Part shown: piece after piece, positions 1 through 64,000 of the stretch
Position numbering within the stretch: position 1 is the stretch's first letter
How the letters are laid out: each line of letters opens with the position of its first letter
Origin: Macrostomum lignano
Taxonomy: Eukaryota
Direction: 5' to 3'
Length of the DNA stretch: 64,000 nucleotides
Assembly (NCBI GenBank): GCA_002269645.1
Contig: NIVC01001370.1
Coordinates: 62,001 to 126,000 of the forward strand
Notes under the pieces: generated by a model
Database searches by the model: none
What the model saw: the letters and a program-made list of their open reading frames with translations, nothing else
Told to the model about the DNA's origin: nothing
Translations under genes and position numbers: made by a program

Positions 1-156
1 AGACAGCAGGCAGGCAGGCAGACAGACAGACAGACTGATAGACAGACAATGACCAGACAGAAAGACAGACAGACAGACAGACAGACAGACAGCAGGCAGA
101 CAGACAGACAGACAGACAGCAGGCAGGCAGGCAGACAGACAGACAGACTGATAGAC
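1..156. repeat. (GACA/GGCA)n microsatellite, intronic in the HORMAD gene
   Basis: Direct reading of the sequence. Confidence 0.95.
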
Positions 157-382
157 AGGCGGATATATTAGGAGTCAAAAACAAGCAAGCAGAACAATGA
201 AACAGAGGTGAGGGTATAAACTAAATAATTTTCAATAACAGAAAAAATCAACATAGAAAAATTCAGCAGTAAACCAAAATATAAACAACAAAATCTAATA
301 GCATAGCAACCCAAATACGAGCTAAAGGTAAAGCAACCTCCAAAAATCATTGCTATGAAAAATGAGCCAATATTGTACATAC

Positions 383-672
383 CCATTGAATTTCTGAAAA
401 AAGAAATAGAGTACCGATATGGTTAAAACTTGAGCGACAAGAATAAAATGGCAGGGAAAATTCAAAATCCCGACAGCCAAATTAAACTGCGAACTCACGG
501 TGAACACGTCGCCAAGCCGCAACTCGATCTCCTCCTCGGGCAGGCGGGCTGGGCTGTCCGGGTCAGCGCGGAAGCCGGGCGGCTCGTATTCATCTGGGGC
601 TGGGTATAGATGGATAGATAGATGGATATATAGATAGATAGATAGATAGATAGAAAGATATATGGATAGATG

Positions 673-719
<47 letters not shown>

Positions 720-784
720 GGATAGATAGATAGATAGATAGATAGATGGATAGATAGATAGATAGATAGATAGAAAGATATATG

Positions 785-851
<67 letters not shown>

Positions 852-852
852 G

Positions 853-886
<34 letters not shown>

Positions 887-3800
887 CAGACACTCACTGT
901 TTCCATTGTAGAATAGCCTCATCTTCATCACCACATTGTCGGTCAGCGGGGCGACGGTCTGAGAAGCCATGATAATGGTCCGCAGAAGTCGGATTGTCGC
1001 GTCGCGAATGGCCTCGTGCGACGTGACGCCGGGAGGAGCAGTCTGCTGCTGGCGTTTGCGCTGCTGCTGTTGCTGCAGCTGTTCTTGGCTGCTGCTCAGA
1101 TCGCAGCTGGCGAACATGTCCTGCGACATGGCGTCCATTCCGGAACTGCAATGAGCGGATAAGTGCGCATGGGCGACAGGTTTTTCGGCGAATCCTTGTA
1201 ACACAGGCCGCGTGGTTTAATGCCAAGTAAGCTGGGGAGGCTGGCCCAGCAACTGACACTCTGGGAGGCTGGCCCAGCTACTGAGGATCTGGGAGGCTGG
1301 CCCAGCAACTGAGGATCTGGGAGGCTGGCCCAGCAACTGAGGATCTGGGAGGCTGGCCCAGCAACTGAGGATCTGGGAGGCTGGCCCAGCAACTGAGGAT
1401 CTGGTAGGCTGGCCCAGTAACTGACACTCTGGGAGGCTGGCCCAGTAACTGACACTCTGGGAGGCTGGCCCAGCAACTGAGGATCTGGGAGGCTGGCCCA
1501 GCAACTGAGGATCTAGGAGGCTGGCCCAGCTACTGAGGATCTAGGAGGCTGGCCCAGCAACTGAGGATCTGGGAGGCTGGCCCAGCAACTGAGGATCTAG
1601 GAGGCTGGCCCAGCAACTGAGGATCTGGGAGGCTGGCCCAGCAACTGAGGATTTGGGAGGCTGGCCCAGCAACTGAGGATCTGGGAGGCTGGCCCAGCAA
1701 CTGGGGATCTGGGAGGCTGGCCCAGCAACTGAGGATCTGGGAGGCTGGCCCAGCAACTGAGGATCTGGGAGGCTGGCCCAGCAACTGAGGATCTGGTAGG
1801 CTGGCCCAGCAACTGGGGATCTGGGAGGCTGGCCCAGCAACTGGGGATCTGGGAGGCTGGCCCAGCAACTGAGGATCTGGTAGGCTGGCCCAGCAACTGA
1901 GGATCTGGGAGGCTGGCCCAGTAACTGACACTCTGGGAGGCTGGCCCAGCAACTAAGGATCTGGGAGGCTGGCCCAGCAACTGAGGATCTGGGAGGCTGG
2001 CCCAGCAACTGAGGATCTGGGAGGCTGGCCCAGCAACTGAGGATCTGGGAGGCTGGCCCAGCAACTGAGGATCTGGGAGGCTGGCCCAGCAACTGAGGAT
2101 CTGGGAGGCTGACTCAGCAACAGAGGGTCTGGGAGGCTGGCCCAGCAACTGAGGGTTCAACTGAATGACGTGACCCATGGTTAGGTGAGGTACAGAGGCG
2201 AGGTTCTAGCGTATCGACAATTTGAAATCTTCCTTTTACGCACCAATCCAGAAGCTCACGAAATCAATAAAAACAACAGCAACAGCAGCGCATGACCCAC
2301 CTGGACGCAGGCACCTCGCGGTGTACATTAACAGAAATTCCGTCCTGACCTCCGTCAATGATAAAGTAGTCGAACTTGAAGTAGTAAGCCTCGACTAGGC
2401 TCTGAAAAATTGTTTATTAAATTCATGAATGATCACACAGGTGGTTACTTAAAAGCAGCCTACGTGTACATTACAAATGAAACATAAAGCCAATAAGAAT
2501 TATCTCACCTCCTCCTGAGATCCGCTTTCATTGGTTTTATAGAACTAAAATAACACATTTGAAGAGTACTTGAGTACTTTAAACGTTGCTTTATATGCGT
2601 ACATAGGAGAACTATATTGCTTAAACGTTTCATTATATCTCTACTTACCCCAACCATGGCCTTCTTCAGCTGAAAAATATAATGCAACAGTGTTTTTAGT
2701 TGTGAATAGAAGTAACAAATTGTAGGACAATGGTACTGGTTCTCGTGGGTTTGGAGCCGGATTTTTGCGGGTTTTGGAATTGGATTTTGGTGGGTTTTAG
2801 GGGCGAATTCTAGTGGGTTTTGGAGCGGATTCTAACGGGTTTTTAGGACGGATTATTGTGTGTTTTGGGGAGGATTCTTGTGGAGTTTGGGGGCGGATTC
2901 TTGTGGGTTTTGGGGCGGATTCTTGTGGGTTTTGGAGCGGATTCTAACGGGTTTTTAGGACGGATTATTGTGTGTTTTGGGGCGGATTCTTGTGGGTTTT
3001 GGGGCGGATTCTTGTGGGTTTTGGGGCGGATTCTTGTGGGTTTTGGGGCGGATTTTTGTGGGTTTTGGAGCGGATTCTTGTGTGTTTTGGGGCGGATTCT
3101 TGTGTGTTTTGGGGCGGATTCTTGTGGGTTTTGGAGCGGATTCTTGTGTGTTTTGGGGCGGATTCTTGTGGGTTTCGGAGCGGATTCTTGTGAGTTTGGG
3201 GGCGGATTCTTGTGGGTTTTGGAGCGGATTATTGTGGGTTTCGGAGCGGATTCTTGTGAGTTTGGGGGCGGATTCTTGTGGGTTTTGGAGCGGATTATTG
3301 TGTTTTGGGGCGGATTCTTGTGTGGGTTTTGGAGCGGATTATTGTGTGTTTTGGGGCGGATTCTTGATGGTTTTGGAGCGGATTATTGTGTGTTTTGTGT
3401 GTTTTCGGGGAGCGGATTCTTGTGAGTTTGGGGGCGGATTCTTGTGGGATTCGGGGAGCGGATTCTTGTGAGTTTGGGGGCGGATTCTTGTGGGATTCGG
3501 GGAGCGGATTCTTGTGAGTTTGGGGGCGGATTCTTGTGGGATTCGGGGAGCGGATTCTTGTGAGTTTGGGGGCGGATTCTTGTGGGATTCGGGGAGCGGA
3601 TTCTTGTGAGTTTGGGGGCGGATTCTTGTGGGTTTTGGGGCGGATTCTTGTGAGTTTGGGGGCGGATTCTTGTGGGTTTCGGGGAGCGGATTCTTGTGAG
3701 TTTGGGGGCGGATTCTTGTGGGTTTTGGGGCGGATTCTTGTGAGTTTGGGGGCGGATTCTTGTGGGCTTTCAAGGGCGCCAGGGCGGATTCTTGTGGGTG

Positions 3801-4671
3801 GGTTTTGGGAGCGGATTCTCATAGGCCTGGGGACAGATTTTCACAGGTTTTAGGAGGCGACGATCTCATGTTTTTTGGAGACGGTTTTTTATGGTTTTTA
3901 TGGCCGTATTTGTGTTGCTTTTTAAGACAATTAACGGCACATAAATTATTTAGGTACAATCCTGGAGATGAGTAAGGGGGTGGTATTGCGTCCGACCCTC
4001 ATTGTTCACGGAAATTATGGTTTGTGGTGCAATTCACGTAAATGAGGGCTAAACCACAAGACAGAGAGGGCTTAACGACAATGTGTGTCCCAGCGTACGT
4101 ATCCGTGTGTGCTCACAGGGAGACAGCGGAATGGGCCTGACTTATTAAGGGCTTTTTCATTCCAGGAAATTCACGGGAACTGAGGCGCTAGCTAGCTAGC
4201 GACACAGCAAGCCAGCTCACGTATTTCTTATCCAAAGCGTCGAAGCAGCCCCGGACCCAGTAGCAGACTTTCTCGCAGCCGGGGCAGGGCGAGTCGTCAC
4301 GGATAATTTTCAGCCGGATGCCCTCCAGGTTGCGCTCAATGAAGCCGGCCTCTGGGAAGATGCCGCGCAGGTACAGCACGTTGGACAGGGCAACGGCGAA
4401 TAGCTTCTTGACAAAGGTGGCCGACTTCTCCGAGCTGCTGACCTCCGGGAACATCTTCAACCACTGGCGGCGGCGTGGATGGAAGGATTTGGCTTGGGTA
4501 GGACTGCGTGCCTACACTAGAGATTGCAACTGGGTAAAGGGCAGACAGAGACAGACGGACAGACAGACAGACAATGACCAGACAGACAGACAGACAATGA
4601 CCAGACAGACAGACAGACAATGACCAGACAGACAGACAGACAATGACCAGACAGACAGACAGACAATGACC

Positions 4672-4709
<38 letters not shown>

Positions 4710-4778
4710 TGACCAGACAGACAGACAGACAGACAATGACCAGACAGACAGACAAAAATACAGACCAGACAGACAGGC

Positions 4779-4827
<49 letters not shown>

Positions 4828-5051
4828 CAGACAGACAATGACCAGACAGACAGACAGACAGACACAGACAGACAATGACCAGACAGACAGACAGGCAGGC
4901 AGACAGACAGACAGACAGGCAGGCAGACAGACAGACAGACAGAGACAAAGACCAGACAGATACAGACAGGCAGGCAGGCAGACAGAGACAGTGACAATGT
5001 TGTAAAACTTACACTAGTCGCCTTGGATCCACTAGTCACGGCAGTAGGCAT
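383..5051 (-). CDS. HORMAD1: HORMA-domain meiotic chromosome axis protein (HORMAD1/2, Hop1 family); multi-exon, 3' end lies outside the window
   Basis: Phase-compatible GT-AG exons (minus strand): 5013-5051 ([13 protein letters not shown]), 4221-4511 (..[52 protein letters not shown]), 2649-2669 (LKKAMVG), 2509-2544 ([12 protein letters not shown]), 2301-2401 ([12 protein letters not shown]..), 898-1145 (..[32 protein letters not shown]), 499-599 ([18 protein letters not shown]), and probably 383-393 (KFNG). The first seven exons sum to 837 nt in one frame. The motifs YLRGIFPE, G-x-[FY]DAL-x-KKY, E-x-Y-x-FKF-x-Y and TP-x-x-Y-x-PPGF match the HORMAD/Hop1 HORMA domain as I recall it. Confidence 0.93.
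606..890. repeat. (GATA)n microsatellite filling a HORMAD intron
   Basis: Occupies almost all of intron 600-897. Confidence 0.95.
1230..2152. repeat. 28-bp minisatellite (GAGGATCTGGGAGGCTGGCCCAGCAACT)
   Basis: Period of 28 read from unit starts at 1261 and 1289; about 33 copies; same family as 11664-14758. Confidence 0.95.
2745..3830. repeat. About 22-bp minisatellite (GGGGCGGATTCTTGTGGGTTTT)
   Basis: Period of 22 read from 3001 and 3023, with length variants; intronic in the HORMAD gene. Confidence 0.93.
4541..4995. repeat. (GACA)n microsatellite with recurring ATGACC interruptions
   Basis: Fills HORMAD intron 1 (4512-5012). Confidence 0.95.
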
Positions 5052-5240
5052 TATTGTTAATTTTTTTCGCTTTTGAAAACAAAATCTAAACTTTCGAAAC
5101 TTATGCGTATTGTATCACTTCTCTGCTGTTAATATAAGTAGGTCGATAGCGGACCAAGTAGGCAGAAATTTGGATAGATTATACAATAAATCTGTAGATA
5201 AAGTCTTAATAAGTTATCAGGTAAAGTGGCTCGCTTGATG

Positions 5241-5641
5241 AAGAGTAGATAAATAAAGGTAAATATCAACATGAAGTATTATTTGAGTTGCCGATGCATT
5301 TCGTCCATTTGCATTAGGACATCGTCAGGGTCTTTTTATTGAAGACCCTGATCAGAATTTTTTAGCTGATTTGTCAATGACCGGACTGGCTTGAAACTGA
5401 TATGCACTTTACCCAACCAATACTGTATCAAAAATTGATTACTATGTACAAGTTTTAAACCATCAATTAAAAACTCAATTCAACTACTCTTGTTACTCTC
5501 AACTATCTATATATACTGAATATTCGTTCAAATTGTTTCTCAATAAAAAGACCCTGACGATGTCCTAATGCAAATGGACGAAATGCATCGGCAACTCAAA
5601 TAATACTTCATGTTGATATTTACCTTTATTTATCTACTCTT
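5241..5641. mobile_element. Foldback/MITE-like element with 102-bp inverted arms
   Basis: 5241-5342 is the reverse complement of 5540-5641 (AAGAGTAGAT...TTTTTATTGA), with a spacer of about 197 bp. No target-site duplication identified. Confidence 0.7.
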
Positions 5642-5814
5642 AATAAGTTATTACAGATTAGCTATGCATAAAAAGTACAAACACAAAAGACATAAATTTA
5701 GTAGATCAATGAGGAGCTGCTCCATCAAAATCATCAACAATGACAGTATGTACTTAATGAAAGCTACATTAAATCCAATATGCAAAAAAATGCAATTCTA
5801 TCTAAGCTACGCTA

Positions 5815-7386
5815 CTAATTAGTAGTAGATTTAAATCGTTGAAACGCTGCCAAACCGCCTAGCAGAGCAGCCTGATGCATAGCTGAGCACAGCCAATACA
5901 GAGCTACGCTAGCCGGCGCGTAATAAGCTCCAATGTACAACAGTAAAGCATTGGCACCGGCTACCAGGCCAGTGAGAACAGCGGGCGGTATCGAGGGCAG
6001 ACCGGCTGGCAGTGGAATTGACTGTTTAGGCAGTCCCCGATTCGGCAGCAGGTAGTTGAATATATTTAAGGCTACAGTGGCCAATGGCAGGGCGCAGTAG
6101 GGATCTGGTAGGCAGAGCCAGGCTGGGTTAATCGGGCTAGGAATGGCGCCGCACAGGGCGCGGATAGCGGCGCTAGAACAGACGAACACGCCAGCTTGTA
6201 GGGCGGCCGAGCTCAAACCGATGACGACCTGTAGGGCTGCGAATTCGGCCGCTAATTGGCGAAGTTCGACAGATTCGGAGCGCAGCTGTCTGAGGTGGGA
6301 GTCCCGTTCGGCGAGGCTCCAGGACCTGCGAGTGTTGGCGATTAAGGATTTGGGATTTAGAACTTTCATCTGAACAGGCTCCTGTCAATATAGTATTTGT
6401 GTGTGAACATGGTCTGTAATGTAAATATCAAGGGTCTTTAATATATGCTTCTGCATATGTACTTGCGTCTGCTATACGAGAAAATAAGCAAATGAGAAAT
6501 TGTGACAAGGGTCTGTTATGTACAAACCAAGGAGTGACAAGGGTCTGTAATGTAATTTACCAAGGAGTGACAAGGGTCTGTAATGTAATTTACCAAGGAG
6601 TGACAAGGGTCTGTAATGTAATTTACCGAGGTGTGACAAGGGTCTCTTGCGTACTAACCAAGGAGTGACAAGAGTCTCTTGTGTACTAACCAAGGAGTGA
6701 CAAGAGTCTCTTGTGTACTAACCAAGGAGTGACAAGAGTCTCTTGTGTACTAACCAAGGAGTGACAAGAGTCTGGTATGTACTGACCTATGAGTGACAAG
6801 GGTCTGTTATGTACTGACCTATGAGTGACAAGGGTCTGTTATGTACTGACCTATGAGTGACAAGGGTCTGTTATGTACTGACCTATGAGTGACAAGGGTC
6901 TGTTATGTACTGACCTATGAGTGACAATGGCCTGTTATGTACACATGAATAGAGATAACAGGACACAGATAAACTAATATTGCATCACCTTCTTCTAGCC
7001 TCGTAAGCGGCCAACAGCATCAAACGCTGGTCGCATTCCCTAGCTTTCTGTTTCAATTCGTATCGAAACCAAGGCTGCCTAGTCAGAGCTCTGGCCAGTG
7101 CGGGCGGCGCAACAGCTGCCGCAGTGCGTATGGCAACAGTGCCCAGAGCGATGCTGGAGCACCAGGACAGGCCGAGACTGTCCGAGCCGAATGAGAAACA
7201 GCCGGACAGACAGCGAATATGCCAGTGTTCAGGCGACAGGCAGACTGTCAACAGGGTGTTCAACCAGCTGGGATCTGATGACAGTAGACGACGCTGATGC
7301 TGTTGCAGCAGCTGTGATCTGTTGCTGCCAGTAGCAAGCAGCAAGCGCCGGCCTTGGCGGGCAAAGCTATTCAAGCAATTGAGTGA
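5815..7386 (-). CDS. COX18: COX18-like mitochondrial inner-membrane insertase (Oxa1/YidC/Alb3 family); start codon not located
   Basis: Exons 6989-7386 and 5815-6325 join in phase 2 (AG|gtgat ... ctcgcag|G) and total 909 nt. The product has an Arg-rich N-terminus ending RRLLSS that resembles a mitochondrial presequence, then LGLSWCSSIALGTVAIR, LPDPYCALPL and PASVALYWLCS, which are Oxa1-family motifs. The very short tail after the last transmembrane segment favours COX18 over OXA1L. Confidence 0.8.
6502..6945. repeat. 32-33-bp minisatellite (GAGTGACAAGGGTCTG core) in the COX18 intron
   Basis: Periods of 33 (6541/6574) and 32 (6841/6873). Confidence 0.93.
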
Positions 7387-7534
7387 CTGAAATATTGATT
7401 TATTGATGGATTGATCCGAATGAATATCCAAATTGTTAGTATTGAGTATTGTAGAGTATTGTTTATCATTGAATACTAGACTAAACTTTGTATGTAACTG
7501 TTAAGCTTCTATTGTGCGTTTTTGTCTCAACAGG

Positions 7535-8090
7535 GTCATAGGGAATTGCTCCGATGGTTAATGAATCATGGGGTATTGCTCCGATGGTTAATGAATCATG
7601 GGGTATTGCTCCGATGGTTAATAAATCATGGGGAATTGCTCCGATGGTTAATAAATCATGGGGAATTGCTCCGATGGTTAATAAATCATGGGGAATTGCT
7701 CCGATGGTTAATGAATCATGGGGAATTGCTCCGATGATTAATGAATCATGGGGAGTTGCTCCGATGGTTAATAAATCATGGGGAGTTGCTCCGATGGTTA
7801 ATGGCTCATGGGGAATTGCTCCGATAGTTAATGGCTCATGGGGTATTGCTCCGATGGTTAATGATTCATGGGGTATTGCTCCGATGGTTAATGATTCATG
7901 TGGAGTTGCTCCGATGGTTAATAAATCATGGGGAGTTGCTCCGATGGTTAATGGCTCATGGGGAATTGCTCCGATAGTTAATGGCTCATGGGGTATTGCT
8001 CCGATGGTTAATGATTCATGGGGTATTGCTCCGATAGTTAATGGCTCATGGGGTTATGCTCCGATAGTTAATGGCTCATGGGTAATTGCA
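7535..8090. repeat. 30-bp minisatellite (TTGCTCCGATGGTTAATAAATCATGGGGAA)
   Basis: Period of 30; about 18 copies. Confidence 0.93.
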
Positions 8091-8831
8091 AAAGTTACTG
8101 TATCTAGCCAACAGAAAATTGAGACTAAACAGTAAAAATAAAACTTTGATTGCATAATAAAAAGCAAAGAAGTTGAGCGAATGCCGACCTGTTTCTCGCG
8201 CAGACATATATTACAATGTATAAAGCAATATTTACAATAATAATTAGTTGCTACCAATTAACTACACATAAAATAAAAAGTAAACATCACAAAATTTTGA
8301 GCATAGCCGGTACAGACTAAAGTGCAAATTAATAACATCTCTATAGGGGTGTTAAGTGATACAAAGCAAATTACAGTAATACAGGAATAGAGGTTTATAC
8401 AATCGAAAAAGATAAACAAATATAGTTAGCTGAATGAATGCAAAATTATAGGAATGATTATAACAAAAATTCGTTTTTAAATTGTTTAATTTGAGAAAGT
8501 TTTAGCAGACAATGCACGCACACTTGTGCACAGAATTACAAGCTAAAAACATTACAAATTTTTTGTGAACTTAGAGAATTCACGGCAAAGCATATGGATT
8601 CGAATGACACTAGCTAGGCCAATCGCTATCTTAGATGCAACCTAAATAAAAAAATTGTCGCTTATAGCCTACTAACTGTTGGACATATCGAGTGCAAATA
8701 ACTGCCGAATTTTACGACAAAACCAAGGAAAACCCTATCTATATACAAAAAAACTCTGACCATAAACTCGGTGCGCTACTTACAGTAGTCAAATTAGTAG
8801 TAAAATACATTTTTATCCTAGGATAAATCTA

Positions 8832-11800
8832 CTATGAGAAAACTAGCTTTCTCATCTGCGGCAGAGGATGCCCACTAGCTAGAGGAGTCGATGCGACAGC
8901 GGCGGCGTCAGTTGACAGAGTGGCCGAAGGCAAAGCCAGCTGCTGTCTAGTTCGACTATGCTGAGTAGCCTCGCTCAATACTAGGTCGGTTTGACGTTTC
9001 AACTCGGTCACGTGACCATCGATTCGTCGAACAACTGACTCTTTATCGTCTGTAGCGTTCCGACGATCGTCGTAATAGTCTTCGAAGTCGGTATCGTCGC
9101 CAATTAGGCTGGACAGCATCCGGTTCTCCGATTCGGCTCGGTCGGCTCTGGCCTCGGCGGCGGCCAGCCGCTGTAGTAGGCTGCGGCGCTCCGACTGCCA
9201 GTCCTGACGCTGCACCTCCAAGCCGCTGGTGGCGGTGGCGGAGGCGCCGATGCAACGACCGGAGCGGAGTTGAGAGTTCTCTAAGCGAAGCGCTTCTAAT
9301 TGAGCTGTTACGGCGCCTAGCTCAACCTGGAGTGTTAAAACAGTTGGTGACGGTGAGGAACAGGTGAGATTGGAGTTACATAGATTAAGTGAAACTTGAT
9401 TGGGTGAGAATAGTGGAAAACACGGAGTGAGAATAGAGTGAAGTGTGATATTCGACAAAAAGAATGGGTGGCGATGAGATTGGATCAGGAATAGGTCTGA
9501 CTGGACGAAGTGTGGATGAGATTGGACCCATTCTTCCTCATTCAGAATTAGTCCAGCAGGATGAGACTGGACGAAGAAGGGTGAGATTGGACAATGGGTG
9601 GGACGGATCAGGAATGGGGAGATTGGAGCAGGAATGGGTGAGATTAGACCCATTCTTCCTCATTCAGGTTGGAATTAGTCCAGCAGGATGAGACTGGACG
9701 AAGAAGGGTGAGATTGGACAATGGGTGGGACGGATCAGGAATGGGTGAGATTGGACAAGGAATGGGTGAGATTAGACCCATTCTTCCTCATTCAGGTTGG
9801 AATTAGTCCAGCAGGATGAGACTGGACGAAGAAGGGTGAGATTGGACAATGGGTGGGACGGATCAGGAATGGGTGAGATTGGACAAGGAATGGGTGAGAT
9901 TAGACCCATTCTTCCTCATTCAGGTTGGAATTAGTCCAGCAGGATGAGACTGGACGAAGAAGGGTGAGATTGGACAATGGGTGGGACGGATCAGGAATGG
10001 GTGAGATTGGACAAGGAATGGGTGAGATTAGACCCATTCTTCCTCATTCAGGTTGGAATTAGTCCAGCAGGATGAGACTGGACGAAGAAGGGTGAGATTG
10101 GACAATGGGTGAAACGGATCAGGAATGGGGAGATTGGACAAGGAATGGGTGGGATTGGAGCAGGAATGGGTGGGATTGGAGCAGGAATGGGTGAGATTGG
10201 ACAAGGAATGGGTGGGATTGGAGCAGGAATGGGTGAGATTGGACAAGGAATGGGTGGGATTGGAGCAGGAATGGGTGAGATTGGACAAGGAATGGGTGGG
10301 ATTGGAGCAGGAATGGGTGAGATTGGACAAGGAATGGGTGGGATTGGAGCAGGAATGGGTGAGATTGGACAAGGAATGGGTGGGATTGGAGCAGGAATGG
10401 GTGAGATTGGACAAGGAATGGGTGGGATTGGAGCAGGAATGGGTGAGATTGGACAAGGAATGGGTGGGATTGGAGCAGGAATGGGTGAGATTGGACAAGG
10501 AATGGGTGGGATTGGAGCAGGAATGGGTGAGATTGGACAAGGAATGGGTGGGATTGGAGCAGGAATGGGTGAGATTGGACAAGGAATGGGTGGGATTGGA
10601 GCAGGAATGGGTGAGATTGGACAAGGAATGGGTGGGATTGGAGCAGGAATGGGTGAGATTGGACAAGGAATGGGTGGGATTGGAGCAGGAATGGGTGAGA
10701 GCAGCCGCAGACCTGGCATCTTTCAACTTCGTCCGCAGCGGCGGCGGCCCGCCGTTCAGCCGTCGCCAGCCTGTCAACTTGGCAGTCTCGCTGGGCGGTC
10801 ACGCCAGAGATTTGAGCCTCCAAGCCGGCCAGCGCCTCCCGCAGTCCGTCAAGCTGGGCCCGGTCGGCGTCTCGTCTGGCCGTGGAGGCGGCGCGCACCG
10901 ACTCCAATTCGGCGCCGAGTTCGCGGCATTGGCGCCTTAGCTGGTCGGCGTCGGCCTCGGCGTCGGCGCGGGCGGCGTCGGCCTCTTCGGCAGTTTGTCG
11001 CTCCCGCTGGGCGAGGTCGCGAACTCGCGATCGCAACGAGTCCAATTCGTCGGCTAGTCGGCCGAGCTCTGAGCTAGTCAGCTCCGTCTGGCAGCCGCGA
11101 TCGCCTCGGCAGATGTCCGGATTGGCCGACACTTTGTCCCCGGCGCTGCAGTGCATTTAACAACGTATTTGAGAAAAACATTTACTTTACTACTATAAGT
11201 AGAGTTTGCTTTATTTTATTGATTAGATACTATACTACTAACAAAAGTACGCTCTTAGTTAAAATTTATCACAATAAAATCGGGATTTTGCTAATTTTCA
11301 CTGAAAAACAGTGAAGATACTACTGAGCAACATTCGCAGTCAAATTTCAGTAGCTTAGATGCGCATGGACCGTCAATTTTGTGTACAATTTTTAGAGTCG
11401 AAAATACTAAGAAAGGGCAACCAAAGCGACTCGCAATGCTCAGTTCTCACCTATGCAATTCGTGAAGTTCGGCCTCCCTGGCCCGCAGCTCCATGGCCAG
11501 TCGGGAGGCTTCCACCTCGGCCCGTTGAGTGGACTTGCGCGCCGATTGCAGCTCCGCTTCTAAGCGCTCTTTTTCCTCGGTCAATTCGCAACAAGCGGCC
11601 GAGCTTTCGGCTAAGCGAGACTTCAGCTTGGCTGCAGATGAGGACTGCGAATGATAGGAATGGGTGGCGGCCCAGCAACTGAGGATCTGGAAGGATGGCC
11701 CAGCTACTGAGGATCTGGAAGCAAGGCCCAGCTACTGAGGATCAGCAACTGAGGATCTGGAAGGATGGCCCAGCAACTGAGGATCTGGAAGGATGGCCCA

Positions 11801-14800
11801 GCTACTGAGGATCTGGAAGAAAGGCCCAGCTACTGAGGATCTGGAAGAAAGGCCCAGCTACTGAGGATCTAGAAGCAAGGCCCAGCTACTGAGGATCTGG
11901 AAGAAAGGCCCAGCTACTGAGGATCTGGAAGAAAGGCCCAGCTACTGAGGATCTGGAAGGAAGGCCCAGCTACTGAGGATCTGGAAGAAAGGCCCAGCTA
12001 CTGAGGATCTGGAAGAAAGGCCCAGCTACTGAGGATCTGGAAGGAAGGCCCAGCTACTGAGGATCTGGAAGAAAGGCCCAGCTACTGAGGATCTGGAAGA
12101 AAGGCCCAGCTACTGAGGATCTGGAAGCAAGGCCCAGCTACTGAGGATCTGGAAGAAAGGCCCAGCTACTGAGGATCTGGAAGGAAGGCCCAGCTACTGA
12201 GGATCTGGAAGAAAGGCCCAGCTACTGAGGATCAGGAAGAAAGGCCCAGCTACTGAGGATCTGGAAGCAAGGCCCAGCTACTGAGGATCTGGAAGAAAGG
12301 CCCAGCTACTGAGGATCTGGAAGGAAGGCCCAGCTACTGAGGATCTGGGAGGTTGGCCCAGCAATTTTGAGGATCTAGGGATCTGGGAGGGTGGCTCAGC
12401 AACTGAGGATCTGAGAGGCTGGCCCAGTAACTGACACTCTGGGAGGCTGGCCCAGTAACTGACACTCTGGGAGGCTGGCCCAGCAACTGAGGATCTGGGA
12501 TGCTGGCCCAGTAACTGACACTCTGGGAGGCTGGCCCAGCAACTGAGGATCTGGGATGCTGGCCCAGTAACTGACACTCTGGGAGGCTGGCCCAGTAACT
12601 GACACTCTGGGAGGGTGGCTCAGCAACTGAGGATCTGAGAGGCTGGCCCAGTAACTGACACTCTGGGAGGCTGGCCCAGTAACTGACACTCTGGGAGGCT
12701 GGCCCAGCAACTGAGGATCTGAGAGGCTGGCCCAGTAACTGACACTCTGGGAGGCTGGCCCAGTAACTGACACTCTGGGAGGGTGGCTCAGCAACTGAGG
12801 ATCTGAGAGGCTGGCCCAGTAACTGACACTCTGGGAGGCTGGCCCAGTAACTGACACTCTGGGAGGCTGGCCCAGCAACTGACACTTTGGGAGGCTGGCC
12901 CAGCAACTGAGGATCTGGAAGAAAGGCCCAGCTACTGAGGATCTGGAAGAAAGGCCCAGCTACTGAGGATCTGGAAGCAAGGCCCAGCTACTGAGGATCT
13001 GGAAGAAAGGCCCAGCTACTGAGGATCTGGAAGAAAGGCCCAGCTACTGAGGATCTGGAAGAAAGGCCCAGCTACTGAGGATCTGGAAGCAAGGCCCAGC
13101 TACTGAGGATCTGGAAGAAAGGCCCAGCTACTGAGGATCTGGGAGGTTGGCCCAGCAATTTTGAGGATCTAGGGATCTGGGAGGGTGGCTCAGCAACTGA
13201 GGATCTGAGAGGCTGGCCCAGTAACTGACACTCTGGGAGGCTGGCCCAGTAACTGACACTCTGGGAGGCTGGCCCAGCAACTGAGGATCTGGGATGCTGG
13301 CCCAGTAACTGACACTCTGGGAGGCTGGCCCAGCAACTGAGGATCTGGGATGCTGGCCCAGTAACTGACACTCTGGGAGGCTGGCCCAGTAACTGACACT
13401 CTGGGAGGGTGGCTCAGCAACTGAGGATCTGAGAGGCTGGCCCAGTAACTGACACTCTGGGAGGCTGGCCCAGTAACTGACACTCTGGGAGGCTGGCCCA
13501 GCAACTGACACTTTGGGAGGCTGGCCCAGCAACTGAGGATCTGGAAGAAAGGCCCAGCTACTGAGGATCTGGAAGAAAGGCCCAGCTACTGAGGATCTGG
13601 AAGCAAGGCCCAGCTACTGAGGATCTGGAAGAAAGGCCCAGCTACTGAGGATCTGGAAGAAAGGCCCAGCTACTGAGGATCTGGAAGAAAGGCCCAGCTA
13701 CTGAGGATCTGGAAGCAAGGCCCAGCTACTGAGGATCTGGAAGAAAGGCCCAGCTACTGAGGATCTGGAAGGAAGGCCCAGCTACTGAGGATCTGGGAGG
13801 TTGGCCCAGCAATTTTGAGGATCTAGGGATCTGGGAGGGTGGCTCAGCAACTGAGGATCTGAGAGGCTGGCCCAGTAACTGACACTCTGGGAGGCTGGCC
13901 CAGTAACTGACACTCTGGGAGGCTGGCCCAGCAACTGAGGATCTGGGATGCTGGCCCAGTAACTGACACTCTGGGAGGCTGGCCCAGCAACTGAGGATCT
14001 GGGATGCTGGCCCAGTAACTGACACTCTGGGAGGCTGGCCCAGTAACTGACACTCTGGGAGGGTGGCTCAGCAACTGAGGATCTGAGAGGCTGGCCCAGT
14101 AACTGACACTCTGGGAGGCTGGCCCAGTAACTGACACTCTGGGAGGCTGGCCCAGCAACTGAGGATCTGAGAGGCTGGCCCAGTAACTGACACTCTGGGA
14201 GGCTGGCCCAGTAACTGACACTCTGGGATGGTGGCTCAGCAACTGAGGATCTGAGAGGCTGGCCCAGTAACTGACACTCTGGGAGGCTGGCCCAGCAACT
14301 GACACTCTGGGAGGGTGGCTCAGCAACTGAGGATCTGAGAGGCTGGCCCAGTAACTGACACTCTGGGAGGCTGGCCCAGCAACTGAGGATCTGAGAGGCT
14401 GGCCCAGTAACTGACACTCTGGGAGGCTGGCCCAGTAACTGACACTCTGGGAGGGTGGCTCAGCAACTGAGGATCTGAGAGGCTGGCCCAGTAACTGACA
14501 CTCTGGGAGGCTGGCCCAGCAACTGACACTTTGGGAGGCTGGCCCAGTAACTGACACTCTGGGAGGCTGGCCCAGCAACTGACACTCTGGGAGGCTGGCC
14601 CAGTAACTGACACTCTGGGAGGCTGGCCCAGTAACTGACACTCTGGGAGGCTGGCCCAGTAACTGACACTCTGGGAGGCTGGCCCAGTAACTGACACTCT
14701 GGGAGGCTGGCCCAGCAACTGACACTTTGGGAGGCTGGCCCAGCAACTGAGGATCTGGATTCGAGCACCAAATTTCAAAACGCGGGAATGTGGTAAGGCA

Positions 14801-16379
14801 ATAAATCAGGTCAAGACATATAGAAGACCCATTTAATAAGTAGAAATATTTACTTGACTTTCAAGCTGATCCTTCGCCTTCTCCAGCTGATGCTCCAGCT
14901 GCTCAATGGTCCGCTTCAGGGCGGCCTCAGCCTGCTCAGACAGTCGTTTCCGCTTCTCCAGCTGGTCGGCATAGGCGGCCGATTGGTCCTGCATCAATTG
15001 CAGTTTCTCGTCCGAACCGTCGCGTTGAGCCCGCACCTCGGCCAGTTCCCACTGCAGTCGCTGTTTCTCGGCCGCCGAGTCGGCCAATTGCTGGCCGAGT
15101 GAGGCGGTCTCAGTCTGCAGTTGAGCCTTAGCCGCAGCGGCCTCTTTTTGTAATTGCTGCTCCTGTTTGCGATGATTTCTGCACAGCCGTTCGTGCTGTT
15201 TGCCTAAGGCTAGGAGCTCTTTGTGCAGGGCTTGAACCTGAATTAAGTAGGTAGAATATTAATTCTCTCATCATTTCGGATTTTTAGTATTTCAACACAT
15301 TTTTATGCACAAAACATTGCGTCAATTAGAGGCGAAATTTTCCAGACATTTTTTGTGGCGCTTAATGCTAGGCTGTTGTTTCTGGCGCCTAATGCTAGGT
15401 TGTTGTTTGTGGCGCCTAATGCTACGCTGTTTGTGGGCGTCTAATCCTACGCTGTTTGTGGCGCCTAATGCTACTCTGTTTGTGGGCGTCTAATCCTACG
15501 CTGTTTGTGGCGCCTAATGTTACTCTGTTTGTGGGCGTCTAATCCTACGCTGTTTGTGGCGCCTAATGCTACTCTGTTTGTGGGCGTCTAATCCTACGCT
15601 GTTTGTGGCGCCTAATGCTACGCTGTTTGTGGCGCCTAATGCTACTCTGTTTGTGGGCGCCTAATGCTACGCTGTTTGTGGCTCCTAATGCTACTCTATT
15701 TGTGGCGCCTAATGCTACTCTGTTTGTGGGCGCCTAATCCTACGCTGTTTGTGGCGCCTAATGCTACGCTGTTTGTGGCGCCTAATGCTACGCTGTTTGT
15801 GGCGCCTAATGCTACTCTGTTTGTGGGCGTCTAATCCTACGCTGTTTGTGGCGCCTAATGCTACTCTGTTTGTGGGCGTCTAATCCTACGCTGTTTGTGG
15901 CGCCTAATGCTACTCTGTTTGTGGGCGTCTAATCCTACGCTATTTGTGGCGCTTACGGCCTAATGCTTTATTTTGTTTTTGAGCCATAGAAATGCTAATT
16001 TTAACGCCCTGTCACAACCAATGTTATAACAAAGTGCTGACGCTGAAGTGAAAGTTTGCCAAGAAGTAAACGCGAGCAAATTCAAGCATCAGTCAGGCTT
16101 AAAACCCACTTGCTCCCCGGAGCTTCGACCGCTGTCAGAAAGGCGTCGGCGAAGGCTTTCCAACTCTTTGGACTGCTCGCCAAGGTCGGAGCGAAGTAGG
16201 GCGCACTCGCGTTCTTTGCTAGCCAGCCTAGTTTGAACAGTTTGCAACTCGCGTTCCCATTCGGCCCGTTTGCTTTGAATCATCTGATCAATGTGATACA
16301 TTAGATTCTGCAATTCCGCTTCGCAAGCGCTCGGCATTAAATCTAGCATTGTGGCTTCCGCCTCTGAGCTTTTGTTCAT
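8832..16379 (-). CDS. CEP63: CEP63/DEUP1-family centriolar coiled-coil protein, about 591 aa
   Basis: Exons 16110-16379, 14854-15237, 11451-11644, 10713-11145 and 8832-9326 are all GT-AG with compatible phases (0,0,2,0) and total 1776 nt. N-terminal SACEAELQNLMYHIDQMI and C-terminal RIDGHVTELKRQTD match the two conserved ends of CEP63/DEUP1 as I recall them (SCEAELQELMKQIDIM; RLDAHIEELKRES). The middle is heptad-rich coiled coil. Confidence 0.88.
9460..10700. repeat. Compound array: about five 128-bp units followed by alternating 21-bp units (42-bp dimer)
   Basis: GGATGAGACT recurs at 9686, 9814 and 9942 (period 128). GGAATGGGTGAGATTGGACAA alternates with GGAATGGGTGGGATTGGAGCA from about 10130 to 10700. 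Lies in the last CEP63 intron. Confidence 0.92.
11664..14758. repeat. 3.1-kb 28-bp minisatellite with two subfamilies and higher-order blocks
   Basis: Units GAGGATCTGGAAGAAAGGCCCAGCTACT and GAGGATCTGGGAGGCTGGCCCAGCAACT / GACACTCTGGGAGGCTGGCCCAGTAACT; fills CEP63 intron 2. Confidence 0.95.
15345..15960. repeat. 24-25-bp minisatellite (GTTTGTGGCGCCTAATGCTACGCT)
   Basis: Period of 24 read from 15601 and 15625; CEP63 intron 1. Confidence 0.93.
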
Positions 16380-16552
16380 GACTAATGGAATAGGGACTTG
16401 AATCGGTTTATAATACTTGGCCTTTGCTGGATGGCGATTCTTAGAAACGGCCGATTAACAAACTGACACGCGAGTGCATGTGGCCTGAAAACATCATTTA
16501 AGAAGTTGTCATTGAAAAAAGTATAACAATTATTCGTTTAAGTAGATCTAAA

Positions 16553-17265
16553 CTGTTGCTCACTCAAGTCTCACTCTGTTGCTCACTTAAGTCTCACTCT
16601 CTGTTTCTCACTCAAGCCTCACTCTGTTTCTTACTCAAGTCTCACTCTGTTGCTCACTCAAGTCTCACTCTCTGTTGCTCACTCAAGTCTCACTCTCTGT
16701 TGCTCACTTAAGTCTCACTGTTGCTCACTCAAGTCTCACTCTGTTGCTCACTTAAGTCTCACTCTCTGTTTCTCACTCAAGCCTCACTCTGTTTCTTACT
16801 CAAGTCTCACTCTGTTGCTCACTCAAGTCTCACTCTCTGTTGCTCACTCAAGTCTCACTCTCTGTTGCTCACTTAAGTCTCACTGTTGCCCACTGAAGTC
16901 TCACTCTGTTGCTCACTCAAGTCTCACTCTGTTGCTCACTCAAGTCTCACTCTGTTGCTCACTCAAGTCTCACTCTGTTGCTCACCCAAGTCACTCTCTG
17001 TAGCTCACTCAAGTCTCACTCTCTGTTGCTCACTCAAGTCTCACTCTGTTTCTCACTCAAGTCTCACTCTCTGTTGTTCACTCAAGTCTCACTCTCTGTT
17101 TCTCACTCAAGTCTCACTCTCTGTTGCTCACTCAAGTCTCACTCTCTGTTGCTCACCCAAGTCTCACTCTCTGTTGCTCACTCAAGTCTCACTCTCTGTT
17201 GCTCACTCAAGTCTCACTGTTTCTCACTTAAGTTTCACTCTCTGTTGCTCACCCAAGTCTCACTC
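16553..17265. repeat. 23-25-bp minisatellite (GCTCACTCAAGTCTCACTCTGTT)
   Basis: Direct reading; begins about 170 bp upstream of the CEP63 start codon. Confidence 0.93.
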
Positions 17266-17942
17266 AGAGTTTGTCACTAGACGCTACAGTGAGTGAAATA
17301 CACTGATACATACAAAAAATTTACCTTATTCACAGCGAACACATATAATTGCCCTAATTTTAGCTGTCAGCAAATAAAGTAGACTATTTAAGATTTTTAA
17401 TATAAAAGCAATATTTGACCAAAGTTATTAATTTTGGTTGTTAAAGCACAAGAACGTTCTAAAACTATTAGCAGAGTTAACATGTTTCATTAATACAAGG
17501 CTGAAGGGCACAAAAACATAAAAGCCATTGTAATTAGCACTGACTCCAAGTTGAAACTTTCATAGAAATAAAAGCATATTTGATTAAAAGAAAGGAAGCC
17601 TTTAAAAAACTGTTCAAAACGATTTGATAGGACGAACAAGTAGTTTGAAATGTAGGTTGATATGATATTAATATAAAAAATTGAAAAATCTAGGAAAACA
17701 GATTAAATTGATTGTAAAGCAGGTATATAAAATATGAGCATCAATTTTTTAAGATACAAAATAAACCTGCCGATTAAAAACACGTTCGACTATTTACATT
17801 TTTTGCACAGGAAGAATAAACCAAAAAAAATACGTGAAAAGGAAGACAAGTAAGTCTAGCTCGTATTTACTGTCGAGATACAAGTATTTAACAAATCATT
17901 TGACTAAGTGCGACACGTCTAAATTCTGAAGGCATAAAGAAT

Positions 17943-20900
17943 CTAGTAAGGACCCGGCCAATGATAGCGAGGCGGCCAATGCCAATAATTTCCCCACGGC
18001 CGATGCCATTGATTATCCGTTGGCTGTTGGCCAAATCGCGAAAAGTGCATGAAATGTTGTTGCCGGGGTCGCCATGGTCCGTATTGCATTGAGGTGTCGA
18101 CCTGCGGCTGAGCTGCTGCTTGCTGCTCTGCGTTGGAAGCTGCTTGTTGATCCTCATTTGAAATTGGTGTCCGACGCAAAGGATTTTTTGAATTTGGCGT
18201 TGAATTTTCTGCTTGTTCCGACTCGGTAGTGGGATTCGAATACTGCGATGAAGATGCTTTTGACTTTGACGGTGAAGGATCCGAGGTTTGTTCGGATGAA
18301 ATCAAAGAAGCCGAATATGCTGCACGTTTTGGAGATGGAGCTTGTTGCGGATTTTGTAATTTTCGTTTTAGGCAACAATTTTCCCTAGTTGACGTACAAC
18401 TGGACTGCGATTGATTCGATGCGGAAGCTGGTGTTGGCCCCGACGCTGAAGCTGGTGTCAGCTTTAACGTGGAAGCTGGTGTCGGCCTCGACGCGGAAGC
18501 TGGTGTCGTCCTCGACGCGGAAGCTGGTGTCGGCCTCGACGCGGAAGCTGGTGTCGTCCTCGACGCGGAAGCTGGTGTCGGCCTCGACGCGGAAGCTGGT
18601 GTCGTCCTCGACGCGGAAGCTGGTGTCGGCTTTAACGTGGAAGCTGGTGTCGTCCTCGACGCGGAAGCTGGTGTCGGCTTTAACGTGGAAGCTGGTGTCG
18701 GCCTCGACGCGGAAGCTGGTGTCGGCTTTAACGTGGAAGCTGGTGTCGGCCTCGACGCGGAAGCTGGTGTCGTCCTCGACGCGGAAGCTGGTGTCGACCT
18801 CGACGCGGAAGCTGACGTCGGCTTCAATGTGGAAGCTGGTGTCGGCCCCGACGCTGAAACTGGTGTCGGCCTCAACGCGGAAGCTGGTGTTGGCCTTGAC
18901 GCTATAGCTGGTGTCGGCCTCGACGCTGAAGCTTGAGTCGGCTTCAGTGTGGAAGCTGGCGTCGGGCTTGATGCTGAAACTGACGTCGGCTTTAATTTGG
19001 AAGCTGGTGTCGGCCTCGACGCGGAAGCTGACGTCGGCTTCAATGTGGAAGCTGGTGTTGGCCTTGACGCTGAAACTGATGTCGGCTTTAATTTGGAAGC
19101 AGGTGTCGGCTTCAGTGTAGAAGCTGGTGTCGGCTTTAATGTGGAAGCTGGTGTCGGCTTCAATGTGGAAGCTGGTGTTGGCCTTGACGCGGAAGCTGGT
19201 GTAGGCTTCAATGTGGAAGCTGGTGTCGGCTTCAATGTGGAAGCTGGTGACGGCTTCAATGTGGAAGCTGGTGTTGGCCTTGACGCGGAAGCTGGTGTAG
19301 GCTTCAATGTGGAAGCTGGTGTTGGCCTTGACGCGGAAGCTGGTGTAGGCTTCAATGTGGAAGCTGGTGTCGGCTTCAATGTGGAAGCTGGTGTCGGCTT
19401 CAATGTGGAAGCTGGTGACGGCTTCAATGTGGAAGCTGGTGTCGGCTTCAATGTGGAAGCTGGTGTTGGCCTTGACGCGGAAGCTGGTGTCGGCTTCAAT
19501 GTGGAAGCTGGTGTCGGCTTCAATGTGGAAGCTGGTGTCGGCTTCAATGTGGAAGCTGGTGTCGGCTTCAATGTGGAAGCTGGTGTTGGCCTTGACGCGG
19601 AAGCTGGTGTTGGTTTCAATGTGGAAGCTGGTGTCGGCTTCAATGTGGGAGCTGGTGCCGGCTTCAATGTGGAATCTAATATTGGCCTTGACGCGGAAGC
19701 TGGTGTAGGCTTCAATTTGGAAGCTGGTGTCGGCGTCGACGCGGAAGCTGGTGTCGGCGTCGACGCGGAAGCTGGTGTCGTCTTCAATATGGAAGCTGGT
19801 GTTGGCCTCGACGCGGAAGCTGGTGTTGGTTTCAATGTGGAAGCTGGTGTTGGTTTCAATGTGGAAGCTGGTGTCGACCTCGACGCGGAAGCAGTAGTCG
19901 AAGAAGCCGGTGTCAGTTTCGACGCGGAAGCAGTAGTTGACGAAGAAGCTGGTGTTGGAACTGTCGGTTTCGGTATGGTAGCAGTAGTCAATGAAGAAGG
20001 TTGCATCGGCTTTGGCACAGAAGCTGATGCCAGCTTAGACAATAAAGAAGTACTCGTAGTTGAAGCGGAAGCTAAATTCATCGACACGAAAGCAGCAGTC
20101 GATGCAGTAGCTTGCGTTGCATTTGACCCAGCAACAGACTTAGACAAAGGAATAGATCTTGGGTCTTGCAAAAGAGCACTCGATTTTAACAATATTAGCT
20201 GACTGGATCTATCAGAATTCGCAGTATCAACAACTTTACCGCTGGCCAGTGCCTTACTGGCACAATTCAAAGCGTTAAGGAACTGCCAAGGAACAGATCT
20301 CGGATCCACAACTGTGTCTAAAAATTAACGGAAGTTTCTGAATTAATTTTCTGCGCGGGCGCGAATCGAATAACGCGGACACTACATTGAACAAAGATGT
20401 AGATCAAAACTTCTCAGGAAGACTTCTCTGACTGCATTTTCAAGTGACACAAGGATTTTCAATAAAACCCAATTACAGAATTTTGTCGAGTATTTTCGAA
20501 TATCTATACGAATTTTCGAGCACATAAAGTCTGCTTTAGCACATACAAGCGATCCCCTGCTGAAAATGATATGTACTTTGTATATACTACTACTACTTTG
20601 TATATTCGTATCTCCTATTTATAATAATCCTACTTGTTTCTATAAAAGTACTCGTATTTCGTGGCGGCCCAATCCTAGCATCTATACGACTATAAATACA
20701 AATGTACTGTCCAGATTTCTTGCTTACAAGGCTAATCTTCTCTACTCAACAGAAGAGTAGGAACTCAGAAACCGGTTCTGGCCTATCGAGAGTTCGAATC
20801 TTTGAATCGAAGAGTTTAGTCACACACAAGCTATATATATGGAAGCGCGTATCTTTCATGCCAGACAGCTTGATATTCCGATTGCTCAACATTTGAATTA

Positions 20901-21785
20901 ATTGAGGGAATCTCCTGACAGTTTGAGACTATCTATCAATATGTTAGTAGTTAAAAAACTAATCAAAGCACAACTCACTGGACAGCAGTTTAACTAAGAC
21001 GCACTGCTCAGTAGGCAGCTTGGAGTACGTGATGTAGGTACAGCCAACGGCTGGGTCCCAATTCCCGCACGACAGACTACAATCCATATCGCCGCTAATC
21101 ACCCATTCGGTGCTAATTCGGAACTTCAATTCGGACGGCAACGATGCACAGATTTGATGGAGGGCAGCAGCTGCGTCTGATCGTGCGGTATAAACTACGT
21201 GAACAGATGGCCTGAAACCATTGCAGATGTACAGCTTTGCTACCTGTCCATAACGACTGGCCAGGTCGCCGTCGCGAAGCAATTCAATTAATTGAGATGG
21301 CAGACTCCTAAACTCGGCATTAATTACTTTAATTGCAATTGCCAGGCTAACTAGAGACAGGTGGCCAGATTTTAATGGCGGCATATTTTTCACAGCTTGC
21401 TCAGCAGTGTTAGCTGACGGAGTAGGCAATGCGCACCCCATGCCTTGATCAATCGCTTTGGCAGTCCTTTTCAGCGTCTCAAGTCTTCGCTGCAAGTCGG
21501 CAAGTAGTGCAGGATTAGCCATGTCCTCTCTGCTTATGGGCCTTCTTTCGGGATCCTTTGCGACCCATTCTTTCAGATCCTGTATGTGTTTTTCAGAGTA
21601 GAAAGCAAACTGATAACTTCTGAATTATCAAGTTACAAAGTGCACCGGCAATGAACTCGAAACCTTACCAATAAGTCCTTCTTTAAAACTGAACTAGATG
21701 TTGAATTTGACACCTTCTCTTGCAGAGTTTGTATTATTTGTGCAAAATTGGCATTTTCATTCATTTTTATAGCCATGCAATTCAT
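17943..21785 (-). CDS. Uncharacterised protein of about 1040 aa: RRM-like N-terminal segment, 8-aa Thr-Pro repeat region, W/H/P/R-rich C-terminus
   Basis: Exons 21669-21785, 20979-21609 and 17943-20317 join by canonical sites: TTG|gtaagg with ttatcag|TTT (phase 0, 59-nt intron), and A|gtgagt with ttttag|AC (phase 1). Total 3123 nt in one frame. The last exon stays open for about 2.4 kb across a 24-nt repeat with synonymous third-position variation. Additional upstream or internal exons cannot be excluded. Confidence 0.65.
18420..19960 (-). repeat. Coding 24-nt tandem repeat (about 64 units; ASTLKPTP / ASASRPTP)
   Basis: Plus-strand unit GTGGAAGCTGGTGTCGGCTTCAAT and variant GCGGAAGCTGGTGTCGGCCTCGAC. 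The frame is preserved throughout and is continuous with unique coding sequence on both sides. Confidence 0.9.
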
Positions 21786-24700
21786 CAAATTTATTGAAGC
21801 TTTATAGGGCACTGAGCATTGAAAGGAGATAATGACAACTGAAAAATAAAAACCCACAAGTATGACTTACTAGAACTCCAACATATTAACAAGGCACCTT
21901 CCTACCAATAAACAAACAAAATTAACAAATAAACAAAATAATTTCATAAGATTTATAAATTTCACTGTCTTGAAAATTGCAACTAATGAGTATAATGATA
22001 ACCATGTGCAACATTTGCAATTGTCCCTTAAAATAAGTTGCTAATGAGAATTTTAAACTGCATTTATAACCATATAGAATAACAAACCTAGATGGACTTT
22101 CTGACAATGCATACTCCAAGGTGCATAATCAGGCATAGCTCATATTGTTTGGAACAGGAGCATATAATAAGTAAAGCAGACTTATAAATTATTTGTTCAT
22201 GTACTTAATGATTTATTATTTATTTTTAATTTACAAAGCAGTTAGAGGTTAATAGCCTATAGGTCCAGGTGAATACCATTAATGCAATAATGGGTGAAGA
22301 TCAAAATATGATTTTAACGTGCACTATAGTTAAAAATGGTCTGGTCTCCCTTACTCAGAATATATGAACATAGCAGGGCTGCACCACTATGTTAAAGTTG
22401 CATATTGAGGGTAGATGACTGATTTTTTATATACAATGCTTCTAAGATCTCAAGTTTGTAATTAGATAGACATTGGTCAATGATTCTAAAGTATTCTTCT
22501 TTAAGTGTATTATTAGAGCAGCTGTTGCATTCCAAAAGATAGGTTTGGATAGCTGGCAGTTGAGCCAGTGCTCCCTAGTTCTGGTGTGTGAGTCTTTTGG
22601 TCTTCCCCACATAGGAGATACTCTAGTCATCAGAATCAATAGATAATACCTGTATGTAGAGCATAGGGCATACATGAAATTAACCAACTAACAAAACTGC
22701 CAACTTTGGAAATAAAAGGATAGCCAAATAAAGGGAGAATGAGGGTTGGTTTACTCTAGTCAATGTGATTAGGTTTGATAAACTTTTGTTGATTCACTCT
22801 TTTAGAAATGAATTTGTGAATGTTGTAGTAGATAAAGACTAAAGGGTAACCATTCTATTGGAGCATTTTGGTTAAGAACTTGATTTTTTAATCAAATTTG
22901 ATCTAGGAATTTCAGATAATAAAGGCTCTATAAAGCAAACATATGATCAGACCAGATTTGCATTGTCTAAAGCACAAATTATAAAAGTTAAAAATGGTTC
23001 AACCTGATTGCATCACCCCTAAGTGAACCAATTCTATTTCTATATATTAGAATATTTTGTAATACTTTGCCTATTAACAGGCATAAGATCATTTTTATCC
23101 AAAAACTTGATTTTTTATTAATAATATTGTATATTAAAATAATAATAATAAAAACATTTTATTCTATGTCGAAAATTCTATGTTGAATATATCATTTTTA
23201 AAGGTAGACAAGATTCAATCTTAATCTTGATCATCAAGATCTTGGCACTTTTTTAAATTTCAATCTCAGTTTCAAGATCTCAAAAAAGTTAAGATTTGAG
23301 ACTGTGTGACTGTTGGTAACTATACTATTATCATATTTATATGATATACATCAAGTTACTAACAAGCTCAATATTATATAATAATTGCTTTCTTTTTATT
23401 ATCATCACTGTACATATTTAACAAACAAAAATATTAGCATTGAAGATAGAATTGTGTCAATAGGCCTATTAGATTCTATTTAGGCTTAATTTCAAATCTC
23501 AATTAAATCTTGATTATCTTAAAAAAGTATAGATTTCCCAAGCTGAAATTCATCCCTAAAAAAATATATTTGGCACCAAAAGTTAAAAAATTAAATGCAT
23601 GCAAACAAACCTTTATTAAAAATATAAAATATTGTGCTATACTAAAGTCTTGAGAAAGCTTTTATAAATTAACAATCAAATATTATCATTGCTAGATATA
23701 ATTCCAACAATATACGGAATCTTCTGGCAAAAAAAGTTATTGTTCTGCATGCACTTAGGCCTAAAGTTCACTGAAAGTAGCAATACTGGTCAATTTTTTG
23801 TTTTGTGCACTTGATGTATGAAGTATACCCTAGTAGATCTCAAGTCTAAAATATTTTGAAAATGTGATATCATCCAACCCCAATTCCAATTGGAATATAT
23901 AAAAAACTTGCAGACACACATGGGATCTAAAATTATAGCTCAAAAACATGACAAAACACAGAACATGTTAACTTTTATACCAAATATATGTATAGTACTA
24001 ATTAGATGATGAGACATTTAGCCTTAACAAGATAGTCATAGTTATTCCTGCCATTTATCCAAAACTACTGTCTTGACTCTAGCTATAACACACTATTGGA
24101 TAATTCCAAAATTGCAACAGATGGTTGGATGCCTTTTGTCCACTTATTCCAATAGGGCATTCCATAGGTGTAAGAATAGGGGGACAGTGGGGCCATGGCC
24201 CTCCACTTTTTAAAATGGGAGGCCAGTAATGGTATCTGGCCCCTCCAAATTTTAAATGTAAAATATAGACTTTTTGCTTCTTTTTTTACTCTTATTTTTG
24301 GTTTTTGCTGCTTTGCATAAACATATATGCATGGTATATATTAATATAAAATAAAAAAATTGGAAACTTGTAAATATATAGGTTACAATTTTGATTTTTG
24401 ATTTCTAAGAAATCATTCAAAGAAACATCTACCATAGACCATACCATTACCATGATCCATAAAGCATGAATCATGATTTTGATTCATTCATTCTTATTCA
24501 TATTCATGAATAAAAATTAAGAATGAACTAAATGAACATTACATTGAGTCATTAAGCAGTGACAATAAGAATAAACTGACTAACAATGAGACATATAATA
24601 TTATATTTAATATAGCTATCTATTATATTTTTACAATGGTTTGTTTTTTGTTTTTTATTAAAAAGTTAAAAACAGTTTTGTTATATGTGGCATATAGCCA

Positions 24701-25250
24701 GGAAAATTAATAGTATTTTAAATGCTCCTAATTGATTTGGAGATAGTTAGTTAGCAATGGTAGTTTTAGGAGGAAAGGGCTAAGCTGGCTGAAGCTCCTT
24801 AGGCCTTAGCCTTTCCAATTATAATTTGATTTGAGATTGCAATATATTTATTTATCATATAAGATATAATGATCCAAGTATCAATTTCTTTATTATATCA
24901 ATGATTATAATATAGTGGATAGATTACTAGGAATGTAATAATTTTAAATTTGCTAATTTGCTATATAGTTTGCTTATCTCATCTTGTTCTTGTGGCCTTA
25001 TACAAAACAAAAAAGTTGCTTACTTAAGTTACTAATATTATTAACATTGCAGCAGCCAGCAATCAACAACAATGAGAAAGATCAATATAGATATACAAAA
25101 CTTTTTGGAAAGTCAAAATCCAATTCAAATGAACTATAAGCACCTATATCCTTGACCCTATGTGTTAATATGCCTGCTGAACCTCTAGGTGCTAATGCAC
25201 TTATATTACCTACTGAAGCTGAACCTCTATGTGCTAATATGCCTGCATTC

Positions 25251-25652
25251 TAGAGGTCGGACGAGCAGAAAATTTTGGTCAGACATGAAATTTTGTGAAA
25301 TTTTCAAAGTCGGGCGTGATCGTGATTGTGAATTTATATTTGCATACACGTATTTTGAGCTCGTAAGTTACAAGTATTGAAAATAACAAAACAAGAAAAT
25401 AAATATTTATAAGTTGATAATAGCTACTCGGTAATGCTGTCAAGTCAACAAATTTAAAATTTATTACTCTTTTACACATTTGTATTCACATATTTTGGTA
25501 AACCAAGTAGAAAAGTTATACTTCTAATAAAAATGTAATAAAGCGGAAATTCACGACTGTTGTGAACAGGTTTCAAGGAAATCACGATTGTGAAAAAAAT
25601 GGTCGTGAATTCACAAAATCGTGATCACGATCGTGATCACGTCCGACCCCTA
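25251..25652. mobile_element. hAT-type MITE (402 bp) nested in the decayed hAT element
   Basis: TIR TAGAGGTCGGACG / CGTCCGACCCCTA; exact 8-bp target-site duplication CTGCATTC at 25243-25250 and 25653-25660. Confidence 0.88.
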
Positions 25653-26051
25653 CTGCATTCTTTGCTGAACCCCCAGGTCTTGTTATGCCTACTAAACTGC
25701 AAGAGCAAGGGCAACCAACTGAACAGTAAACAACTACTATAGGTGCTTTTTCTACTGCTACTGAAATGCTTTCAGAGGATTTAGGTAAGGAAGATTAGAA
25801 ATTAGGGATTTATTATTCTTCTTAGCCGTCATTTTTTGGTTATAATGTGGACTATTTTAGTATATAACTGTGGTACTCCATTTTTTCTCATTTATCAGGT
25901 TCAGTTGCATCTCACCCTGGCTTGTCCTGCTCCTTTTTATGCTATACATTGGATGGGTCACACCAGCCACATGACATGGACACTGAAAAAATGGCTTATC
26001 TTCAAGGTGGCCACTTGTACAGTCAACATAAAGTGGTAAAGTCAGTATAGC

Positions 26052-27510
26052 TGGCTAAGTGTATATATGGCAACTGGAAAAGTGTTCTATAACATTTGCA
26101 GATGACAGGAGCAGCACAAAATTAACCATGAGTAAGAGCAAAGACCCCGTCTTTATACAAGATAGGTTCAACAACTGGAAAAAGGCCAGAGTCTTTCAAC
26201 AAGCATGAGTCTTTTCTCTACCACCAAGAAGCATGCTTTAAGCTGCTCAATGAAGGGAAAGAGACAATTAACTCATAGCTAGCCAGTCAATCTACTGCTA
26301 AATACGCATGTAGGAGGAAGTGTCTTAAGAAAGAAATGGAGTGCATTGTATTTTTACTACACCAGAATTTTCTTGTCTAAAGCAAAGAAGAAAGTGAAAG
26401 AAACCTTAACCAACTGCTCATCCTGAAAAAAGGGTTATCCTAGACCTTGGCATCTGGAATGAATAATTGTCTCTTATGATCCAAAATGAGTTGATCCAAA
26501 AAATTGGCATAACAATATTCCAACAACTTCTCAACATCAGAGAAGCAAAGTTTAATGCCATCCTAGCAGATAAGACAACTGATGTTACCCCTAAAGAGCA
26601 GTTAAACTTGTCCATTTGTTAGGTAAATGAGCAATTGAACATCAATGAAGATCTAGTGGAATTAATCTAAGTGGTAAATACCATAGGAAAGGTCTAGCAG
26701 CTAGATTAAAGGATGCCCTAGTCCACATGCAACTCCCTTTACAATATTGCTATGACTAAGCATATGATGATACAGTAAACATGTCACGGAAAATGAAAGG
26801 GGTGGCAGCCAGAATCTAGAAAGAGTACCCAGCTGCTATCCATATGCACTGCCTAGTGCACTATGCCAATTTTGTCCTACAAGAAGTATCTTGGCAGCAA
26901 AAAATTGTGAGAGATACCTTGGACCTCACAAATAAGATCACTTCTTTTTGTAGACTGTCTACTATGGAAGAAAGATTGAGGCTTCAAAAGAGCCCATTGC
27001 TTCTATATATTTAGCAAGCAACAAAGACCCAAGGGTCTCATACATGTATACAAAGAAAAAGGGGCAAAGGAAAAAGGAAGGAACAAAAAAGCAAGCACTG
27101 GGTGATACATTGAGACAAAGAACATTCCTATCCTACTTCTTCTTAACCCCTCTCACATAACACAACTACACTGTATGTCATCACACTTTTGTAAGAAACT
27201 TTCTAAAAATATCAAATATCTTCTAAATCCAAAGCATGGCACTTGAGATCCCAGGAACACATGGAACATCACTATGCCCTTTGTGCCTTACACAATGGAC
27301 TTGCTGCACTGCTTCATTGAAAAGCCTAATTTGCAACTACTTAGCAGTGATGGACACCATAGAAAAAGTCAATATATCTTTTAGTGATAAAACTCTAAGA
27401 GAGCTACTAGAATGCTAGTGCTTATGGAGAAGTTTAGCTTTGTGTTTAGGCTTTATCTATCTCTGGCTATTTTCTTTATGGCTAAAGAGCTTTTCCATGC
27501 CTTGAATTTT
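26052..27510 (+). pseudogene. hAT transposase pseudogene (ZMYM1-like, TTF zinc finger / DUF4371 type)
   Basis: Fragments in family order, broken by stops and frameshifts: WL..GKVFYNIC, FNNWKKA, IQNELIQ, AILADKTTDVTPKEQL, AYDDTVNMSRKMKGVAARI, HMHCLVH, LCPLCLTQWT. They correspond to the hAT motifs GF-x-NWKKA, DETTD..EQL, YDGASNMSG, HC-x-x-H and LCPTRW. Confidence 0.85.
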
Positions 27511-28721
27511 CATAAACCTTCCCCAAGTCCCTAGACTTGCATTCCTAGTCTCTATATTACTATTGCATGAAACATTTTTGCCAATTGAAGAAAGTCAGAC
27601 TATAGAAAAGGTATAAAAAATAATATCAGTTGGTTTATATAATGCATAGCAGTATAAAAGAATATTTAAATTTGAAAATTTAGTTTCTAAATCTAATGCA
27701 TAAACACAAAATATACTAGTTTGGTTTTTTGGCTCTTCCTTTTCCATTTCTGCCTTAACTTATTTTTTTTCATTGTTATAACTCAGTACAAATGCAAATA
27801 TAATTGGTACACTTAGTAAGGTTTTTTTAACAAAATGCTCATATTAAAAAACATTTGTTTTTTGGATAAAAGTCTATAAAAAGAATTTTTTTTCAAATTT
27901 TTGCATAGACAATAATAAAAAAAAATTAATATGACAAGCAATGTCGTTCCAAAAAATTTCGCAATGAAATTTTTGGGATAATTGGATTCCCTAGTCCTAT
28001 GCCAAAAGATGGCCCTTGGCTACCCTACTTTTTCAAATGTTCTTATGCCTATAAGGAATTCAACCCTAATCATTTGTAACTTTTTTATCATTTACCTATT
28101 CATAAAAAAGTCTAATATAATATGACTAAAATAGCCAAAACCTTTACAACAAATTTTAAGTGTTTAAACCTAATAAGGCAAAAAAACAAAGGTCAAAGAA
28201 CAAAAAATATTTTTTTATCATTTTTTTGCAAAAAACTTTACCTCTCATTCTTCTTTTGAATTATTAAATAATTTAGCATACTAAACAAAGTTGAGTCCCT
28301 GACCAGAGTCAATAAGCCAAACCAATTAAAAAATATATTTTTTCTAATTTTTTAAGTATAAAATATTTAAGTATTTGAAATAAAAGGTTAGTTATATAGA
28401 TTATGACTATGACTATGTCATGAATTGAAAAATGGCAGCTATTATTGTTATAGTAACCATATAAATAGTGAGACAGTTATTTTTGGTTACTACTTACAAT
28501 AAATACTATCTAAATGAAATAATGAACCTGGGCTACAATGCAACTAAGGACAAAGTAAAAGTGAATAAATTTAAAAAATAAAGAAACATGTTATTAATAA
28601 ATATATTCATACAATAGTGGTAACTTCCAAATAGTTCTTGTTATAGTAGCATATTTTAGGTAATTGTTAAGTTAACTATTAGTATTACATTGTAATTTAA
28701 CTGAATTTTTTTCCATATGAC

Positions 28722-29210
28722 CCAGGATGGAATTATTGTATTTCTTAAGTCAAACAGAATCATGTGATTTTTTATGGCGCGCAAAATATTTTTTATTGGT
28801 CACATTTTTTTTGGTACTTAGCACGTCGCAAAATAACGAAATAACGAAATAACAAAAGACAATAACGAAAAATGCATTCTAAGAAAATGTGGTGATTTGA
28901 ATTTTTGTCCAAATACGTATGTTAGAGAATGTTACGAGATTCTACTTTTTATAGAATTTTTTTCGAATTTTTACTTTTGTACCTTATTTAGTTTTTATTT
29001 TTTATTTTTTATTCTTTTTTTTGTGAGCTTAGCTAGTAGGATTATCTTTTGCAAAATCCAATATATCAAGCGCACTTTTGCATATATTAAGAATTAGAAA
29101 TTTTGTCTGAAATTCTGCGACACATTTTTCTGGATTTTTTGACGCAAAATCACATTTTTTCGCTCAATTGCATAACACGTTATGATTTTTCTGCAAGAAT
29201 TCCATCTAGG
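28722..29210. mobile_element. MITE (489 bp) with 8-bp target-site duplication
   Basis: TIR CCAGGATGGAATTATTGTA versus CCTAGATGGAATTCTTGCA (4 mismatches); CATATGAC at 28714-28721 and 29211-29218. Confidence 0.72.
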
Positions 29211-29306
29211 CATATGACCATAAAAATAACCATTTTGCTTCCTACCTATAGTGACAAAAAAAATAACAGTTTTGCTTTTCATACAGTTATCAGTTAGGGC
29301 CTACAG

Positions 29307-29704
29307 TAGAGGTCGGACGGGATCCCGATCCCAATCCCGAAATCTCGGGATCCCAAGGAAAATTGAATTCCTGCGGGACCAGACTCCCAACCCTAAAAAA
29401 CTCGAGATTCGGGAACAGGTCTTTTGATTAAAAATTTATAGAATTAGTGATTACTTGAAGGTATTTTGCTTTAACTTGTACTCATTACATTATTTACTTT
29501 GTTGGGCCTGGTTACAAAACTTCATATCAATTTCGTTGTGTTTTACTTCTTGATCTTTACAATCTTTTCTCAATTTTGTTTAACTTTACATGGACAATAC
29601 ACTAAAAGACCTGATCCCGATTCCCAATCCCGATCCCGATCCCGAGAAAAAAATTATTCCCGATCCTGATCCCGCCCAAAGATTTCAATCCCGTCCAACC
29701 TCTA
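29307..29704. mobile_element. hAT-type MITE (398 bp) with ATCCCG subterminal repeats
   Basis: TIR TAGAGGTCGGACGGGA / TCCCGTCCAACCTCTA (1 mismatch); exact 8-bp duplication GCCTACAG at 29299-29306 and 29705-29712. Confidence 0.88.
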
Positions 29705-30592
29705 GCCTACAGTAAGTAAAGACCCTAGGCCTAGATAGTGTCTTATGTGACAACCATAGAAATAACCATTTTGTTATTTATATGGTCACTGTAACAATAA
29801 CAACTGCCTTGAAAAATAGTTAATTATATTGGCTTAGTATTTTTTAATATAGATTATAGAGACTTTTATGCTAGAACTTAGGACATTAGACCTAATAATA
29901 GTTTTTAAACTATATCTTTTTGCAACTATAGCCTAAAGGCTAAAGGAACTTAGAATATTAGAGCAACAAAAACAATATAGGGCCTAGCCAACAAGTATTA
30001 TGTGACAATGAGAAAATGTTAGCAATTTTTTTATACAAATCAATTTAATCTGGGCGTTGGCTAATTGCTAATTTATTTTACACTGGCTTATGACTATGTC
30101 ATGTAATGATTGTAGTCATGATAGCCATAGCCATACCATAGGCACTATAGTATTATACCAGAGCGTTATGGACATACTAACATACAAACATTAGAGATTT
30201 AGTATATTTGGATTAGTTAATTTTTTCATTAGTTTAACTATTTAATCGAAATTTATATGTTTACTAATACTAACAGTCTGTGACAGTCTAAATACGTTAG
30301 AAAATTTCATTGGCGAGTCTACAGAATTCTGAAGACATAATCGATGTGTTGATGCGATCACGATTATCCGCTACGCGACCGCGATCTCGATCATACATCT
30401 TGTAAAATCATGCCGTGATCTAAAACATTTAAACTTGTAATAGTAAATCAAAACTTATCAGTTTTTTTACTGATGTCTACTAAAAATCAAGATTTTTACT
30501 TTTTCAACGTTTTAAGCTTTTAAAAAAATAAAATTCATTACATAGGTTCTTACTGTGCTAATTCCAGAGTAAGAGCACTTCCCTTAACGAGC

Positions 30593-30842
30593 GGGTGTTG
30601 CTATTTCGCGGCCAAGCCCGGCGGTCTTGTTACTTTGGTTTTTAACTTAATTTAAAAAATAGAGCATCAGAAGTTCATTAAATTAACAATCAATATTTTA
30701 CAATGTAGTAAACTCACAATTGACTCTAAAAATATGTGGCATTCTGGTCAGTATATTTTGTTTTACTTATTTACTAAAATAGATTTACATTGGCTAAATA
30801 GGGGCCGCCCGGGCCGGGCCGGGCCGCGAAATAGCAACACCC
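30593..30842. mobile_element. Mutator-like MITE (250 bp)
   Basis: Perfect 21-bp TIR GGGTGTTGCTATTTCGCGGCC; exact 9-bp duplication TTAACGAGC at 30584-30592 and 30843-30851. A 9-bp TSD with G-initial TIRs is the Mutator signature. Confidence 0.85.
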
Positions 30843-31897
30843 TTAACGAGCTGCCCTGAATCACAGTGCAAAAATGTTTCTAAAGGAACTTTTTTAAAAA
30901 TGCTTTCATGAAATATTTAAACAAAAAAGAAACGCAATGTGTGGGATGTAACATTAATTACATTTAACATTAATTTTACGTGCAATTTTTATTGCGCGTT
31001 GCATGCTTGGCAAAAATTTTACATGTATATTTCATTGTATGTTGCATATTTATGCCAAATGTGCAATAGCAGGTAACGGTACAGAAACTGAATGTCACGT
31101 TGTGATAGAATGAGTAGCGAAAGTTATGAAATCCTTTCATAAGATTTTACGCCGTGTGAAGGACTCATCAGACTGAATGATAAATTTACCGAATTACCGA
31201 AAAAATGCGTGTTAAAGGCGCGTTGTTTACGCGCTTAAATGCAAACGAAAACGCACATTTTATGCGCATTATACGCGAGTATCTGTTGGTTGCGAAGGGT
31301 CAGAATATAGCCTCTACACTAGAGCAACTGCAGTATTTCGACTTTTGACTTAAATTAGACACTTAAGAGCTGTAAAAACTCTGAGTGTATCATATCCCAG
31401 CTTCATTCTGCATATACAATTATGCATATGTTTCATATTCACTTAAAATGATAATTCAGTTAAATTTAACTGTGTATTTTTACGGTCTACTATATTACAT
31501 GTGTACTTTAGTCCGTAATTGTACTAAAGCAGACGAGAAATTTTGCGAGGCTAGGACAGATAAGATTCCTTAAGCAGTTTTTCTTATTTCAATATTCACT
31601 GCAGACCCCACATCTCGAAAGTGATTTCGCACAAGAAGATAAGCGAATTAGCACGATATTCGTCTGCGCCTCCAAGATGAAAATCTAGAAACGCTCACAG
31701 CAAATCTTGCTCGCTTCCTACCCTCACTCCGCGATCCACAGTCTACAATTAAATACAAAGTGACCTACGGACGGAGGTCTTAAATGAATTCGTCAACCCG
31801 CAGAAAAAAAGCTAGCCTTAGATAACTTCATTTCACTTTTCTCTCAAGCGCTCTCTCTGACACAGCAAGTTGCTACTAATTTTTGTGCGTTTCTCGG

Positions 31898-31995
31898 CCA
31901 GACAGACAAACAGACACTAAGACAGACACTAAGACAGACACTAAGACAGACAGACAGACAGATAGACGGACAGACAGATAGACAGACAGACACTG

Positions 31996-32056
<61 letters not shown>
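31898..32056. repeat. (GACA)n microsatellite
   Basis: Direct reading. Confidence 0.95.
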
Positions 32057-32064
32057 CTCTTACG

Positions 32065-35000
32065 ACTGTCTGTGTGTTTAGCGGGACCTGAGTTATGTTA
32101 ATGCGTTACGTGGACCACGCAATTCCGGTTAAAAAATAGAGTCTGTTTTGACAACGCGAAAGGCTAGCTAGGGTTATCTTTTTGTTAACTTGACGGAATA
32201 GCCAGTTCGGGGAAACTGTGGTGGTTCACTAACTACGTTTTGGGGACCGGGTTAGGTGGACCGCAAAAAAACAGTTGGTTTAGTTAGACCTCTTTCGTTG
32301 TAGAAAATTTATTGCTTTAAACTGTTCTTTTGAACTAATTAAAACAGAAATTCTCAAAAAGAACAGATAAAAGGGTTACGACGTCATTTAATGAAAATAT
32401 CCCAAGTTCAAACCAATTTATTTAGCATTACTAATCGGGTTAATCGGGTTAAACAAATGTACGATCGCATTAGTTAGTTGCGTCGCGTGAATACAAGAAG
32501 GTGAATGAAAATAAAGCATTTTGAAAATAAATACCGAATCATATCAAATACTAACTGTAAACTCATTAAAACTAATTTAGGTCAAAATGTATGCTTCAAA
32601 TACATGTTAACAAACGTAAGATTCCATTAGTTAAAAAGGTCATCCGAGTACGAGCCTACAAGAAGTTGAAGGGCATTTTTAATAACGGCAAAAGTTACTA
32701 AAACTGAAATTAAATTGATTTGACTACATCAGTCCTATTATACTGAATGAGTTGGTGAGCAATCATATGATAAGCCAATCATTTTACCGACTTTCATCTT
32801 TTCGTTCACGTAGATGATGGCTTAATCTTCTTATTTTTTCTACGAAATATTCTCCTGGACCTTCCCTGCCTCCGTGGTCCGGGACCGCTTCTGTTATTGA
32901 TCTGTCATTGCCTCTCTCACGAATTTCAGCTTACTCAGCCATCGAATCCGCTTTCGTCAGCTCAGCTCTATGATGAACCTTTCTATATTTCTCGTCAATT
33001 AGTGGTTTGAATCTTCTTTTACAGTTCGTTTTAACCTTCATCTCGGTGAAACGCAGTCAGTCTCGTCGAGCTCAGGCGAACAAAATCAACCACAGGCTCC
33101 TACAAAGGTAGAAAATAAAATTAACTGACAATCAAACAGACACAGAAATCTGTTTCAGTTGTGTCTGTAGGTTATGTGGACCACCTGAGAGCCAGAGCCT
33201 CAAACAAACAGAGAAATCTGTTCGAGTTGTGTCTGTGAGTGAGGTGAACCACCTTCTGAGAGCCAAAGCCTCAAACAGATTAAGAGAGCTGCTTCAGTTG
33301 TGTCTATAGGTTATGTGGACCACCTAAGAGCCAGAGCCTCAAACAGACAGAGAAATCTGTTCGAGTTGTGTCTGTAGGTTAGGTGGACCAGCTATTCTAC
33401 AGCACTTCTAGGCGATAATCTGAGCCAGGAATCTCCGAGAGCCTCTCGTTACACATCCAGATGTTCTGCCTTGATGCTGGACTAGCTCACTTTCTAGGAA
33501 TCTGTTCTGATTGCATTCTAACAAACTGAAGCATTCTCGCACTAAACTTTCTCGGCGGCTCTGAGAGCCAGAGCCTCAAACAGACAGAGAAATCTGTTCG
33601 AGTTGTGTCTGTAGGTTAGGTGGACCAGCTATTCTACAGCACTTCTAGGCGATAATCTGAGCCAGGAATCTCCGAGAGCCTCTCGTTACACATCCAGATG
33701 TTCTGCCTTGATGCTGGACTAGCTCACTTTCTAGGAATCTGTTCTGATTGCATTCTAACAAAATGAAGCATTCTTGGCACTAAACTTTCTCGGCGGCTCT
33801 GAGAGCCAGAGCCTCAAACAGACAGAGAAATCTGTTCGAGTTGTGTCTGTAGGTTAGGTGGACCAGCTATTCTACAGCACTTCTAGGCGATAATCTGAGC
33901 CAGGAATCTCCGAGAGCCTCTCGTTACACATCCAGATGTTCTGCCTTGATGCTGGACTAGCTCACTTTCTAGGAATCTGTTCTGATTGCATTCTAACAAA
34001 CTGAAGCATTCTCGGCACTAAACTTTCTCGGCGGTTCTGAGAGCCAGAGCCTTAAACAGACAGAGAAATCTGTTCGAGTTGTGTCTGTAGGTTAGGTGGA
34101 CCAGCTATTCTACAGCACTTCTAGGCGATAATCTGAGCCAGGAATCTCCGAGAGCCTCTCGTTACACATCCAGATGTTCTGCCTTGATGCTGGACTAGCT
34201 CACTTTCTAGGAATCTGTTCTGATTGCATTCTAACAAACTGAAGCATTCTCGGCACTAAACTTTCTCGGCGGCTCTGAGAGCCAGAGCCTCAAACAGACA
34301 GAGAAATCTGTTCGAGTTGTGTCTGTAGGTTAGGTGGACCAGCTACTGAGAGCCAAAGCCTCAAACAGACTGAGAGAGCTGCTTCAGTTGTGTCTGTAGG
34401 TTATGTGGACCACCTAAGAGCCAGAGCCTCAAACAGACAGAGAAATCTGTTCGAGTTGTGTCTGTAGGTTAGGTGGACCAGCTATTCTACAGCACTTCTA
34501 GGCGATAATCTGAGCCAGGAATCTCCGAGAGCCTCTCGTTACACATCCAGATGTTCTGCCTTGATGCTGGACTAGCTCACTTTCTAGGAATCTGTTCTGA
34601 TTGCATTCTAACAAACTGAAGCATTCTCGGCACTAAACTTTCTCGGCGGCTCTGAGAGCCAGAGCCTTAAACAGACAGAGAAATCTGTTCGAGTTGTGTC
34701 TGTAGGTTAGGTGGACCAGCTATTCTACAGCACTTCTAGGCGATAATCTGAGCCAGGAATCTCCGAGAGCCTCTCGTTACACATCCAGATGTTCTGCCTT
34801 GATGCTGGACTAGCTAACTTTCTAGGAATCTGTTCTGATTGCATTCTAACAAACTGAAGCATTCTCGGCACTAAACTTTCTCGGCGGCTCTGAGAGCCAG
34901 AGCCTTAAACAGACAGAGAAATCTGTTCGAGTTGTGTCTGTAGGTTAGGTGAACCAGCTACTCCACAGCACTTCTAGGCGATAATCTGAGCCAGGAATCT

Positions 35001-38000
35001 CCGAGAGCCTCTCGTTACACATCCAGATGTTCTGCCTTGATGCTGGACTAGCTCACTTTCTAGGAATCTGTTCTGATTGCATTCTAACAAAATGAAGCAT
35101 TCTTGGCACTAAACTTTCTCGGCGGTTCTGAGAGCCAGAGCCTCAAACAGACAGAGAAATCTGTTCGAGTTGTGTCTGTAGGTTAGGTGGACCAGCTACT
35201 CCACAGCACTTCTAGGCGATAATCTGAGCCAGGAATCTCCGAGAGCCTCTCGTTACACATCCAGATGATCTGCCTTGATGCTGGACTAGCTCACTTTCTA
35301 GGAATCTGTTCTGATTGCATTCTAACAAACTGAAGCATTCTCGGCACTAAACTTTCTCGGCGGCTCTGAGAGCCAGAGCCTTAAACAGACAGAGAAATCT
35401 GTTCGAGTTGTGTCTGTAGGTTAGGTGGACCAGCTATTCTACAGCACTTCTAGGCGATAATCTGAGCCAGGAATCTCCGAGAGCCTCTCGTTACACATCC
35501 AGATGTTCTGCCTTGATGCTGGACTAGCTCACTTTCTAGGAATCTGTTCTGATTGCATTCTAACAAACTGAAGCATTCTCGGCACTAAACTTTCTCGGCG
35601 GCTCTGAGAGCCAGAGCCTCAAACAGACAGAGAAATCTGTTCGAGTTGTGTCTGTAGGTTAGGTGGACCAGCTATTCTACAGCACTTCTAGGCGATAATC
35701 TGAGCCAGGAATCTCCGAGAGCCTCTCGTTACACATACAGATGTTCTGCCTTGATGCTGGACTAGCTCACTTTCTAGGAATCTGTTCTGATTGCATTCTA
35801 ACAAACTGAAGCATTCTCGGCACTAAACTTTCTCGGCGGCTCTGAGAGCCAGAGCCTTAAACAGACAGAGAAATCTGTTCGAGTTGTGTCTGTAGGTTAG
35901 GTGGACCAGCTATTCTACAGCACTTCTAGGCGATAATCTGAGCCAGGAATCTCCGAGAGCCTCTCGTTACACATCCAGATGTTCTGCCTTGATGCTGGAC
36001 TAGCTCACTTTCTAGGAATCTGTTCTGATTGCATTCTAACAAACTGAAGCATTCTCGGCACTAAACTTTCTCGGCGGCTCTGAGAGCCAGAGCCTCAAAC
36101 AGACAGAGAAATCTGTTCGAGTTGTGTCTGTAGGTTAGGTGGACCAGCTATTCTACAGCACTTCTAGGCGATAATCTGAGCCAGGAATCTCCGAGAGCCT
36201 CTCGTTACACATCCAGATGTTCTGCCTTGATGCTGGACTAGCTCACTTTCTAGGAATCTGTTCTGATTGCATTCTAACAAACTGAAGCATTCTCGGCACT
36301 AAACTTTCTCGGCGGCTCTGAGAGCCAGAGCCTCAAACAGACAGAGAAATCTGTTCGAGTTGTGTCTGTAGGTTAGGTGGACCAGCTATTCTACAGCACT
36401 TCTAGGCGATAATCTGAGCCAGGAATCTCCGAGAGCCTCTCGTTACACATCCAGATGTTCTGCCTTGATGCTGGACTAGCTCACTTTCTAGGAATCTGTT
36501 CTGATTGCATTCTAACAAACTGAAGCATTCTCGGCACTAAACTTTCTCGGCGGCTCTGAGAGCCAGAGCCTTAAACAGACAGAGAAATCTGTTCGAGTTG
36601 TGTCTGTAGGTTAGGTGGACCAGCTATTCTACAGCACTTCTAGGCGATAATCTGAGCCAGGAATCTCCGAGAGCCTCTCGTTACACATCCAGATGTTCTG
36701 CCTTGATGCTGGACTAGCTCACTTTCTAGGAATCTGTTCTGATTGCATTCTAACAAACTGAAGCATTCTCGGCACTAAACTTTCTCGGCGGCTCTGAGAG
36801 CCAGAGCCTTAAACAGACAGAGAAATCTGTTCGAGTTGTGTCTGTAGGTTAGGTGAACCAGCTACTCCACAGCACTTCTAGGCGATAATCTGAGCCAGGA
36901 ATCTCCGAGAGCCTCTCGTTACACATCCAGATGTTCTGCCTTGATGCTGGACTAGCTCACTTTCTAGGAATCTGTTCTGATTGCATTCTAACAAAATGAA
37001 GCATTCTTGGCACTAAACTTTCTCGGCGGTTCTGAGAGCCAGAGCCTCAAACAGACAGAGAAATCTGTTCGAGTTGTGTCTGTAGGTTAGGTGGACCAGC
37101 TACTCCACAGCACTTCTAGGCGATAATCTGAGCCAGGAATCTCCGAGAGCCTCTCGTTACACATCCAGATGATCTGCCTTGATGCTGGACTAGCTCACTT
37201 TCTAGGAATCTGTTCTGATTGCATTCTAACAAACTGAAGCATTCTCGGCACTAAACTTTCTCGGCGGCTCTGAGAGCCAGAGCCTTAAACAGACAGAGAA
37301 ATCTGTTCGAGTTGTGTCTGTAGGTTAGGTGGACCAGCTATTCTACAGCACTTCTAGGCGATAATCTGAGCCAGGAATCTCCGAGAGCCTCTCGTTACAC
37401 ATCCAGATGTTCTGCCTTGATGCTGGACTAGCTCACTTTCTAGGAATCTGTTCTGATTGCATTCTAACAAACTGAAGCATTCTCGGCACTAAACTTTCTC
37501 GGCGGCTCTGAGAGCCAGAGCCTCAAACAGACAGAGAAATCTGTTCGAGTTGTGTCTGTAGGTTAGGTGGACCAGCTATTCTACAGCACTTCTAGGCGAT
37601 AATCTGAGCCAGGAATCTCCGAGAGCCTCTCGTTACACATCCAGATGTTCTGCCTTGATGCTGGACTAGCTCACTTTCTAGGAATCTGTTCTGATTGCAT
37701 TCTAACAAACTGAAGCATTCTCGGCACTAAACTTTCTCGGCGGCTCTGAGAGCCAGAGCCTTAAACAGACAGAGAAATCTGTTCGAGTTGTGTCTGTAGG
37801 TTAGGTGGACCAGCTATTCTACAGCACTTCTAGGCGATAATCTGAGCCAGGAATCTCCGAGAGCCTCTCGTTACACATCCAGATGTTCTGCCTTGATGCT
37901 GGACTAGCTCACTTTCTAGGAATCTGTTCTGATTGCATTCTAACAAACTGAAGCATTCTCGGCACTAAACTTTCTCGGCGGCTCTGAGAGCCAGAGCCTC

Positions 38001-41000
38001 AAACAGACAGAGAAATCTGTTCGAGTTGTGTCTGTAGGTTAGGTGGACCAGCTATTCTACAGCACTTCTAGGCGATAATCTGAGCCAGGAATCTCCGAGA
38101 GCCTCTCGTTACACATCCAGATGTTCTGCCTTGATGCTGGACTAGCTCACTTTCTAGGAATCTGTTCTGATTGCATTCTAACAAACTGAAGCATTCTCGG
38201 CACTAAACTTTCTCGGCGGCTCTGAGAGCCAGAGCCTCAAACAGACAGAGAAATCTGTTCGAGTTGTGTCTGTAGGTTAGGTGGACCAGCTATTCTACAG
38301 CACTTCTAGGCGATAATCTGAGCCAGGAATCTCCGAGAGCCTCTCGTTACACATCCAGATGTTCTGCCTTGATGCTGGACTAGCTCACTTTCTAGGAATC
38401 TGTTCTGATTGCATTCTAACAAACTGAAGCATTCTCGGCACTAAACTTTCTCGGCGGCTCTGAGAGCCAGAGCCTTAAACAGACAGACAAATCTGTTCGA
38501 GTTGTGTCTGTAGGTTAGGTGGACCAGCTATTCTACAGCACTTCTAGGCGATAATCTGAGCCAGGAATCTCCGAGAGCCTCTCGTTACACATCCAGATGT
38601 TCTGCCTTGATGCTGGACTAGCTCACTTTCTAGGAATCTGTTCTGATTGCATTCTAACAAACTGAAGCATTCTCGGCACTAAACTTTCTCGGCGGCTCTG
38701 AGAGCCAGAGCCTCAAACAGACAGAGAAATCTGTTCGAGTTGTGTCTGTAGGTTAGGTGGACCAGCTACTGAGAGCCAAAGCCTCAAACAGACTGAGAGA
38801 GCTGCTTCAGTTGTGTCTGTAGGTTATGTGGACCACCTAAGAGCCAGAGCCTCAAACAGACAGAGAAATCTGTTCGAGTTGTGTCTGTAGGTTAGGTGGA
38901 CCAGCTATTCTACAGCACTTCTAGGCGATAATCTGAGCCAGGAATCTCCGAGAGCCTCTCGTTACACATCCAGATGTTCTGCCTTGATGCTGGACTAGCT
39001 CACTTTCTAGGAATCTGTTCTGATTGCATTCTAACAAACTGAAGCATTCTCGGCACTAAACTTTTTCGGCGGCTCTGAGAGCCGGAGCCTCAAACAGACA
39101 GAGAAATCTGTTCGAGTTGTGTCTGTAGGTTAGGTGGACCAGCTATTCTACAGCACTTCTAGGCGATAATCTGAGCCAGGAATCTCCGAGAGCCTCTCGT
39201 TACACATCCAGATGTTCTGCCTTGATGCTGGACTAGCTCACTTTCTAGGAATCTGTTCTGATTGCATTCTAACAAACTGAAGCATTCTCGGCACTAAACT
39301 TTCTCGGCGGCTCTGAGAGCCAGAGCCTCAAACAGACAGAGAAATCTGTTCGAGTTGTGTCTGTAGGTTAGGTGGACCAGCTATTCTACAGCACTTCTAG
39401 GCGATAATCTGATCCAGGAATCTCCGAGAGCCTCTCGTTACACATCCAGATGTTCTGCCTTGATGCTGGACTAGCTCACTTTCTAGGAATCTGTTCTGAT
39501 TGCATTCTAACAAAATGAAGCATTCTTGGCACTAAACTTTCTCGGCGGCTCTGAGAGCCAGAGCCTCAAACAGACAGAGAAATCTGTTCGAGTTGTGTCT
39601 GTAGGTTAGGTGGACCAGCTATTCTACAGCACTTCTAGGCGATAATCTGAGCCAGGAATCTCCGAGAGCCTCTCGTTACACATCCAGATGTTCTGCCTTG
39701 ATGCTGCACTAGCTCACTTTCTAGGAATCTGTTCTGATTGCATTCTAACAAACTGAAGCATTCTCGGCACTAAACTTTCTCGGCGGTTCTGAGAGCCAGA
39801 GCCTTAAACAGACAGAGAAATCTGTTCGAGTTGTGTCTGTAGGTTAGGTGGACCAGCTATTCTACAGCACTTCTAGGCGATAATCTGAGCCAGGAATCTC
39901 CGAGAGCCTCTCGTTACACATCCAGATGTTCTGCCTTGATGCTGGACTAGCTCACTTTCTAGGAATCTGTTCTGATTGCATTCTAACAAACTGAAGCATT
40001 CTCGGCACTAAACTTTCTCGGCGGCTCTGAGAGCCAGAGCCTCAAACAGACAGAGAAATCTGTTCGAGTTGTGTCTGTAGGTTAGGTGGACTAGCTACTG
40101 AGAGCCAAAGCCTCAAACAGACTGAGAGAGCTGCTTCAGTTGTGTCTGTAGGTTATGTGGACCACCTAAGAGCCAGAGCCTCAAACAGACAGAGAAATCT
40201 GTTCGAGTTGTGTCTGTAGGTTAGGTGGACCAGCTATTCTACAGCACTTCTAGGCGATAATCTGAGCCAGGAATCTCCGAGAGCCTCTCGTTACACATCC
40301 AGATGTTCTGCCTTGATGCTGGACTAGCTCACTTTCTAGGAATCTGTTCTGATTGCATTCTAACAAACTGAAGCATTCTCGGCACTAAACTTTCTCGGCG
40401 GCTCTGAGAGCCAGAGCCTCAAACAGACAGAGAAATCTGTTCGAGTTGTGTCTGTAGGTTAGGTGGACCAGCTATTCTACAGCACTTCTAGGCGATAATC
40501 TGAGCCAGGAATCTCCGAGAGCCTCTCGTTACACATCCAGATGTTCTGCCTTGATGCTGGACTAGCTCACTTTCTAGGAATCTGTTCTGATTGCATTCTA
40601 ACAAACTGAAGCATTCTCGGCACTAAACTTTCTCGGCGGCTCTGAGAGCCAGAGCCTCAAACAGACAGAGAAATCTGTTCGAGTTGTGTCTGTAGGTTAG
40701 GTGGACCAGCTATTCTACAGCACTTCTAGGCGATAATCTGAGCCAGGAATCTCCGAGAGCCTCTCGTTACACATCCAGATGTTCTGCCTTGATGCTGGAC
40801 TAGCTCACTTTCTAGGAATCTGTTCTGATTGCATTCTAACAAAATGAAGCATTCTTGGCACTAAACTTTCTCGGCGGTTCTGAGAGCCAGAGCCTCAAAC
40901 AGACAGAGAAATCTGTTCGAGTTGTGTCTGTAGGTTAGGTGAACCAGCTACTCCACAGCACTTCTAGGCGATAATCTGAGCCAGGAATCTCCGAGAGCCT

Positions 41001-44000
41001 CTCGTTACACATCCAGATGTTCTGCCTTGATGCTGGACTAGCTCACTTTCTAGGAATCTGTTCTGATTGCATTCTAACAAACTGAAGCATTCTCGGCACT
41101 AAACTTTTTCGGCGGCTCTGAGAGCCAGAGCCTCAAACAGACAGAGAAATCTGTTCGAGTTGTGTCTGTAGGTTAGGTGGACCAGCTATTCTACAGCACT
41201 TCTAGGCGATAATCTGAGCCAGGAATCTCCGAGAGCCTCTCGTTACACATCCAGATGTTCTGCCTTGATGCTGGACTAGCTCACTTTCTAGGAATCTGTT
41301 CTGATTGCATTCTAACAAAATGAAGCATTCTTGGCACTAAACTTTCTCGGCGGTTCTGAGAGCCAGAGCCTCAAACAGACAGAGAAATCTGTTCGAGTTG
41401 TGTCTGTAGGTTAGGTGAACCAGCTACTCCACAGCACTTCTAGGCGATAATCTGAGCCAGGAATCTCCGAGAGCCTCTCGTTACACATCCAGATGTTCTG
41501 CCTTGATGCTGGACTAGCTCACTTTCTAGGAATCTGTTCTGATTGCATTCTAACAAACTGAAGCATTCTCGGCACTAAACTTTCTCGGCGGCTCTGAGAG
41601 CCAGAGCCTTAAACAGACAGAGAAATCTGTTCGAGTTGTGTCTGTAGGTTAGGTGGACCAGCTACTGAGAGCCAAAGCCTCAAACAGACTGAGAGAGCTG
41701 CTTCAGTTGTGTCTGTAGGTTATGTGGACCACCTAAGAGCCAGAGCCTCAAACAGACAGAGAAATCTGTTCGAGTTGTGTCTGTAGGTTAGGTGGACCAG
41801 CTACTCCACAGCACTTCTAGGCGATAATCTGAGCCAGGAGTCTCCGAGAGACTTTCGTTACACATCCAGATGTTCTGCCTTGATGCTGGACTAGCTCACT
41901 TTCTAGGAATCTGTTCTGATTGCATTCTAACAAACTGAAGCATTCTCGGCACTAAACTTTCTCGGCGGCTCTGAGAGCCAGAGCCTCAAACAGACAGAGA
42001 AATCTGTTCGAGTTGTGTCTGTAGGTTAGGTGGACCAGCTATTCTACAGCACTTCTAGGCGATAATCTGAGCCAGGAATCTCCGAGAGCCTCTCGTTACA
42101 CATCCAGATGTTCTGCCTTGATGCTGGACTAGCTCACTTTCTAGGAATCTGTTCTGATTGCATTCTAACAAACTGAAGCATTCTCGGCACTAAACTTTCT
42201 CGGCGGCTCTGAGAGCCAGAGCCTTAAACAGACAGAGAAATCTGTTCGAGTTGTGTCTGTAGGTTAGGTGGACCAGCTACTGAGAGCCAAAGCCTCAAAC
42301 AGACTGAGAGAGCTGCTTCAGTTGTGTCTGTAGGTTATGTGGACCACCTAAGAGCCAGAGCCTCAAACAGACAGAGAAATCTGTTCGAGTTGTGTCTGTA
42401 GGTTAGGTGGACCAGCTACTGAGAGCCAAAGCCTCAAACAGACTGAGAGAGCTGCTTCAGTTGTGTCTGTAGGTTATGTGGACCACCTAAGAGCCAGAGC
42501 CTCAAACAGACAGAGAAATCTGTTCGAGTTGTGTCTGTAGGTTAGGTGGACCACCTTCTGAGAGCCAAAGCCTCAAACAGACTGAGAGAGCTGATTCAGT
42601 TGTGTCTGTAGGTTAGGTGGACCAGCTTCTCTACAGCAATTGAGTTGCAGGCCTTGCAGCTAGCTACTTTGAGATCATCAAACGAAACTCACTTTTCTGG
42701 ACTCGGTGTCGACGGATCTGCGAGCAGACTGATGATTTTCACCAGGCGATGCGGCTTCTTCGATTTCGCAGTGGCTTTTTGCGACGGTGTTTTTTTAGTT
42801 TTTATTTTAGGCTTTGCGTCCTTTTTTGCGGGTCATCATATCTTGGTTGTAGATTACAGTTTTTGGCACAATAAATTTATATATGGATGAAACTTGGAGT
42901 AAGGATTAACATTAGACCTATTAAGTATAAAAAAAACGTTCTAATCTATACAATTGCAATCCTTTAGAGTTGTATAGTGTGGATTATAAGTACTTTCTTT
43001 TAAACTGTCGGTGTCTGGTCTCACTACGCCATGGTTTACGTGGACCACCCGCTTAGACATTATATATCCCTCTCTCCACTGTCTTACCTTCAGAACGCTT
43101 GCGGGTTTCCTATTGGCTGCGGTCGGTCCCATTGTTGGGGTGGATCTATCCTCCTAAGTGTTAACCAGCCAATTATAGAAAGGGAGGTCTGTCTGTCTGT
43201 CTGTTCCAACCCTATACTCCTGCACATGTGTTTACGTGGACCAAACAGACAGTGAGTGTTAGGCTGACTGTTAATGCGTTCTTAGTTTTACTGGGACCGC
43301 AATCAAGTCGACCTTTTGCTAGAGAGTCAGAGACCCGATCGCTAGCTAAAAGGCCCTTCTTAATTGCGTCCTCTTGATCAAATCTTTTGCATGTACATGT
43401 ATGAATTGTCCTTTTCAATTAGGTAAATTGCATCTTCAACTTTGCACTTGAAAGGCTGCAGCTTAGGATCTTCTTCTTCCAACATTGGAGGAGGATAGAA
43501 CAGGATATCCCATAGTGTTAGGATAGAATTGGCAAGCACTTAATTCATGAAGTTGCTATTTTCTTCTTGTGTAATGGTAGAGCCTCAGAAATTCGCATTT
43601 ACACAGTGTGGCTATCAAGGACCACTGGGAGTTCTTGAGAAGTCATTGAAGAATACTATTTAGGCTTCACTTAAATATCTTTCTTGTCTCGGAGTCTTTA
43701 TCGTTTGATCTGGTTAGCGAATTGGATTTCTTTACGTTGGTGTCTTACTCTGTGAGTCTGTGCTCAGAGTACGATACCGGAATTGCTGGAACTGAGCTAA
43801 TTAAATGGAGTTTAAAGTTTACTGTATCAAATTCATTTCGCATACGAGGTTTCAGAATTTTTAATTAACCTGCGTACCTACTTGAATGTCAAAGAACTGA
43901 ACGCATATTGTTTTAAAGCCAGTAGCGGTCATAATATGATGCTAACATAGCCCTTTGTTCGTAAGGTAATGATCTGTAAAAAATTCAGTTTTGCATTGAA

Positions 44001-44370
44001 TCTATGCATAATAACTGCTATACACAAACAGACACAAACAGACACAAACAGACACAAACAGACGATTTTTGAAAAATTTTCTAAAATTTTTCGGTTTACG
44101 TGGACCAGACTCGCTCGGTTTAGGTAGACCAGGCTGGAGGTCCAGCTAAACTGAAATGCAAATAACTTTGGAAAAAACCATGCTAGACATCCCAAAATTG
44201 CTTAAGCCTTTCTTGACCCGCCTGACATTAATGTGAGATTCTCATCAACGTCTTAACCCCACCAGAGACAAAATTATTTGGTGGTCCACCTAAGTGGTCT
44301 ACCTACACCGGGTGGTCCAGCTAACGAGGCTACTGAACTTCCAAAAAGTCCACGTAAACACACAGACAGT
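32065..44370. mobile_element. Putative 12.3-kb inverted-repeat-bounded element, unclassified, carrying a satellite array
   Basis: ACTGTCTGTGTGTTTAGCGGGAC at 32065 versus GTCCACGTAAACACACAGACAGT ending at 44370 (first 16 bp perfectly inverted). A GTGGACC motif recurs throughout and flips orientation near the right end. (GACA)n lies on both sides. No TSD or intact transposase seen. Confidence 0.45.
33130..42640. repeat. 9.5-kb satellite: 238-bp unit, very homogeneous, with interspersed 70-bp subunits
   Basis: TCGGCACTAA recurs at 35341, 35579, 35817 and 36055 (period 238). Roughly 36 long units, plus short units at both edges and at intervals. No ORF of 60 aa or more in the track. Confidence 0.97.
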
Positions 44371-44371
44371 A

Positions 44372-44521
<150 letters not shown>

Positions 44522-45034
44522 CTACACACTGGCCCAGCAGTGCAGAAGCAACTCCATCCATCGAACCCAAAAGTCTCCCAGTGACCGGAGTAATGTCCAG
44601 CTGCCTCGCCAAAAACAACCTATAGCACAGTAACGATTTTTTCGACAATTAATTGTTTTGTTTTTCATATGTTTTCTGCAAAAAACCTCTCACAAAAGAA
44701 CTGGCCATTGCTTAATGGACGCAAAGAGCTGGACAATTGGGCTCATTATAGCCATGGACAGGCACGGTCCTGTCTCTGCACAGGTTGCACAAAAAGCCCC
44801 TGGATTCATTTTCCGATTCCATCTCCATTTTTGAAAGCAAACGGCACGATCTCAATGAAAAAATCAGCTTCGATTGAACACATTTTTCCGATGATCAAAA
44901 GAAAAACTGGACTTGAAAGAAGACTTGTCCAGAAACTTTCGGTATTTGCGTGATTCATTTCTAAGCATAAGTGAAGAAGCTTGCTGTCTCTTGAGCAGAT
45001 AAATGATGCAACTAGGGTTGCGGTTGCTGAGCAG

Positions 45035-47585
45035 AGTGAGAGTCAGTCACTGATCATTATAGAATTGTAGAGTGAGAGTCAGTCACTGATCATTATAGAA
45101 TTGTAGAGTGAGAGTCAGTCACTGATCATAGAATGGTAGAGTGAGAGTCAGTCACTGATCATAGAATGGTAGAGTCAAGGTCACAGTCACTGATCATAGA
45201 ATGGTAGAGTGAGGGTCACAGTCACTGATCATAGAATGGTAGAGTCAGGGTCACAGTCACTGATCATAGAATGGTAGAGTGAGGGTCACAGTCAATGATC
45301 ATAGAATGGTAGAGTCAGGGTCACTGTCACTGATCATAGAATGGTAGAGTCAGGGTCACTGTCACTGATCATAGAATGGTAGAGTGAGGGTCACAGTCAC
45401 TGATCATAGAATGGTAGAGTGAGGGTCACAGTCACTGATCATAGAATGGTAGAATGAGAGTCACTGTCACTGATCATAGAATGGTAGAGTCAGGGTCACA
45501 GTCACTGATCATAGAATGGTAGAGTCAGGGTCACAGTCACTGATCATAGAATGGTAGAGTGAGGGTCACTGTCACTGATCATAGAATGGTAGAGTCAGGG
45601 TCACTGTCACTGATCATAGAATGGTAGAGTGAGGGTCACAGTCACTGATCATAGAATGGTAGAGTGAGGGTCACTGTCACTGATCATAGAATGGTAGAGT
45701 GAGGGTCACTGTCACTGATCATAGAATGGTAGAGTGAGGGTCACAGTCACTGATCATAGAATGGTAGAGTGAGGGTCACAGTCACTGATCATAGAATGGT
45801 AGAGTGAGAGTCACTGTCACTGATCATAGAATGGTAGAGTCAGGGTCACAGTCACTGATCATAGAATGGTAGAGTCAGGGTCACAGTCACTGATCATAGA
45901 ATGGTAGAGTCAGGGTCACAGTCACTGATCATAGAATGGTAGAGTGAGGGTCACTGTCACTGATCATAGAATGGTAGAGTCAGGGTCACTGTCACTGATC
46001 ATAGAATGGTAGAGTCAGGGTCACAGTCACTGATCATAGAATGGTAGAGTGAGGGTCACAGTCACTGATCATAGAATGGTAGAGTCAGGGTCACAGTCAC
46101 TGATCATAGAATGGTAGAGTGAGGGTCACAGTCACTGATCATAGAATGGTAGAGTGAGGGTCACAGTCACTGATCATAGAATGGTAGAGTCAGGGTCACT
46201 GTCACTGATCATAGAATGGTAGAGTCAGGGTCACAGTCACTGATCATAGAATGGTAGAGTGAGGGTCACTGTCACTGATCATAGAATGGTAGAGTCAGGG
46301 TCACAGTCACTGATCATAGAATGGTAGAGTGAGGGTCACTGTCACTGATCATAGAATGTTAGAGTGAGGGTCACTGTCACTGATCATAGAATGGTAGAGT
46401 GAGGGTCACAGTCACTGATCGTAGAATGGTAGAGTGAGGGTCACAGTCACTAATCATTATACATGTAGAATTGTAGAGTCAGGGTCACTGTCACTGATCA
46501 TTATACATGTAGAATTGTAGAGTCAGGGTCACAGTCACTGATAGAATGGTAGAGTCAAGGTCACAGTCACTGATCATAGAATGGTAGAGTGAGGGTCACT
46601 GTCACTGATCATAGAATGGTAGAGTCAGGGTCACTGTCACTGATCATAGAATGGTAGAGTCAGGGTCACTGTCACTGATCATAGAATGGTAGAGTCAGGG
46701 TCACAGTCACTGATCATAGAATGGTAGAGTCAGGGTCACAGTCACTGATCATAGAATGGTAGAGTGAGGGTCACAGTCACTGATCATAGAATGGTAGAGT
46801 GAGGGTCACAGTCACTGATCATAGAATGGTAGAGTGAGGGTCACTGTCACTGATCATAGAATGGTAGAGTCAGGGTCACAGTCACTGATCGTAGAATGGT
46901 AGAGTGAGGGTCACAGTCACTAATCACTATACATGTAGAATTGTAGAGTCAGGGTCACTGTCACTGATCATTATACATGTAGAATTGTAGAGTCAGGGTC
47001 ACTGTCACTGATCATTATACATGTAGAATTGTAGAGTCAGGGTCACAGTCACTGATAGAATGGTAGAGTCAGGGTCACTGTCACTGATCATAGAATGGTA
47101 GAGTCAGGGTCACAGTCACTGATAGAATGGTAGAGTCAGGGTCACTGTCACTGATCATAGAATGGTAGAGTCAGGGTCACAGTCACTGATAGAATGGTAG
47201 AGTCAGGGTCACTGTCACTGATCATAGAATGGTAGAGTGAGGGTCACTGTCACTGATCATAGAATGGTAGAGTGAGGGTCACTGTCACTGATCATAGAAT
47301 GGTAGAGTGAGGGTCACTGTCACTGATCATAGAATGGTAGAGTGAGGGTCACTGTTACTGATCATAGAATGGTAGAGTCAGGGTCACAGTCACTGATAGA
47401 ATGGTAGAGTCAGGGTCACTGTCACTGATCATAGAAAGGTAGAGTCAGGGTCACTGTCACTGATCAAAGAATGGTAGAGTGAGGGTCACAGTCACTGATC
47501 ATAGAATGGTAGAGTGAGGGTCACAGTCACTGATCATAGAATGGTAGAGTGAGGGTCACAGTCACTGATCACTGTCAGGGTCACG
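45035..47585. repeat. 35-bp minisatellite (TGATCATAGAATGGTAGAGTGAGGGTCACAGTCAC), about 70 copies
   Basis: Period of 35; two main variable positions (G/C and A/T). Confidence 0.95.
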
Positions 47586-48329
47586 AATAACAAAAGCCAG
47601 TCTGCCCAGTGAGTGAAAGTCAACTGCAAGGCATGCATTTTGCAGACCCCTAAAAAATGATTACCAAAATCGTGCACCAAACGACCGACGGCCTCTGCTG
47701 CATACGGAGGTCCTTCTTCACCCCCCGCCAGAGAGAAACATGAAAAAAGTGTAGGGAAAATACCAGCAAATGGTATAGGCCTACGCCAACCCGGATGGCA
47801 AATAGATGGATGGATGGAAGTGACGAGGTATGCGATAATGGAGACAGTGTTTGATTAGGGGGGGGGGGTTAACTTCCTGGTTATCCCTGATGGCAGAGGG
47901 ATATGTTGCTTGAGCTCAAATTTAGCTGTCAAAGTCACAAGCTCATATAGGGATAAGCTCTGAAGGCTGCTCCTACATGTACCAGTGAAATCTAATCTTG
48001 ACTGCTCGCGGGGGCTGGAGGTGTGCTCGAGAGAGAAAGAGTGACATATAGTGCGGGGGAATTCTGCAAAGGACTCGAAATTATTTTTTCTCTCAACTGA
48101 GATGGGGGGCACTGAAGCTGTCATATGCAGACGCTGGTGTTTCTCACTGTTCAGTCATGTTTTGGGTTATTTAACACATCTTCGGTGGGTATCAGTAGTC
48201 TAATAGAGTATTCCACTGAAAATAGTATCCCTAAGATAATAGTTGGGAATAGTATACGAGCCGTAGTTATAGATATTAAAGCCTTTATCTTTACTTTGTA
48301 TGTTGGGGGCCCCGTTTGGGTTTTAGGAG

Positions 48330-48925
48330 AGCCACTTTAGATGTTAGGGGGCGCCACTTTAGATGTTAGGGGGCGCCACTTTAGATGTTAGAGGCGCAAC
48401 TTTAGATGTTAGTTGGCGCCACTTTAGCTGTTAGGGGCGCTACTTTAGATGTTAGTTGGCGCCACTTTAGATGTTAGTTGGCGCCACTTCAGATATTAGT
48501 TGGCGCCACTTTAGATGTTAGTTGGCGCCACTTCAGATATTAGTTGGCGCCACTTTAGATGCTAGTTGGCGCCACTTTAGCTGTTAGGGGGTGCCACTTT
48601 AGATGTTAGTTGGCGCCAATTTAGATGTTAGTTGGCGCCACTTTAGCTGTTAGGGGCGCTACTTTAGATGCTAGTTGGCGCCACTTTAGATGCTAGTTGG
48701 CGCCACTTTAGCTGTTAGGGGCGCTACTTTAGATGCTAGTTGGCGCCACTTTAGATGTTAGGGGGCGCCACTTTAGGTGTCTGGGGGCGCCAGTTTAGAT
48801 GTTAGGGGGTGCCACTTTAGATTTTATGGGGTGCCACTTTAAATGCTAGTTGGCGCCACTTTAGATGTTATGGGGTGCCACTTTAGATGTTATGGGGCGC
48901 CATTTTAGATTTTAGGGGCTCCAGT
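48330..48925. repeat. 22-bp minisatellite (GGCGCCACTTTAGATGTTAGTT)
   Basis: Period of 22, divergent edges. Confidence 0.92.
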
Positions 48926-49751
48926 TTGGGTATGAAGAGCGCTAAAAATGGCGCTTACCTGTCAAACAAGCAAATTCCTAAATTTCTCTGATTCACTGAT
49001 TGATCGATAGAATCTCGAGGAAAAAACTTGTCCTTTTGAACTGATGCCAAAAAAAAATTTTTTCAAGCAAATAACACAAGAAAAAGAGAGAGGGGGGAAG
49101 AGAGGAACAGAAATGGAAAGTGAGAAGTCAACAAAGAAAGGAACAGGAGAAGAAACAAAGAGACAGAGAAAGAGAGAGAGAGACACAGAGAGAAGGGCAG
49201 ATGAGGCGCAGCTGCAGGGGTCGCTGAGCACGGATCCACATTTGGCAAACAATTGGCAACGTTGTGTAAGAGGCGGCGGGGCGCGTCGTCGGGTAAGGAA
49301 AGCTTGAAGATGGGCCTGTGTTTGCCTTTCCTGTCAGAGTGCGCAGTCGGCAAGGTGGCTGGAATCGCCCCGGCGTCACGATTCTCTTTTTGTTCATTCC
49401 AGCCTCTCTAGCTGAACGCCATCGCGGATATAAAAAGCAACTGTTAGCTAAACTGATGAATGCGGAATGAAAGGCGGTTTTAAAAAATGCACTGATCATC
49501 TCTCTCTCTCGTTACCGCTTCCTGAGCCTGGCAATTTGATTTGCACCGATGCGCGGTGACCCACCGATCCTCCCATCCCTATTAAGCTGGTTGTTTTTGT
49601 TCAAAGCTAAAGTATTCTTCAGCTTAGCGGAAATGATTAGCTGGGAAGAATAGTCTTACTGCCTGTTGAGTTCTTGATGATCAGTAAGGTCTTGAATTAT
49701 AGGGAGTAGTGCCCTTGTGAAATTCTATGGATAGCTGCTTAGCCCAATTAG

Positions 49752-50355
49752 AACACCAATTAGGGGTAGGTTAAGGCTTGGAGTGAACTAATTAGGGGTA
49801 GGTTAAGGCTTGGAGGGCACCAATTAGGGGTAGCTTAAGGCTTGGAGGGCACCAATTAGGGGTAGATTAATGCTTAGAGGGCACCAATTAGGGGTAGGTT
49901 AAGGCTTGGAGTGAACTAATTAGGGGTAGGTTAAGGCTTGGAGGAAACCAATTAGGGGTAGTTTATGGCTTGGAGGAAACCAATTAGGGGTAGTTTATGG
50001 CTTGGAGGAAACCAATTAGGGGTAGTTTATGGCTTGGAGGAAACCAATTAGGGGTAGTTTATGGCTTGGAGGGAACCAATTAGGGGTAGTTTATGGCTTG
50101 GAGGGAACCAATTAGAGGTAGTTTATGGCTTGGAGGGAACCAATTAGGGGTAGTTTATGGCTTGGAGGGAACCAATTAGAGGTAGTTTAAAGCTTTTATG
50201 ACACCAATTAGAGGTAGGCTAAAGCTTTTATGACACCAATTAGAGGTAGGCTAAAGCTTTTATGGCACAAATTAGGGGTAGGTTAAAGCTTTTATGGCAC
50301 CAATTAAAGGTTGTTTAAAGCCTTTATGGCACCAATTTGAGGTTGGTTAAAGCTT
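49752..50355. repeat. 31-32-bp minisatellite (CACCAATTAGGGGTAGGTTAAGGCTTGGAGGG)
   Basis: Period of 32 read from 49818 and 49850. Confidence 0.92.
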
Positions 50356-51344
50356 TTAGGGCATTGCTTATTGGTAGGTTATCGCCACATAGGGATGAGA
50401 AAAGCACCCTCAGGTGCGGGATGCAACCCGGAGGATGACACTCGTGAACTGGGTGAGGCATAAAGGCATAAAAAGGAAGCGAAAAACTTCTCAGCTGAGC
50501 CCGGGGTGAGACTGGAATTATATTTAAAAATTGCTTAAAAAGCTGCAATTCCCATCGGAGGGCGGAGGTTCTGTTGATTCCCCTGAGCAAGTCGGTGGAC
50601 TCGCCCCGCTCTGTCACTTTGTGAATACCAAATGAATCTGTGCTTGATTATCACCTCTCACTCTTTCTCTCTCTGGCTCCTTTCCAAGAATCCACTGCGC
50701 TTGACTAAGAGAGCAGAAATAGAAAAGATAAAAAAACTGTGCGATTTCATTTTCATGGGGCAGAAGCAGCGAGAAAATAGAAAAAGAAGATTCTGCAGCT
50801 AGAAAATCATCTCTGGCGAATTATTTTTTTTTCTAATTGACCGCTCCTGAGCATCGAATTCCCTGCGGGCTTTGGAGCCGCACCTGGTCCCACCGGTGGG
50901 CCGGCAGTCTAATTAATTGATTTTCGCTTCGGCCCCAAGCGCTTCCCTCTTTCAGCTTCGGACAGCTTTTGCCTTTATATATAATCCCTTTGAGTCTCTG
51001 AAGTCTCAAGTCCTGCCCCCCTGACTGCCTGCTGATTCTGCGAGGCCATAAGCCGCAGGGAATGCGATGAGTTCAGTTTGAGCTTATTCATGCCTTCAGC
51101 CCGTTGCTTTTCAAGCCCTAACCAGGAAAATTTCATGATGAAGTGCTAATTTTATTTGCTGACTAAATTATTCTGAGATTCCTTTTGCAGGCAAATCTGT
51201 GCTGCTCTGTCTGTCAAGACTGATGCCTCAAATCTATTGTAGTTGTGTGCTCACAATGGCTGCCCCTTTTACCCCTAATGCTGTCATATATAAGTCTGAT
51301 TGTACGATGCAGTGTCAGAATCAATCAGGATCACTGAATGCTGT

Positions 51345-52185
51345 ACCGTGTCACAGTCAAGCAGAACTGCTCACTGCATGCTCTACGGTGTCAGAGTCAA
51401 GCAGGACTGCTCACTGCATGCTCTACGGTATCAGAGTCAAGCAGAACTGTTCACTACATGCTCTACGGTATCAGAGTCAAGCAGAACTGCTCACTGCATG
51501 CTCTACGGTATCAGAGTCAAGCAGAACTGCTCACTGCATGCTCTACGGTATCAGAGTCAAGCAGAACTGTTCACTACATGCTCTACGGTATCAGAGTCAA
51601 GCAGAACTGCTCACTGCATGCTCTACGGTATCAGAGTCAAGCAGAACTGCTCACTGCATGCTCTACGGTATCAGAGTCAAGCAGAACTGCTCACTGCATG
51701 CTCTACGGTATCAGAGTCAAGCAGAACTGCTCACTGCATGCTCTACGGTATCAGAGTCAAGCAGAACTGCTCACTGCATGCTCTACGGTATCAGAGTCAA
51801 GTAGAACTGCTCACTGCATGCTCTACGGTATCAGAGTCAAGCAGGACTGCTCACTGCATGCTCTACGGTGTCAGAGTCAAGCAGAACTGCTCACTGCATG
51901 CTCTACGGTGTCAGAGTCAAGTAGAACTGCTCACTGCATGCTCTACGGTGTCAGAGTCAAGTAGAACTGCTCACTGCATGCTCTACGGTATCACAGTCAA
52001 GTAGAACTGCTCACTGCATGCTCTACGGTATCAGAGTCAAGTAGAACTGCTCACTGCATGCTCTACGGTGTCAGAGTCAAGAAGAACTGCTCACTGCATG
52101 CTCTACGGTATCAGAGTCAAGTAGAACTGCTCACTGCATGCTGTACAGTGTCAGAGTCAAGCAGGACTGCTCACTGCATGCTGTA
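51345..52185. repeat. 40-bp minisatellite (AGAGTCAAGCAGAACTGCTCACTGCATGCTCTACGGTATC), about 21 copies
   Basis: Period of 40. Confidence 0.95.
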
Positions 52186-54602
52186 ACCTATGCCATATCA
52201 GTATCATTTCAATAATGTTCACTTCAGCCGCATGGACAGCTGATCAGTGGTCGAACACCAATGGCCTACTTGAGAATCGCTCCCTTCGATCCATTTGTCA
52301 GCCTGGCCACGCCCCTCCCCTCTTATATTCTTTATTTGCTCTCGAGTACTAATAATTTCCAGGCCCCGCGCAACGACTCTTACTTATCTGCTGCTGTCAA
52401 TCCAGGTAACTCATGCGATCATTACCCAAGCAGAGCGACCAGAGGATGGAGGGGCGCCATAGTGGTGGATAAAATAGAGATACGGGAGCGTAAAAAAGAG
52501 AGAACGACAGGATCGCCATCCGGCGTGACCCTCGCCAGGAGGAACAGCAGCACAGATTGTCAAGTGCCTCGCGCGAGGTTAACAATAACGCACGTACAGA
52601 AGACAGAATAACACAATAACCGATTGGACAATGCGACTTCTCTATTATGAGGCGTATTATATAGAGGCTGAGTTTTTGTCTGCCAGAGAAAACCGGAGAC
52701 GACGGTCCCGTGATTGTCGGTTGAAAATGGGATAATAATCCCCTAACCCAGACCAGCAGCTTCGCAATATAATAGGATTGATAGTTGGGATCTCCCTGAA
52801 CTGAGCCCTACTGACTTAAATGACTGCCTCTTGTAGTTGTAAATTATGCACTCGGTTAGCTAATTAATTATTCATGAGGTTAACAGATAAACTGCCGAGA
52901 GGACCGGGAACAAGAAGTATAAAAACAGATTTGGATAGAGATAGAGAGTTCTCAAGCTCGACCAAGCACATTAGGCTGAGAGTTGCACTATACCTAACTA
53001 ATATCATGTCGATAGCGCGCACCTATGCGTATATGTACTCAAGCAGCTCTCAAACTTGCTGATTTCCAAGTGATCGGTATCGAATATCTACCAAAAGTAC
53101 ATTTGCTTGCTTAGAAATAACAATAATTAGGAAGACGTTTAGGCCACGCCCACGCAGCCTCTTGAAGTCTCTTCGCTTGGTTTTCCCGCCTCAAGGACTG
53201 CATAATCCTGACCCTGTCTGACCCCTTGCCAACGCCTACTACATGCACACGCTTATCAAATGTTCGTTCGTTCGTCATCCTTTTTCATCAGTCTCACTCA
53301 GGGGTAGCTCTGCATTAAAATGATAGCCTGATAACATTGTGAGTCCGCCCCGAACGAAACACCTGCTTGCTTGATGTGTCCACAAGGTGAGAAAGTTTCC
53401 TATATCTCGTTGATGCATTTTTCCCCAGCAAAAACCAAGTGTTTTGCCAGCTTAGCGTCCTTGTAGCTTAGCTGTCCATGCTCCGTTCAAGCGAAGCGGC
53501 AAACTTTTCTACTGTTAAACAGCAACGAAACCAGAGAGAAAAAACGTCCGATTGTATCGAATCGGAAGGTAACTCATAGATTTTCTGTCTCACTCCATTC
53601 ATTTTTATTGCTTCCGCGTTGAATCGCGCAGTGAAAGCCGTCGGAAATAAATCTCTGCCGTCTCGGGTTGCGTCATAAAAATTGAAAAGCCAGTGGGGAG
53701 TGGAGGGGCTTTGAGAGCATGCGGGGAGAGCTGGTCTCGACGGGCGAGATAAAAATTCAGAGAGATTTTTAAGCCACCTGTCACACCGCCATCGCCTCGG
53801 CTTGGGGGTCGAATTTCGGAGCAGGCCGAATATTTACGACAGCGCTAAGCTGCCCGCGCCTTAATCCCTAGGATTGGGGTGGCGCGCGATAACTCCTGAT
53901 TTGCCTCCCAGGGCGTCAAGCCGTACAAGCAGAGGCGTCGGGGCTCAAATCCGTTGATCTTCTCAAATCTTGGCGACTCAGCCGCTTCCTGTTGTTGACC
54001 GCCAGGCAGGTCATGTTTCTCAATCGAGGCCCCAGGCTGGCTTAATTTCAAAATTCATCTACCAGGAGGATGGGGGACCATCGCCTCGTGTCTCTGTTTG
54101 GTCCCTGTTTAGGTCAACATCTCAATAGCGAGGTAGTTTTAGCTTTCGCCGGGGGGTTCGCCAATCTAATTATCCGGCCATAATAAAGTACAATCGACAG
54201 CGTTTGTTGAGTACAGAACACTTCTTGATTGAGGAAATTCCAACACCACTTGATTACTCAACTAGCGAATGAAATTGGATGAAGTGTGAGACAGCAGGAA
54301 CACTTTCAGACACTTCATCACTTCCCATCTTAAAGAGTTGAAGCCTTGTCTTTCCGCTGTATATCGCTTGTCTTTAAGAATTCGGTCTAATTTGATCAAA
54401 AATGGAAATTCGGCCCTTCTTTGACTGCGTTGTAGCGAAGGAAAAATAATTCGGGTGTTGATGAAGCCCTGCGAGTGCCGCTGTAAAAGTACTTCTTAGC
54501 GGGAAAGTTGTAAGGGCACCAAAATGGCATTATGAGATGTCTTGCGCCGAGCAGGATACCTCTGGTAAAGTATTTATTTCGAACATTAGGAACTATTTTG
54601 GT

Positions 54603-55803
54603 CTGGGATCAGGACTGCATTCTTCAGGACTGCATTCTTCAGGACAGGGGATCAGGACTGCATTCTTCAGGACTGCATTCTTCAGGACTGCATTCTTCAG
54701 GACTGCATTCTTCAGGACAGGGGATCAGGACTGCATTCTTCAGGACTGCATTCTTCAGGACAGGGGATCAGGACTGCATTCTTCAGGACTGCATTCTTCA
54801 GGACTGCATTCTTCAGGACTGCATTCTTCAGGACTGCATTCTTCAGGACTGCATTATTCAGGACTGCATTCTTCAGGACTGCATTATTCAGGACAGGGGA
54901 TCAGGACTGCATTCTTCAGGACATGGGATCAGGACTGCATTCTTCAGGACAGGGATCGGGACTGCATTCTTCAGGACAGGGGATCAGGACTGCATTCTTC
55001 AGGACAGGGATCAGGACTGCATTCTTCAGGACAGGGGATCAGGACTGCATTCTTCAGGACAGGGGATCAGGACTGCATTCTTCAGGACAGGGATCAGGAC
55101 TGCATTCTTCAGGACAGGGGATCAGGACTGCATTCTTCAGGACAGGGGATCAGGACTGCATTCTTCAGAACAGGGGATCAGGACTGCATTCTTCAGGACA
55201 GGGATCAGGACTGCATTCTTCAGGACATGGGATCAGGACTGCATTCTTCAGGACAGGGATCGGGACTGCATTCTTCAGGACAGGGGATCAGGACTGCATT
55301 CTTCAGGACAGGGATCAGGACTGCATTCTTCAGGACAGGGGATCAGGACTGCATTCTTCAGGACAGGGGATCAGGACTGCATTCTTCAGAACAGGGGATC
55401 AGGACTGCATTCTTCAGGACAGGGGATCAGGACTGCATTCTTCAGGACAGGGGATCAGGACTGCATTCTTCAGAACAGGGGATCAGGACTGCATTCTTCA
55501 GGACAGGGATCAGGACTGCATTCTTCAGGACAGGGGATCAGGACTGCAATCTTCAGGACATGGGATCAGGACTGCATTCTTCAGGACATGGGATCAGGAC
55601 TGCATCCTTCAGAACAGGGGATCAGGACTGCATTCTTCAGGACAGTGGATCAGGACTGCATTCTTCAGGACAGGGATCAGGATTGCATTCTTCAGGACAG
55701 TGGATCAGGGCTGCATTCTTCAGGACAGGGATCAGGACTGCATTCTTCAGGACAGTGGATCAGGACAGCATTCTTCAGGACAGGGATCAGGACTGCATTC
55801 TTC
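54603..55803. repeat. Compound minisatellite: 15-bp CAGGACTGCATTCTT interleaved with 12-13-bp CAGGACAGGG(G)AT
   Basis: Direct reading. Confidence 0.95.
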
Positions 55804-56687
55804 AACCATTGATAAGGTACATAGCCATTCTAAACTTACTTTATTGAAGCATTTTTATGGCCACCCTATTGCGGACGTCGGTTTGTTGTAACTACATGCA
55901 TTAATCCAAGTGTATTAGGAGCCAAATCAAAGGGAAGCAAATGAGCAAGAGCTTGATTGACAGGTACAGAGAGAGCTGGGTGGGGGAAAGGGTAGAAACA
56001 AAGGAGAACTCCAATGCTGTAACTAAGCATGGTGAGCTAGCTTATTAGCGATTAATAACGATAGTTGCCACATCATCTAGTTGAGACTCTGTTGCCCCCA
56101 CCCCCAGCTCTTCAGTTTAATCTGTCAACAATTCGTGTCTCCAACTTTATTTTTGACTTAGCGACTAAAATATCAGTGAATCAACTTGAGGAAATAAATC
56201 CCCTCCTATTCAGTTTTGACTTTCTCAACTCAGCAAGCGAGTTGCTCTTTCCTGTTAGCGGAAGCTGTCTGCTTCATCGCCCGTCCCTCAACTCACTCGC
56301 ATCGAGTTCCCAACCAACCAACCCCATTTGCAAGCCTCTCCAGCCTCTCCCAGGCGCGGTCAGGAATCAATTAAATCAGAGCTCAGCAGGGGATCTCAAC
56401 ACCCTTGCCAGCCCTACAGCAGGCTTGGAGGCGGATAAATAATGAAGTGTGACTGGCACATGGGTCAGGGGTACTAGTACAGTTCTCTCTCTGACCCTCG
56501 GCTGCGTCTCCTCTGCATCGACTTAAATTTATCCTTGATATGGGGGGAGGGAGATCTTACAGCACCAGCGATTTGACTGAGAGATTTTCCAACCAACTTT
56601 AGCTTCGGTGACGACAAGCATACATTTTTTATCAGTCGCATTATTTCATAGTGCTGCTATCAATTTAACAATATCTGTCTATCTAGT

Positions 56688-57534
56688 CCGGGGTGGGCAA
56701 ACTCCCGGCCCGCGGGCCTCTCTCTATCCGGCCCTCGGACACTTTAGAATGGCAATCTGGCGCGCTCAAGGTTTGTCTCCTCTCCTGCTCTCCTCTCCTG
56801 CTCTCCTCTCCTCTCCTCTCCTCTCCTCTCCTGCTCTCCTCTCCTCTCCTCTCCTCTCCTCTCCTCTCCTCTCCTCTCCTCTCCTCTCCTCTCCTCTCCT
56901 CTCCTCTCCTCTCCTCTCCTCTCCTCTCCTTTCCTCTCCTCTCCTCTCCTCCTATCCTCTCCTCTCCTCTCCTCTCCTTTCCTCTCCTCTCCTCTCCTTT
57001 CCTCTCCTCTCCTCTCCTCTCCTCTCCTCTCCTCTCCTCTCCTCTCCTCTCCTCCTATCCTCTCCTCTCCTCTCCTCTCCTCTCCTCTCCTCTCCTCTCC
57101 TCTCCTCTCCTTTCCTCTCCTCTCCTCTCCTCCTATCCTCTCCTCTCCTCTCCTCTCCTTTCCTCTCCTCTCCTCTCCTCTCCTCTCCTCTCCTCTCCTC
57201 TCCTCTCCTCTCCTCCTATCCTCTCCTCTCCTCTCCTCTCCTCTCCTCTCCTCTCTTCTCCTCTCCTCTCCTCTCCTCTCCTCTCCTCTCCTCTCCTCTC
57301 CTCTCCTCTCCTCTCCTCTCCTCTCCCCTCCTCTCCTCTCCTCTTATCTCCTTTCTTCTCACTCATCTCTTCTCGCATAGCCTCTCTCTTATCTCGCTTC
57401 TCACCTCTCCTCTCTTCAGTCATCTCTCATCTTCTCTTTCTTCTCTCTCCCTCATTCCCTCTCCTTTCCACTCTTATCTGGACCGCAGTCATGAGCTGGA
57501 GAATTCTTAATCTGGCCCTAGAGGCCGACCCCTG
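56688..57534. mobile_element. Charlie-group hAT MITE with an internal (CTCCT)n expansion
   Basis: Left end CCGGGGTGGGCAAACTCCCGGCCCGCGGGCC..ATCCGGCCC is a typical Charlie/SPIN-like terminus. Right end is GCCGACCCCTG. Right flank ATCTAGAT fits the NTCTAGAN target; left flank ATCTAGT is a degenerate copy. Confidence 0.7.
56775..57345. repeat. (CTCCT)n polypyrimidine microsatellite
   Basis: Direct reading; decays into a CT-rich tract extending to about 57480. Confidence 0.95.
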
Positions 57535-58159
57535 ATCTAGATAATGCATGAAAAGGGCCACAATGCTTATTATTGGCACGTTAGAGAGAGAGAGAAAGGC
57601 GTAGACATAAGGGGGACATTCTAGTGTAAGTCACCGCAGTATTGGGAATAAAGATTGAGCCTGATTGGCCTGAAGGTCGGGGGACAGTGCGGTGGAGTCC
57701 TGGGCACGGCCAGCGAGCAGAATAGAATCAGTTCTCAAACTCAATGCGACATCAGCCCCTTGCTGAGTCCTATTGGGCCAATGGTGATTTGTCAGCCAGT
57801 AACTGGCATTCCCCCCCCCCTCTCTCTCCCAGCTTATCGGCATTCCGCCCCAGCATACCGGATAAATACGGTAGCCCTCAATTCTCCCTATCACAGTCAG
57901 TTGACAAGATTATACTATCTTGAGAAGCTTGAAAGCTTTAGCTACTTTTTAAAGACTTCAGATTTACAGATTCTAAGGATTGAGAGAAATAACCTGTTAG
58001 ACTTTTCTAACAGCTACAGTCAGCTCCTGAACATTTTTAACCTGCAGTACTTTAATTGGTACTGCTGCTATTACCGAACCCGAGGGTGAGTTATGCTGAA
58101 ATTTCTCTGAACTTCTCAGAAAGCTATAGTTTAACCTTCTTAGGGACATCATGAACAAT

Positions 58160-58705
58160 TTCCTCAGATCCTTTAGTAGGTCACCGCTGCTCTCTCTGAT
58201 CCTTCAGTAGGTCACCGCTGCTCTCTCTGATCCTTCAGGTAGGTCACCGCTGCTCTCTCTGATCCTTCAGGTAGGTCACCGCTGCTCTCTCTGATCCTTC
58301 AGTAGGTCACCGCTGCTCTCTCTGATCCTTCAGGTAGGTCACCGCTACCCTCTGATCCTTCAGTAGGTCACCGCTACCCTCTCTGATCCTTCAAGTCACC
58401 GCTACCCTCTCTGATTCTTCTGTAGGTCACCTCAACCCTCTCTGATCCTTCAGGTAGGTCACCGCTACCCTCTCTGATCCTTCAGTAGGTCACCGCTACC
58501 CTCTCTGATCCTTCAGTAGGTCACCGCTACCCTCTCTGATCCTTCAGTAGGTCACCGCTACCCTCTCTGATCCTTCAGTAGGTCACCGCTACCCTCTCTG
58601 ATCCTTCAGTAGGTCACCGCTACCCTCTCTGATCCTTCAGTAGGTCACCGCTACCCTCTCTGATCCTTCAGTAGGTCACCACAACCTTCTCTGATCCTTC
58701 AGCTC
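58160..58705. repeat. 31-bp minisatellite (GATCCTTCAGTAGGTCACCGCTACCCTCTCT)
   Basis: Period of 31 read from 58501 and 58532. Confidence 0.93.
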
Positions 58706-60304
58706 ACCACCATAACACTTTCTGTCATTCACTGAGTCTTCAAGTAGCCCAGCCACTTGCTCTGAGAGTCATTCACCCATCGCACGGTTAAATTTGGACC
58801 CAGAGAGCACATGAGATGAATCAATCCCAACTAAGTGAGCTCCCTAATTTCTTTCTCCCATGCTAAAAAGTTTTTTTCTACGGAACACAGTTTCCCAAAT
58901 AGCTGAGTGCTGTTTTTTTGCCAGCACAGAATCCTGTCATGACCAAACTCCCAGACCATGCCACCCCAATCCTGCCCAGATACTGCCGACATGAAAGCCG
59001 CGATCGCTGCAGCTGCAGCTGCGCAACCTCGAAGCACCCCCCTTCCCAACTTCACAGTCCCCCCCCTCATGTTAGCCGCGAATTCGAATGCACACGATCG
59101 ATTGACAGGTCGAATTATCCTCAGAAATTCTGCGAGAGCTCCGATCGGTCGGGTTAGCGCTTGTAAAACCGCCTGCAGGGAGGAGACGGGGACAAGAGAG
59201 AGAAGAGAGACACGCGGTGGGAGGAGACAAGAGTACCCAAACCTCAACTTAATTTGCTCACAGGGAATTGAGCTACACTTTGAGCACACTAGCTTGCTGT
59301 CAGATGGTCGCTCGGACTGTTTCCGAGCCCTCCTGGATGAAGCCGTCCTCTTGTCTCTCAAGCTTAATTAGGATCTCAAATGCTTTTCCTCTCCTCTTCT
59401 ACACTCTTCTCCATCGTCCGCAGCTTCCTAAGGGTTGTGATGCAACTCCTGCCTGAAGCTTTCCAGATTTCGATTTTCATTTGTCACCCGGCGTGGTATA
59501 AACACAGGTGTAAGCCGCGTTGCTGGGCAAAATCCATTCCTATTTAGCGCTTTGTCGCCCAGCTTACCTACACTAGACGGCTTCCGCCTTGGCAAGCGTC
59601 CTTCCTCGAGTAGTTGCCCAAATTCCCAGACAGATCGATGGGCAAAGATGTTATAAATCAATTGCACACCGATTGCGTCATTCTCGTGCGGCTATGGCTC
59701 GCTCGCTTGCGCAACTCTTCAAAGCCAGAGAGACCAGCCGATGCTTATCAGCAGTAAATCGGATCAGCTGCAGAAACAGACTGCGGACAAACTAGATTGA
59801 GATGGGGATCATTCTTGACTTGCATCGCTGAATGACTTCATTTACTCAGAAGAATTCAGCAATTCAGATTTGGGAGGTGGACAGGGCAGCTCTTTCAAAT
59901 CAACCGAGACAGTTACCTGCCTGCTTTGTGTACCTTTTCAACTAGCTAACTGTATACCTACTAAGCGGGCTCTTTGAACTGCGAGAGCAAACAGTTTGAG
60001 CCAAGAATTTGAGCCAAGATTTGAGCAAGCAGGCAGTTTAGCTGAGTCCTGCAGCCTGTGCTTAGGGACTGAAATTGGGGAAATGCAATAAGCGGGGAGC
60101 AGTGAACTCGGGAATTTGACGCCGGAGGGCAATATAAATCTGGGGTGGGGGGCTCCGTTTGTCAAGCCATTTGCCTGGCCTACCCAGCTTCTCTTCGTCA
60201 TCTGGCTGAGCTCCACCCTCTCTAAGCTGAGCAGTGAGTGGCATATTTGCATATTATTAGTATGGTTGGGATATCATGTTTATTGCTCAGCCTGGCATAT
60301 CAAT

Positions 60305-61282
<978 letters not shown>

Positions 61283-61666
61283 ATTTATCATCCAGGTACA
61301 GGAAATGGTGCCCCCTGCCTTCTTTGAGCTCTCAGCAGCCAGCAACAGTCTACCTGATTTCCCCAACTCAAAGCATTTCCTCAGCAGCAGCAGTCCCATG
61401 CATCAAAAAGAGCCGAGTGTGGAGGCGCTCGGCAGTGCACCTGATGCAGCTAGCAGATTGTCTTCAGTCAGACCCAGAGAAAAGGAAAATCCAAATTTAC
61501 AGCACCTGTTTGGCAGCAATTTTTGCCGTAAAATTTCTCTCAAGAATCAGCCACCTGCTGTCCGAATATCGCCGGGCCTCTCCGTTGGAATTTAATGGTT
61601 GTTGCCCTGCACTTTTGTGATGCAGCTAAGCATCATAATTTTGCTGCTCACAGACTCACCGAGCCT

Positions 61667-61690
61667 TGTGTGTGTGTGTGTGTGTGTGTG
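61667..61690. repeat. (TG)n microsatellite
   Basis: Direct reading. Confidence 0.9.
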
Positions 61691-62077
61691 TCCTCCCCTC
61701 AAACGAGCCAGCACCTACCGCTGGGCAAGCGGCAATCTCCGCAGCCCTGTCTGACTTATCTGTCTAAGGCAGGGAGATGCGATCAAAACCAGATTAAAAA
61801 GTTGATGCTGGATAAGACGAACACTGATGACTTGCTTTATATAGTGCAATTTGTTCTTGTACGGAGAGTCGGGGAGATTAGAGGGTTGCTTACCCGAGTG
61901 TTATAGTCTTTCAGTCTTATAGGAAATTGGATTTTAACTGCTTTTAGTTAATTTTCAAGCCGAGCTAACCAATATACTGCCGATATGTTGAGCAAAAAAT
62001 TACTTTCGAGTCTAGCTGTCAATTTTCTTGCAAATAAAATATCAAATGATAGCAATTTAACCGACTTTTAGTACGCA

Positions 62078-62850
<773 letters not shown>

Positions 62851-63869
62851 ATACACAGGCAAACTGATAAGCAGTCAAAGGCAATGATCAATGACACTAA
62901 TGAGCAGACAGGAGCAGATTTGCATCTTACAGTACGCACCTGGCTTTGCAGGTGAAAGATGTCAATCTACTCACTGGCCCGGCAGGCCTCGTGAACCTGG
63001 AGATTGACAGCCCAGTCCCCTCAGTGAGGTTGCCATGAAAAATTAACAATCATCCAATACTCTCTCCCCCTTCCGTCTGCTCCACGGACGACGAATATCT
63101 GGGAATAATTTTGCCTTTCATTCTCCCAACTTTGCCTGACGAAAAATTATTAATAAAAAATGTTAGTTAGTTTACCTTTCTCTTTAGTGCTGTTGCTGTC
63201 TGGGAGCGGAGGAAGGAAGCAAAGGAGTTCCATAATTACTGCAATCATAGCTAAACAATGAGACTGAACGATAGGAAACGCGCATGCATTTTCGGAAAGC
63301 GTGATTGTGAAAGCAGTTGTCTGGTTCTAAAAAAAGCCCAATTGTTATAAACCATGTTCACAGCTGACTGGAAGATAACAAAATCGTTCCGATTGTTCAA
63401 CTTCATGAGTGAGCAGAATCGTTTCGAGAAAAATGGAGAATTTTCTAGTGCTGAGAGACGAAGCTGCACGGGATCAATGATTCGGGATTTCCAACCTTCA
63501 TCACCCGAATCGATGATCAGCGGCAGTTCTTGAGTCTGTCGTTTCCGCAGGCTGTTACGCAATCATTGGTTTCTCGCTCGCTGAGGGAAATCTCCCTTCC
63601 TGATCGTAGCGGACGAGCGCTCCGGCGCTTAAGACATCTTTTTGAGCACGAGCTGCCCGAGTCTTTTAGAATCGGAAATTAAACCCGGCTCGAAACTAAA
63701 AGAATGACGTCACAGGCCGGATACGATTCGATGAACAAATTATTAATTGAAGTCGAATTCTAATTTGTTTTGTTTCCTTTAATTTTCACCACATTTTCCT
63801 ATTTGAGCTGATGCAGTCACACGCTGGGTCTATGCTTGAAATTCGGTTCATTCTGTTTCTTAGACATGA

Positions 63870-63977
63870 ACTGGAGGCCGTTAAGGAGCTTGTATTTGTC
63901 TATGGCCAAACCGCATTCAGCGCACTGGAGGCCGTTAAGGAGCTTGTATTTGTCTATGGCCGAACCGCATTCAACGC
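63870..63977. repeat. 54-bp tandem duplication (2 copies)
   Basis: ACTGGAGGCCGTTAAGGAGCTTGTATTTGTCTATGGCC at 63870 and 63924. Confidence 0.9.
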
Positions 63978-64000
63978 TATGCGTTCTCTAGAGCATTCTA

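What the first reader, a model, noticed from the sequence alone, without database searches (positions are those of the whole stretch)
17943..21785. Orphan gene: NOT4-like RRM joined to about 60 Thr-Pro repeats, a bipartite NLS-like motif and an aromatic tail
Seen: a clean three-exon model of about 1040 aa. Exon 2 contains LPSQLIELLRDGDLASRYGQVAKLYICNGFRPSVHVVYTARSDAAAALHQI, followed by a C-x3-C..C-TY cysteine cluster. By eye this parallels the CNOT4/Not4 RRM and adjoining CCCH region (roughly EVLKRPEYFGKFGKIHKVVIN..SAYVTYIRSEDALRAIQ, then C..C.YLH), but no RING finger is visible. Exon 3 has about 64 octapeptides (ASTLKPTP/ASASRPTP) with synonymous variation, then LKRKLQNPQQAPSPKR (bipartite NLS-like, with an SP-K-R CDK-type site), and ends in PWRPRQQHFMHFSRF..QWHRPWGNYWHWPPRYHWPGPY. 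Inference: a nuclear RNA-binding protein with a CTD-like multisite proline-directed phosphorylation tract and a condensate-forming tail. I do not recognise this architecture from any named family.
Basis: partly seen in the sequence, partly recalled or inferred. Interest (0 to 1): 0.72.

Follow-up and report, generated by a model that had tools for sequence, protein, structure and literature searches.

The report
Truncated SCAF4/8 gene copy with repeats
The "orphan" gene is real and transcribed, but it is not an orphan and not NOT4-like: it is a flatworm-specific, heavily diverged partial copy of the RNA polymerase II-associated factor SCAF4/SCAF8 that has lost its polymerase-binding domain and has had a 24-bp minisatellite expand inside its last exon.

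Summary
The window is Macrostomum lignano DNA, and 46% of it is tandem arrays. The minus-strand three-exon ORF exists. GenBank's RNA-seq-derived model (PAA46851.1, Mlig023038g3) supports exon 1 and the 20979/20317 junction. It places the first acceptor at 21579, not 21609, which gives 1030 aa. Exon 2 has no NOT4 features (no RING, no CCCH). It is homologous to the RRM plus post-RRM extension of M. lignano's own SCAF4/SCAF8 orthologue (Mlig024026, CID+RRM): exhaustive phmmer E 1e-5, and 26.9 bits against an HMM built from 58 non-Macrostomum SCAF4/8 regions. The pre-RRM segment is also colinear with the parent. Both introns match the parent's last two introns in phase and, within 0-2 codons, in position. 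No CID exon lies in the 42 kb held upstream. The RNP1, RNP2 and other near-invariant family residues are replaced. The 61-unit octapeptide array (ASTLKPTP/ASASRPTP, 53 TP) is a coding minisatellite; evidence for constraint within it is weak. The 546 non-repeat codons carry no stop (P about 4e-17), which argues for a maintained protein. Function, localisation and phosphorylation remain untested. Verdict: a new variant of a known kind, of moderate interest.

The parts
21669..21785 (-). Exon 1 (39 codons, ATG at 21785; donor GT at 21668-21667). Corresponds to the end of the parent gene's third-from-last coding exon.
   Evidence: Translation. Matches database models P0001/P0002. Smith-Waterman alignment of aa 5-82 to P0004 235-309 scores 61, z=6, 0/1000 shuffles.
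20979..21579 (-). Exon 2 (601 nt, 200 codons plus 1 base). It holds the retained pre-RRM helix (MANPALLADLQRRLETLKRTAKA) and the RRM-derived domain.
   Evidence: P0001/P0002 read DLL|DLKEWV. Phase-0 intron aligned to the parent's QLQ|SLQ intron and phase-1 intron KLLS|N aligned to the parent's ELLQ|G intron.
21001..21405 (-). Degenerate SCAF4/8-type RRM plus post-RRM extension ('domain 2'), exon-2 residues 59-192. RNP2 TLWxG has become AIAIK, RNP1 RGCAF has become RPSVH, and AWAP has become EWVI. YG, WD and G-TY-I-Y are kept.
   Evidence: phmmer E 1.1e-5 over 1.84 billion proteins. BLASTP 30% identity, E 4e-12. tblastn E 5e-10. HMM of non-Macrostomum SCAF4/8 regions 26.9 bits, single-sequence E 1.3e-10. 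Alignment. AF2 with the SCAF alignment pLDDT 85. Foldseek top hits are the Seb1 and Nrd1 RNA-binding domains.
19893..20317 (-). Exon 3, pre-array part. The first ~17 residues (VVDPRSVPWQFLNAL) are still colinear with the start of the parent's last exon; an S/T/A-rich low-complexity linker follows.
   Evidence: Position-constrained score 26, P=0.00085; an unconstrained local alignment is not significant. There are 3 non-synonymous and 0 synonymous differences from the second copy.
18420..19892 (-). Coding minisatellite: 61 units of 24 bp encoding ASTLKPTP / ASASRPTP (P+S+T+A = 79% of residues; 53 TP).
   Evidence: TRF; unit tables; composition.
17943..18416 (-). Non-repeat C-terminal tail (157 aa plus TAG stop at 17943-17945). 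Includes the NLS-like LKRKLQNPQQAPSPKR (about 18324-18371) and the W/H/R/P/Y-rich last 45 residues (17946-18080).
   Evidence: Translation. No Pfam hit. Not significantly similar to the parent's last exon (z=1). Stop-free by chance P=2e-5.

Best explanation
The locus is an expressed, protein-coding, lineage-specific paralogue of the M. lignano SCAF4/SCAF8 gene (a CID-RRM factor of the Nrd1/Seb1 family). A DNA-level partial duplication kept only the 3' part of the parent: the end of one exon, the RRM exon and the last exon. The copy has no CID in the DNA held. It lost about 215 residues inside the RRM exon, and it replaced most family-invariant residues, including both RNP motifs. Its Pro/Ser/Thr-rich last exon was invaded or expanded by a 24-bp minisatellite that now encodes 61 TP-containing octads.

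Shown: the homology, the shared intron positions and phases, the absence of a CID exon in the window, the loss of conserved residues, the array anatomy, the maintained ORF, and the transcript-based annotation.

Inferred, at roughly one chance in three: the product is a nuclear, largely disordered protein. Its RRM-plus-extension module survives as a folded scaffold, more likely a protein-binding or low-affinity RNA-binding module than a canonical RNA reader. Without a CID it cannot couple phospho-CTD to nascent RNA as its parent does. The TP array would act as a long flexible spacer, possibly phospho-regulated, ending in an Arg/aromatic sticky tail.
For: Identity of organism and gene. The GenBank models derive from RNA-seq assemblies (PMC5730564). 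The parent has Pfam CID plus RRM_1, and its best hits are named SCAF4/SCAF8.

Homology of exon 2. N-terminal colinearity: z=6; in a 124-protein SCAF set the N-terminus hits only the M. lignano copies. Intron 1 is phase 0 and intron 2 phase 1, at equivalent positions in both genes. Colinearity just after intron 2: P=0.00085.

The copy groups with the M. lignano parent in 494/500 NJ bootstraps, with four shared derived residues. It keeps 16 of 45 family-conserved columns, against 31 of 45 for the parent. No CID exon is detectable in the window by tblastn. ORF maintenance: P about 4e-17. Synonymous array variants are commoner than non-synonymous ones only in the coding frame. SCAF4/8 function: PMC6579486. 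The Seb1 RRM plus interwoven domain 2 is conserved in Scaf4/8 (PMC5382271).
Against: The sequence alone is not recognised as an RRM by Pfam or PDB sequence searches, and single-sequence AF2 is unconfident (pLDDT 39). The confident model is driven by the SCAF alignment, so it is not independent evidence of folding. The NJ grouping could be inflated by long-branch attraction.

The tail and most of exon 3 show no significant similarity to the parent. Distinct array variants are near the random synonymous/non-synonymous ratio. The pre-array linker has 3 non-synonymous and 0 synonymous differences between copies, so much of the protein may be unconstrained.

No tissue or expression-level data were found. 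An upstream CID exon beyond the window edge (more than 42 kb away) cannot be formally excluded, although the annotated models start at exon 1.
Confidence: 0.8

Rival explanations
1. One reading: an orphan nuclear RNA-binding protein with a CNOT4/Not4-type RRM and adjoining CCCH finger.
For: Exon 2 does descend from an RRM, and the secondary-structure pattern is RRM-like.
Against: There is no RING and no C-x8-C-x5-C-x3-H pattern. No NOT4 or CNOT4 entry appears among the sequence or fold hits listed. The specific relative is SCAF4/8, with shared introns. The cysteines lie at positions that are not Cys in the homologous family, apart from the third, which is shared with the M. lignano parent.
Confidence: 0.02
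2. A transcribed but functionless, decaying duplicate. On this view the RRM is dead, the array is a neutral minisatellite like the many others in this region, and the ORF is open only because the unit is a multiple of three.
For: 46% of the window is tandem arrays. More than one other frame is also open through the array. 29 of 45 family-conserved positions and both RNP motifs are lost. Array variants are near the random synonymous/non-synonymous ratio. The linker has 3 non-synonymous and 0 synonymous differences between copies.
Against: 546 non-repeat codons carry no stop despite about 70% amino-acid divergence from the parent (P about 4e-17). Splice signals are intact and used in transcript-derived models. 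The 157-codon tail stays in frame after 1.5 kb of array. Non-synonymous array variants are rarer per variant than synonymous ones. Exon 2 has 1 synonymous and 0 non-synonymous differences between copies.
Confidence: 0.15
3. A secreted mucin-like or adhesive protein. The Pro/Thr/Ser-rich tandem array would be an O-glycosylated PTS domain, as in mucins or flatworm adhesive proteins.
For: P+S+T+A make up 79% of the array, and it is encoded by a minisatellite, as are mucin PTS domains. M. lignano is known for repeat-rich secreted adhesive proteins (PMC6410801, listed; not read).
Against: The N-terminus (MNCMAIKMNENANFAQIIQ...) has no hydrophobic signal-peptide-like stretch, and no other exons were found upstream. 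The ancestry is from a nuclear Pol II-associated factor. No Cys-rich secreted-protein domains are present.
Confidence: 0.02
4. The accessory ORF of a transposon.
For: The region is highly repetitive. There is a possible decayed GIY-YIG-like ORF about 700 bp upstream at 22392-22687, recognised by eye only.
Against: No transposase, RT or integrase domain is found in or next to the gene. The neighbours are ordinary host genes (CEP63-like and HORMA). The gene has host-gene introns inherited from SCAF4/8. Only two near-identical copies are seen, as expected from the known genome duplication.
Confidence: 0.01

Closest known systems
SCAF4 / SCAF8 (metazoan CID-RRM anti-terminators); yeast Nrd1 and Seb1
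   Same: Homologous RRM plus the family-specific flanking extension (WD..G.TYIPY). A homologous pre-RRM helix. The two 3' introns are shared with the M. lignano orthologue. The overall order is RRM followed by a long Pro/Ser/Thr-rich disordered C-terminus.
   Different: No CID, which is the family's defining Pol II CTD-binding domain. About 215 residues are deleted within the RRM exon. The RNP1 and RNP2 motifs and 29 of 45 conserved columns are replaced. A 61-unit octad array and an aromatic/Arg tail replace the parent's poly-Pro and RGG-like tail.
CNOT4 / Not4
   Same: Both contain an RRM-fold domain.
   Different: No RING, no CCCH finger and no specific sequence or fold match. The similarity seen by eye is generic RRM periodicity.
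RNA polymerase II CTD and Spt5 C-terminal repeats (short tandem S/T-P repeats phosphorylated by CDKs)
   Same: Dozens of short tandem units, each with one T-P. The units begin TPA and end with a basic residue, loosely like the fission-yeast Spt5 nonamer (from my own knowledge, not tested).
   Different: No homology. No Tyr, so the array is unlikely to be read by CID domains. The phosphorylation is entirely hypothetical.
Mucin-type PTS domains encoded by coding minisatellites
   Same: Composition, minisatellite mode of growth, and local higher-order unit patterns.
   Different: No signal peptide, and the ancestry is from a nuclear protein.

Membership tests
SCAF4/SCAF8 - Nrd1 - Seb1 (CID-RRM factors) | N-terminal CID (CTD-interacting domain, PF04818) | tested here: not met
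   Pfam finds none in the 1030-aa product. tblastn with parent residues 1-230 finds nothing in the 64-kb window. The annotated models start at exon 1.
SCAF4/SCAF8 - Nrd1 - Seb1 (CID-RRM factors) | RRM homologous to the family RRM | tested here: met
   phmmer E 1e-5 database-wide. Family HMM built without Macrostomum sequences: 26.9 bits. BLASTP E 4e-12. NJ sister to the M. lignano orthologue, 494/500.
SCAF4/SCAF8 - Nrd1 - Seb1 (CID-RRM factors) | Conserved regions flanking the RRM that form 'domain 2' (PMC5382271) | tested here: met
   The alignment runs through LP.LK..LS.VS upstream and W.....WD..G.TYI.Y.KLP downstream. Foldseek's top hits are the Seb1 and Nrd1 RNA-binding domains over 122-136 alignment columns (the model was driven by the family alignment).
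SCAF4/SCAF8 - Nrd1 - Seb1 (CID-RRM factors) | Intact RNP1/RNP2 RNA-contact residues on the beta-sheet | tested here: not met
   TLW.G is AIAIK and RGCAF is RPSVH; near-invariant G, C, T and P residues are replaced. The Seb1 mutations F445A and R472E on this sheet abolish RNA binding, but I did not map those residues onto this sequence.
SCAF4/SCAF8 - Nrd1 - Seb1 (CID-RRM factors) | Gene structure shared with the species' orthologue | tested here: met
   Both introns coincide in phase (0 and 1) and in position (within 2 and 0-1 codons) with the last two introns of Mlig024026.
CNOT4 / Not4 | N-terminal C4C4 RING finger | tested here: not met
   There is no Pfam hit and no Cys cluster in exon 1 or the start of exon 2.
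CNOT4 / Not4 | CCCH zinc finger after the RRM | tested here: not met
   The sequence is C-x3-C-x8-C with no His after it. These positions are not Cys in the homologous SCAF family, apart from the third, which is shared with the M. lignano parent.
CNOT4 / Not4 | Specific sequence similarity of the RRM | tested here: not met
   There are no RRM or CNOT4 hits for exon 2 in the PDB at E<=10. No NOT4 entry is among the 60 best profile hits or the 50 best fold hits. A direct alignment to a CNOT4 sequence was not run.
CTD-like / Spt5-CTR-like phospho-repeat | Repeat threonines phosphorylated by proline-directed kinases | not testable with these tools
   Only the presence of 53 TP dipeptides in the array is shown.

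The most novel reading that the evidence does not exclude
A CID-less SCAF4/8 paralogue has acquired its own CTD/Spt5-CTR-like array of about 60 TP octads. It would act as a lineage-specific decoy or platform for transcription-coupled proline-directed kinases and their readers, modulating termination or alternative polyadenylation, perhaps in a particular tissue such as the germline.
Probability: 0.06. Interest if true: 0.75.

Novelty: new variant of a known kind. Interest (0 to 1): 0.35.

Why it matters
This is a clean, traceable case of how an apparent orphan gene arises. It involved partial duplication of a conserved Pol II-associated factor, loss of its defining domain, rapid divergence of the RRM, and growth of a coding minisatellite in a genome where tandem repeats reach 15% overall and 46% in this window. 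If the product is functional, it would be a natural separation-of-function variant of a CID-RRM factor: the RRM module without CTD binding. M. lignano has transgenesis and RNAi, so this is testable. It is also a caution for annotation.

Tried and rejected
- Pfam on the N-terminal 376 aa and on the tail gave nothing meaningful.
- PDB sequence search with exon 2 returned only a chance PTPRF hit, E 0.7.
- Single-sequence AlphaFold was uninformative (pLDDT 39).
- The word-indexed search with a 157-aa fragment of the parent returned nothing and wasted one search.
- The bacterial repeat protein P0003 (E 1e-13) is rejected as homologous. A single unit scores only 23.5 bits with 12/39 identity, so the E-value is the sum of 18 near-identical weak matches.
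- My own by-eye match of QTLQEKV to the parent's QSLQEKI was dropped. The Smith-Waterman alignment places exon 1 differently and puts the two introns in register.
- Tail against the parent's last exon is not significant (z=1).
- The unconstrained local alignment of the exon-3 start is not significant (z=0.3). Only the position-constrained test is.
- The comparison between the two copies has too few substitutions to give dN/dS.
- The gene identifiers were not found in the main text of the paper library or in the supplements of four M. lignano papers; a fifth paper had no supplement held as text.
- No canonical AATAAA lies close to the stop codon.
- The GIY-YIG-like ORF at 22392-22687 has no Pfam support.
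Full report
**What is in the sequence**

The window is eukaryotic DNA unusually rich in minisatellites. TRF lists more than 25 arrays with periods of 22 to 238 bp, and together they cover 46% of the 64 kb.

The array at 18423-19892 has a 24-bp period, 61.2 copies, 81% matches and no indels. In the coding frame it reads as 61 octads of two types, ASTLKPTP (33) and ASASRPTP (27), as classed in a 60-unit register. It holds 53 TP dipeptides, and P+S+T+A make up 79% of its residues.

**Organism, annotation and the corrected splice site**

The N-terminal 376 residues find only two database proteins, both from the flatworm Macrostomum lignano. These are PAA46851.1 'hypothetical protein BOX15_Mlig023038g3, partial' and UniRef A0A1I8JFL1.

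The GenBank contig carrying the first (locus L001) is 99.2% identical to window 31746..20649 and ends inside the array, which is why that model is partial. Transcription and both junctions therefore have indirect transcript support.

Both models read ...KKDLL|DLKEWV.... The first acceptor is therefore at 21579, not 21609.

**Is the ORF more than chance?**

An open frame across the array proves nothing. The plus strand carries ORFs of 155-417 aa across the array, and a second minus-strand frame also reads it without a stop. The evidence lies outside the array: 546 non-repeat codons carry no stop. At the stop-triplet frequency of the flanking non-coding DNA (0.067) this has P about 4e-17, and the 157-codon tail downstream of the array alone gives 2e-5.

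Within the array, distinct variants split 15 synonymous to 23 non-synonymous, near the random expectation of about 30% synonymous. Synonymous variants occupy more copies (57 cells against 37), a bias absent in the other two frames. That is weak evidence of coding constraint, and the cells are not independent events.

**What exon 2 really is**

Pfam finds no domain, and a PDB sequence search finds no RRM. An exhaustive phmmer search of exon 2 against 1.84 billion representative proteins found four hits:
- The gene's own two models.
- A bacterial repeat protein. I reject it because one unit scores only 23.5 bits, so its E-value is the sum of 18 weak repeats.
- P0004, at E 1.1e-5.

P0004 is M. 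lignano PAA64095.1 (Mlig024026g2, 866 aa). It carries Pfam CID (residues 6-131) and RRM_1 (545-608). Its best database relatives are uniformly named SR-related and CTD-associated factor 4 or 8, and its RRM region matches the Seb1 and Nrd1 RNA-binding domains in the PDB. It is therefore the species' SCAF4/SCAF8 orthologue.

Exon-2 residues 66-193 align with P0004 530-646 at 30% identity (E 4e-12). A profile HMM built from the RRM-plus-extension region of 58 SCAF4/8 proteins, none from Macrostomum, hits exon-2 residues 59-192 with 26.9 bits (single-sequence E 1.3e-10).

The alignment covers the canonical RRM and also the flanking segments (LP.LK..LS.VS upstream; W.....WD..G.TYIPY.KLP downstream). 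In Seb1 these segments fold into a second domain interwoven with the RRM, and they are conserved in Nrd1, Scaf4 and Scaf8 (PMC5382271). It has no following His, and the family has no Cys at those positions apart from the third, which is shared with the M. lignano parent. It is not a CCCH finger.

With the SCAF alignment, AlphaFold gives pLDDT 85, and Foldseek's best hits are the Seb1 and Nrd1 RNA-binding domains. This model is driven by the family alignment and is not independent evidence that the sequence folds. The single-sequence model was unconfident.

**Colinearity and shared introns**

The similarity is not confined to the RRM.

- **Pre-RRM segment.** Residues 5-82 align with P0004 235-309 (MANPALLADLQRRLETLKRTAKA against MIDPEILAQLQVLLKELTKTARA). 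The Smith-Waterman score is 61, z=6, reached by 0 of 1000 shuffles. In a set of 124 SCAF proteins the N-terminus hits only the M. lignano copies.
- **Parent gene structure.** Mapping P0004 onto its own locus (L002) gives coding exons covering residues 11-131, 130-269, 269-653 and 651-866.
- **Intron 2.** The parent's last intron is phase 1 within ELLQ|G (G|GC). This gene's intron 2 is phase 1 within KLLS|N (A|AC), at the same place relative to the conserved LL.
- **Intron 1.** The parent's preceding intron is phase 0 at QLQ|SLQ. In the alignment it falls exactly opposite this gene's phase-0 intron 1 (DLL|DLK), allowing a two-codon indel before the next anchor.
- **After intron 2.** The first residues after intron 2 still match at a fixed position (VVDPRSVPWQFLNAL against FIDQDSVPIELIDLL; position-constrained P=0.00085). 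An unconstrained alignment is not significant.

This pattern indicates a DNA-level partial duplication of the 3' part of the SCAF4/8 gene, not a retrocopy and not a de novo gene.

No CID-coding sequence is detectable anywhere in the window by tblastn. About 215 parental residues (310-524) are missing from exon 2.

In a neighbour-joining analysis the domain pairs with the M. lignano parent in 494 of 500 bootstraps, with four shared derived residues. The duplication is therefore lineage-specific, with a caveat for long-branch attraction.

**State of the domain**

Of 45 columns at least 80% conserved among non-Macrostomum SCAF4/8 proteins, the parent keeps 31 and this copy keeps 16. RNP2 (TLW.G) reads AIAIK. 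RNP1 (RGCAF) reads RPSVH. AWAP reads EWVI.

Seb1 mutations on the canonical sheet abolish RNA binding and are lethal. I did not map those residues onto this sequence. Canonical RNA recognition is therefore doubtful, while the hydrophobic core pattern and the domain-2 motifs persist.

**The rest of the protein**

The linker, the array and the 157-aa tail have no significant relatives. The NLS-like motif is a loose match to bipartite consensus. SPKR fits the S/T-P-x-K/R pattern but could occur by chance. The last 50 residues are rich in P, Q, W, R, H and Y.

Between the window and the second copy (L001) the differences are as follows:
- Exon 2: one synonymous difference.
- Pre-array linker: three non-synonymous differences.
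- Intron 2: 16.6 substitutions per kb.

These are too few for a selection test.

**Surroundings**

The gene is not inside a recognisable transposon. Just downstream on the same strand lie a CEP63-domain exon (16092-16454, E 1e-16) and further coiled-coil ORFs. A HORMA-domain exon follows at 4191-4511 (E 2e-17).

**How it most likely works**

SCAF4/8 bind Ser2/Ser5-phosphorylated CTD through the CID and nascent RNA through the RRM, and they suppress early polyadenylation sites (PMC6579486). This copy cannot read the CTD and has probably lost canonical RNA contacts.

My best guess, at roughly one in three, is a nuclear, mostly disordered protein. Its surviving RRM/domain-2 module would serve as an interaction scaffold. 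The TP array would be a flexible, possibly phospho-regulated spacer ending in a sticky Arg/aromatic tail.

The main rival is a transcribed duplicate drifting towards loss (0.15). The maintained 546-codon non-repeat frame argues against it.

**Novelty**

The gene is annotated only as a partial hypothetical protein. Its relationship to SCAF4/8 and its complete structure are not in the names the databases returned. I found no mention of it in the paper library or in the supplements searched.

It fails the family's defining test (no CID), so I file it as a new variant derived from a known kind. It is not a member, and not a new kind.

Noticed in passing
window 16092-16454 (-), with further ORFs at 14836-15258, 11450-11731 and 8835-9659 (-): A CEP63-domain exon (Pfam E 1e-16) and coiled-coil ORFs indicate a CEP63/Deup1-like gene immediately downstream on the same strand. 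Its presumed introns are packed with 24-71-bp minisatellites.
   Followed up: partly
window 4191-4511 (-): An exon encoding the start of a HORMA domain (Pfam E 2e-17), probably from a HORMAD/Mad2-type gene.
   Followed up: partly
whole window; for example 33132-42630: 46% of the window is tandem arrays, three times the 15% reported genome-wide. They include a ~9.5-kb satellite with a 238-bp unit and 68/71-bp sub-periods.
   Followed up: no
window 1235-2154 and 11743-14758: The same 28-bp unit (GGGAGGCTGGCCCAGCAACTGAGGATCT, in rotated register) forms two separate arrays 10 kb apart. This looks like a dispersed minisatellite family.
   Followed up: no
window 20318-20978 (intron 2), compared with L001: Intron 2 differs between the two near-identical copies by 16.6 substitutions per kb plus a 59-bp indel and smaller indels. 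Exon 2 differs by 1.7 per kb and the 10 kb upstream by 2.5 per kb. The reason is unexplained.
   Followed up: partly
window 22000-32000: A 10-kb AT-rich block (29-36% GC) upstream of the gene, with no long ORFs, sits between GC-richer repeat-filled flanks. It is conserved at about 99% in the second copy.
   Followed up: no
window 22392-22687 (-): Two short overlapping ORFs (…HTRTREHW… / …LEALYIKNQSSTLNMQL) looked to me like a decayed GIY-YIG nuclease module of a Penelope-like element. Pfam gave no hit, so this remains unconfirmed.
   Followed up: partly
exon 2 residues 92-105 (window about 21265-21306): SLPSQLIELLRDGD in helix 1 of the RRM resembles SVPIELIDLLRDPD, which in the parent lies after the RRM in the last exon (9/14 identical; E 0.036 in the pairwise comparison). 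This may be chance or a small internal rearrangement.
   Followed up: no
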